Shown here: positions 1-32,000 of the stretch, piece after piece | Numbering within the stretch: position 1 is the first letter of the stretch | How the letters are laid out: every line of letters starts with the position of its first letter | NCBI RefSeq assembly: GCF_000179635.2 | Contig: NC_014833.1 | Span: forward strand, 330,001-362,000 | Origin: Ruminococcus albus 7 = DSM 20455 | GTDB taxonomy: Bacteria; Bacillota; Clostridia; Oscillospirales; Ruminococcaceae | Length of the DNA stretch: 32,000 nucleotides | Direction: 5' to 3' | Program-made: the position numbers and the translations under genes | Notes under the pieces: generated by a model | What the model was told of the DNA's origin: nothing | The model's input: only the letters and a program-made list of their open reading frames with translations | The model's database searches: none

Positions 1-550
1 GAGGTATTGTACTCCAGTATTCTCCGTAGAAGATACAGCTTTCATCATACGGCAGACCTGCCTTATCCATTGCTTTGCGAAAGCCTGAGATACGGAGCTC
101 TGATTTTTCATCTCCCTTATGACCACCGATACAATATAACCTGCGGCAATTATGCTTGCGTATAAGATGTTCGGCTGACAAGTACAGAAGCTCACTTTCG
201 GGCATAGTTATCACCGGAAACTCATCCTGCTGATAACCGATCACAACACAGGGCTTTTCGGTTTTGCGGATCATATCAAAAATACGGCTCCGCAGTCTGT
301 CACTGCAAAACAGGTCTGCCAGAAAGATAAAGCCGTCAAAGTCGGATGAAATGATCAGATCATAAATGTTGATCAATCCCTTATTGTAATCCTCGTCTAT
401 CATTTCGTTCATGAAGTTTATAATGCCTGAGAGCAGAATGGTATCATATCCATAATGGATAAATGTTTTATGGATGACTTCTACAAATTTGACATCAAGA
501 TTATTGATCAGGTGCGGAACGATAACACCGATACGTCCTCTGCTATTCAC
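1..550 (-). CDS. PBP1/LacI-type sugar-binding-domain regulatory protein, N-terminal part (3' end lies outside the window)
   Basis: The minus-strand frame is open to the window edge. It is absent from the ORF track, presumably because it is truncated. My translation reads (M)NSRGRIGVIVPHLINNLDVKF..FDGFIFLADL..KPCVVIGYQQDEF..RRLYCIGGHKGDEKSELRISGFRKAMDKAGLPYDE. This is the alternating beta-alpha pattern of LacI/PBP1 ligand-binding domains, with no N-terminal HTH. An SD AAGGAGG (559-565) lies 8 nt before a GTG at 548-550. An alternative ATG at 566-568 would be essentially leaderless. Confidence 0.55.
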   Translation of the reverse strand, partial: MNSRGRIGVIVPHLINNLDVKFVEVIHKTFIHYGYDTILLSGIINFMNEMIDEDYNKGLINIYDLIISSDFDGFIFLADLFCSDRLRSRIFDMIRKTEKPCVVIGYQQDEFPVITMPESELLYLSAEHLIRKHNCRRLYCIGGHKGDEKSELRISGFRKAMDKAGLPYDESCIFYGEYWSTIP

Positions 551-574
551 AGTGACCACCTCCTTCATATACCT

Positions 575-603
575 ATTATACACATACGATTTCCTGCCGT
601 CAA
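575..603 (-). promoter_or_regulatory. sigma-A-type promoter for the truncated regulator gene
   Basis: On the minus strand: -35 TTGACG (598-603), a 17-nt spacer, -10 TATAAT (575-580). The predicted transcription start is near 568. Confidence 0.55.
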
Positions 604-657
604 TAGATTATTTATTATGTTTGGGGCAAAACGCATATTTTTTGGTGCGAAAAATCA

Positions 658-686
658 TTTCATTTTTGGAGATGATGATTTATAAT
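658..686 (+). promoter_or_regulatory. possible promoter of the GH26-esterase gene
   Basis: -10 TATAAT at 681-686, with a weak -35 TTTCAT at 658-663 (17-nt spacer). The SD AAGGAGG at 716-722 lies 8 nt before the ATG at 731. Confidence 0.3.
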
Positions 687-730
687 GTTCAGTATAAGGT
701 CCGGAATGTATACTCAAGGAGGTTATATTC

Positions 731-3496
731 ATGAAACGATTTATTTCAGCAGCACTGATCGCTGCAATGGCGGCAGGAACGGTCTCGCAGTTCCCGCTTC
801 AGGCAACAGCGGCAGGAAACAGCTATGAGCTGGAAAACGGAACCATTTATGATGCAGGAGAGAACACTACAAAAGTACTGTCTTTGACAGGTGCAAGCGG
901 CGGTAAAGTCATCGACCTGAAAGATGCAGGCGATTCTGTTACCATATCAGCCAATATGGCAAGTGCAGGTATGTACAAGCTGACACTGCGTTACAGTCAG
1001 CCCTTTGATGAAGGCGGAAAATACCAGAACATACTTATCAACGGTGAGAATATCGGACAGATACAGTGTGCTTACACAGGTCAGAATAAATTTGCGGAAG
1101 TCAGCACCTTGGCATACCTTGATAAGGGAGCAAACAAGATTACCATTCAGGGATCCTGGGGCTGGACCTATCTTGATAAACTGACGATAGATAAAAGCGA
1201 GGTATCTGTAGGAAACATAAATACATCCCTATCCAATCCGAATGCTTCTGCACAGGCGAAGTCCCTATACAGTTTCTTGTGTGATACTTACGGGGATCAT
1301 ATTATTTCTGGTCAGCAGGAGTCCACTTGGATGGGCAGTGAAGATTATGAAATGAATATCATCAAGAACGCCAGCGGAAAATATCCTGCCCTTCGCGGAC
1401 TTGACTATATGGGCGATGACTTTTCAGGCTGCAACCGTCGTGCAAAAGCATGGTATGCAAAAGGCGGCATTGTTACGATATGCTGGCATTGTGGAAGTGA
1501 TTTCAGCGGAAGCCACTCGGAGGCACTTGCAACTGATCTTGACTGGAACAAGGCGCTGACTCCCGGAACAAATGAGTACAATAAACTCATAGCGGGTATG
1601 GACAAGGGTGCAAAGGCACTGCTGGAACTGAAGCAGGCAGGCATACCTGTTATATGGCGTCCCTTCCACGAATTTGACGGTAAGTGGTTCTGGTGGGGCA
1701 AAGGTGGAGCTGATAATTTCAAAAAGCTCTGGAGGATAATGTACGACCGCTATACCAATGTATGGGGACTTGACAATCTTATCTGGAATCTTGGTTATTG
1801 CGGAGACGTCAACAGCGGCTGGTATCCGGGTGATGAATATGTAGATATTGTCGGAGCTGATACTTACGTAGACAATACCAATTCACTCGTCGGTATATAT
1901 CAGAAAGCAGCACAGGTCACCAATAAAGCCGTTTGCCTGCACGAGAACGGTCCTATACCCGATCCCGATAAGCTGACAGCGGAAGGTGCAAAATGGCTGT
2001 GGTTTATGACATGGCACACTTCGTTCATTGATAGTCATGCTATAAATACAGCTTCGTATGTGAAGCACGTATATACCAGCGACTATGTGCTGACACTTGA
2101 TGAACTGCCTGATGTATATCACTATACTTCGGCAGGCAACAATGATACACCTCAGGAACTTCCTGCGGTGTCCGTTAAATATTCTTCCGGTCATCCCAAT
2201 AATATCATCAGCCGTAATGTTCCTGCATACGCTAGTGCAGGAAGAGCCTCTGACGGAAATGACAACTATTATTATACGGAATGGTCTGCAAATGCACCTG
2301 CATACCTTGCTTATGATCTTTCTTCTGTTCCAAGTTCAGACAGGAAGCAGGTACTTGCGGCATGGTACAATACAGGTACCTTTGATAACATCGGATATTA
2401 CGTCAATAAAAGTAATGAGCCTGTAAATTACACAATTGAACTCAATTCCGCACCGGGAGGTTCCTATCCTGCTGACGGTTGGGTAACTGCCGCAACAGTT
2501 AATGATAACCACTACAGCTCTCGCCAGCATTACATTGATATGCAGGGATACAACTGGATAAGACTTAATGTAAAAAAATCAGATAACGGACTTGTTAAGC
2601 TGAATTTTGATGTGCATAACGCTTCTGAAGGAGTATCTGACAGCTGGCTGTTCTTAGGTGATTCCATCACTGCGGGAAGTATGGTCAACTGTTATGGTAC
2701 AAGCTTTGCAGAGTTTATGAACCGTATTGATCCGAAGTATTATCCCGTTCAGCAGAATGGCGGTATAGGCGGTACATTAAGTTCTGACGGCAAAAATGCT
2801 ATAGATAGCTGGCTTCGCGACAACTCCGCAAAATATGTCAGCATCGCTTATGGCACTAATGATGCGTGGGGCAATCCAAACAATACACAGCGGTATTATG
2901 AGAATGTAAAGTACATGGTAGATGCCGTTATCGCAGCAGGTAAAACTCCTGTTCTGCCTAAGATACCGTATGCTACCAATAAGGATGTTGGCTCTAATAC
3001 AGGCTATTATAATGCGATGATAGATAAACTCTATCAGGAATACGGCTCTAAGATCGTTCACGGACCCGACTTTGATAAATTCTTCAGAGAACACACAGAA
3101 TATCTCAGCAGCGATGGGGTACACCCCAGTTCAGACGGATACGAAGCTATGCGAAAGCTTTGGGCGGAAACTATGTACGCAAATGTCCACTCGGGCAATC
3201 AGAATAGCGAAAAGACTTATCCCGATAATATCCGTGTAAGCTACAGCTCTCAGTATCATCAGATCAGATTTACATGGAACGCAGTGAAGAATGCTCAGAA
3301 CTACGGTATCGCAGTTTATCTGGCAGGAAAGTGGAGGATCCAGACTCAGTCCATACCGTCTTCCACTATGTCATATACAACTCCCAAGAACCTGACACCC
3401 GGCATGACATACAGGGTCGCTATAGCTGCTAAGGTCGGTGGTAAATGGGATACTGCCGGCGCTATCAAGAACTATGTAAGAGTTACTGTAAAGTGA
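731..3496 (+). CDS. Secreted multimodular enzyme: signal peptide, CBM35/CBM6-like module, GH26 beta-mannanase, beta-sandwich module, SGNH/GDSL esterase, C-terminal Fn3-like module
   Basis: 921-aa ORF with a strong SD. The signal peptide reads MKRFISAALIAAMAAGTVSQFPLQATAAG. The CBM35-like block reads YELENGTIYD..AGMYKLTLRYSQ..LDKLTID. GH26 signatures are ICWHCG, WRPFHEFDGKWFWWG (acid/base HE) and CLHENGP (nucleophile E). SGNH blocks are FLGDSITAGS (GDS at about 2657-2665), YGTNDAW and DGVHPS. Confidence 0.9.
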   Translation: MKRFISAALIAAMAAGTVSQFPLQATAAGNSYELENGTIYDAGENTTKVLSLTGASGGKVIDLKDAGDSVTISANMASAGMYKLTLRYSQPFDEGGKYQNILINGENIGQIQCAYTGQNKFAEVSTLAYLDKGANKITIQGSWGWTYLDKLTIDKSEVSVGNINTSLSNPNASAQAKSLYSFLCDTYGDHIISGQQESTWMGSEDYEMNIIKNASGKYPALRGLDYMGDDFSGCNRRAKAWYAKGGIVTICWHCGSDFSGSHSEALATDLDWNKALTPGTNEYNKLIAGMDKGAKALLELKQAGIPVIWRPFHEFDGKWFWWGKGGADNFKKLWRIMYDRYTNVWGLDNLIWNLGYCGDVNSGWYPGDEYVDIVGADTYVDNTNSLVGIYQKAAQVTNKAVCLHENGPIPDPDKLTAEGAKWLWFMTWHTSFIDSHAINTASYVKHVYTSDYVLTLDELPDVYHYTSAGNNDTPQELPAVSVKYSSGHPNNIISRNVPAYASAGRASDGNDNYYYTEWSANAPAYLAYDLSSVPSSDRKQVLAAWYNTGTFDNIGYYVNKSNEPVNYTIELNSAPGGSYPADGWVTAATVNDNHYSSRQHYIDMQGYNWIRLNVKKSDNGLVKLNFDVHNASEGVSDSWLFLGDSITAGSMVNCYGTSFAEFMNRIDPKYYPVQQNGGIGGTLSSDGKNAIDSWLRDNSAKYVSIAYGTNDAWGNPNNTQRYYENVKYMVDAVIAAGKTPVLPKIPYATNKDVGSNTGYYNAMIDKLYQEYGSKIVHGPDFDKFFREHTEYLSSDGVHPSSDGYEAMRKLWAETMYANVHSGNQNSEKTYPDNIRVSYSSQYHQIRFTWNAVKNAQNYGIAVYLAGKWRIQTQSIPSSTMSYTTPKNLTPGMTYRVAIAAKVGGKWDTAGAIKNYVRVTVK
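3218..3493 (+). other. C-terminal Fn3-like module (copy 1 of 4 in this window)
   Basis: YPDNIRVSYSSQYHQIRFTWNAVKNAQNYGIAVYLAGKWRIQTQ..TYRVAIAAKVGGKWDTAGAIKNYVRVTVK. It aligns with the C-termini of the ORFs at 14662..16248 (two copies) and 20006..21397. Confidence 0.7.
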
Positions 3497-3631
3497 TCGG
3501 TTTACTGGATCAGAAATTCCCCTCCCAGTAACACTTCATTATGGAACGATAAAAGCGTGTTGATCGCGTTTGATCCGATCATGCAGGAGTTGTTATTGGC
3601 ATATAGATTCATACTACCAATATATGACCGC

Positions 3632-3664
3632 AAACGGCAGTGCACATCAAGTACACTGCCGTTT
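3632..3664. terminator. hairpin between convergent genes (possible bidirectional terminator)
   Basis: AAACGGCAGTG (3632-3642) pairs with CACTGCCGTTT (3654-3664): 11 bp with an 11-nt loop. The A/T tracts are short and lie inside the stem. Confidence 0.45.
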
Positions 3665-3681
3665 CGGTCCTTATAGGGATC

Positions 3682-3720
3682 AGAACATCATCACGGTATG
3701 ACGGTGTTCTTTTTTATTTT
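3682..3720 (+). terminator. rho-independent terminator for the plus-strand GH26-esterase gene
   Basis: AGAACATC (3682-3689) pairs with GGTGTTCT (3703-3710), including one G-U pair. TTTTTTATTTT follows. The T-run overlaps the stop codon of the convergent minus-strand gene. Confidence 0.55.
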
Positions 3721-5210
3721 CTTGCCTGTTCAAGGCATTTTTTAACAGCATTCATTATGGCATTTGAACTGTAGGTAGCGCCTGATACTGCATCAACTTC
3801 ATAACTCTGGTAATAGAGGATATCACCTGCGATCTTCTCATATGCTGAGTCGAAATACTCGGGTTCTTCCTCATCGGAATAGGCTGATATTTCAGTGATG
3901 ACATCATTCTCAATGGTTATGGTGACGTGTACATCTCCGTCATAACCGTAAGCTTTATCCTCATAGGTGCCGTTGTTGTAGATGTACTCAGGCTCGGGAG
4001 GCGCAGTGACAGGCGGCTGAGTCTGAACAGGCTCTTTTACTTCCTGACGCTGTTCTTCCTGCTTCTCATGTTTTTCTTCCTGTCTGTTGTCTTTGTGTTC
4101 TTCACGCTGTTCTTTGTGTTCTGATTGGTCTTCATGATCTTCCGTGTCTTCATGCTCATCCTGCTGTTCCTGATCTTCTTCGTGCCCTTCTTCGTCTTTA
4201 TCATCATTATCCGAAGAACTGTCTTTCTTGCCGGAACTTGAACTGTCCTTTTTTGAAGAACTGCTGTCTGATGAACTTTTGCTGTCGGAAGAACTGCTGT
4301 CGCCTGCGGCAGTCGATAAAGTGCCGTCATTGTCTGCACTCAGCCTTAATGCCGCTCTGTCTTCGCCGTCTGTCGGAGAAGTGTCGGTATTCTTCTTTAT
4401 ACTGATGGTCTTTGAAGCGGGTCTGCTCGTTTTTACCTTGTTCTGAGGTTTGCCGTAACTGCAAAAAGCGATGATACCGGTAAGCAGCACTACACAAGCT
4501 GTACTTGCGATATTCAGCCATGCCTTGCTTTCCGGGGACTTCTTCTTTACGTACCACTTTCTTATTCTGAGGATCATGTAAGCTCCGAATACTGCAGTAT
4601 ACACAACACAGCTGAAGAAATAACCTTCTATACCTGCCTTAGCCTTGGGTATAAACAGTATGATGATGTGAAGATATATCAGCGCATAGAAAACGTATGC
4701 CGCACGTTGTATATTCTTCCATTTTTTTGCGTTCATCTTTTTGCGTATCTTCTTGAAAGATATGACTGTAAGCGGTACCATTATCAGCACCAGTGCCGCA
4801 CATACCACACAGGTGAGCAGGAAGTCTGCTGTTTTGCTGAAATTCGGGTTGGTCAGCTGTTTTATATACGATATCCCGAAGAATACTATATGGGACAGCG
4901 TTACTGTTGCCGAGAAGATGGAAAGCTCGCCTCTTATTGGCATCAGGCGCTTTATAGCCTTGCTTCCGTCGGGGAGTACGCGCATACCCATTACGACCAT
5001 CCACAGTGCACCCGCCAGTGCACCTCTTGAAAAAAGCCCTATGACATACTTGCGTATAATGATATTTTCTACGGGCTGTTGTGCCAGTACTATCATAAGT
5101 ACCGATATCAGCGTGCCGCCGATATAGAATGCTGCGGGAGCTTTTTTTAGAGCACCCGCACACAGCACTGAGAACAGCACCGCGATGGTCAGAGCGATAA
5201 GAAATAACAT
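3714..5210 (-). CDS. Membrane protein: ferric-reductase/MsrQ-like polytopic domain, long acidic Ser/His-rich linker, extracytoplasmic FMN_bind domain
   Basis: 498-aa ORF. About 8 hydrophobic helices lie in aa 1-253, with His in helices (TLSHIVFF, LIYLHIIILF) as expected for b-haem ligands. A low-complexity linker spans about aa 254-408. The C-terminal block YEDKAYGYDGDVHVTITIENDVITEISAY..EVDAVSGATYSSNAIMNAVKKCL is an FMN_bind domain with the canonical ApbE target motif. The SD GTGAGGT lies upstream of the ATG at 5210. Confidence 0.85.
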   Translation of the reverse strand: MLFLIALTIAVLFSVLCAGALKKAPAAFYIGGTLISVLMIVLAQQPVENIIIRKYVIGLFSRGALAGALWMVVMGMRVLPDGSKAIKRLMPIRGELSIFSATVTLSHIVFFGISYIKQLTNPNFSKTADFLLTCVVCAALVLIMVPLTVISFKKIRKKMNAKKWKNIQRAAYVFYALIYLHIIILFIPKAKAGIEGYFFSCVVYTAVFGAYMILRIRKWYVKKKSPESKAWLNIASTACVVLLTGIIAFCSYGKPQNKVKTSRPASKTISIKKNTDTSPTDGEDRAALRLSADNDGTLSTAAGDSSSSDSKSSSDSSSSKKDSSSSGKKDSSSDNDDKDEEGHEEDQEQQDEHEDTEDHEDQSEHKEQREEHKDNRQEEKHEKQEEQRQEVKEPVQTQPPVTAPPEPEYIYNNGTYEDKAYGYDGDVHVTITIENDVITEISAYSDEEEPEYFDSAYEKIAGDILYYQSYEVDAVSGATYSSNAIMNAVKKCLEQARK

Positions 5211-5265
5211 ATTTTTATTACCTCACATTCTGTCGTTCGTTTTATACGACTAACTTCAATGAGAT

Positions 5266-5294
5266 ATTATACTTTATGTGAGCGATGTTGTCAA
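5266..5294 (-). promoter_or_regulatory. consensus sigma-A promoter of the MsrQ-like/FMN_bind gene
   Basis: On the minus strand: -35 TTGACA (5289-5294), a 17-nt spacer, -10 TATAAT (5266-5271). Confidence 0.65.
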
Positions 5295-5336
5295 TTAAAT
5301 ATTATATATTTTTACGAAAAGTTAATATTCACAAAA

Positions 5337-5357
5337 TTAGCCTTGGCTAACTTTGCG
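5337..5357. promoter_or_regulatory. palindromic candidate operator between the divergent promoters
   Basis: TTAGCC-TT-GGCTAA is a perfect 6-2-6 inverted repeat at 5337-5350, followed by CTTTGCG. A related TTAGCTATATCTAA-CTTTGCG occurs at 7562-7582. Confidence 0.3.
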
Positions 5358-5420
5358 TGAATTCGTCATTATGTTAGATTAGGTGAGACTAATCAGTGCC
5401 TTATTCGTTTAAAGATACTC

Positions 5421-5449
5421 TTGATTATTTCATGGTGATATAGTATAAT
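5421..5449 (+). promoter_or_regulatory. sigma-A promoter of the apbE operon
   Basis: -35 TTGATT (5421-5426), a 17-nt spacer, -10 TATAAT (5444-5449). This leaves a roughly 105-nt leader before the ATG at 5562. Confidence 0.6.
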
Positions 5450-5561
5450 TATCCATGCGGATAGTAGCGGCTAACTAATTTTGGCAGTGATAAAGAAGTT
5501 ATGGTACTAACGGTGCAGCTGCCTTCGTGACATAAAACAGCGGCAGATCGGAGAGAAAAGG

Positions 5562-6605
5562 ATGAAGAATAAAATTGTGTCAGCTGTTATTACGGCAGTA
5601 CTGTTCATACTTACCTCATGTGCTGCAGATGCTCCCGATGACAGCATCGCAGGTGTGACAGGTGAAAAGAAAAGCAGCGGCTCGGTATTCGCTATGGATA
5701 CCTATATGACGATCACTGCCTATGGTAAAAACGGCGAAAAAGGGATCGAAGCTGCGCAGAAGGAAATAACAAGGCTTGAAAAACTCTGGTCTGTAACTGA
5801 CGAAAACAGTGAGATATACGCTATCGACCACAGCGGCGGAACTGATGTGGAAATAAGTACCGAGACCGAAGAGATACTCAGTTTTGCAACAGATATGCAC
5901 AGACGTACAAAAGGAGCACTTGATATCACCCTTTATCCTGTACTGAGGGCGTGGGGCTTTACCACGGGTGAATACCGTGTTCCCGATGAAGATGAGATAT
6001 CTGCGCTCCTGGAATGTAAGGGCGTTGATATGATAAAGGTGGACAGCGGAAAAGTGTCTGTTCCTGAAAACACCGAGATTGATCTTGGTGCAATAGCGAA
6101 GGGCTGTGCGGGAGATGCTGCGGCAGAGGCTTTGAAAGATCAGGGAGTGACTTCGGCACTGCTTGACCTTGGCGGTAATATACAGACCGTAGGAGATACA
6201 AAGCCTGATGGCACAAAATGGAAGGTAGGCATACGCGATCCCTTCGGGGAGGGAAGTATAGGCACACTATCTGTTGGAGAATGTGCAGTCATAACATCGG
6301 GCGGATACGAAAGATTCTTTGAACAGGACGGAGTGATATACAAGCATATCCTAGACCCTGAAACAGGCAGACCTGCCGAAAGCGGTCTGGCTAGTGTCAC
6401 GATAATCGGAAATGAGGGCAGGACGTGCGATGCGCTTTCGACATCGCTGTATGTTATGGGTCTTGATGATGCCTGCGGATACTGGCGGGAAAATGGTGAT
6501 TTCGATATGATACTGGTATCGGATGAAGGCGGTATATATGTGACCGAAGGCATATCCGATAGTTTTGCTCCTTCAGCGGGAAATGTAACAGTGGTAAAAA
6601 GATGA
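5562..6605 (+). CDS. apbE: FAD:protein FMN transferase (ApbE/Ftp), lipoprotein
   Basis: 347-aa ORF. The lipobox is FILTSC. Family blocks are FAMDTYMTITAYG, LDITLYPVLRAWGF, IDLGAIAKG, LLDLGGNI, AVITSGGYERFF and YKHILDPETGRPA. Confidence 0.93.
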   Translation: MKNKIVSAVITAVLFILTSCAADAPDDSIAGVTGEKKSSGSVFAMDTYMTITAYGKNGEKGIEAAQKEITRLEKLWSVTDENSEIYAIDHSGGTDVEISTETEEILSFATDMHRRTKGALDITLYPVLRAWGFTTGEYRVPDEDEISALLECKGVDMIKVDSGKVSVPENTEIDLGAIAKGCAGDAAAEALKDQGVTSALLDLGGNIQTVGDTKPDGTKWKVGIRDPFGEGSIGTLSVGECAVITSGGYERFFEQDGVIYKHILDPETGRPAESGLASVTIIGNEGRTCDALSTSLYVMGLDDACGYWRENGDFDMILVSDEGGIYVTEGISDSFAPSAGNVTVVKR

Positions 6606-6961
6606 GAACAAGAACTATCTGTATCATCATTACATTGTTGATACTTTCGACAGCTGCGGTATGGTGCGCACACATCATGAAACCGAAAAACGGCAAAACA
6701 GCAGTTATATCACAGGACGGCAAAGTGCTTTACCGCATAGACCTTTCATCTGAAAAGGACAGGACTATAGAAGTAACATACAATGGCAGAAAAAATATCA
6801 TTGAGATAAAAGACGGCAGGATACGTATGAAGGATGCTGATTGTCCCGACCATATATGTGTGGATACAGGATGGCTGGAGGACGGTAAGCCCATAGTATG
6901 TCTGCCGAACAGACTTGTGATAGAGTATGAGGAAAGCGATATCGACGGTACAGCGAGGTGA
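6602..6961 (+). CDS. NusG domain II-containing (DUF1312-type) membrane-anchored protein
   Basis: 119-aa ORF. Its ATG overlaps the apbE stop (ATGA at 6602-6605). It has an N-terminal TM anchor, then IEIKDGRIRMKDADCPDHICVDTGW..GKPIVCLPNRLVIE, typical of this family. Confidence 0.8.
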   Translation: MRTRTICIIITLLILSTAAVWCAHIMKPKNGKTAVISQDGKVLYRIDLSSEKDRTIEVTYNGRKNIIEIKDGRIRMKDADCPDHICVDTGWLEDGKPIVCLPNRLVIEYEESDIDGTAR

Positions 6962-6962
6962 G

Positions 6963-7469
6963 ATGATGGATACAAAAAAACTTACGCGCCTTGGTCTGCT
7001 GACCTGCCTTGCGCTTATAATATTCATTGTTGAATTGCGTATACCCGATATCGTTCCCATTCCCGGGGTAAAACTTGGTCTTGCAAACATTGTGACCGTG
7101 TATTGCATTTACAACTACCGCCCTGGAGAAACTGCCATGATGCTGTACAGCAGGATACTTCTGGGGGCACTGTTCAGCGGCAATCTTATGGCGCTGTGGT
7201 ACAGTATAGCAGGCGGCACCCTCTGCTTTGTCGGTATGGTTTTTCTGAAAAAGATCATACATGAGGACAATATGTGGTTTTTGAGCATAGCAGGTGCTGT
7301 GCTGCATAATATCGGTCAGATAGCCGTTGCTATACTTGTGCTGAAAAGTACGTCGGTCATAGCATATCTGCCATTCCTGATGTTATCGGGGTGTATCGCT
7401 GGAGCTTTCACGGGTCTGTGCGCACAGATGGTCTGCAGAAGACTTAAAAGATCCGGCAAGGTTAGCTAA
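6963..7469 (+). CDS. Gx transporter family protein (Hpre_diP_synt_I / ECF S-component-like)
   Basis: Family blocks are LTRLGLLTCLALIIFIVE, PGVKLGLANIVTV, YSIAGG and GAVLHNIGQIAVA. I place the start at the ATG at 6963 (MMDTKK), 2 nt after the upstream stop and behind GAGGTG, rather than at the longest-ORF start at 6927. Confidence 0.85.
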   Translation: MMDTKKLTRLGLLTCLALIIFIVELRIPDIVPIPGVKLGLANIVTVYCIYNYRPGETAMMLYSRILLGALFSGNLMALWYSIAGGTLCFVGMVFLKKIIHEDNMWFLSIAGAVLHNIGQIAVAILVLKSTSVIAYLPFLMLSGCIAGAFTGLCAQMVCRRLKRSGKVS

Positions 7470-7499
7470 AACTTACTTGTAAACATTTGTCAAAAAGAA

Positions 7500-7528
7500 T
7501 TGACGAATTTCTAGTGATATGGTATGAT
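7500..7528 (+). promoter_or_regulatory. sigma-A promoter (extended -10) of the dockerin-protein gene
   Basis: -35 TTGACG (7500-7505), a 17-nt spacer ending in TGG, -10 TATGAT (7523-7528). Confidence 0.6.
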
Positions 7529-7614
7529 ACTAATGCAGAAACAAGGTAATATGCCATGCGGTTAGCTATATCTAACTTTGCGGCATAAATATATAATGAT
7601 AAGGAGTAGTAAAT

Positions 7615-9138
7615 ATGAGAAAAACAAAAAGAATTTTCAGCTTGTCGATATGTGCTGCAATGGCAGCAGCTTCGATACCTATGAATGTTTTTGCCGATGA
7701 GGTAAAGGCAGAGGAATACGTATACGGCACTATGAAGATACCCTATGCAAAGTTTTATGAGGCTGAGGCTGAGAACCTGAGCAATGCTGATGGCCTTGAT
7801 GCTGTAACTTCTGCAACTGTCAACAAGACGAGGATGAACGGTGAGGGTCAGCTTTTTGAAGGTACATACAACAATGCGGGCGAGGAAGGTTCTGATGAAC
7901 TGGGTAAGATCTACGGCGTTGTATACCCCGTTGCAATAAAGCAGGCAGACCTTGAGGCTCTGGGCGAGAACAACTACGGTTTTACTGCAGTTTCCGAAAA
8001 GCCCGAAGCTTACAAGACCGTTACCGTTGCTGAAGGTGATGCAAGCTTCTCGGCTGTAAACGATGAGAACCCCGATAATGTAACAGGTTCCATGACACTG
8101 AACACCAATACCCCCTGGGGCGATTATGCAGGAAATGTTACAGGCAAGCCCGAGAACGGTACTGTCATCTATGGTATAATCATAAAGACCAAGAACGGTG
8201 AAGCTTACGCACTCCGTCACGAGCAGAACATCTGGAGAAATGCGGAGTTCTCATGGTCATCAGGTGTAAAGACCACCGAGTCTCACGGCATCGCACTTGA
8301 TTACCAGGGCTTTGAGAGCCTGATGGGAAATACCATTACCGAGATGGAATACATCACTGCGACAGGCTATGTTAAGGTAGATGTAGGTGAGGTTTATGTT
8401 CCTGTTAAGTTTGTTGGCGGAATCGCTGTTGAAAACACTGCTGTAAGTGCAGGCAAGGCAGATATAGTACTGACAGATGTTCCCGAGGATTTTGATATCT
8501 CATACAGCATCGAGGGTCTTGAAGCTGTATTCAAGGATAACGGATTTACTTTTGCAAATGCAAATCCGGGCAGCTATACCCTTTCTGCTAAGGACAGCAA
8601 GGGCAAGTATGCAGATATCTCTACAAGTTTTATGCTGACAACAGCTGATCTTCCTGCTGCATTTGACGGTGAGGAGAATAAGCTGACTGCAGCTGAGGGC
8701 TTTACAGCTGAACAGCTCGAAGCATATATCAAGAATATTTCTTCCGTTACTGTAAATGAAAAGGAGTATTCCGCAAAGGGCAAAAGAGCTAAGGTGATCA
8801 TCAAGGGCGACGGCACACTTGATACCGAGAGCGATGTATTTGCTGAGGGCGAGAATTTTGAGATAACTGTAAAGGCAACAGGCTATGATAATGATCTGGC
8901 ATTCACATACACCAAAAAGGCTGGTGTGGAGCCTGTTGAATATAATAGCGGTGATGTAAACGGAGATAATGCCGTAAACATTACTGATATATCCATGATA
9001 TCAGCTCATGTCAAAGGCAAAAAGCAGCTTGACGAAAAGGGATTCAAGGCAGCTGATGTAAACGGTGACGGTAAGGTAAATGTTAGCGATATCGTTGCTA
9101 TAGCTGCTCATGTCAAGGGCATCAAGCTTATAAAGTAA
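7615..9138 (+). CDS. Secreted dockerin-containing protein of unknown function, with an N-terminal DAVTSAT motif
   Basis: 507-aa ORF with SD AAGGAG. The signal peptide ends ..IPMNVFA/DEV. The N-terminal region holds GLDAVTSATVNKT (aa 60-72). Ig-like central segments follow. A segment ISSVTVNEKEYSAKGKRAKVIIKGDGTLD..ITVKATGYD is reminiscent of DUF1533/Shr-HID-type repeats, from memory only. A dockerin closes the C-terminus. Confidence 0.85.
   Translation: MRKTKRIFSLSICAAMAAASIPMNVFADEVKAEEYVYGTMKIPYAKFYEAEAENLSNADGLDAVTSATVNKTRMNGEGQLFEGTYNNAGEEGSDELGKIYGVVYPVAIKQADLEALGENNYGFTAVSEKPEAYKTVTVAEGDASFSAVNDENPDNVTGSMTLNTNTPWGDYAGNVTGKPENGTVIYGIIIKTKNGEAYALRHEQNIWRNAEFSWSSGVKTTESHGIALDYQGFESLMGNTITEMEYITATGYVKVDVGEVYVPVKFVGGIAVENTAVSAGKADIVLTDVPEDFDISYSIEGLEAVFKDNGFTFANANPGSYTLSAKDSKGKYADISTSFMLTTADLPAAFDGEENKLTAAEGFTAEQLEAYIKNISSVTVNEKEYSAKGKRAKVIIKGDGTLDTESDVFAEGENFEITVKATGYDNDLAFTYTKKAGVEPVEYNSGDVNGDNAVNITDISMISAHVKGKKQLDEKGFKAADVNGDGKVNVSDIVAIAAHVKGIKLIK
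8950..9135 (+). other. type I dockerin module (two EF-hand-like repeats)
   Basis: GDVNGDNAVNITDISMISAHVKGKK ... ADVNGDGKVNVSDIVAIAAHVKGIK. Confidence 0.9.
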
Positions 9139-9176
9139 GCCATCCGATTTCATATTCATAATATACAGAGCAGAAA

Positions 9177-9213
9177 GCGCCTCTTTTTTTGATGAAAGAG
9201 GTGCTTTTTGTTT
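9177..9213 (+). terminator. rho-independent terminator
   Basis: GCGCCTCTTT (9177-9186) pairs with AAAGAGGTGC (9195-9204), including one G-U pair. TTTTTGTTTG follows. Confidence 0.7.
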
Positions 9214-9235
9214 GTTACACCAAAACTGAAATACC

Positions 9236-9278
9236 AAAGGACAGATACTATAGAACGTATCTGTCCTTTTCTTTTTTG
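9236..9278 (+). terminator. second, tandem rho-independent terminator
   Basis: AAAGGACAGATAC (9236-9248) pairs with GTATCTGTCCTTT (9257-9269): 13 bp with an 8-nt loop. TCTTTTTTG follows. Confidence 0.7.
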
Positions 9279-9635
9279 TCGAAACAAACAATAATATAGT
9301 ATCGTTCCAGATCCCGAGTGCGATCCATGTCGTTTTTTGTAATAATAGCACAAACTGTTTTTGTTATGCCCGTAAAAATATCGTATCATCGTGTTGGACA
9401 TAAGGCGGTATTTTATTAAAAAACTTACATATTGCTACAAAAAAACGCTATTTGTTTACAAAAAATTACGAAACGAGCGAAAGTTACGAAAAGCAAATGT
9501 TAACTTTTTCGAGATGTTTTTACTATATATAGATATCAAATGAGCACAAAACACTATATATGGAAACGAAAATGTTTTCTGAAAATAATTAATTAAAAAT
9601 GCTCCCCTATTAAAGAAAAGTATACCCAAACTTCC

Positions 9636-9664
9636 TTGATAATTATTACATAATAATGTATAAT
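9636..9664 (+). promoter_or_regulatory. candidate sigma-A promoter of the LRR-dockerin gene
   Basis: -35 TTGATA (9636-9641), a 17-nt spacer, -10 TATAAT (9659-9664). A second CTTGATAATTATT copy lies at 9716-9728. Confidence 0.45.
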
Positions 9665-9796
9665 TTAATCAGGATAAATGATATAGGCAAATTCAATATA
9701 AATTATAAAAATTAACTTGATAATTATTTTGAATGTGTACTTTATATTTCGTGGTATAAACAAATAACAAAAGGTAATTTGAGTGGAGGGATCTTT

Positions 9797-11746
9797 ATGA
9801 CAAAGAGATTTTTAGCAGGACTTATGACTATCGCTTTAGTATTCGGCGGAACAGCAATTCCTCAGAGCATAAATATAATAGATACCTCCATTACTGCAAG
9901 CGCAGACAGAGTGGAAGGCTATTTTGAATATGCTTTCATAGATGACGTCAGAAGCGGCATAAATATTAAGGGCTACAACGGCGGCGAATCTAACGTTGTT
10001 ATACCTTCTTATATCAATGGCGTGCCTGTTGTTGGCATAAGCGGATATGCTTTCAGTGGAAAATCCTACATCAACAGCGTTACAATACCCGAAACAGTTA
10101 CCACAATCGATATGTATGCTTTCTATTCCTGCACAAACCTCAGGACAATAAGCAATGCAAGCGGTCTGAAAAAGATAGGTATGTATGCTTTCTTCGGCAA
10201 CACTTCTCTTACCAAGATAACTATACCCGGCGGCGTTACTGAGATAGGCTACGGAGCTTTTGATTCTTGCACAAATCTCGAAAAAGTCAGCCTGCCTAAG
10301 AACCTTACAAATATCCACGGTATGGCATTCAACGCAACCAAGTGGCTCGAAAATATGCAGAAAAAGAGCGATCTGGTCATCGTAAACGGCGTAGTTCTCG
10401 ACGGCAGAAACTGCAACGGTTATGTAAAGATACCTGACGGTGTAGTTAGTATCGGCGGTAATGCTTTTGCAAAGAACAATAATATTTCCGGCGTTGGCAT
10501 ACCTAACAGCGTAAAGTCCATAGGCGCATTCGCATTTGGCAGCTGCGGCAGAATAAGGAACATAATAATACCCGGCAGCGTAACAAGTATAGACTATGAT
10601 GCTTTTAAGGGCTGTTACAATCTTGAAAGTATATATATACCCAACAGCGTTACATACATCGGCTACGATGCTTTTACAGATACAAAGTGGCTTGCAGCTC
10701 AGCAGGCTAAGAGCTCTCTCGTAGTAGTCAACAATATCGTGATCGACGGCAGAAAATGTTCAGGCAGAGTAGTTATACCCAACGGCACAAAGGCTATCTG
10801 TGATAACGCATTCGCACTGAATAGCATGATGACCGATGTTTCTATACCCGGAAGCGTAAAGGAGATCGGAGATTACGCATTCGTTTCCTGCACAGCTCTC
10901 CAGAAGATAGTTATACCCGAAGGTGTTACCACCATAGGTTCAAATGCTTTCCTCGAAGCAAGAAGCCTTCAGTCGGCAGTTATACCCGACAGCGTTACAT
11001 ATATGGGTCAGGAAGCTTTCAAGGAATGTTCTGCACTTGCAGAAGTTACCGTTCCCGGCAGCATCGAAACAATAGAACTTGCAACATTCCAGGAATGCCA
11101 GAGCCTCAAGTCCGTTACCATAGAGGGCGGCGTTAAGAACCTGAATGAATATGCATTCTCAAACTGCAGCGCACTTACCAATATGAATATCTCCGGTAGT
11201 GTTGAAAACGTAAAGTGGCGCGCATTCTATGGCTGCACCAGCCTTTCCGAAGTTACTTTCTACGAGGGTCTTACCACTATCGCAGCTTATGCATTCCAGA
11301 AATGTGATTCGATAATGACCATCACTCTTCCCAAGAGCCTGAAAAATATCACCGCTACATCTTTCAACTACAGCGTTCCCGGATTTAAGATCAGAGGCTG
11401 TGCAAATACTACAGCACAAAGACTTGCATCATACGCAAACGTAGGTTTTGAAGTTCTTGAAGCTCCAATGTACTCCGGCGATGTTATGGTACAGAACAGC
11501 GAACCCAGATTAGATACTATCAAAGCTGACAACAAGAATACATCAGCTGCAGTTTCCGGAAAAGGCGATTTAAACAATGACGGAAACATAAATGTATCTG
11601 ATATATCCAAGATAGCAGCTCACATAAAGGGCAAGAAGATGCTTGGTAATGGTAAGGTTGCAGACATAAACAACGACAGCACAGTCAATGTTACCGATCT
11701 TTCGCTGCTGGCAGCTCATATAAAGGGCAAGAAGATAATGAAATAA
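9797..11746 (+). CDS. BspA-type leucine-rich-repeat (LRR_5) protein with a C-terminal dockerin
   Basis: About 20 repeats of the form IPxSVTxIGxxAFxxCxxLxxIxIP. The signal peptide reads MTKRFLAGLMTIALVFGG. I place the start at the ATG at 9797, 6 nt after GGAGGG, rather than at the TTG at 9779 used by the ORF track. Confidence 0.9.
   Translation: MTKRFLAGLMTIALVFGGTAIPQSINIIDTSITASADRVEGYFEYAFIDDVRSGINIKGYNGGESNVVIPSYINGVPVVGISGYAFSGKSYINSVTIPETVTTIDMYAFYSCTNLRTISNASGLKKIGMYAFFGNTSLTKITIPGGVTEIGYGAFDSCTNLEKVSLPKNLTNIHGMAFNATKWLENMQKKSDLVIVNGVVLDGRNCNGYVKIPDGVVSIGGNAFAKNNNISGVGIPNSVKSIGAFAFGSCGRIRNIIIPGSVTSIDYDAFKGCYNLESIYIPNSVTYIGYDAFTDTKWLAAQQAKSSLVVVNNIVIDGRKCSGRVVIPNGTKAICDNAFALNSMMTDVSIPGSVKEIGDYAFVSCTALQKIVIPEGVTTIGSNAFLEARSLQSAVIPDSVTYMGQEAFKECSALAEVTVPGSIETIELATFQECQSLKSVTIEGGVKNLNEYAFSNCSALTNMNISGSVENVKWRAFYGCTSLSEVTFYEGLTTIAAYAFQKCDSIMTITLPKSLKNITATSFNYSVPGFKIRGCANTTAQRLASYANVGFEVLEAPMYSGDVMVQNSEPRLDTIKADNKNTSAAVSGKGDLNNDGNINVSDISKIAAHIKGKKMLGNGKVADINNDSTVNVTDLSLLAAHIKGKKIMK
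11564..11743 (+). other. type I dockerin module
   Basis: GDLNNDGNINVSDISKIAAHIKGKK ... ADINNDSTVNVTDLSLLAAHIKGKK. Confidence 0.9.
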
Positions 11747-11798
11747 GATAGCAATATATCAATGATAAGAATTCATAAATATACTTCCTCTCAAGAAA

Positions 11799-11835
11799 TT
11801 CCCCCGCATATATCATACGGGGGAACTTCTTTTTG
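11799..11835. terminator. bidirectional terminator between the convergent LRR-dockerin and kinase genes
   Basis: TTCCCCCG (11799-11806) pairs with CGGGGGAA (11818-11825). CTTCTTTTT follows on the plus strand, and TTTCTT follows on the minus strand. Confidence 0.7.
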
Positions 11836-11876
11836 GATAAACATAATATTGTATCGGCGGGATCATAATATCAGTA

Positions 11877-13223
11877 TCAGCGTGCGGGGCTCGTGACAGC
11901 TTCTTGCTCGGGGCGGTACATGAGTATGCTTACGTTGAATATCCCGTTGTGAGTTTCGATGACCATTGAGCCTTTGTATCGTTTCACGATGTTCTGTACA
12001 GAATGAAGACCTATGCCATGCCCATCCTTGTTAGTTATCGGCAGATCGTTCCTGCCAATCTCTATTCTGCCGCGATAGGGATTGTATATGGATAGTACCA
12101 GTGTTTTCGGGTTCAGCATACCTATTCGGACATTTACAAGACGGTTGTCACCGTCAAGCTCGGATGCTGCACGTATGGCATTTTCCACCAGGTTTCCCAT
12201 AACTGCGCACATATCAGATTCTTTCACCGGCAGATCATCACCTAAGTCTATGGACCAGTTTATCGCGATCTCCAGCGACTTTGCAACTTCATCATAGTGA
12301 CTTGCTATAGCATCTACTGCCTGATTTTCGCATAGTATTTTGTGACTCTGTGAGATATGCTCCACAAGGGGAGCGAGGTATTCGTTCAGTTTGTCCGTCT
12401 GACCTTTTTTCAGATATTCATTGATGAGGAGTATATGCTGGCGGAAATCGTGGCGGAGCTGGGAGGATTCCTGTAAGTAGCGCCTTGTTTTTCTGTACTG
12501 GTTTTCTTCCATCTGAAACAGGTCAAGGCTTCGTTCCATTTCCGCACGCTCGGTCAGCTTATTTGAAAGCCACCAAAGTATATGAAAAAGGAACAACGTT
12601 ATCAGCGGGATATTAAGAAATGTAACAATGCAAATCTTTCTCAGTCTGCCTGTCATGACATTCTCCGCACTGACGGGATTTATCCAGATAATTACAACAG
12701 CACCCACTACAGGGGCTATGGAAAGAACGCGCCAAGCCTGATCGAGACTTTCGTTATCAAACATATCCGGAATCTTTTTGAACAGCGTTCGTGCAAAGAC
12801 CACCCCGATAGATGATGCGACCCCAAGACATATCGTACCTGAAAGCTGGGTATAGACATTATATGTGTTTTTCAGTTCAAGGGGCGCGGTGAGAAATGTG
12901 TTGTAGGTGGTAGCAAAGCCGCACAGGAATACAGAATTTGCAAACGCAAATATTTTTTTGAAAACGGACAGTTCAAAGCAGAAATGATATATTATAAAAA
13001 GTGTCGCCATTGATGGGAAAAGCAGGGTATTCGTTGGGATCCGCATAATTGAGCATAGTGCGGCGCCGCCTATAGTGAAGAACGAGAGCAGTATCGCAAG
13101 TGAGCAGAACAGAAACGGTTTGTTGACCCTTCGGAAACGATACACAGGAATTATAGCGATGGCAGCGGCAGGTATGATCATTGCAAGCTCGGTGAAATAC
13201 CGCAGCATCAGGCTGAAATTCAT
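11877..13223 (-). CDS. AgrC/ComD-like membrane sensor histidine kinase (GHKL, HATPase_c_5 type)
   Basis: 448-aa ORF with 6-7 N-terminal TM helices. The N-box reads MGNLVENAIRA and the G-box reads DGHGIGLHSVQNIVKRYKG. Its ATG overlaps the stop of the upstream regulator (ATGA at 13220-13223). Confidence 0.85.
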   Translation of the reverse strand: MNFSLMLRYFTELAMIIPAAAIAIIPVYRFRRVNKPFLFCSLAILLSFFTIGGAALCSIMRIPTNTLLFPSMATLFIIYHFCFELSVFKKIFAFANSVFLCGFATTYNTFLTAPLELKNTYNVYTQLSGTICLGVASSIGVVFARTLFKKIPDMFDNESLDQAWRVLSIAPVVGAVVIIWINPVSAENVMTGRLRKICIVTFLNIPLITLFLFHILWWLSNKLTERAEMERSLDLFQMEENQYRKTRRYLQESSQLRHDFRQHILLINEYLKKGQTDKLNEYLAPLVEHISQSHKILCENQAVDAIASHYDEVAKSLEIAINWSIDLGDDLPVKESDMCAVMGNLVENAIRAASELDGDNRLVNVRIGMLNPKTLVLSIYNPYRGRIEIGRNDLPITNKDGHGIGLHSVQNIVKRYKGSMVIETHNGIFNVSILMYRPEQEAVTSPAR

Positions 13224-13960
13224 ATATCGAGCCTCCTGCGCATACGCGATGCAGCGTACTTCGTGAATTTTGCAAGAATATCCTTGCGCCCGCGTCTGCG
13301 GACCGGATATATGATCTCGTCCTGCATGATTATCTGATCGCCCCTGACCTGTGAGGCATAATCCATGTTGACTATTACGCCTCGGCTGCAGAACAGGAAA
13401 TTCGGCTCATTTTCCAAAGCAGATTCCAGTTCGCCGAACAGCATGATGCTATGCTTTACTTCGCCTGTGATCAGTTTAACATCGACTGAGTGATTATTGG
13501 AAAGCACAGCGACTATCTCGGAAAGGGGTATCTCAACTACCATGTGTGGGATGTTTACTTTCAGCATTTTTTCCTCTGCATCCATATCACGTATGGTCCT
13601 GCTCATGATCTCGGCAAAGGCAGCATACTCAAAGGGCTTGCACAGGTAGCCTTTGGGCTGGGAAGGGAATGACTGAAAAACGAAATCGCGTGTGGTGGAC
13701 ATAAAAATGATACCGATATCACGGTCAGCTATACGCAGTTGTTCTGCAAGCGTTAGTCCGTCCATTTCACCCATGCACACATCAATAAATACGATCTCAA
13801 ACATACCTTTTCGGTAGGATCTTAGAAATTCCTCGGCGGATGAGTAATTTGCTGTCCTTACATTACAGTTGCGACGATCGTTGAAAAAACGGTCAAGGCA
13901 GTTCTTTATGACGATGCGGTCGTGTTCAAGGTCATCAACGACCGCGATATTAAGCTCCAT
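13220..13960 (-). CDS. LytTR-family response regulator (AgrA-like)
   Basis: 246-aa ORF. The receiver domain reads IAVVDDLEHDR..VFIDVCMGEMDGL. The C-terminal LytTR-type domain reads VNIPHMVVEIPLSEIVAVLSNNHSVDV..FLFCSRGVIVNMDY. The SD is GAGAGGTG. Confidence 0.85.
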   Translation of the reverse strand: MELNIAVVDDLEHDRIVIKNCLDRFFNDRRNCNVRTANYSSAEEFLRSYRKGMFEIVFIDVCMGEMDGLTLAEQLRIADRDIGIIFMSTTRDFVFQSFPSQPKGYLCKPFEYAAFAEIMSRTIRDMDAEEKMLKVNIPHMVVEIPLSEIVAVLSNNHSVDVKLITGEVKHSIMLFGELESALENEPNFLFCSRGVIVNMDYASQVRGDQIIMQDEIIYPVRRRGRKDILAKFTKYAASRMRRRLDI

Positions 13961-14005
13961 AAATTCACCTCTCTGACTAAGTTATTGCTTAATATATACA
14001 AATAT

Positions 14006-14034
14006 ATTATACCATAGTGACAATTAAAATACAA
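14006..14034 (-). promoter_or_regulatory. sigma-A promoter (extended -10) of the response regulator/kinase operon
   Basis: On the minus strand: -35 TTGTAT (14029-14034), a 17-nt spacer ending in TGG, -10 TATAAT (14006-14011). Confidence 0.55.
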
Positions 14035-14050
14035 GATGAAAAATGACCGT

Positions 14051-14079
14051 TCACGTAAGTTTTATACAACTCACGCAAT
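14051..14079. promoter_or_regulatory. imperfect 9-bp direct repeats, candidate LytTR-regulator binding site
   Basis: TCACGTAAG (14051-14059) and TCACGCAAT (14071-14079) start 20 bp apart. They lie exactly between the two divergent -35 boxes (14029-14034 and 14085-14090). Confidence 0.3.
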
Positions 14080-14084
14080 TTCTA

Positions 14085-14113
14085 TTGACATTTTCGTTCG
14101 TTTATATTACAAT
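14085..14113 (+). promoter_or_regulatory. sigma-A promoter facing the Gly-rich protein gene, about 550 nt upstream of its start codon
   Basis: -35 TTGACA (14085-14090), a 17-nt spacer, -10 TACAAT (14108-14113). Confidence 0.5.
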
Positions 14114-14591
14114 TCTTAGTATAGCGTTGAAAATGAAGCACATCTACCATTTGTTCAAAACTTTATGAACAGCAAAAGATGACATTTTCGTGTAAAAATG
14201 ATGATCTCATCATTCGGAAGAATAGCGGTTTTATCGGATGTATGTGCATTTAAGTGCGCTGTTGCTAACTTTTCTAAGACGATAGATTGAAGGATAGTTA
14301 TTGTATATGTCGCCGGGACAGGCGATTCCCGGTTGCAGATATGATATATTTTTATGTCAAATATATAAGATAAATCTTTAAATATATATAAAAAATATTA
14401 ATAATAGTGATTTTAATGATAGCAAAAATGCAAATAAATGGATTATTTGTGGAGATTTAATATAATAAAACTAAATCATCTGTAAACTTTTGTTCTGAGT
14501 TGTACGGTCGTCTTATGAATATACAGAATGTTGTCTGTATCGGATATATCTGTATATTGACCTTATCTTTCAGGAATACTTTTCAGTCAAT

Positions 14592-14626
14592 AAAAGGGTA
14601 TCCACAGTGGTAATGGATACGCTTTT
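14592..14626 (+). terminator. weak terminator/attenuator-like hairpin in the leader of the 14662 gene
   Basis: AAAAG-G-GTATCCA (14592-14604) pairs with TGGATAC-G-CTTTT (14614-14626): 7+5 bp with one G/G mismatch. It is AT-rich and sits 35 nt before the ATG. Confidence 0.25.
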
Positions 14627-14661
14627 AAAATATCATATTCATTCTAAGGAGGAACTAGAAA

Positions 14662-16248
14662 ATGAACGAGAGAAAAAATGCAAAAAAGGTAGCGGCAGGT
14701 CTGATCGCACTTACCATGGCAGCAGGAATGATACCTGCAGGTGTTTGCGGTTTTACAAGCATAGCAGCAAATGCTGATGAATTTGAGCTTGCAGTCCTTG
14801 CTGATGAAGTAGTTACCGATGATGAAACTACTGCAGCTGAAGAAGTTGAAGTTGTAGATTACAGCGCACTCAAAACAGGCAGTTACGTAATTGAAGACGG
14901 AAACGTTACTGTTGACAGTGTTATCACCGTTTCAGGCGTAGTTGATCTTACACTGAACGAGGGTGCTACACTTACTGCTTCTCAGGGTATAGTTATCGAA
15001 GAAGGCGCTGTACTCAACGTTTATGGTGAAGGTACACTTATCGCAGTTGGTGCTCCCAATGAAGGTACAAACCAGTTCGGTCACAATGCTATCAAGGGTA
15101 CTATAAACATTTACGGCGGTACTGTAGATGCTACTGCAAGTGATTCTGCACAGGGATATGGCAGCACAGGCTGGCTGCGCGGTAACGGCGGTGTTCCCGG
15201 TGTAGCAGCTATCGATGGTGATATAACTGTATATGGCGGCAAAGTTATCGCTAAGGGCGGTAATGCAGGCAATGGTGGCGATGGCTGGTATGCAGGCAAC
15301 GGCGGAAACGGCGGATATGCACTGGCAGGCAAGATCACAATCTACGGTGGCGATTTTGACCTTAAGGGCGGAAAAGCCGGCAAGGGCGTAAAGAGCAGCA
15401 ACTCATGGGGCGGTTATCCCGATGGCGTAGATGGTAAGGACGGTGCTGCATTCGATCCCAATTCTTCCGTATATGTAGACGGCAAGGGTGCAATTATTGA
15501 GAAGATCAACTATGTAACATGGAACTGGATCCTTCTTGAGGACGGTACATACACCGCAGTTCCCAAGCTGTTCAAGGCTGACGGCAGCGAGAGCGATATC
15601 AGCGAAAAGGAAGTAAACATTACAACTGCTTATTCTAAGGGTCTGACAATCTATACCGCTACTGTATTTGTTGACGGCAAGGCATACAGCAATTCTATCC
15701 AGACTGAGGCAAAGGTGAAGTATAACCCCGAAGTTACCCACGAGGAGGGTTATAAGAAGGTAACTCTGAAATGGGATAACGTATACGGTGCACAGAAGTA
15801 TGGTGTTGCCGGTTACGTAAACGGAACCTGGACACTTCTGGATCAGGTTCACGGCAATTCTTATGATCTGAAAAATCTGAAACCCGGTCACGAGTGCAAG
15901 GTAGCAGTAGTAGCTATGTTCAACGGTAGGTGGAACATGGATGATTCCAATGTTATCACTGTATCTCCCAAGGATGCTGAATATCCTCAGGTCAACGATA
16001 TTGAGTACAGCAGACAGTTCCATCAGTTCAGACTGCATTGGGATGAAGTAGATGATGCAGATGAGTACGCTGTTGCTGTTAAGCTTGCAGGCAAGTGGAA
16101 GGTCATCGGCCGCACCGAAGATACTTCTTATACTTCTCCTAAGCTGATAGTTGACAGCTCCTATGAGATGGTAGTTATTGCTAAGATCGACGGCAATTGG
16201 GATCTTGATGCTATTGATAGCAGATCCTTCAACGTAACTGTTCAGTAA
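14662..16248 (+). CDS. Secreted Gly-rich repeat (beta-helix-like) protein with two tandem C-terminal Fn3-like modules
   Basis: 528-aa ORF with SD AAGGAGG and a signal peptide. An acidic stretch comes next. Four units of the form x(I/V)x(I/V)YG(G/E), each followed by GGNxGxGG tracts, lie in aa 115-265. Two Fn3-like modules end the protein. Confidence 0.85.
   Translation: MNERKNAKKVAAGLIALTMAAGMIPAGVCGFTSIAANADEFELAVLADEVVTDDETTAAEEVEVVDYSALKTGSYVIEDGNVTVDSVITVSGVVDLTLNEGATLTASQGIVIEEGAVLNVYGEGTLIAVGAPNEGTNQFGHNAIKGTINIYGGTVDATASDSAQGYGSTGWLRGNGGVPGVAAIDGDITVYGGKVIAKGGNAGNGGDGWYAGNGGNGGYALAGKITIYGGDFDLKGGKAGKGVKSSNSWGGYPDGVDGKDGAAFDPNSSVYVDGKGAIIEKINYVTWNWILLEDGTYTAVPKLFKADGSESDISEKEVNITTAYSKGLTIYTATVFVDGKAYSNSIQTEAKVKYNPEVTHEEGYKKVTLKWDNVYGAQKYGVAGYVNGTWTLLDQVHGNSYDLKNLKPGHECKVAVVAMFNGRWNMDDSNVITVSPKDAEYPQVNDIEYSRQFHQFRLHWDEVDDADEYAVAVKLAGKWKVIGRTEDTSYTSPKLIVDSSYEMVVIAKIDGNWDLDAIDSRSFNVTVQ
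15721..16245 (+). other. two tandem Fn3-like modules (copies 2 and 3)
   Basis: Module one, 15721-15981: KKVTLKWDNVYGAQKYGVAGYVNGTWTLL..ECKVAVVAMFNGRW. Module two, 15982-16245: YPQVNDIEYSRQFHQFRLHWDEVDDADEYAVAVKLAGKWKVI..YEMVVIAKIDGNWD..FNVTVQ. Confidence 0.7.
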
Positions 16249-16283
16249 TAAGGCTGTTATAACAGATAATTCTGCAATTAAAT

Positions 16284-16312
16284 AAGGCGGTCCAATAACG
16301 GACCGCCTTTTT
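16284..16312. terminator. bidirectional rho-independent terminator between convergent genes
   Basis: AAGGCGGTCC (16284-16293) pairs with GGACCGCCTT (16300-16309): a perfect 10 bp with a 6-nt loop. It is flanked by A- and T-runs. Confidence 0.8.
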
Positions 16313-16327
16313 GCGTTATCTATATGT

Positions 16328-17989
16328 TCAAAGATTTCTTATCCCTTTAATATGTGCAGCTATCAGTGAAATGTCTGTAATATTCACCTTGCCGTCGCCG
16401 TTTACATCGGCTGCGGTTTTGTCCTTAGGTGTCTTTATTCCCTTGACCAGTGCCGCTGCAAGAGAAATGTCAGTAACATCTACCTTGCCGTCGTGGTTGA
16501 TATCACCTGTCTGAAGATCATCTACGGGTGGTACATCACCTTCGACGGGATAAGATCTAAGGTCGGGGAGCTCATCCAGTGTCAGAACATATTCGCTGTT
16601 ATAGACTTTCTTCCACATCTCAGCGGTGGAGTACTCTTCCGAAAGCTTGCTGCCGCTGCGAACGAATTCTCCGCCCCAGATACAGAACCAGCTCCACAGG
16701 GTATTTCTGTCATGAGCTACATCGGGATCAAAAAGACAGCCGTTCTCCGAAAGGGTTACTATCTTTGTGTCATCGGTATAATCTGCAGCCTCCAGGAACT
16801 TGCTTGACTGAGGAGAAGTCACCTGCTTGCCGGGGTATATGTCTTCACCGATGATATCCACATACTCATCTCCGGGATACCAGTCCTTTGACTGACCGTT
16901 GTATACCCATATCAGATTGTTCAGACCATGTTCATTTGTAAGCTTGTCATACATGGTCACCCAGAGCTTTTTGTAACTGTTCGCGCTTCCACTGCCCCAC
17001 CAGAACCAGCCGCCGCTGCCCTCGTGGAGAGGTCTGAACAGTATCGGAACATCTGCATCCTGCAGTTTTTTCAGTTCAGCTGCTATAGTATCAATATCAG
17101 ACATCAGCAGCTTATAACCCTCGGGATCCTTGCCGTTCATTACAGCATCAAAATCAATAGTAACATTTGCGGTGTAAAAACTGCCCCACCACATGGGGTT
17201 GCCGTTGCTGTCTTTTCCCTCTTTTATGTACTTTCTGGGTGCGCTCCAGTGCCAGCACATCTCAACTATTCCGCCTGCCTTAGAGAATTCAATTGCCTTT
17301 TCTACTGAGTTTCCCTTTGCGCCAAGAGATACTCTTGACGGTGTGTAGTCCATAAGGTCAAGTCCGACCAGTGCAGGGGTCTTGCCTGTAGCTTCCTTTA
17401 TTACCTTAAATTCTGTGCCGTTCAGACCGCCGTCGCACTGCTGTCCCGAAATTGTCTTCATACCGTAGTTGTCTTTCAGGAAAGCCATAAGACGCTTGGT
17501 GCTGTCAGTGGCATTTTTATTTGAAAGCTCACCCTTAACATCGTAGCTGTTTTTCAGCTGTGCTGCATTTATCACCAGTGCATCGATGTTTATCCAGCCC
17601 CATGAGGGTGTCACAGTGATGTCATGGCTGCCCTTTTCCATGAATACATTCTTTATTTCCGAATCGTTCATAGCGCCGCTTTCAGACTTGAATCTGCCTG
17701 TGAACTCACCATCTACGGAAGCGTTGTTCTCCTTGCTGCCGCCAATGCCCGAACTTATGAAATCCAGATCGTACCAGCCGGTCTCAGATATCTCCACCTT
17801 GAAAGTCACACTGCCCTCGCTTTTCAGGCTTACATAATCTCCCTGAACGTCAACTTTGTCCAGTACTGCCTTCTCAGCCTCATATCTTGCCGCAGCTTTC
17901 TCAGCTGAAACAGGTACTGATGCCAGAACACAGACTGCAGCGCATACAGCTGCCAGCACCCTTTTGTGCCTTGCTTTGATATTATCCAT
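16328..17989 (-). CDS. Secreted CBM35-like GH26 beta-mannanase with a C-terminal dockerin
   Basis: 553-aa ORF with SD GGAGGG and a signal peptide. The CBM block reads RYEAEKAVLDKVDVQGDYVSLKSEGSVTFKVEISETGWYDLDF. GH26 blocks are MCWHWSAP, FRPLHEGSGGWFWWG and TLSENGCLF. A dockerin closes the C-terminus. Confidence 0.92.
   Translation of the reverse strand: MDNIKARHKRVLAAVCAAVCVLASVPVSAEKAAARYEAEKAVLDKVDVQGDYVSLKSEGSVTFKVEISETGWYDLDFISSGIGGSKENNASVDGEFTGRFKSESGAMNDSEIKNVFMEKGSHDITVTPSWGWINIDALVINAAQLKNSYDVKGELSNKNATDSTKRLMAFLKDNYGMKTISGQQCDGGLNGTEFKVIKEATGKTPALVGLDLMDYTPSRVSLGAKGNSVEKAIEFSKAGGIVEMCWHWSAPRKYIKEGKDSNGNPMWWGSFYTANVTIDFDAVMNGKDPEGYKLLMSDIDTIAAELKKLQDADVPILFRPLHEGSGGWFWWGSGSANSYKKLWVTMYDKLTNEHGLNNLIWVYNGQSKDWYPGDEYVDIIGEDIYPGKQVTSPQSSKFLEAADYTDDTKIVTLSENGCLFDPDVAHDRNTLWSWFCIWGGEFVRSGSKLSEEYSTAEMWKKVYNSEYVLTLDELPDLRSYPVEGDVPPVDDLQTGDINHDGKVDVTDISLAAALVKGIKTPKDKTAADVNGDGKVNITDISLIAAHIKGIRNL
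16331..16507 (-). other. type I dockerin module
   Basis: GDINHDGKVDVTDISLAAALVKGIK ... ADVNGDGKVNITDISLIAAHIKGIRNL. Confidence 0.9.
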
Positions 17990-18036
17990 TGATTATCCCT
18001 CCGAAAATTATTCATACAGAATCCTTCTGCTGTATC

Positions 18037-18065
18037 ATTCTAACATGAATGACCGCCTTTGTAAA
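18037..18065 (-). promoter_or_regulatory. sigma-A promoter (extended -10) of the GH26-dockerin gene
   Basis: On the minus strand: -35 TTTACA (18060-18065), a 17-nt spacer ending in TGT, -10 TAGAAT (18037-18042). Confidence 0.5.
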
Positions 18066-18164
18066 TAGTTTCAGGATATTTCCCGCAAAAAAGAGAATGA
18101 AATTGTTTTCAGAAAAGGATTACCTTGTCTGTTTGCATAAATGATCACAAATGCAGATCAGTAT

Positions 18165-18530
18165 TTATACTATGGTATATCCTTCTGAGGTCAAAGCATC
18201 CAATGCCCGTTCAAAGTTTTCTTCTTTCACAAGGATATAATCCGTGTTATATGTTGATACTGCGAATATGCCGATCTTATGTTCTGCCAGGATGCCGGAT
18301 AGTTTTGAAAGTATACCGATCAATGAAAAGTCAAGAACTCCCTGGATACGGAAACCTCTCCATCCGTCATCACGTTCGATAGTGTTTTGCGGCGTATCCT
18401 CTGATCTGCACACCAATGATAATTCTTCATCGGTCTTACCTATAAAATAAAAATCAGTATCCACGTCGATATCCGAAAACTTTGATACTTTACATACAGT
18501 AAGCTCATAATTGATGATCTTCAGCTCCAT
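18165..18530 (-). CDS. ACT-domain-containing protein (ACT_7 type)
   Basis: 121-aa ORF with SD AGGAGG. The layout is that of small two-lobed ACT_7 proteins: N-terminal lobe MELKIINYELTVCKV..YFIGKTDEELSLVC, ACT lobe WRGFRIQGVLDFSLIGILSKLSGILAEHKIGIFAVSTYNTDYILV. Confidence 0.7.
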   Translation of the reverse strand: MELKIINYELTVCKVSKFSDIDVDTDFYFIGKTDEELSLVCRSEDTPQNTIERDDGWRGFRIQGVLDFSLIGILSKLSGILAEHKIGIFAVSTYNTDYILVKEENFERALDALTSEGYTIV

Positions 18531-18593
18531 AGATATTGTTTCCTCCTAAAAATCTGATCTTTCAGGCAGTCAAACTGCCGATACTCTACCTGA

Positions 18594-18622
18594 ATTATAT
18601 CATTCAGCCCCAAAAAAGTCAA
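18594..18622 (-). promoter_or_regulatory. sigma-A promoter of the ACT-domain gene
   Basis: On the minus strand: -35 TTGACT (18617-18622), a 17-nt spacer, -10 TATAAT (18594-18599). Confidence 0.55.
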
Positions 18623-18661
18623 TCGTCAACCAATAAAGTGAACAATACAGCAATAGTTGGC

Positions 18662-18690
18662 TTGATTGTTCTGTTATTATATTCTATACT
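18662..18690 (+). promoter_or_regulatory. candidate sigma-A promoter of the flavoprotein gene
   Basis: -35 TTGATT (18662-18667), a 17-nt spacer, -10 TATACT (18685-18690). This leaves a roughly 125-nt leader. Confidence 0.45.
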
Positions 18691-18819
18691 AAGTAATACG
18701 GTGTGAACAGTCTGAGTTGTAAAACTTAGTAAAAATATATGGTCATTCCTTGAACACACCGCTTTATACACCGGTATAACAGTGAGATGACCATATAAGA
18801 TCATTAAAAGGAGAATATT

Positions 18820-19764
18820 ATGGGATTCAAAGTAATGGGCGTTACTGCCGGACGTAAGGACAGCAACTGTGAGATACTGCTGAAAGAGGCACTTCTTGTC
18901 TGTCAGGAGCAGGGTGCTGAGATAACTATGATCAATCTCAAGGACTATGAACTGCTTGACTGCACAGGCTGTACTTCATGTACAATGGGAATGTCAATGG
19001 GTAAGCATACAGGCTGTTCACTTGACAAAAAGGACGATAAGAAAAAGATAATGGACATTCTTCTCGATCAGGATGCTGTTATTTTTTCAGCACCTACATA
19101 CGCGCTTATGCCGTCCTCGCTTTTCCTGAAATTCATGCACCGCAACCTCGCGTATGAAACTGCATTCCTTACCAAGATAGGCGCTATAGCTCCCCGTGAC
19201 CGTGTAGGTGCCCTCATCGCTGTGGGCGGTTCAACACGTTCATGGCAGTCGATGGCTCTGGAATGTATGCAGGCAGCTACATTCTCAAACAGCTTCAAGA
19301 TAGTTGATATGTACATGGCAACAATGGTGCCCGCTCCCGCACAGGTTCTTCTGCACGAGGAAAAGCTTGCAAGGGCAAGAGAGATAGGTGCAAATATCAT
19401 GAAGTCACTGAATACCCCTGCCGCAGAGCGTCAGTGGCTGGGTGAGCCTGATGCAGGCTGGTGTCCTAACTGCCACAGCAATTGTCTTTGCCTTGGCGAA
19501 CCCCAGTGGAAGGGATTACAGTATCCTATAGAATGTGCAGTATGCGGTGCAGGCGGAGATCTTGTCAAGACAGATGACGGCAAGTGGAAATTTGTGATAG
19601 CAGCAAACGGACTTGAACGTGACCGTACTTCCGAGGAAGGCAGAGGAGTTCATTGTGACGAGATCGCAGATACACAGGGCGGTTTCTTTATGGATCCCCA
19701 GAAGCGCGCAACTGTTGCAGAGAAACTGGAGAAATATAAAAAGATAAAGTTCCCGGGAATATAA
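18820..19764 (+). CDS. NADPH-dependent FMN reductase / iron-sulfur-flavoprotein-like protein with a Cys-rich C-terminal extension
   Basis: 314-aa ORF with SD AAAGGAG. The flavodoxin-like N-terminus reads KVMGVTAGRKDSNCEILLKEAL. A compact Cys cluster reads CTGCTSC..(11 aa)..C. The C-terminal segment reads WCPNCHSNCLC..ECAVCG (CxxC...CxxC). Confidence 0.65.
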   Translation: MGFKVMGVTAGRKDSNCEILLKEALLVCQEQGAEITMINLKDYELLDCTGCTSCTMGMSMGKHTGCSLDKKDDKKKIMDILLDQDAVIFSAPTYALMPSSLFLKFMHRNLAYETAFLTKIGAIAPRDRVGALIAVGGSTRSWQSMALECMQAATFSNSFKIVDMYMATMVPAPAQVLLHEEKLARAREIGANIMKSLNTPAAERQWLGEPDAGWCPNCHSNCLCLGEPQWKGLQYPIECAVCGAGGDLVKTDDGKWKFVIAANGLERDRTSEEGRGVHCDEIADTQGGFFMDPQKRATVAEKLEKYKKIKFPGI

Positions 19765-19854
19765 TTGTCTATTAGGGAATAGTATGCTGATAATGTGTGG
19801 GCTGCAGCCTCTGCTATCCGCATAGGGATGATTAACATTTTGATGTAAAAGACG

Positions 19855-19890
19855 ATAGCGCCCTCTCTGATGTTTAGGAAGGGGCGCTAT
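19855..19890. terminator. GC-rich hairpin downstream of the flavoprotein gene
   Basis: ATAGCGCCCT (19855-19864) pairs with GGGGCGCTAT (19881-19890): 10 bp including one G-U pair, with a 16-nt loop. The U-tract is poor on the plus strand, and CGTCTTTT follows on the minus strand. Confidence 0.4.
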
Positions 19891-19934
19891 TTATGGGTAT
19901 AGTCAAACTCACAGATACTGGGGATATGCTGCTG

Positions 19935-19974
19935 AAAACGGACAGCCATCCGACAAAGATCAGCTGTCCGTTTT
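19935..19974. terminator. terminator hairpin about 30 nt downstream of the minus-strand DUF285 gene
   Basis: AAAACGGACAGC (19935-19946) pairs with GCTGTCCGTTTT (19963-19974): a perfect 12 bp with the A/T tracts built into the stem ends. Confidence 0.6.
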
Positions 19975-20005
19975 GAGTTTGAGAGATATTTACAATGCTG
20001 ACCTG

Positions 20006-21397
20006 TCACTTTACGGTAACAGTCACGGCATTTTTGATCGGGTTTGTTGTATCCCAACTGCCGTTCACTCTTGCAGCAACAGCGATTTTGTAGGTCTTGC
20101 CGGTGGTGAGGTTCTTGGGTGATGTGTATACAGTGCCTGTTATGTTCTGAGTCTGTATCCTCCACTTGCCTGCAAGGTATACAGCTATGCCGTATCTGTC
20201 AGCGCCTTCCACCTTGTTCCATGTAAATCTTACCTGGTGATATGTCTCGCTGTATTCGACCTTGATATTTGTGGGATATGTATTAGTGCTGTCGGAGTTT
20301 CCTGTATCGGTGCCAAAGCGCTTGTAGGTGTTCTTTCCGCTGTTTTCGATAACTGCATATTTACCGTTTCCGCTTATAATGGTTTTGGGTGCATTAACAT
20401 TTACCCATCCGTCGCCATTTGGCAGATATGTATTTTGTGCTATATTTTTGAAATCCTTGCCAAGGGTGATAGTATTCAGACCATCGCATAGGGTGAACAT
20501 ATCGTTCATGTATATGACCTCACTTGTGTCAAAACTGCTGAGATCAAGGGAAGTCAGGGCGGTGCAGCCTCCGAACATAGTGTACATCTCTGTGACTTTA
20601 CGTGTATCAAAACCGCTTATATCAAGCTTTGTCAGAGCAGAACAGCCGTTGAACATACTGTACATAAGTGTAACATTGGATGTGTTGAATCTGCTAAGAT
20701 CAAGTCTGGAAATACCTGAACAGCAATAGAACATACTGCCCATATTTGTAACGTTACCTGTATCAAATCCGCTTACATCAAGTGCAGTCAGCTTTTTGCA
20801 GTTTAAGAACATGGCACTCATATCTGTGACCTTGCTTGTATCAAAACTTCTAAGATCAAGTGAAGAAAGGTTGGTGCAGCCATAGAACATACCGGACATA
20901 TCCGTAACATTACTTGTATCAAATCCACTGAGATCTATCGAAGACAGATTCTTACATCCGCTGAACATATCAGCCATATTCGTGACCTTGCTTGTGTCGA
21001 GATCACGTACAGCTATTTTTTTTAGCGCAGAACACTCAGCAAAAATTGAGCTCATATCTGTTACGCTGCTTGCATCAGCCTTTGAAAGATCTATAGAAGT
21101 GCAATTATTGTAATAGTAAAAAAGGCTGCTGCTGTTGTTCGGGAGTACTGTTCCCTCCTCGGCTGTTACAGATATTACTTTTACATCATTATAATAGCCG
21201 AATTCCTTTAATGTATCACGATCTACCTCTCCTCTGAGGGTGAGCACACCTGTTGTTTCGTCAAAGGAATAACAGCTGCAATCAATTGAAGCGGCCTGAG
21301 CTGTGATGTTTTTTGTGATTATTGGTGTTCCGTAGCTGACAGCACCTGCTGCCATACAAAGTGACATTACTACTGCCATAAATTTCTTTACCTGCAT
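20006..21397 (-). CDS. BspA-family (DUF285-type) leucine-rich-repeat surface protein with a C-terminal Fn3-like module
   Basis: 463-aa ORF with SD GGAGGAA and a signal peptide. About 9 repeats fit LD(L/V)SxFDTSxVTxMxxMFxxCxxLxx. The Fn3-like C-terminus is the closest match to that of the 731..3496 protein. Confidence 0.88.
   Translation of the reverse strand: MQVKKFMAVVMSLCMAAGAVSYGTPIITKNITAQAASIDCSCYSFDETTGVLTLRGEVDRDTLKEFGYYNDVKVISVTAEEGTVLPNNSSSLFYYYNNCTSIDLSKADASSVTDMSSIFAECSALKKIAVRDLDTSKVTNMADMFSGCKNLSSIDLSGFDTSNVTDMSGMFYGCTNLSSLDLRSFDTSKVTDMSAMFLNCKKLTALDVSGFDTGNVTNMGSMFYCCSGISRLDLSRFNTSNVTLMYSMFNGCSALTKLDISGFDTRKVTEMYTMFGGCTALTSLDLSSFDTSEVIYMNDMFTLCDGLNTITLGKDFKNIAQNTYLPNGDGWVNVNAPKTIISGNGKYAVIENSGKNTYKRFGTDTGNSDSTNTYPTNIKVEYSETYHQVRFTWNKVEGADRYGIAVYLAGKWRIQTQNITGTVYTSPKNLTTGKTYKIAVAARVNGSWDTTNPIKNAVTVTVK
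20009..20278 (-). other. C-terminal Fn3-like module (copy 4)
   Basis: YPTNIKVEYSETYHQVRFTWNKVEGADRYGIAVYLAGKWRIQTQ..TYKIAVAARVNGSWDTTNPIKNAVTVTVK. By my hand alignment, 60 of 92 positions are identical to copy 1. Confidence 0.7.
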
Positions 21398-21480
21398 GAT
21401 CGTTCCTCCGTTTTACAGTTATTGCCCACCGAAAGACTGTTTAGCGGTATGACAATATTTTAACCGATATTTCAAGAACT

Positions 21481-21509
21481 ATGATAGCACATATAAAAAT
21501 CAATGTCAA
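21481..21509 (-). promoter_or_regulatory. sigma-A promoter (extended -10) of the DUF285 surface-protein gene
   Basis: On the minus strand: -35 TTGACA (21504-21509), a 17-nt spacer ending in TGC, -10 TATCAT (21481-21486). Confidence 0.6.
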
Positions 21510-21884
21510 TGATTTTTGTATTATCATTTGATCATTCGTGGGTTCTCAATAAAATGATAGCTTGTTAATTTATAATTTATTCAATGAACTAAAGTAAGTA
21601 CGATGATTTGTATGTAAATAATATAATTAATACTTCTGTGATATTTTGGGCCTCGCTTGCCGGATCCCGACTTGCTTGATCGATGTGCCGATTAGTGTAA
21701 GTTCCTGGAAATACCATTTTCTAGAAGTTTGTGCGCTGCTTTGATATATATATCGCTATGGTGATTTTAATTCACTGAAAATTAACATATGATTTACGCA
21801 GATTTTGAAACTTTTGAGCTTTTTGAACGTCTATTATAATGTATAATAAAACTAATATGTTTGAAAGAGAAGGTAATGAAAAAA

Positions 21885-22718
21885 ATGAAGAGAAAACTAT
21901 TTTGTGAGTTATGTCCCCTTACATATGCTTTATCCGTAAAAAAATGCGAAGCACTCAGATTCTTGCACGATCTTAAAGATAAGCATACATTCGCCCGCAC
22001 TATCTCCGAGGACAAGCTGGAATACGTGATATACAAGCACAATTCCCTTATACGCAGGCGTCTTGGAAATGTAAATATGCAGCTTCAGGAAAACAAGGCT
22101 GTCAATCTTTCGCTTGCAGCCCCGAAGATAAATGGTGTACTTATTCATCCGGGTGAAACTTTTTCCTTCTGGAATCTTGTCGGCAGTCTTACAGTGAAAA
22201 AGGGCTACCGCGAGGGGCTGACCATATTTTCCGATCATCCGTCCTCCGGTCTTGGCGGAGGTATGTGCCAGATGACCAATCTGATACACTGGATGATACT
22301 CCATTCCGAAATGACTATCACCGAACATCACCACCACGATCAGATAGACCTTTTCCCTGATTTCAACAGAACTATACCTTTCGGTACAGGTACATCTATA
22401 ATGTACAATTATCTTGATTACCGCTTCCGCAACGATACCGACAATACTTATCAGCTTATAATCTATACGACCGATGAGTATCTCTGCGGTGAACTTAGGG
22501 CAGAAAAAAGGCAGGATTACAAGTTCCATATACAGGCAGAGAATGTATATTTTTCCCGTGAAGACGGTGTAGTTTACCGTAACGGAGATGTTTACCGCGA
22601 AAAAGTCGACCGCCGCTCGGGAGTGCACGTTTCAAAAGAGGTAATAAGGCATAACCACGCGAGGGTATGTTATGATACATCTGATCTGACGATAGTTGAT
22701 CAGCAACCTGCAGTGTGA
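21885..22718 (+). CDS. VanW-family protein
   Basis: VanW blocks are HPGETFSFWNLVG, KGYREG, GLGGGMCQMTNLIHW and ITEHHHH. The start is ambiguous. The ORF track begins at the TTG at 21861, with in-frame ATGs at 21876 and 21885. I prefer 21885 because it lies about 11 nt after GAGAAGG. Confidence 0.8.
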   Translation: MKRKLFCELCPLTYALSVKKCEALRFLHDLKDKHTFARTISEDKLEYVIYKHNSLIRRRLGNVNMQLQENKAVNLSLAAPKINGVLIHPGETFSFWNLVGSLTVKKGYREGLTIFSDHPSSGLGGGMCQMTNLIHWMILHSEMTITEHHHHDQIDLFPDFNRTIPFGTGTSIMYNYLDYRFRNDTDNTYQLIIYTTDEYLCGELRAEKRQDYKFHIQAENVYFSREDGVVYRNGDVYREKVDRRSGVHVSKEVIRHNHARVCYDTSDLTIVDQQPAV

Positions 22719-22760
22719 TATCAAAGCTGATGACAAATAAATAGTCTAGTATAAATAGTG

Positions 22761-22789
22761 AGGGGCTGTTGCGTGTTGCAACAGCCCCT
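22761..22789. terminator. bidirectional terminator between the convergent VanW and iorB genes
   Basis: AGGGGCTGTTGC (22761-22772) pairs with GCAACAGCCCCT (22778-22789): a perfect 12 bp with a 5-nt loop. Confidence 0.7.
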
Positions 22790-22795
22790 TTATCC

Positions 22796-23368
22796 TTATA
22801 TCTCCAGCCTGAGAGCCTTGCAGTTCATATCTATGAACTGTGGCTTAACAGTTTTTTTCATGGTGTCCTCAACATCGTCTATGCCGAAGGGCAGCACGCC
22901 TGTGCGTACCGATCTTCCCAGCATTATCATGTTGAGCGCTCTGGGAGAACCTACCTCTCTGCAGGCAGCTTCACCGTCGATGGTTTCTAATTCAGCAACG
23001 TTCTTTTCAAGATATTCAAGCATTTCTCTGCCTGTGTATGATGTGCCTTTCAGTGATACAGTAACAGGAACGATGGGGTGAGTATTCACGATCACCTTTC
23101 CGCCCTCTTTCAGATAAGGCAGCATACGCACTGCTTCCGCAGGTTCAAAGGCTATGATAAGATCTGCTGTTTTTTCGGGGAACATGGGGCAGTAAAGATC
23201 ATCACCCAGTCTTAAAAAGCTGAATACGCTTCCGCCCTTCTGCGCCATACCGATAGTCTCCGCGCTCATTACGGGGATATCCTTTGCCATTGCTGTAGCC
23301 GCGATAAGCTTTGAGGTCAGCACTATGCCCTGTCCGCCAACGCCGCATATAAGAATATTATTCTGCAT
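22796..23368 (-). CDS. iorB: indolepyruvate:ferredoxin oxidoreductase, beta subunit
   Basis: 190-aa ORF. MQNNILICGVGGQGIVLTSKLIA is typical of the IorB/2-oxoacid:Fd oxidoreductase gamma-like fold. It overlaps iorA by 11 nt. The SD is GGAGG. Confidence 0.85.
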   Translation of the reverse strand: MQNNILICGVGGQGIVLTSKLIAATAMAKDIPVMSAETIGMAQKGGSVFSFLRLGDDLYCPMFPEKTADLIIAFEPAEAVRMLPYLKEGGKVIVNTHPIVPVTVSLKGTSYTGREMLEYLEKNVAELETIDGEAACREVGSPRALNMIMLGRSVRTGVLPFGIDDVEDTMKKTVKPQFIDMNCKALRLEI

Positions 23369-25169
23369 TTTTGCCGCCTCCTATCGCATTAACGGGACAT
23401 ACCTGCGCACACAGACCGCAGCCGGTGCACAGACTTTCCTCTATAGCTATCTTGCCGTCCCTGAGAACGAGTCCGGGACATCCCAGAAGATTCTTGCACT
23501 TCTGGCAGTTGATACATTTCTCAGTGTCGATCACCGCAGGTCTTTCGGGCTTTATCAGCACCGCGCAGGGCGATTTGAATATTATCGCCTTAACACCCTT
23601 TTCCTCTGCAACGCGCTTTACTGTTGTAACAGCTTCATCAAGTTTCAGCGGATCAACGGTTTCTACGGTCTTTACTCCGACACCGTGAAGTACCTGTTCG
23701 ATATTGACCTTGTCAACTACCTGACCCATCATCGTTCTGCCTGTGCCGGGGTGGGGCTGATGACCTGTCATGGCAGTGGTGGAGTTATCCAGAACTACCA
23801 GCGTCATGTCAGCCTGATTGTACACTGCGTTCACAACACCTGTTATAGCAGATGCGAAAAATGTTGAGTCACCGACGAAAGCAAAACACTTTGTATCTGG
23901 TTCGATGCGTCCGATGCCCTGGGTGATGTTCACACCTGCGCCCATGCAAAGGCAGGTATCCACCATATCAAGCGGCATGGCGTTGCCGAGGGTATAACAG
24001 CCGATATCTCCGCAGAATACGCTCTTGATGCCTTTCATTGCCTGCTTTACCGCGAAGAATGATGCTCTGTGAGGACAACCCGCACAAAGTACAGGAGGTC
24101 TTACGGGCAGAGGTGGAACGTCCTCAGCTTTTGTTTCATCGGGGATATATATTCCAAGGAAAGAAGCAGCAGCGTGTTTTACGGATGTGCAGGTGTTCTC
24201 ACCTGCGGTGGGGATATTGCCTGTCTGCTTGCCGTATATCTTCGTATCAAGACCGTATTTTCCGCATACGTATATCAGTCCTCTCTCGATGACAGGGTCA
24301 AGCTCCTCTATGCAGAGGACTTCGTCAAGTCCCTCAAGAAAAGCTTTTGCAGCTTCTTCGGGAAATGGGAATGGGGTGCCGACCTTGAAAAGTGGAACTT
24401 CAACATTCAGTGCTTTCAGCGCTTCCTTGGTGTAGGTATAGCTTATTCCGTGTGTTGCGATGCCGCGTTTGCCTGTGCCGCCGATAGTGGGATTAAGTCC
24501 GCTGCCGCTGAATACTGCAGAAAGCTCAGTGTTGCGCTTTTCTATATCGCCGTGTGCCTTGAAGGAAAGTCTTGGGAATATTACCCATTTCATTGGGTCG
24601 CGTACAAATCCCTCGGGGCTGTTCTTTTTCAGCTCGCTGTCGTCCTTTACTTCAATAGATGCGTATCCGTGACAGACTCTTGTAGTCGGACGGAAAAGTA
24701 CAGGGGTGTGATACTTTTCGGAGTACTCAAAAGCGGTCTGTATCATGTCATAAGCTTCCTGCACCGATGAGGGGTCAAAGCAGGGGAGTTTTGAATAAGC
24801 CGCGAAAGTACGTGTGTCCTGTTCGGTCTGTGAGGATATGGGTCCCGGGTCATCGGCTACGAGTATAACCATGCCGCCCTTAACTCCGATGTATGCAAGG
24901 CTCATCAGCGGATCTGAAGCCACATTCAGACCCACCTGCTTCATGGTCACCATGCATCTGGCACCACTGTAAGCCGCACCTGCACCGACCTCCAGCGCAG
25001 CCTTTTCGTTTACAGACCACTCCACATACAGACTGCCGTCATTGTTTTTAGCAGCAGTTTCCAGTACCTCGGTGGATGGTGTGCCGGGGTATCCGGAGAT
25101 AACATTCAGACCCGCAGCTATCGCACCTCTCGCGATGGCTGCGTTGCCCATCAGAAATTCTTTATGCAT
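23358..25169 (-). CDS. iorA: indolepyruvate:ferredoxin oxidoreductase, alpha subunit (TPP and 2x[4Fe-4S])
   Basis: 603-aa ORF. The N-terminus reads FLMGNAAIARGAIAAGLNVISGYPGTPSTEV. The TPP region reads GDIGCYTLG..FVGDSTFF. The C-terminal ferredoxin motifs read CINCQKCKNLLGCP and CTGCGLCAQVCP. Confidence 0.92.
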   Translation of the reverse strand: MHKEFLMGNAAIARGAIAAGLNVISGYPGTPSTEVLETAAKNNDGSLYVEWSVNEKAALEVGAGAAYSGARCMVTMKQVGLNVASDPLMSLAYIGVKGGMVILVADDPGPISSQTEQDTRTFAAYSKLPCFDPSSVQEAYDMIQTAFEYSEKYHTPVLFRPTTRVCHGYASIEVKDDSELKKNSPEGFVRDPMKWVIFPRLSFKAHGDIEKRNTELSAVFSGSGLNPTIGGTGKRGIATHGISYTYTKEALKALNVEVPLFKVGTPFPFPEEAAKAFLEGLDEVLCIEELDPVIERGLIYVCGKYGLDTKIYGKQTGNIPTAGENTCTSVKHAAASFLGIYIPDETKAEDVPPLPVRPPVLCAGCPHRASFFAVKQAMKGIKSVFCGDIGCYTLGNAMPLDMVDTCLCMGAGVNITQGIGRIEPDTKCFAFVGDSTFFASAITGVVNAVYNQADMTLVVLDNSTTAMTGHQPHPGTGRTMMGQVVDKVNIEQVLHGVGVKTVETVDPLKLDEAVTTVKRVAEEKGVKAIIFKSPCAVLIKPERPAVIDTEKCINCQKCKNLLGCPGLVLRDGKIAIEESLCTGCGLCAQVCPVNAIGGGKNAE

Positions 25170-25206
25170 AAAAAACGCTCCTTTTTTATGGATATTTACC
25201 TATAGT

Positions 25207-25235
25207 ATTATATCATATTATCAGAAAAAAGTAAA
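25207..25235 (-). promoter_or_regulatory. sigma-A promoter of iorAB
   Basis: On the minus strand: -35 TTTACT (25230-25235), a 17-nt spacer, -10 TATAAT (25207-25212). The SD AAGGAG lies before the ATG at 25169. Confidence 0.55.
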
Positions 25236-25316
25236 GACGCCTATAAACGGATCACATCACATTCGGCTTCAGATTGAAAAGCGCAGTAAGAATACATCCG
25301 CCGCGCAGAAAACTTC

Positions 25317-25349
25317 AGCGGAGAACGCAAAATGCTTTCTCCGCTTTTT
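25317..25349. terminator. terminator hairpin 13 nt downstream of the pullulanase stop
   Basis: AGCGGAGAA (25317-25325) pairs with TTCTCCGCT (25337-25345). T-runs follow on both strands (TTTT on plus, GAAGTTTTC on minus). Confidence 0.65.
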
Positions 25350-25358
25350 AAAGTGCTG

Positions 25359-27323
25359 TTATATCCTTTTGAATACTGTTGCAGACAGCGGCGCACAGCG
25401 CACGTATCCCGAGCATTCTTCATCATCTGTAAAACCGAATTCGTCCAGACGCTTGTAGAATATTCCCCAGGGCAGATTGAAATATCTCTCCTCGGGGTAC
25501 GGATTGAGTGATATTACAAAGCATTCCTTTTCGCTTTCCAGTTTCCATACTATGAAATTGGCATCGCCTGTGTCAATGAACTGCAAATGCTGTTCAACGT
25601 CACCCTTGTTTGCCATACGGAAAAGTCCGCTTGATTTTCTAAGCTTTATCAGCGCCTTGTAATAGTTGAATACACAGCGGTACTTGTTCTTTTTGTTCCA
25701 TTTTATAGCATTGGTGAAATCAGGTGCATTGTAGCTGTTGCCGTTGTAAGTGTGTACCTCGTTTGGAGCGCTGCCGCTGTTGGTCTTATCGGGTTTGCTC
25801 CTCAGAAAATCCTGCCCCAGCTGGATAAATGGCATACCCTGTGATAGTATTATTATCGCAGCCGCAAGTCTGTCCATTTTTATAAGATCGGCAGAGGTGT
25901 AGTGATTGCTGCAGGATATCTTCAGCTTGTCCCATAGTGTGTGGTTGTCGTGGGCTTCGGCATAATTGACAGCCTGTGTAGGTTCAAATGCCCAGCAGGC
26001 TTCGGATGCATCATAAAGCTGATAATGTGGTACCGAGCCCGCTATACCTCTTTTGAGTATTGATGAGGTGTTTCGGTTTCCGCTTATGAATCCCAGGTCA
26101 TAGGGATTGAAAGTACCGCCCTTGACCGAATCGCGGATATTATCATTGAAAAGTCCCACTCTTCCGAATCTGTAGCTGTTCCACTTGTAAGCCAGCTTGT
26201 CAGCAGGCATGGGGGATTCGCCGCCTGTCCAGCCCTCTCCGTACATCAGCAGACCCGGGTCTATCTTGTCCAGTTCATCGCGGATGATATTCACCGTTTC
26301 AATATCATGCAGCGCCATAAGGTCAAAGCGGAATCCGTCAACCTTGTATTCCTCTGCCCAGAATTTCAGTGAATCTATCATGTATTTGCGGAACATCAGG
26401 TGATCGGATGCGGTTTCGTTTCCGCAGCCCGAACCGTTTGAGAAGGTACCGTCCCGCCTTTTGCGGTGATAGTAACCGGGGAATGCCTTTTCAAAGGAGC
26501 TGTCCTCGGTGTGGTATGTATGGTTATATACAACGTCCATGATAACGCCTATACCGTTCTTGTGGAGCGTCATTACCAGTTCCTTGAATTCGCGTATGCG
26601 GCATTTCGGGTCAGCAGGATCGGTGGAATACGAACCCTCGAGGCAGTTGTAGTTCTTGGGATCATATCCCCAGTTGTACTGAGCTTTCTCCGGGTGGGCT
26701 TCATCTACGGTAGCATAGTCTGCCACAGGCAGAAGATGTACGTGAGTTATGCCAAGCTCCTTCAAATGGTCAAGACAGGTCTCCGATTTTCCGCAGCGCG
26801 TCCTGCTGTGTGTAAGCCCCAGAAATTTTCCTCTGTGTTCAGGGCATATCCCGGAACTTTCGTCAATGGTGATATCCCTGATATGGCATTCGTATACTAT
26901 CGCCTGACAGGCATTGGCACATTTCGGCTTGGGAACATCGTCCCAGCCCTTCGGGTCTGTGGTATCGAAGTCTACTACCGCACCTCTGTTACCGTTGATA
27001 CCGCAGGCTTTTGCATAGATGTCTATTGTTTCAAGACGGTTGTTCATATACTCGAATTCGTAGGAGAATGTATAGAAAAGTCCGTCACAGCTTCGGAAAA
27101 GCTCAACGTACCATACGCCTTTGTCCAGCATCTCCATAGGCAGTGTTTCGATGCGGTTGTCACCTTCACCGTCAAGATAAAGGTTCAGGTAAACTCCTGT
27201 AGCCAGCGGTGACCAGGTCTTGAAAACAGTCCTGTCCTTGTCCTCGCCGACGATGTTTGCACCAAGGTCGTTGCCGTCATAGTAATATTTATTGTCGATA
27301 TCTGCCGCGTTGAATCTCAGCAA
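25359..27323 (-). CDS. pulA: type I pullulanase (CBM48 + GH13), no signal peptide
   Basis: 654-aa ORF. GH13/pullulanase blocks are YNWGYDP, VIMDVVYNHT, GFRFDLM, YGEGW and YAEAHDN. There is no hydrophobic N-terminus. The only start after the upstream in-frame stop is the TTG at 27321-27323, with GGTGA 5 nt upstream. Confidence 0.92.
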   Translation of the reverse strand: MLRFNAADIDNKYYYDGNDLGANIVGEDKDRTVFKTWSPLATGVYLNLYLDGEGDNRIETLPMEMLDKGVWYVELFRSCDGLFYTFSYEFEYMNNRLETIDIYAKACGINGNRGAVVDFDTTDPKGWDDVPKPKCANACQAIVYECHIRDITIDESSGICPEHRGKFLGLTHSRTRCGKSETCLDHLKELGITHVHLLPVADYATVDEAHPEKAQYNWGYDPKNYNCLEGSYSTDPADPKCRIREFKELVMTLHKNGIGVIMDVVYNHTYHTEDSSFEKAFPGYYHRKRRDGTFSNGSGCGNETASDHLMFRKYMIDSLKFWAEEYKVDGFRFDLMALHDIETVNIIRDELDKIDPGLLMYGEGWTGGESPMPADKLAYKWNSYRFGRVGLFNDNIRDSVKGGTFNPYDLGFISGNRNTSSILKRGIAGSVPHYQLYDASEACWAFEPTQAVNYAEAHDNHTLWDKLKISCSNHYTSADLIKMDRLAAAIIILSQGMPFIQLGQDFLRSKPDKTNSGSAPNEVHTYNGNSYNAPDFTNAIKWNKKNKYRCVFNYYKALIKLRKSSGLFRMANKGDVEQHLQFIDTGDANFIVWKLESEKECFVISLNPYPEERYFNLPWGIFYKRLDEFGFTDDEECSGYVRCAPLSATVFKRI

Positions 27324-27359
27324 TTATTTCACCAACTTTGTTTATGATTCATTTTTTCC

Positions 27360-27824
27360 TTACGTAAGCTTGTCAAGCTCTTCGCGGAGCTTTCGCTTCA
27401 TATCCTCAAGTTTCTCTGCATCGGGACGATTGTCGTCGCTGTACATCACATCCATTGGTATGCTCCACACAGGTCCTCTGCCATTGTTGTAGCAGTTTCC
27501 GATATCTCCCGTCCTCCGCGGGAAAAGGTGCCAGTGCAGATGAGCGTCCCCCATACCGAGAAGTTCGTAGTTCATCTTTTCAGCACCGAAAGCCTTTGCC
27601 GCCGCTTCGGCAACAAGCACCATTTCCTCCATGAATTTCGCACGCTCGGCGGTATCAAGGTGAAAAAGCTCGGTCTTGTCACCGTGGTGTTTATAAAGAA
27701 AAAGCGTGTAACCGTAAAAATACTGATGATCGCCTATGACCACATAGCCAGTTTCGAGCTCTTTTACGAGATAGGGGTTTTCGCCCTTTTTTATCATATC
27801 TATCCTGTCGCATATAAGGCACAT
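27360..27824 (-). CDS. HIT-family (histidine triad) protein
   Basis: 154-aa ORF with SD AGGAG. It has an N-terminal CxxC (MCLICDR) and the histidine triad GDAHLHWHLFPR. Confidence 0.85.
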   Translation of the reverse strand: MCLICDRIDMIKKGENPYLVKELETGYVVIGDHQYFYGYTLFLYKHHGDKTELFHLDTAERAKFMEEMVLVAEAAAKAFGAEKMNYELLGMGDAHLHWHLFPRRTGDIGNCYNNGRGPVWSIPMDVMYSDDNRPDAEKLEDMKRKLREELDKLT

Positions 27825-27874
27825 ATTTCTGCTCCTGTTAAAAATTCCATTTTATACCTATGCTCGCCGCCGCT

Positions 27875-28747
27875 TTATTTTACAGATTTCGCCAGCTGTT
27901 CACCCTGACGCACCTTTGTCTCAGCGCCCTCGCGGGTGTTTATCAGCAGGTCTTCATCAACTATTGCCGCGCCTTTTTCAAGCAGTACTACGATAGTCGA
28001 ACCGCCGAATTCAAACATACCCTTTTCTTCGCCCTGACGAACTCTGTGATTTCCCCAGGGGTGGTGGTTGGAAATTTTACCCACCATAAGTGCCCCGACT
28101 TCCATCTGTATCACATCGCCGAAGAACTCTGTTCTCAGCATACAGTAGGTTCGGGAATTCTCTTTGTATACCTCCACATGGCGGTTAGCCACGGGGTTTA
28201 CTGTATTCAGGAAGCCCTTTATCTCACGGTCATGGCTTTTGATACCGCTGAGTGGATAGATGTATCTGTGGTAGTCGTCAACGCTGAGTCTTATGATAAG
28301 AGCATATCCACCTGCGTATTTCTGTGCCAGCTTTTTGTCACGCAGCAGGCTGTCCACATTGTATACCGAGTCCTTTATAACAAAGGTATTCGATGGTGTT
28401 ATCTCATAAGCGCTCACTTTACCGTCCGAGGGTGAGACCAGTTTGTGTTCATCGGGCTCAAAGTGTCTTCTGCCGGGCTTTATCCTGCGGGTGAAGAACT
28501 CGTTGAAAGATGAATACTGCTTGTCCTCGTAATCGAACATATCTATACCGTTCTTTTCAGCGAAATTCTCAATGAACCCGCTGCTGAGTCTGCTGTTCAG
28601 CACCTTTCTGCTGACCTTTGAAAACACAGGGAGTGAAGCTATCTCCAGCACGCTTCTTCCCAGATAGCTGTCATAGGCATCATTGAGAAACCTGTCCTGA
28701 TTTGTAGTGACTTTGTACTCGTTGCCCTGTCTGTCTCTGTACCTCAT
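27875..28747 (-). CDS. psd: phosphatidylserine decarboxylase proenzyme
   Basis: 290-aa ORF with SD AAAGGAG. Family blocks are SPSDGKV, LSVDDYHRYIYP and the self-cleavage site FEFGGSTIVVL. Confidence 0.9.
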   Translation of the reverse strand: MRYRDRQGNEYKVTTNQDRFLNDAYDSYLGRSVLEIASLPVFSKVSRKVLNSRLSSGFIENFAEKNGIDMFDYEDKQYSSFNEFFTRRIKPGRRHFEPDEHKLVSPSDGKVSAYEITPSNTFVIKDSVYNVDSLLRDKKLAQKYAGGYALIIRLSVDDYHRYIYPLSGIKSHDREIKGFLNTVNPVANRHVEVYKENSRTYCMLRTEFFGDVIQMEVGALMVGKISNHHPWGNHRVRQGEEKGMFEFGGSTIVVLLEKGAAIVDEDLLINTREGAETKVRQGEQLAKSVK

Positions 28748-28763
28748 AAGTTTACGCTCCTTT

Positions 28764-30011
28764 CTAACAATTCATATAACAGTCATTAGGACCTTTTTCC
28801 TTATCAACATTTACTATTACTTCAGATGAATCCCACAGTTTATCGGAATCATATGTAACAATGATCTCTGTCTCATAAATGTCTAAACTTATCAGGGATA
28901 TACCTTCGTATTTAGCCTGCTCGGGAAGATCGTTGCCTTCTTCATCAAACGCATCAACATTCTTTGAAGCATATATCCTGCATTTTTCATTCAATTCGGC
29001 TATGTCACACACAAGCTCAGCCGCGTTTCTTATGCACTCGTTCCACTTATCGGGCTCATATTCCGCGTATATATAGATACCGATACTTTCTTCACCGGAC
29101 TTTATCTCGCCCTCGAAACGCTCTTCTGTTCTGTCGTATTTAAGCTCTCCGAAGAACTCGTCCTTTACGATGATAGGCTTGTTGTATTCGTCTACATATG
29201 CCTGAAGTTCGGGACACTGCACATTTTTATCCACAACTCTCTCAAGCCAGAATCTGTGGTATTTTTTCGTATTGTCCGTATCGACAGCATCCTTGGACTT
29301 TTGCTCACGTACACGCACACGGTACATACCGTTTCCGGTGAAGCCCTTTAGTTTGCCGCAGTAACTGCGGGCTTCCTTTCTGATGTACCAGTGGAGGTCT
29401 CCTGCCTCGGGTATGAGTACGCCTTTTTCCTCGTCATAAAAGGCTAAACAACCAACATTTACGCGGTACGTTTTAGCATTTATGCGGAACGATCCGTCCG
29501 TGTTGCATTTATCAACAGCGGCAACCAGCGTGCGGATATCATTTTCATAATATGTATTCTCTCCTACTGCGCTGTCGGGGTCGATATTGCCCATGGAGAT
29601 CTTTCTGATGAATCTGCGTCCGTAATGAGTCAGCAGCACCCACAGCACTGTCAGCATGAAAAATGCACCGAGCTCCCGACCCGATTCTTTCAGACAGTAA
29701 AGGGTAAGTATCAGCAGAAACAGACCTCCGCCGTACCAGACTATGTATAACAGCGCCTTGGGAAAATACCTTATCAGCTTCAGATATGCCACAAAGGACT
29801 CTTTGAAGTTTTCACCCTGCGCCTTACGTATCGCCGCACCTTCGAGCCCTGTGAGGATATACCCCGCCAACAGGACAAGAAATGCGAACAGCAGATCTTC
29901 GGGTCTGCCATCATTGATATAGTCTCTCACCAAAAGGATGATAAACACACCCGAGAATGTGATCGTACAGCTCATAAGAAGTATCAGTATCCCGATGATA
30001 AATGCGGTCAC
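28764..30011 (-). CDS. membrane protein of unknown function (4 N-terminal TM helices plus a roughly 270-aa soluble domain)
   Basis: 415-aa ORF with a GTG start at 30009-30011, 7 nt after GGGAGGG. Four hydrophobic helices lie in aa 1-130. I cannot assign the remainder to a family from memory. Confidence 0.7.
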   Translation of the reverse strand: MTAFIIGILILLMSCTITFSGVFIILLVRDYINDGRPEDLLFAFLVLLAGYILTGLEGAAIRKAQGENFKESFVAYLKLIRYFPKALLYIVWYGGGLFLLILTLYCLKESGRELGAFFMLTVLWVLLTHYGRRFIRKISMGNIDPDSAVGENTYYENDIRTLVAAVDKCNTDGSFRINAKTYRVNVGCLAFYDEEKGVLIPEAGDLHWYIRKEARSYCGKLKGFTGNGMYRVRVREQKSKDAVDTDNTKKYHRFWLERVVDKNVQCPELQAYVDEYNKPIIVKDEFFGELKYDRTEERFEGEIKSGEESIGIYIYAEYEPDKWNECIRNAAELVCDIAELNEKCRIYASKNVDAFDEEGNDLPEQAKYEGISLISLDIYETEIIVTYDSDKLWDSSEVIVNVDKEKGPNDCYMNC

Positions 30012-30041
30012 GGCTTTTCCCTCCCAGTGAAGTTCTAGAGA

Positions 30042-30671
30042 TCAGATGATATGGTTCATTTTCAGATAGCTGAACAGTATTATCAGCCCCAGTGTGAACA
30101 TCACCAGCAGACCTTTGTTGCTTGGCTTGTTGACCTTTATCCTCAGTACGAACAGCACCGATATCAGTACAAGGAATCCCTGAAATACATAGGGGAATAT
30201 GTACGAGGGGATATTATGTCTGCCGATATACAAAAGCGGCAGAACTATACAGACGCTTGTAACAGGCAGACCCTCGTACTCCTTGCGGTTCTCCTCCGTT
30301 TCACGCTGACGTTCCTCTTCCATAACGTTGAAGTACGCAAGCCTTATAACAGCCGCAAGTACTATCATCAGTGATGGTATCAGCCTCATGGGATAGACTG
30401 TAGGATAGTGGTATCCCAGCACAGCAGGGAAAACACCGAAGCACACGAGGTCACACAGCGAATCTATCTGTATGCCGAATACTTTTTCATGGTCTGAGCG
30501 GTTCTTCATCGAGCGTGCTATCTTGCCGTCGAATAAGTCGCATATACCCGATATTACCAGACAGAAAAATGCAACGGCATCATGTCCCTCAAATACCTGA
30601 GTTATCCCGAATACCGAGGATAACAATCCCACATAGGTGAGTATCACCGAATAATTATAAAAGCCTATCAT
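30042..30671 (-). CDS. pssA: CDP-diacylglycerol--serine O-phosphatidyltransferase
   Basis: 209-aa ORF with SD AAGGAAG. The CDP-alcohol phosphatidyltransferase motif is DGKIARSMKNRSDHEKVFGIQIDSLCDLV (DGx2ARx8+Gx3Dx3D). The protein is polytopic. Confidence 0.85.
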   Translation of the reverse strand: MIGFYNYSVILTYVGLLSSVFGITQVFEGHDAVAFFCLVISGICDLFDGKIARSMKNRSDHEKVFGIQIDSLCDLVCFGVFPAVLGYHYPTVYPMRLIPSLMIVLAAVIRLAYFNVMEEERQRETEENRKEYEGLPVTSVCIVLPLLYIGRHNIPSYIFPYVFQGFLVLISVLFVLRIKVNKPSNKGLLVMFTLGLIILFSYLKMNHII

Positions 30672-30754
30672 TTGTTATTCTTCCTTTTTCTTATCATAAA
30701 TAGTCTGTAACATCATTTTATTTATTGACGTGCCTTTTTCCATGAGCCCTGGTC

Positions 30755-31801
30755 TTAACGGTGCTCGGGCGGTATGTTCAGCTGCTTGTCCGAACGCATG
30801 ACCTTCAGGTGTGCTATGAAAGTCACAAGACCGCCTGCGATAAGTACTGCGTAAAAGGTAAGTCCTCTGCTCAGGAGAAGTGCGGGCTTTACCAGCTCAC
30901 GTCCGAATATCTTCTCAAATACCAGCAGGAAACTTCCCTCGGTAACTCCGGCAGCCCCCGGCAGCGGCAGCATCTCAACAGCTATCGCTATCATTATCTG
31001 CATCGTTACGATGTCAATAAAGCTCACACCCGAAAGTCCGTAGGATTTGTATACTATCCACGTCACCGCGAACAGGCAGAGCCTCTGCAGAAGTGTCATA
31101 AAGAATACCTTAGCAACTACCACTGCATTTTCACGCACGTACTTCGAGCCGATAACGTATGTGTCGCAGATACGGTTTATCTTATCTACCAGTTTTTCAT
31201 GGTTCTTTTCTTTTACTATCTTCCAGTCGGTAAGTTTATTCAGTATAGTTATACCGGCACGTCTTGCCCAGTCGGGTCTTGCCACGATGAATGCAAGTGC
31301 TGCTATGAATGCTATGTTCAGTACAAAGCCAAGTGTCAGCAGCCATACCAGACGGCTGCCGTGTTCAGCTACAGCACCGAAATTGAATATCAGCAGCAGT
31401 ATACCCATTATCACCAGCACTGATTTGTATGCTATCGTCACCAGCAGCATTATCAGTGTTGAAAAACCTATCTTTACTCCGTCCTTTTTCATATAGTACA
31501 TCTGTGCAGGCTGTCCGCCCGATGATGACGGGGTTATGTAGCTGAAAAAGAACCCGATGAACGAGTATTTCAGACATCTGACAAATTTTACCTTCTGTTG
31601 ACATACCCTTAGCAGGTAGTGTATGATACAGGATTCTCCTGCCACAAAGCAGAAAGCAAGACCAAGTCCTGCTATCAGCCAGCGGTGATCTGCGTTCCTG
31701 AGGTCTTTGATTATATCGGAAAATTCCTGACCTTTGAACAGCAGGCGGAACGTCAGCAGCATTATCAGTGCAATAAAGCCAACATTAAGGACATATTTCA
31801 A
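30755..31801 (-). CDS. flippase-like / LPG-synthase-TM (UPF0104) family membrane protein
   Basis: 348-aa polytopic ORF. The N-terminus LLFKGQEFSDIIKDLRNADHRWLIAGLGLAF and the block FSYITPSSSGGQPAQMYYM are typical of this family. The start is uncertain: it is a TTG at 31799-31801 with no clear SD. Confidence 0.65.
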   Translation of the reverse strand: MKYVLNVGFIALIMLLTFRLLFKGQEFSDIIKDLRNADHRWLIAGLGLAFCFVAGESCIIHYLLRVCQQKVKFVRCLKYSFIGFFFSYITPSSSGGQPAQMYYMKKDGVKIGFSTLIMLLVTIAYKSVLVIMGILLLIFNFGAVAEHGSRLVWLLTLGFVLNIAFIAALAFIVARPDWARRAGITILNKLTDWKIVKEKNHEKLVDKINRICDTYVIGSKYVRENAVVVAKVFFMTLLQRLCLFAVTWIVYKSYGLSGVSFIDIVTMQIMIAIAVEMLPLPGAAGVTEGSFLLVFEKIFGRELVKPALLLSRGLTFYAVLIAGGLVTFIAHLKVMRSDKQLNIPPEHR

Positions 31802-31847
31802 ATATTTCTTTTTAAGCCGTTTTATTGTCTTTCACCAACTTTTATAT

Positions 31848-32000
31848 TTATCCGAGAGATGTAAGTCTGTCGTAGTTAGTAGCCGCAAGATACATTATAT
31901 CTATTACGAGCTGTATTATAGTGAATCTCATCACTACCTGTGTATCCGACCAGCCCTTGTTCTTGCGGGCATGGTCATGGAGGGGAGTGCGTATATCCTT
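31848..32000 (-). CDS. 3' end of an upstream gene (C-terminal 50 codons only), product not identifiable
   Basis: The minus-strand frame is open from the window edge to the TAA at 31848-31850. My translation is KDIRTPLHDHARKNKGWSDTQVVMRFTIIQLVIDIMYLAATNYDRLTSLG*. It is too short to assign. Confidence 0.35.
   Translation of the reverse strand, partial: KDIRTPLHDHARKNKGWSDTQVVMRFTIIQLVIDIMYLAATNYDRLTSLG

Follow-up and report, generated by a model that had tools for sequence, protein, structure and literature searches.

A putative flavin-based electron conduit with a Tp47-like surface protein at an ApbE locus of Ruminococcus albus

In Ruminococcus albus 7, a gene for a secreted protein that ends in a type I dockerin lies beside genes for ApbE-type flavinylation and an MsrQ-like membrane protein, and the question is what a dockerin protein does at such a locus. 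A preliminary description had proposed a redox arm of a cellulosome. We analyzed the locus within a 32,000-nucleotide stretch of the genome (the window), and the explanation we favor, with moderate confidence, is that the locus forms a single functional module: an extracytoplasmic, flavin-based route for electrons from membrane to cell surface, controlled by metal through a shared operator and most probably serving reductive iron uptake. All features named in the preliminary description were found in place, its ORF calls matched ours exactly for all five genes, and promoter-like sites were present where it had put three promoters (Table 1). Promoter-like matches in the region numbered 17 against 14.8 expected, a total not above chance; the three sites of the locus were among the four best-scoring and were positioned correctly. 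A strong terminator-like hairpin lies 3' of the dockerin gene, and none was found in the interval between eetB and the dockerin gene. A neighboring LRR-dockerin gene lies past this terminator and lacks the palindrome described below.

Table 1. Features of the locus, numbered from the first letter of the window
Feature	Position	Strand	Basis
MsrQ-like haem-b membrane protein (predicted) with extracytoplasmic FMN_bind, 498 aa	3714..5210	-	ORF, FMN_bind match, weak MsrQ/MamZ matches, orthologue alignment
FMN_bind domain, residues 422-494	3729..3947	-	Pfam PF04205, E 1.3e-16
Canonical ApbE flavinylation motif D473-A-V-S-G-A-T479, EVDAVSGATYSS	3774..3794	-	Sequence; C-terminal part of the 498-aa protein
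Ser/Asp/Glu/Lys-rich low-complexity linker, ~160 residues (~255-415)	3966..4448	-	Sequence
His181, TM6, candidate axial haem ligand	4668..4670	-	Invariant in aligned orthologues; conserved in T. pallidum and C. perfringens-type proteins
His107, TM4, candidate axial haem ligand	4890..4892	-	Invariant in 7 orthologues; aligns with His in T. pallidum and C. perfringens-type proteins
Promoter-like site, MsrQ-like/FMN_bind gene	5266..5294	-	TTGACA-17-TATAAT, 12/12 matches
Operator-like site 1, palindrome ATTAGCCTTGGCTAAC	5336..5351	.	Palindrome match
Operator-like site 2, palindrome ATTAGGTGAGACTAAT	5378..5393	.	Palindrome match
Promoter-like site, apbE-eetA-eetB	5421..5449	+	10/12 matches
Operator-like site 3, palindrome GATAGTAGCGGCTAAC	5460..5475	.	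Just downstream of -10
ApbE/FmnB-type FAD:protein FMN transferase, lipoprotein, lipobox LTSC	5562..6605	+	PF02424, 1.8e-82
EetA homologue, NusG_II domain, N-terminal TM helix	6602..6961	+	PF07009, 2.3e-34
EetB homologue, 'Gx transporter', ECF-S-type FAD exporter subunit	6927..7469	+	PF07456, 3.4e-40
Operator-like site 4, palindrome GTTAGCTAAAACTTAC	7461..7476	.	One mismatch; upstream of -35
Promoter-like site, surface-protein gene	7500..7528	+	10/12 matches and extended TG
Operator-like site 5, palindrome GTTAGCTATATCTAAC	7561..7576	.	Perfect consensus; between -10 and RBS
Secreted surface protein, 507 aa	7615..9138	+	Signal peptide, Tp47-like domain, Ig-like domain, Shr-like HID, linker, type I dockerin
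Tp47-like domain, residues ~32-265	7708..8409	+	AF2 model, PDB fold match, hhalign
ApbE-like motif D62-A-V-T-S-A-T68	7798..7818	+	Invariant residues; candidate flavinylation site Thr68
Shr-like HID (ex-DUF1533) beta-sandwich domain, residues 351-426	8665..8892	+	PF07550, 2.6e-9
Type I dockerin, residues 446-497	8950..9105	+	PF00404, 2.6e-13; Ca-binding repeats DVNGDNAVNITD and DVNGDGKVNVSD; R. albus-type recognition residues
Intrinsic terminator-like hairpin	9236..9269	+	13 bp stem then T run; closes dockerin-gene unit

The three genes reported as apbE (lipoprotein), NusG-II and Gx transporter were confirmed by their Pfam matches and by the lipobox of ApbE, whose NCBIfam score (2.3e-32) fell under the cut-off of that model. 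PF07009 corresponds to EetA (Data Set S1, PMC9973259) and PF07456 to EetB, which Listeria needs for both FAD export and flavinylation (PMC9973259); the three proteins are counterparts of those that serve flavinylation and FAD export in the Listeria EET locus. By homology to that system, EetA and EetB, together with ECF energizing subunits encoded elsewhere, would export FAD. The lipoprotein ApbE would move FMN from FAD onto Thr479 in the MsrQ-like protein's FMN_bind domain.

The MsrQ-like protein has eight predicted TM helices in an N-out/C-out arrangement (positive-inside rule), and a long linker joins them to the FMN_bind domain; the polytopic protein with a C-terminal FMN_bind domain and a DAVSGAT motif was thus found as described. 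D473, A474, S476 and T479 are invariant in the orthologue alignment, in the context (Y)EVDAVSGAT, and the motif fits the ApbE consensus D-x-x-[S/T]-G-A-[S/T] (PMC12052999). The low-complexity linker, presumed to be a flexible tether through the cell wall, varies in length and composition between orthologues. In T. pallidum and the C. perfringens-type genome, where the Tp47-like partner is a lipoprotein, it is far shorter. The ferric-reductase/MsrQ-like label stood in part: PF01794 matches five of seven orthologues (best 2.5e-8) and H107 and H181 are invariant, but the window protein itself gave no PF01794 match at E<=10 and only weak NCBIfam matches (MsrQ, 4e-5; MamZ, 1.8e-7). The protein also aligns with the product of the tp47-adjacent gene of T. 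pallidum. Family homology and the invariance of both histidines suggest that a bis-His haem b would carry electrons from a cytoplasmic donor across the membrane to the FMN borne on the tether of about 160 residues. No NAD-binding domain was found, and no quinone or Ndh2 genes lie near the locus.

Of the 69 genome loci that extend far enough downstream to be informative, 62 have a homologue of the surface-protein gene as the immediate upstream neighbor of the MsrQ-like/FMN_bind gene, in the same orientation and separated from it by less than 600 bp; many of the comparison loci are MAG contigs. The usual order after the MsrQ-like/FMN_bind gene is apbE, eetA (NusG_II), eetB; among loci with at least 5 kb of downstream DNA, apbE was present in 33/47 and eetB in 35/47. 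The rearranged gene order of the window recurs in R. albus KH2T6. The synteny on which the proposed link between the dockerin protein and the ApbE/MsrQ-like locus had been made to depend is therefore kept in relatives, and the functional link is supported by this synteny together with an operator-like palindrome common to the three units.

The reported secreted 507-aa protein ending in a type I dockerin was likewise borne out, with a signal peptide of the Sec type. The AF2 model of its N-terminal domain (pLDDT 92.5, pTM 0.90) had a single significant PDB fold match, Tp47 (1O75; E 1e-5, probability 1.0, TM 0.62), and hhalign of the surface-protein family against the Tp47 family gave 96.7% (E 4e-10). 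Model and profile alignment indicate that this domain is a remote homologue of Tp47, the syphilis antigen of Treponema pallidum. The genomic context agrees: in T. pallidum a Ferric_reduct+FMN_bind gene lies 110 bp downstream of tp47, clostridial relatives of tp47 adjoin the same type of MsrQ-like/FMN_bind gene, and a C. perfringens-type genome carries an identical five-gene cassette with a Tp47-family gene at its head. Tp47 and the clostridial forms have an N-terminal lipid anchor, in contrast to the dockerin of the R. albus clade and the sortase signal of most relatives. The system type is already known, and the conserved Tp47-like terminal component and the regulon appear to be new to the literature.

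The surface protein carries a motif of its own, overlooked in the preliminary description. DAVTSAT is nearly identical to the (Y)EVDAVSGAT of its partner; D62, A63, S66 and T68 do not vary among 59 homologues, D[AT]x[ST]SAT was found in 79 of 80 genome loci, and in alignments the motif falls on the Tp47 family's invariant D-A-V-S-R-A-T. The suggestion that the dockerin protein is the acceptor therefore holds as to its link with the ApbE/MsrQ-like locus, but the ApbE-type motif makes it probably one link of the chain, or its end, rather than a mere acceptor. ApbE probably modifies Thr68 too, the motif being invariant, though non-canonical, with Ser in place of Gly. Since Gly-to-Ala in the motif of a model substrate halved flavinylation (PMC12052999) and Arg is invariant at this position in the Tp47 family, the surface motif could instead have a structural role or bind something other than flavin.

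The palindrome, GTTAG-N6-CTAAC, occurs at all three promoters of the locus. Allowing up to one mismatch, four matches were found in the 32-kb window, all in the two intergenic regions of the locus (0.92 expected by chance). In 80 related loci, the 300 nt preceding the surface gene contained 79 sites (shuffles: mean 0.79), and the remaining 1,115 kb had 62. Elsewhere the palindrome precedes genes for a Fe_dep_repress/DtxR-family protein, FeoB, flavodoxin and an FtrD-like protein, and also for an ABC ATPase, DUF3793, DUF2325 and HMA-domain proteins. Flavodoxin occurs in 19/80 loci and FeoB in 9/80, and in four loci the operon begins with the DtxR-like gene. The window holds neither an iron-uptake gene nor a DtxR-like gene. 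Judged from sequence, regulatory motif and neighboring genes point to metal/iron physiology; the connection of the palindrome with the DtxR-like protein is circumstantial, and DtxR-family regulators may also sense Mn.

The synteny suggests a partnership in which the Tp47-like protein at the surface would take electrons from the MsrQ-like protein. Extracellular Fe(III) is the most likely final acceptor and would be reduced to Fe(II) for uptake, because the palindrome is shared with feoB, flavodoxin, ftrD-like and DtxR-family repressor genes and because feoB and flavodoxin genes adjoin the cassette in many genomes. An assimilatory iron-reductase role has been proposed for MsrQ-like systems (PMC8238504).

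Dissimilatory EET as in Listeria, in which reducing equivalents would pass to iron, humics, flavins or quinones to rebalance fermentation rather than acquire iron, is unlikely, though the likeliest of the five alternatives. ApbE, EetA and EetB are shared with the Listeria locus, a long-tethered surface flavoprotein suits insoluble acceptors, and roles of this kind have been proposed for multi-flavinylated cell-wall proteins (PMC8238504). However, the window and the conserved cassette lack Ndh2, DmkA/B and PplA-type genes, the chain has only one or two flavins, and the operator and its neighbors (feoB, flavodoxin, DtxR-like) better fit starvation-induced uptake.

An MsrPQ-like role in envelope repair or oxidative-stress defense, with the Tp47-like protein reducing oxidized surface proteins, oxygen or peroxide, seems rather improbable. 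The membrane domain is related to MsrQ, the hosts are strict anaerobes that meet transient oxygen, and rubrerythrin and flavodoxin genes adjoin the cassette in some loci; yet the cassette has no MsrP-type molybdoenzyme, thioredoxin or peroxidase domain, the homologue alignment of the Tp47-like domain showed no conserved Cys pair, and the regulon holds feoB, ftrD-like and DtxR-like genes.

The cellulosome proposal, in which the MsrQ-like/FMN chain would feed a scaffoldin-displayed protein in plant-fibre deconstruction, for example by Fenton-type or oxidative chemistry, was not upheld and is very unlikely. The dockerin is genuine (the R. albus recognition pattern is V/I-T-A-A; PMC4081043), its link to the ApbE locus is real, and the window contains many dockerin- and CBM-bearing glycoside hydrolases. 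Against this, the dockerin is limited to R. albus-clade copies (4/80 loci, plus one frameshifted copy), whereas 60/80 homologues have a sortase-type signal, including those of the cellulosome builder R. flavefaciens; R. albus itself is described as cohesin-deficient (0-1 cohesins) and as a species that 'lacks a genuine cellulosome' (PMC4081043). Moreover, the same cassette occurs in the non-cellulolytic T. pallidum and C. perfringens-type genome, the operator marks feoB, flavodoxin and DtxR-like genes and not CAZyme genes, and the adjacent LRR-dockerin gene has no palindrome and is separated from the locus by the terminator. The dockerin is a lineage-specific anchoring device and does not by itself point to a role in fibre degradation.

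The chance is slighter still that the system captures haem or haemoproteins, a source of haem being bound at the surface by the HID and Tp47-like domains and its iron extracted or reduced with the help of the reductase chain; the MsrQ-like protein itself needs haem. PF07550, the Shr-like Hb-interacting domain, was matched, an iron-type regulon is also compatible with haem uptake, and shr of Streptococcus pyogenes is under the DtxR-family repressor MtsR. However, the HID is a generic beta-sandwich with weak matches in several orthologues, the cassette has no NEAT domain or haem ABC transporter, and the Tp47 family proper lacks the HID, yet keeps the synteny with the MsrQ-like/FMN_bind gene.

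We give least credence to a cell-wall enzyme that shares only its envelope location with the redox genes: Pfam and PDB name Tp47 a penicillin-binding protein, and the original biochemical report reportedly proposed a penicillin-binding DD-carboxypeptidase, but the SVTK motif proposed for Tp47 is not conserved even within its family, the synteny with the MsrQ-like/FMN_bind gene is tight and phylum-spanning, Tp47-domain proteins fused to FMN_bind exist (P0148, P0152), and it is the residues of the ApbE-like motif that are conserved.

Genes were called from an ORF listing together with Pfam and NCBIfam scans, and promoter- and terminator-like sites were taken from a consensus scan. Every feature named in the preliminary description was found in its place by these analyses. 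The apbE gene and the gene for the membrane protein with a C-terminal FMN_bind domain (the MsrQ-like gene) are divergently adjacent, and the FMN_bind domain contains the ApbE target reported for it, D473-A-V-S-G-A-T479, which agrees with the canonical motif D-x-x-[S/T]-G-A-[S/T] (PMC12052999). The secreted 507-aa protein (the surface protein) does end in a dockerin (PF00404, residues 446-497), with the Ca-binding repeats DVNGDNAVNITD and DVNGDGKVNVSD. No terminator-like hairpin was detected by the consensus scan between eetB and the dockerin gene. A search of the whole window against Rfam at the gathering threshold gave zero matches, so no riboswitch accounts for the leaders. The LRR_5-dockerin gene at 9779-11746(+) was rejected as a member of the unit: it lies past the terminator, has its own promoter-like site (9636-9664) and lacks the palindrome GTTAG-N6-CTAAC common to the transcription units of the locus. 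The window contains two genes for BspA-type LRR_5 proteins, at 9779-11746(+) and 20006-21397(-), one with a dockerin and the other with DUF285 repeats; in the related locus L003, an LRR_5-dockerin gene likewise adjoins the cassette.

Features of the apbE/MsrQ-like locus and the adjoining surface-protein gene
Feature	Position	Strand	Details
MsrQ-like/FMN_bind gene	3714-5210	-	498 aa, polytopic; FMN_bind 1.3e-16, C-terminal, ends EVDAVSGATYSS
apbE	5562-6605	+	ApbE 1.8e-82; lipobox LTSC
eetA (NusG_II, PF07009)	6602-6961	+	Pfam
eetB (PF07456)	6927-7469	+	Pfam
Surface-protein gene	7615-9138	+	507 aa; Sec signal; type I dockerin 2.6e-13
Promoter-like site	5294-5266	-	12/12 consensus matches
Promoter-like site	5421-5449	+	10/12 consensus matches
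Promoter-like site	7500-7528	+	10/12 consensus matches + TG
Terminator-like hairpin, strong	9236-9269		consensus scan

The non-dockerin part of the surface protein was used as the query in a homology search, which returned at least 188 clusters of homologues in Ruminococcus, Oscillospiraceae and Lachnospiraceae; among the named relatives, an R. albus protein with 84% identity was the closest. In R. flavefaciens and Oscillospiraceae MAGs, five genes form a cassette on one strand in the order surface protein, Ferric_reduct+FMN_bind, ApbE, NusG_II and PF07456. A Lachnospiraceae MAG has kept just the first two of these genes, 14 bp apart, and R. albus KH2T6 has the rearranged layout of the window. 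A scan of a genome collection also yielded 295 relatives, from which 80 loci were kept and compared by tblastn with the window proteins. The dockerin gene had been described as part of the apbE/MsrQ-like neighbourhood, and this linkage is retained in relatives, because the MsrQ-like gene starts less than 600 bp downstream of the surface gene, on the same strand, in 62/69 loci having at least 1.5 kb of downstream DNA. Among the loci with at least 5 kb, apbE was present in 33/47 and eetB in 35/47.

The surface protein carries an ApbE-like motif near its N-terminus. Alignment of 59 homologues showed D62-A63-x-S/T-S66-A-T68 to be invariant (DAVTSAT in the window protein), and D[AT]x[ST]SAT was found in 79/80 loci. 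R201, H202, W207, E222 and H224 make up a further conserved patch. This string is the ApbE motif with Ser replacing Gly, and it is almost identical to the site of its own partner, (Y)EVDAVSGAT; the change of Gly to Ala gave ~50% flavinylation in a model substrate (PMC12052999). The ApbE substrate classes on record are FMN-bind1/2, NqrB/RnfD, DUF2271, DUF3570, Flavodoxin_4 and FMN_red. The FMN_red protein encoded at 18820-19764(+), of 314 aa with a Cys-rich C-terminal extension, was rejected as an extracytoplasmic ApbE substrate, having neither a signal peptide nor an [ST]GA[ST] motif, and could be a cytoplasmic flavin reductase.

The AF2 model of the full-length surface protein (pLDDT 84.9) matched only generic tandem Ig-like structures in the PDB with TM <0.2, and a fold signal to Tp47 emerged only once residues 31-270 were isolated. 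For this N-terminal domain alone (pLDDT 92.5, pTM 0.90), the sole PDB match with E<0.001 in Foldseek was 1O75 (E 1e-5, probability 1.0, TMq 0.62, 16% identity), whose sequence was confirmed as Tp47 (TP0574), the 47-kDa lipoprotein of Treponema pallidum. The hhalign comparison of the surface family with the single 1O75 sequence gave a probability of 15% over N-terminal segments only, pairing YGTMNIPYADFYAAE with YGYATLSYADYWAGE and VDAVSSAT with FDAVSRAT. The profile-profile comparison of the surface family (A3) with the Tp47 family (A6) gave 96.7% (E 4e-10, 111 columns). The Pfam models PBP-Tp47_a (PF14889) and PBP-Tp47_c (PF14888) gave no match to the window protein at E<=10 and matched Tp47 itself at 5.9e-18 and 4.9e-12; the HMMER profile of the family gave no Tp47 match among PDB sequences even at E<=10. 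Judged from the predicted fold and the profile alignment, the surface protein is a remote Tp47 relative outside the Pfam-defined family. Loci L015 (10001-12900; R. albus 8), L016 (10001-12900; a related MAG), L047, L088 and L090 encode a protein of ~940-980 aa with two tandem Tp47-like modules. The double-module protein of the R. albus 8 type has a dockerin at its end and lacks a neighbouring MsrQ-like gene within 10 kb. In L015, apbE-eetA-eetB lies 4.5 kb upstream on the opposite strand, with its own palindrome in front.

In addition to the fold, the window protein and Tp47 share the N-terminal segments YG...Y(A)D(F/Y)(Y/W)A.E and (V/F)DAVS.AT, although the identity is ~16% and the window motif has Ser where Tp47 has Arg. 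An N-terminal Cys is present in Tp47 and its clostridial relatives, and an N-terminal lipid holds Tp47, whereas the signal of the window protein is of the Sec type (...NVFA/DE), with no lipoprotein N-terminus, and in proteins of the Ruminococcus type a C-terminal dockerin or sortase signal serves as the anchor. Annotations class Tp47 as a penicillin-binding protein rather than a redox protein. It has long been labelled an atypical member of that class, the SVTK motif was once proposed as its penicillin-binding site, and its biochemical role has been doubtful ever since the structure was solved in 2002. A cell-wall PBP role was considered as an alternative for the surface protein; in the Tp47 family alignment, SVTK is not conserved and D-[AT]-V-[ST]-R-A-T-x-x-H-G is invariant. 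Haem capture was considered as well, through the HID domain that the window protein has, with Ig-like domains, in addition to the part shared with Tp47. In the proteins P0148 and P0152, PBP-Tp47_a/c domains are fused to an FMN_bind domain at the C-terminus, and the N-terminal parts are similar to the Ig-like and HID module found in the Ruminococcus family (...GSYTVTVSDAKNKYA.VSTTFVLST...), so that the two families share a domain vocabulary.

The tp47 genes also have neighbours of the same kind. In T. pallidum, the gene for a 360-aa protein with a weak Ferric_reduct match and an FMN_bind domain lies 110 bp downstream of tp47 (L092:7415-8497). This gene is very probably TP0572 of Deka et al. 2015, who listed two proteins of the treponeme as bearing a motif for flavinylation, among them its product, a membrane protein. 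The T. pallidum protein has the non-canonical D-V-V-S-E-A-T, with Glu for Gly, and an almost absent linker; in the predicted sites of the treponemal pair, S-E-A-T and S-R-A-T, the consensus is broken at the same position. On the contig of the clostridial homologue P0138, a Tp47-like gene heads the identical five-gene cassette, and P0137, a close relative of P0138, is named as a protein of a Clostridium perfringens MAG. The membrane proteins adjoining tp47 align with the window MsrQ-like protein. At another locus from Clostridia (L094:339-6586), the genes after a Tp47-like+fn3 gene encode, in order, a multi-FMN_bind protein, ApbE, a further FMN_bind protein and a NapH-like membrane protein (Fer4_5), and the palindrome GTTAG-N6-CTAAC precedes three genes of this Tp47-type cassette. 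Since the partner there is NapH-like and not MsrQ-like, the Tp47-like module may plug into different flavinylated membrane conduits.

The name MsrQ-like, used for the membrane protein in the preliminary description, calls for caution. A search of the window protein for PF01794 gave no match even at E<=10, and NCBIfam gave weak matches to MsrQ (4e-5) and MamZ (1.8e-7). PF01794 matches 5/7 aligned orthologues (best 2.5e-8) and is among the precomputed matches for neighbours in related loci. H107 and H181 are invariant in the seven aligned orthologues, are also conserved in the proteins encoded beside tp47 in T. pallidum and beside its clostridial relatives, and are candidate ligands of a predicted haem b. 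The sequence and the positive-inside rule suggest that the protein crosses the membrane with eight TM helices and has its FMN_bind domain, at the C-terminus, on the outer side. In the accessible part of Data Set S1 of PMC9973259, Ferric_reduct+FMN_bind fusions adjoining apbE in Clostridia are labelled 'MsrQ-like' and PF07009 (NusG_II) is labelled EetA. The same study describes EetB (PF07456) as an ECF-S-type subunit that Listeria needs to export FAD and to flavinylate PplA. In the window, the PF07009 and PF07456 genes form an adjacent pair next to apbE; no ECF-T/A partners for this EetA/EetB pair were found within the window.

Both intergenic regions of the locus contain the palindrome GTTAG-N6-CTAAC, at 5336, 5378, 5460, 7461 and 7561. 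With at most one mismatch allowed, the window had 4 matches, all in this locus, against 0.92 expected. Across the 80 related loci, TTAG-N6-CTAA occurred 79 times in the 23 kb made up by the 300 nt before each surface gene and 62 times in the remaining 1,115 kb; shuffled upstream regions had a mean of 0.79 sites, and the enrichment upstream of the cassette was ~60-fold. The consensus with flanking positions is R-GTTAG-Y-N4-R-CTAAC-Y. Relative to the start codon, the sites are concentrated in two ranges, about -60 to -40 and about -140 to -100, and their usual place is between the -10 element and the RBS. The palindrome is favoured as a candidate DNA operator rather than an RNA hairpin because the stem sequence is conserved, not covarying. 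Two other motif guesses were rejected as being at chance level: CCATGCGG had 2 occurrences against 0.84 expected, a number equalled in 20/100 shuffles, and CTAACTTTGCG with 2 mismatches had 10 matches against 7.8 expected.

The palindrome also precedes apbE where apbE is a separate unit. Other sites precede genes for a DtxR-family protein (Fe_dep_repress/Fe_dep_repr_C), FeoB, flavodoxin and an FtrD-like protein, as well as a MacB-type ABC ATPase, DUF3793, DUF2325 and an HMA-domain protein. Flavodoxin was found in 19/80 loci, FeoB in 9/80 (mostly divergent and adjacent) and the DtxR-like gene in 4/80, always as the first gene of its operon. Taken together, the palindrome and this gene set look like the signature of a metal starvation regulon, the metal most likely being iron. 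No iron gene or DtxR-like regulator is present within the window. The DUF3793 and DUF2325 genes repeatedly adjoin flavodoxin behind the palindrome (L054, L056, L062, L080 and others; L010, L011) and therefore look like members of the regulon. The Rex box of Clostridia is TTGTTAA-N4-TTAACAA, and the IdeR/DtxR box contains GTTAG/CTAAC half-sites. The palindrome differs from the former in half-site spacing, has half-sites like the latter at a different spacing and does not match the Fur/PerR boxes; identity with a known box is not claimed.

The synteny of the components and the operator-like motif that they share are what the analysis demonstrates, and knowledge of the families would supply each biochemical step as follows. 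EetA/EetB would export FAD, and the lipoprotein ApbE would use it to flavinylate Thr479 of the tethered FMN_bind domain and probably also Thr68 of the Tp47-like protein. The bis-His haem b would provide the route of electrons across the membrane, with flavodoxin as a candidate cytoplasmic donor because it is often adjacent to the cassette. The FMN at the tip of a ~160-residue acidic tether would then pass electrons to the wall- or cohesin-anchored Tp47-like protein, and the external acceptor would most likely be Fe(III), reduced to Fe(II) for FeoB. Tentatively, and at somewhat less than an even chance, the Tp47-like domain may represent an undescribed extracytoplasmic redox class, either as an ApbE substrate at the Thr of (V/F)DAVS-x-AT or as a docking partner of the tethered FMN. 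In either case, the MsrQ-like/FMN_bind conduits of both Firmicutes and spirochaetes would have this domain as their terminal reductase. On this reading, Tp47, the immunodominant antigen of syphilis, would work with TP0572 in periplasmic electron transfer, probably for reductive metal acquisition, and R. albus would show the same Tp47-like device through a dockerin.

Such iron reduction would resemble reductive iron uptake, in which the eukaryotic FRE/STEAP ferric reductases likewise use a membrane haem protein of the ferric-reductase superfamily. The predicted conversion of Fe(III) to Fe(II) outside the membrane would be coupled to Fe(II) import, FeoB being adjacent in the 9/80 loci. Unlike these systems, the R. 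albus locus has no cytoplasmic NADPH/FAD domain, and its surface step is predicted to run via a tethered covalent flavin and a Tp47-like protein. P19 clusters with FMN_bind genes have been noted (PMC8238504); unlike the bacterial P19/FTR1 clusters, the R. albus-type cassette has no P19 or FTR1 gene.

Dissimilatory extracellular electron transfer (EET) was considered as an alternative. The Listeria monocytogenes EET locus also has an ApbE-type transferase (FmnB), EetA (NusG_II) and EetB (PF07456) for FAD export and a last carrier that is covalently flavinylated outside the cytoplasm, as is predicted here; the assay read-out in Listeria is ferric reduction. The R. albus locus, unlike that of Listeria, is without Ndh2, demethylmenaquinone genes (DmkA/B), FmnA and PplA, and no Ndh2, Dmk, PplA or ECF-T gene was found in the window or the conserved cassette. 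The membrane would be crossed via the MsrQ-like haem protein here and via the quinone pool in Listeria, and, instead of a lipoprotein with two FMN_bind domains, the chain would end in a Tp47-like protein with a predicted wall or cohesin anchor. MsrPQ-like repair or oxidant defence was another alternative. In E. coli MsrPQ (YedYZ), a membrane b-haem protein of the same superfamily feeds electrons to an extracytoplasmic partner encoded adjacently. In contrast to MsrPQ, the R. albus partner is not a molybdopterin Met-sulfoxide reductase, the membrane protein is covalently fused to FMN_bind, and ApbE and the FAD exporter are in the operon.

The cellulosomal redox function suggested in the preliminary description is the weakest of the five alternatives, since only one clade, itself poor in cohesins, has the dockerin; the cassette is present in non-fibrolytic bacteria too. 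The anchor is a sortase-type signal (xPxTG, hydrophobic stretch, basic tail) in 60/80 loci, including the R. flavefaciens copies; a dockerin was found solely in four copies of the R. albus clade, plus one frameshifted copy, and 15/80 loci have no anchor or another type. No cohesin was seen within the window, and Dassa et al. (PMC4081043) reported 58-90 dockerin proteins and 0-1 cohesins in R. albus, which 'lacks a genuine cellulosome'. Given the sortase anchors of most relatives and the scarcity of cohesins in R. albus, the dockerin is therefore probably a lineage-specific stand-in for a wall anchor. R. albus dockerins may thus substitute for sortase signals on non-CAZyme surface proteins, which bears on the purpose of the dozens of dockerins in this species.

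The type of system, an MsrQ-like ApbE flavinylation cluster with EetA/EetB, is already known from comparative genomics. Meheust et al. 2021 (PMC8238504) defined such clusters and suggested an assimilatory iron-reductase role for some. In the systems described there and by Huang et al. 2024 (PMC11334425), a haem membrane protein of the PF01794 type is clustered with apbE and FMN_bind; the conserved His pair, apbE and FMN_bind are shared by the present locus. Unlike this locus, the published systems are mainly those of Actinobacteria and forms with NAD-binding domains or VIT1. The two papers are silent on Tp47, on a DUF1533/Shr-HID surface partner and the ApbE-like motif in it, on anchoring by sortase or dockerin and on a GTTAG-N6-CTAAC regulon, and PF14889 and PF07550 were not found among the listed rows of the supplementary tables of the flavinylation surveys. 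The searchable open literature gave no description of a conserved Tp47-like terminal protein with an invariant ApbE-like motif, of the tp47-TP0572 parallel, of anchor swapping (sortase/dockerin/lipid) or of this regulon. Beyond Deka 2015, nothing in the non-subscription literature ties Tp47 or TP0572 to flavin, ApbE, MsrQ or ferric reductase.

The analysis adds a conserved, previously unannotated candidate for the terminal component to the recognised but uncharacterised MsrQ-like flavinylation clusters, and the putative iron-type operator offers a regulatory handle that predicts when the system would be expressed. It also provides a concrete functional hypothesis, directly and cheaply testable, for Tp47, which is a major antigen in diagnosis and comes from an organism that is very difficult to work on. 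A further suggestion is a route to reductive iron uptake across the thick Gram-positive wall in strict anaerobes, the apparently quinone-poor Firmicutes of gut and rumen.

Several other features of the window were noted. Genes for subunits of a 2-oxoacid:ferredoxin/flavodoxin oxidoreductase (POR gamma; a POR_N/TPP_enzyme_C/Fer4 fusion) lie at 22796-25169(-) and are a possible source of low-potential electrons; they are 13 kb from the locus, and the palindrome does not link them to it. An AgrC/LytS-like GHKL histidine kinase (HATPase_c_5) is encoded with a LytTR response regulator at 11877-13960(-), and no connection of this pair to the locus was found. There are two genes of the GH26 mannanase type. 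The product of 731-3496(+), CBM35-GH26-GDSL esterase-fn3 without a dockerin, resembles the R. albus CBM35-GH26-CE3 architecture listed in PMC4081043, and the product of 16328-17989(-) is CBM35-GH26-dockerin. Low G+C (33-36% against ~45% elsewhere) was seen at 9001-10000, 14001-15000 and 21001-22000, each ~1 kb long and coinciding with a long intergenic region.

Follow-up and report, generated by a model that had tools for sequence, protein, structure and literature searches.

A Tp47-like cell-surface protein of Ruminococcus albus bearing a conserved flavinylation-like motif, a candidate substrate of the flavin transferase ApbE

The stretch of DNA analysed here, hereafter the window, comprises 32,000 nucleotides of Ruminococcus albus 7 (DSM 20455; contig NC_014833.1, positions 330,001 to 362,000) and harbors genes for flavinylation next to a gene for a dockerin protein (Table 1). 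The flavinylation genes encode the FMN transferase ApbE, a small NusG_II membrane protein that is a conserved member of the operon, and an EetB homologue, of the family (PF07456) whose function is FAD export to ApbE (PMC9973259). The initial annotation had placed the dockerin gene one gene away from the transferase; two genes in fact intervene, those of the NusG_II and EetB-like proteins. On the opposite strand lies a gene for an MsrQ/ferric-reductase-like protein, in which an acidic, Ser-rich linker of about 160 residues separates the membrane part from the FMN_bind domain. This protein matched the NCBIfam models MsrQ (4e-5, below the curated cut-off) and MamZ (2e-7) and had no PF01794 (Ferric_reduct) match at E<=1, its orthologues giving weak PF01794 matches. 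Its FMN_bind domain carries a canonical flavinylation motif, and the cognate FMN_bind partners in 63 loci read DA[VCY]SGAT. An Rfam search of the window, in which an FMN riboswitch or similar element was sought, gave no match.

Table 1. Features of the flavinylation locus and of the dockerin protein encoded at 7615-9138 (positions in the window).
Feature	Position	Strand	Basis
MsrQ/ferric-reductase-like membrane protein, C-terminal FMN_bind	3714..5210	-	Pfam FMN_bind, E 1.3e-16
Canonical flavinylation motif DAVSGAT of the FMN_bind domain	3774..3794	-	Motif scan
ApbE, FAD:protein FMN transferase, LTSC lipobox	5562..6605	+	Pfam PF02424, E 1.8e-82
NusG_II small membrane protein, conserved operon member	6602..6961	+	Pfam PF07009, E 2.3e-34; synteny
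EetB homologue, ECF-S-type subunit for FAD export to ApbE (by family)	6927..7469	+	PF07456, E 3.4e-40
Promoter-like site TTGACG-17-TATGAT with upstream TG, ahead of 7615-9138	7500..7528	+	Consensus scan only
Signal peptide, aa 1-27, cleavage after VFA	7615..7695	+	Sequence reading; homologue N-termini equivalent
Tp47-like N-terminal domain, aa 28-266, bearing the motif	7696..8412	+	AF2, Foldseek, hhalign
Motif D62-A-V-T-S-A-T68; T68, predicted FMN acceptor	7798..7818	+	Translation
Ig-like beta-sandwich linker domain, aa ~269-345	8419..8649	+	AF2 secondary structure
Shr-like HID (DUF1533), aa 351-426	8665..8892	+	Pfam PF07550, 37.9 bits vs cut-off 22.3
Type I dockerin, aa 446-497, cell-surface anchor	8950..9105	+	Pfam PF00404, 50.4 bits
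Terminator-like 13 bp hairpin followed by a T run, 3' of 7615-9138	9236..9269	+	Scan

Translation of 7615-9138 (+) gives a protein of 507 residues that is secreted and anchored at the cell surface by a dockerin. The signal peptide is built as expected, with MRKTKR followed by a hydrophobic core and then VFA|DE. Members of other clades replace the dockerin with LPXTG/NPXTG, SLH or lipobox anchors, which are likewise extracytosolic. Pfam recognised the Shr-like HID and the dockerin only, leaving residues 28-350 blank, and NCBIfam likewise gave no match in this region. The Shr-like HID was found by Pfam in 78 of 81 family members; binding of haemoglobin or haem by this domain is known solely for streptococcal Shr. 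Over the region of the Ig-like linker, family members show weak bMG6/Y_Y_Y matches. The mature protein contains no Cys, nor do 87 of the 120 homologue N-terminal domains, and Fe-S clusters and c-type haem are thereby excluded. Regarding expression signals, a scan found no terminator-like site between 7469 and 7615, where the promoter-like site lies. An AT-rich stretch just 5' of the start codon, resembling a Fur box by eye, was rejected as too weak (~12/19).

The N-terminal domain is a compact and divergent member of the Tp47 superfamily. Its AF2 model (aa 28-266) is a single domain of high quality (pLDDT 92.9, pTM 0.90), and Foldseek against the PDB returned Tp47 of Treponema pallidum (1o75) with an E value of 9.4e-6, a probability of 1.00 and a TM-score (query) of 0.59-0.60, the next match standing at E 0.019 and none else falling below 1e-2. 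Such a match emerged when the N-terminal domain was re-modelled alone, the search with the whole 413-residue model being swamped by tandem Ig/cadherin proteins (TM 0.15-0.2). In line with the fold, hhalign of the family profile against a Tp47-family profile gave a probability of 93.3% and an E value of 2.7e-7 over 71 columns. The Tp47-family profile had to be built for this significant profile-profile match, the single-sequence comparison with Tp47, in which the N-terminal signature and the motif aligned to Tp47 DAVSRAT at E 6e-4, reaching a probability of just 28%. Three co-linear stretches match Tp47, namely the N-terminal signature, a middle segment and a C-terminal GY...VP.KF. Tp47 was invisible to HMMER when starting from family profiles: a search of PDB sequences gave no meaningful match with the whole-protein profile (E<=1) and none with the N-domain profile (E<=10). 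The Pfam models PBP-Tp47_a and PBP-Tp47_c, matched by all true Tp47 homologues, found nothing in the R. albus protein or in 81 family members.

The two families share the signature YG..L.Y..YWAGE...DAVSRAT as it reads in Tp47, or more generally YG..L.Y..YW/FYA.E followed by D-A-V-[ST]-x-A-T, and the motif Thr, residue 76 of the T. pallidum precursor, is invariant in Tp47 proper too. Tp47 also occupies the same place in the operon, upstream of a Ferric_reduct/FMN_bind gene and of ApbE-NusG_II-EetB, and both proteins are extracytosolic and anchored in the envelope. By contrast, the R. albus protein spans the corresponding region with some 90 fewer residues, has Ser at motif position 5 where Tp47 has an invariant Arg, bears Ig-like, Shr-like HID and dockerin domains in place of the C-terminal domains of Tp47, and is held by its dockerin rather than by a lipid anchor. 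As a point against its own proposal, the initial annotation had named a confident mapping of the region to a known non-flavin domain with the motif residues buried in it. This is borne out by half at most: the region does map to a known fold, that of Tp47, yet this fold is without an established physiological function.

The same results bear on the earlier view that the motif region joins both ends of an FMN_bind domain that lacks its middle. The Pfam search proposed for this region was run and gave no FMN_bind match; PF04205 was found neither in the R. albus protein (E<=1) nor in 81 family members (E<=10), and FMN_bind structures were absent among the Foldseek matches listed for the N-terminal domain against the PDB. 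An alignment by hhalign with the cognate FMN_bind profile did bring together 14 residues flanking the motif and the C-terminal part of that profile, as a degenerate or truncated domain would, but with a probability of 13% and confined to the motif stretch. The motif segment is instead the start of, and integral to, a domain of 239 residues, the sole significant PDB neighbor of which is Tp47, matched by three co-linear stretches. Truncation is refuted at the level of the fold, and we regard a degenerate FMN_bind origin of this segment as highly improbable.

The motif itself was borne out by translation, the codons of D62 and T68 being 7798-7800 and 7816-7818, and D62 stands 35 residues past the likely cleavage site since the signal peptide ends VFA|DE, as the initial annotation had it. 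Its conservation, which had been proposed as a check, is close to complete: among 120 homologues of 43-86% identity, none departs from S66, A67 or T68 and 119 keep D62, and the motif is present in all 80 GTDB species loci examined. Just 28 columns of the domain (239 residues) are invariant, and D35, S39, A40 and T41, in model numbering, are four of them. Further afield, D-x-x-[STA]-x-A-[ST] was found in 259 of 289 domain copies (~90%) from 147 distant representative proteins, with one motif per domain copy in multi-copy relatives, and in most non-matching copies the Thr survives, the stretch then reading DAVSSST or DAVS[ST]PT. The motif-bearing family is large, overlooked and nearly unvarying in its motif. 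A chance occurrence might have been argued from the small number of constrained positions (just five) and from the count of D..[ST][GSA]A[ST] expected in a protein of this composition (0.018), which amounts to several hits per genome; a lone 7-mer is indeed weak evidence. Because the motif is conserved in homologues, across 120 sequences, 80 species and hundreds of copies down to the ~25%-identity Tp47 family, it goes beyond chance, and coincidence, which the initial annotation had allowed for, has a negligible probability. Within the window, a scan of every ORF of 100 aa or more in the six frames (17,549 residues) returned the motif exactly twice, in the dockerin protein and in the FMN_bind domain.

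Gene order was also conserved. In 61 of 66 sufficiently flanked loci, the next gene downstream is that of the FMN_bind membrane protein, in the same orientation, and the recurring operon order is Tp47-like, FRD/FMN_bind, ApbE, NusG_II and PF07456; of 33 loci with complete flanks, only 19 have ApbE no more than 8 kb away. Bona fide Tp47 homologues stand in the same five-gene operon in a Clostridium-type genome, and in T. pallidum a Ferric_reduct/FMN_bind gene immediately follows tp47. Distant relatives repeat the motif-bearing domain, with 2-8 copies per protein, frequently alongside FMN_bind domains and SLH anchors; multi-copy members also occur within clusters of ApbE, FMN_bind and NapH-like genes, and in some polypeptides family domains are fused to FMN_bind and PBP-Tp47_a/c domains.

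This context is relevant to the label of novel penicillin-binding protein given to Tp47 (Deka et al., 2002, as cited in PMC12417408). The likeness to the Tp47 fold, and the very names of the Pfam families PBP-Tp47_a/c, could suggest a penicillin-binding or cell-wall enzyme whose motif is unrelated to flavin. The operons that tie the family to genes of electron transfer and flavinylation, conserved from spirochaetes through to clostridia, the fusion to FMN_bind domains within single polypeptides, and the neighbors in those loci that were read gene by gene, which belong to flavinylation and electron transfer and not to cell-wall synthesis, all argue against such an enzyme, which we consider very improbable.

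The reading that we favor, with reasonable though not high confidence, is that ApbE attaches FMN covalently to T68, as predicted from motif and gene context. In line with this, D62, A67 and T68 agree with what is seen in ApbE substrates, and the likeness to the cognate FMN_bind motif extends to free positions and to the residue preceding the Asp (VDAVSSAT vs VDA[VCY]SGAT). Position 7 is Thr in 258 of 259 copies and is kept even when the Ala is replaced with Ser, Pro or Gly, which fits an acceptor hydroxyl. In the AF2 model, T68 stands at the N-terminus of a short helix, the helix coming after a beta-strand. Furthermore, in two loci with an orphan ApbE (L066 and L013), ApbE-NusG_II-EetB has no flavinylation-like motifs within 8 kb other than those of a two-copy family protein. 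The proposal of a non-canonical candidate site outside an FMN_bind domain was upheld as a candidate, by the conserved Asp and Thr and by linkage to ApbE, EetB and the FMN_bind protein.

An opposing explanation, distinctly less probable, is that of a conserved extracellular partner of the MsrQ-like/FMN_bind system that is not itself flavinylated, D-A-V-[ST]-[SR]-A-T then serving as a helix N-cap or turn, as a phosphate site for a non-covalent ligand, or as a docking surface for FMN_bind. The Gly of position 5 is replaced by S66 in R. albus; across the 259 copies this position is Ser in 222, Thr in 27 and Gly in 1, and in Tp47 it is the invariant Arg, whereas the validated classes of ApbE substrates are all described with [S/T]GA[S/T] (PMC8238504, PMC11334425, PMC12052999). 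Such a systematic avoidance of Gly could mean a different constraint. The motif is moreover one of several conserved patches, as GDY, RH..NIW and E.HG of the domain are equally invariant, and linkage to ApbE alone does not prove a substrate, since the FMN_bind domain of the membrane protein already explains the ApbE of the operon. Recombinant Tp47 crystallised without flavin, which is expected when ApbE is absent, yet lends no support to flavinylation. Against this explanation, besides the features of T68 and the orphan loci above, the FMN_bind neighbor of tp47 in T. pallidum, probably TP0572, itself reads DVVSEAT, with Glu in place of Gly at position 5. TP0572 was listed as a flavinylation candidate by Deka et al., and a Gly-to-Ala change at position 5 still left about 50% flavinylation in a system where a 7-residue tag suffices (PMC12052999). 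In the literature searched, which did not extend to subscription-only papers, we found no report of covalent FMN on Tp47 or on this family, and nothing linking Tp47, its Pfam families, PF14889 or Ruminococcus to flavinylation, although prior publication is possible.

Covalent FMN on T68 would extend a list of substrates found by the same logic, i.e., co-localisation with apbE and a motif outside FMN_bind, in the DUF2271, DUF3570, Flavodoxin_4 and FMN_red classes (Meheust, 2021, PMC8238504; Huang, 2024, PMC11334425), which are likewise extracytosolic and associated with MsrQ-like and NapH-like membrane modules. Those classes have [S/T]GA[S/T], and co-expression together with Ala mutants gave their confirmation (PMC8238504, PMC11334425), whereas the Tp47-like family has Ser, Thr or Arg for Gly, is a candidate from its sequence, and has a fold unlike all of them according to Foldseek. 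The MsrQ-like system previously described (Meheust, 2021) combines a six-helix MsrQ/ferric-reductase-like protein, FMN_bind and apbE in one cluster, much as the locus here appears to, and a role in iron reduction was proposed for some such systems (PMC8238504). However, it was described without a Tp47-like partner and mainly in Actinobacteria, and its frequent NAD-binding domain is absent from the cluster in the window. The relatives with 2-8 copies resemble multi-flavinylated proteins proposed as long-range flavin conduits (Meheust, 2021; Huang, 2024; PMC10339131), with the difference that the repeated unit is FMN_bind in the latter and Tp47-like in the former, the R. albus protein having a single copy. 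The PplA/FmnB/EetB locus of Listeria also associates a surface flavoprotein with an ApbE-type transferase supplied with FAD through an EetB (PF07456) exporter subunit; by contrast, PplA has two FMN_bind domains, and the membrane step relies on Ndh2 and quinone rather than on an MsrQ-like protein.

From a mechanistic point of view, the dockerin protein may act as the conserved extracellular partner of the MsrQ-like membrane protein, the maturation module (5562-7469) adjoining both genes. Export of the EetB type would deliver FAD outside the membrane, where the lipoprotein ApbE would place FMN on two Thr residues, the one in the FMN_bind motif DAVSGAT and T68 of DAVTSAT. Electrons could then cross the membrane through a haem-b-type membrane domain, pass from the tethered FMN_bind flavin to the FMN of the Tp47-like domain at the cell surface, and proceed to an acceptor, possibly an iron or haem compound near the Shr-like HID; the direction of this flow and the identity of the acceptor are what we infer. 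A Tp47-like surface partner in a flavin electron-transfer chain is, taken as a whole, the explanation that best accounts for the locus, and it is a rather likely one; the motif-bearing family is probably a new kind of flavin-carrying redox protein of the cell surface.

Extended to the entire Tp47 superfamily, which counts 884 clusters at 50% identity, the proposal is somewhat less secure, the balance tilting only slightly toward a so far unrecognised class of extracytosolic redox domains flavinylated by ApbE, a class that includes Tp47, the major antigen of syphilis serodiagnosis. If so, Tp47 would be a covalent flavoprotein taking electrons from the adjacent membrane Ferric_reduct/FMN_bind protein, with a role in flavin-based periplasmic electron transfer shared with its neighbor gene. 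The proposed role fits the flavin-centred metabolism that has been put forward for T. pallidum. A 2025 review discusses Tp47 in terms of antigenicity and immune evasion, citing the penicillin-binding label (PMC12417408). Multi-copy relatives would be flavin wires spanning the cell wall, built of units other than FMN_bind. ApbE would accept Ser, Thr or Arg at the "invariant Gly" position; a widespread domain class would join the short list of its substrates, and the motif so relaxed would bear on motif-based genome mining and on the engineering of flavin tags. The Tp47-like family would also form the outward-facing part of an MsrQ-like chain of electron transfer in Ruminococcus and Oscillospiraceae of the rumen and gut. 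In R. albus, the dockerin attaches this part to a cohesin system of the cellulosome type, an indication of redox reactions outside the cell, at the surface where fibre is degraded.

Translation of the plus-strand ORF at 7615-9138 (507 residues) bore out the motif DAVTSAT reported for the dockerin protein, read as D62-A-V-T-S-A-T68. The relaxed motif is expected only 0.018 times in a protein of this composition, and in the window's ORFs of at least 100 aa, read in six frames, its only other occurrence is in the FMN_bind domain of a neighbouring membrane protein. A search with residues 28-435 retrieved 192 homologues (43-86% identity) from Ruminococcus, Oscillospiraceae, Lachnospiraceae and relatives. 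DAV[ST]SAT or a near variant was found in 117 of the 120 homologues listed; since the only exceptions were YAVTSAT (one) and DAVASAT (two), S-A-T is invariant, with T68 conserved in 120/120 and D62 in 119/120. Within the 239-residue N-terminal domain only 28 columns were invariant, the D, S, A and T of the motif among them, and the motif was present in every one of 80 GTDB species surveyed at a single locus each. The orthologue check proposed in the initial annotation thus came out in favour of the motif, and coincidence, which that annotation had considered, is excluded by this conservation.

Features of the dockerin protein and of its neighbours (window positions unless marked aa)
Feature	Position	Strand	Basis
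MsrQ/ferric-reductase-like membrane protein, long acidic linker, C-terminal FMN_bind with DAVSGAT	3714-5210	-	
Linker of this protein (aa ~255-415)	3966-4448	-	
Perfect sigma-70 consensus TTGACA-17-TATAAT, toward the membrane protein gene	5294-5266	-	
10/12 sigma-70 match, toward the ApbE operon	5421-5449	+	
ApbE	5562-6605	+	
NusG_II protein	6602-6961	+	
PF07456 protein	6927-7469	+	
Dockerin protein	7615-9138	+	Translation
DAVTSAT motif	7798-7818	+	Translation
Shr-like HID domain	aa 351-426 of dockerin protein	+	Pfam
Type I dockerin	aa 446-497 of dockerin protein	+	Pfam

The motif flanks had also been read as the two ends of an FMN_bind domain lacking its middle. The motif stretch itself, 14 residues long, does align when the profiles of the family and of its cognate FMN_bind domains are compared, but nothing beyond it does, and none of 81 family members matched FMN_bind even at E<=10; this reading is therefore rejected, while T68 stands as a non-canonical flavinylation candidate. 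The motif segment is instead the first part of a domain resembling Tp47, the Treponema pallidum antigen, and goes unrecognised by the Pfam Tp47 models; indeed, neither Pfam nor NCBIfam gave any match in residues 28-350. An AlphaFold2 model built from an 81-sequence alignment (pLDDT 94.4, pTM 0.87) comprised an N-terminal domain (aa 28-266), an Ig-like domain and the HID domain, with T68 directly ahead of a short helix and after a beta-strand. Foldseek returned generic tandem-Ig matches only for the whole model, and for the N-terminal domain modelled alone (pLDDT 92.9) a single significant PDB neighbour, Tp47 (1o75), the next match having an E-value of 0.02. The Tp47 chain, checked against the PDB entry, begins YGYATLSYADYWAGE...FDAVSRATHG, and hhalign paired this stretch with YVYGTMKIPYAKFYEAE...LDAVTSATVN of the dockerin protein. 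A profile of 16 Tp47-family proteins matched the family profile with 93% probability (E 2.7e-7) over a second co-linear segment, and by our reading of the sequences a C-terminal GY...VP.KF strand is common to both. Among Tp47-family proteins, the D, V, R and T of DAV[ST]RAT do not vary, even where overall identity falls to about 25%.

Gene neighbourhoods were in line with this relationship. Two genes, for the NusG_II and PF07456 proteins, separate the dockerin gene from apbE, rather than the single gene step described in the initial annotation. The order family gene, Ferric_reduct/FMN_bind, ApbE, NusG_II, PF07456 recurs in four unrelated contigs, a Lachnospiraceae contig holding the first two only; in a Clostridium-type genome, a true Tp47 homologue occupies the family-gene slot of the same operon. 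Of 66 species loci with enough flank, 61 have the membrane FMN_bind gene as the next gene downstream in the same orientation; in the R. albus clade, including the window, it is upstream and divergent. In T. pallidum, a Ferric_reduct/FMN_bind gene (locus L008, 9415-10497) directly follows tp47, and its motif, DVVSEAT, has Glu at the "invariant Gly" position. This gene is probably TP0572, a membrane protein which, with TP0171, completed the T. pallidum flavinylation candidates of Deka et al. (2015), where Tp47 is unmentioned. PF07456 is the EetB family, an ECF-S subunit exporting FAD for ApbE (PMC9973259), so that the operon itself encodes the means to supply the cofactor and to attach it. At L066 and L013, the neighbour of ApbE-NusG_II-EetB is a family protein with two domain copies, and within 8 kb of the module there is neither an FMN_bind gene nor any further motif, the same "orphan apbE" pattern through which DUF2271 and DUF3570 were discovered (PMC8238504). 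In our view it is very probable that the family belongs to the Tp47 superfamily and is a functional partner of the MsrQ-like/ApbE system.

The domain also extends to distant relatives. Among representative clusters built at 50% identity, its profile matched 884 with E<=1e-3, of which 692 reached E<=1e-10; many of the matching representatives are proteins of 900-2,400 residues with 2-8 domain copies and one motif per copy. D-x-x-[STA]-x-A-[ST] was present in 259/289 copies covering the motif region; the remaining copies mostly read DAVSSST or DAVS[ST]PT, so that the Thr persists. Multi-copy proteins also hold canonical FMN_bind, SLH anchors and HID, and some contain bona fide PBP-Tp47_a/c domains carrying DAVSRAT. 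In two multi-copy loci (L090, L091) the family protein shares its cluster with ApbE and a pair of FMN_bind proteins, and the membrane protein there is NapH-like (Fer4_5), not MsrQ-like; one family protein bears four DAVSTAT copies, the other DTVSEAT and four D[IV]VTTAT. At a minimum, then, the domain is used with two distinct kinds of transmembrane electron-transfer system. Among the representatives, P0130, P0210, P0133, P0139, P0166, P0213 and P0220 are giant surface proteins combining FMN_bind, SLH or FIVAR, Shr-like HID and at least one motif-bearing domain; P0130 and P0210 include the bona fide PBP-Tp47_a/c domains, and P0166 and P0213 an extra beta-helix/pectate-lyase-like region. In a sub-clade with the signature YATTDMTWAEFYAGE (P0153, P0196, P0198, P0239, P0245, P0254), Pro replaces the motif Ala, giving DA[VI][ST][ST]PT.

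We consider T68 a reasonably likely site of flavinylation. The mature protein, probably released from a typical signal peptide after VFA27, contains no Cys, so that among redox cofactors only a flavin has an attachment site that can be recognised in it. The main weakness lies at motif position 5, which in the superfamily is occupied by S, T or R, with G a rare exception, whereas validated ApbE substrates are described with G (PMC8238504, PMC11334425, PMC12052999); a G-to-A change there keeps about half of the activity, and the bare 7-residue tag is enough (PMC12052999). The FMN_bind protein beside Tp47 in T. pallidum likewise lacks G there, having Glu. From a mechanistic point of view, the dockerin protein would be exported by Sec, and the ApbE lipoprotein, using FAD delivered by the EetB-type exporter, would place FMN on T68 and on the FMN_bind Thr. 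Electrons carried across the membrane by the MsrQ-like domain would reach the FMN_bind flavin, whose domain, we infer, may span the thick wall to its dockerin-anchored partner on the acidic linker; the flavin of the Tp47-like domain would then take them up at the surface and reduce some acceptor. This linker, of about 160 residues between the membrane and FMN_bind domains, is Ser-rich, then strongly acidic/His-rich and of low complexity; the orthologous membrane proteins are far shorter as a whole (360 aa in T. pallidum and 390 aa in the Clostridium type, against 498 in the window). Sigma-70-like sequences face both ways in the divergent intergenic region 5211-5561.

In logic and context the Tp47-like family resembles the known non-FMN_bind substrate classes DUF2271, DUF3570, Flavodoxin_4 and FMN_red, but it differs from them in fold and motif variant, and is predicted to be a new substrate and partner class in ApbE-dependent extracytosolic electron transfer. 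Our search of the non-subscription literature found no paper tying Tp47, PF14888/PF14889 or the Ruminococcus family to flavin, and a 2025 review still discusses Tp47 in terms of antigenicity and immune evasion and cites its description as penicillin-binding (PMC12417408). The present reading gives Tp47 a testable function.

Flavodoxin genes adjoin the family gene in three loci (L001 8322-8732, L006 9547-9957, L066 7174-7584), and genes for Rrf2, in Pfam an iron-dependent transcriptional regulator, lie near it in others (L013 1948-2382, L002 1256-1660, L004 6822-7244). With the HID domain, these neighbours faintly hint at a link to iron or haem, and possibly at iron-limitation control. Elsewhere in the window, a 314-aa FMN_red (NADPH-dependent FMN reductase) family protein (18820-19764, +) matches the 152-position Pfam profile over aa 12-161 only; some FMN_red proteins are ApbE substrates via C-terminal extensions, but the D..[ST][GSA]A[ST] motif is absent from the one in the window. 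The surroundings (731-3496, 9779-11746, 16328-17989, 20006-21397) are an ordinary Ruminococcus fibre-degrading context, with two GH26 and CBM35 mannanase-type proteins, one with an SGNH esterase domain (731-3496) and one with a dockerin (16328-17989), BspA-type LRR_5 proteins, one with a dockerin and one with DUF285, and a LytTR/GHKL two-component pair at 11877-13960.
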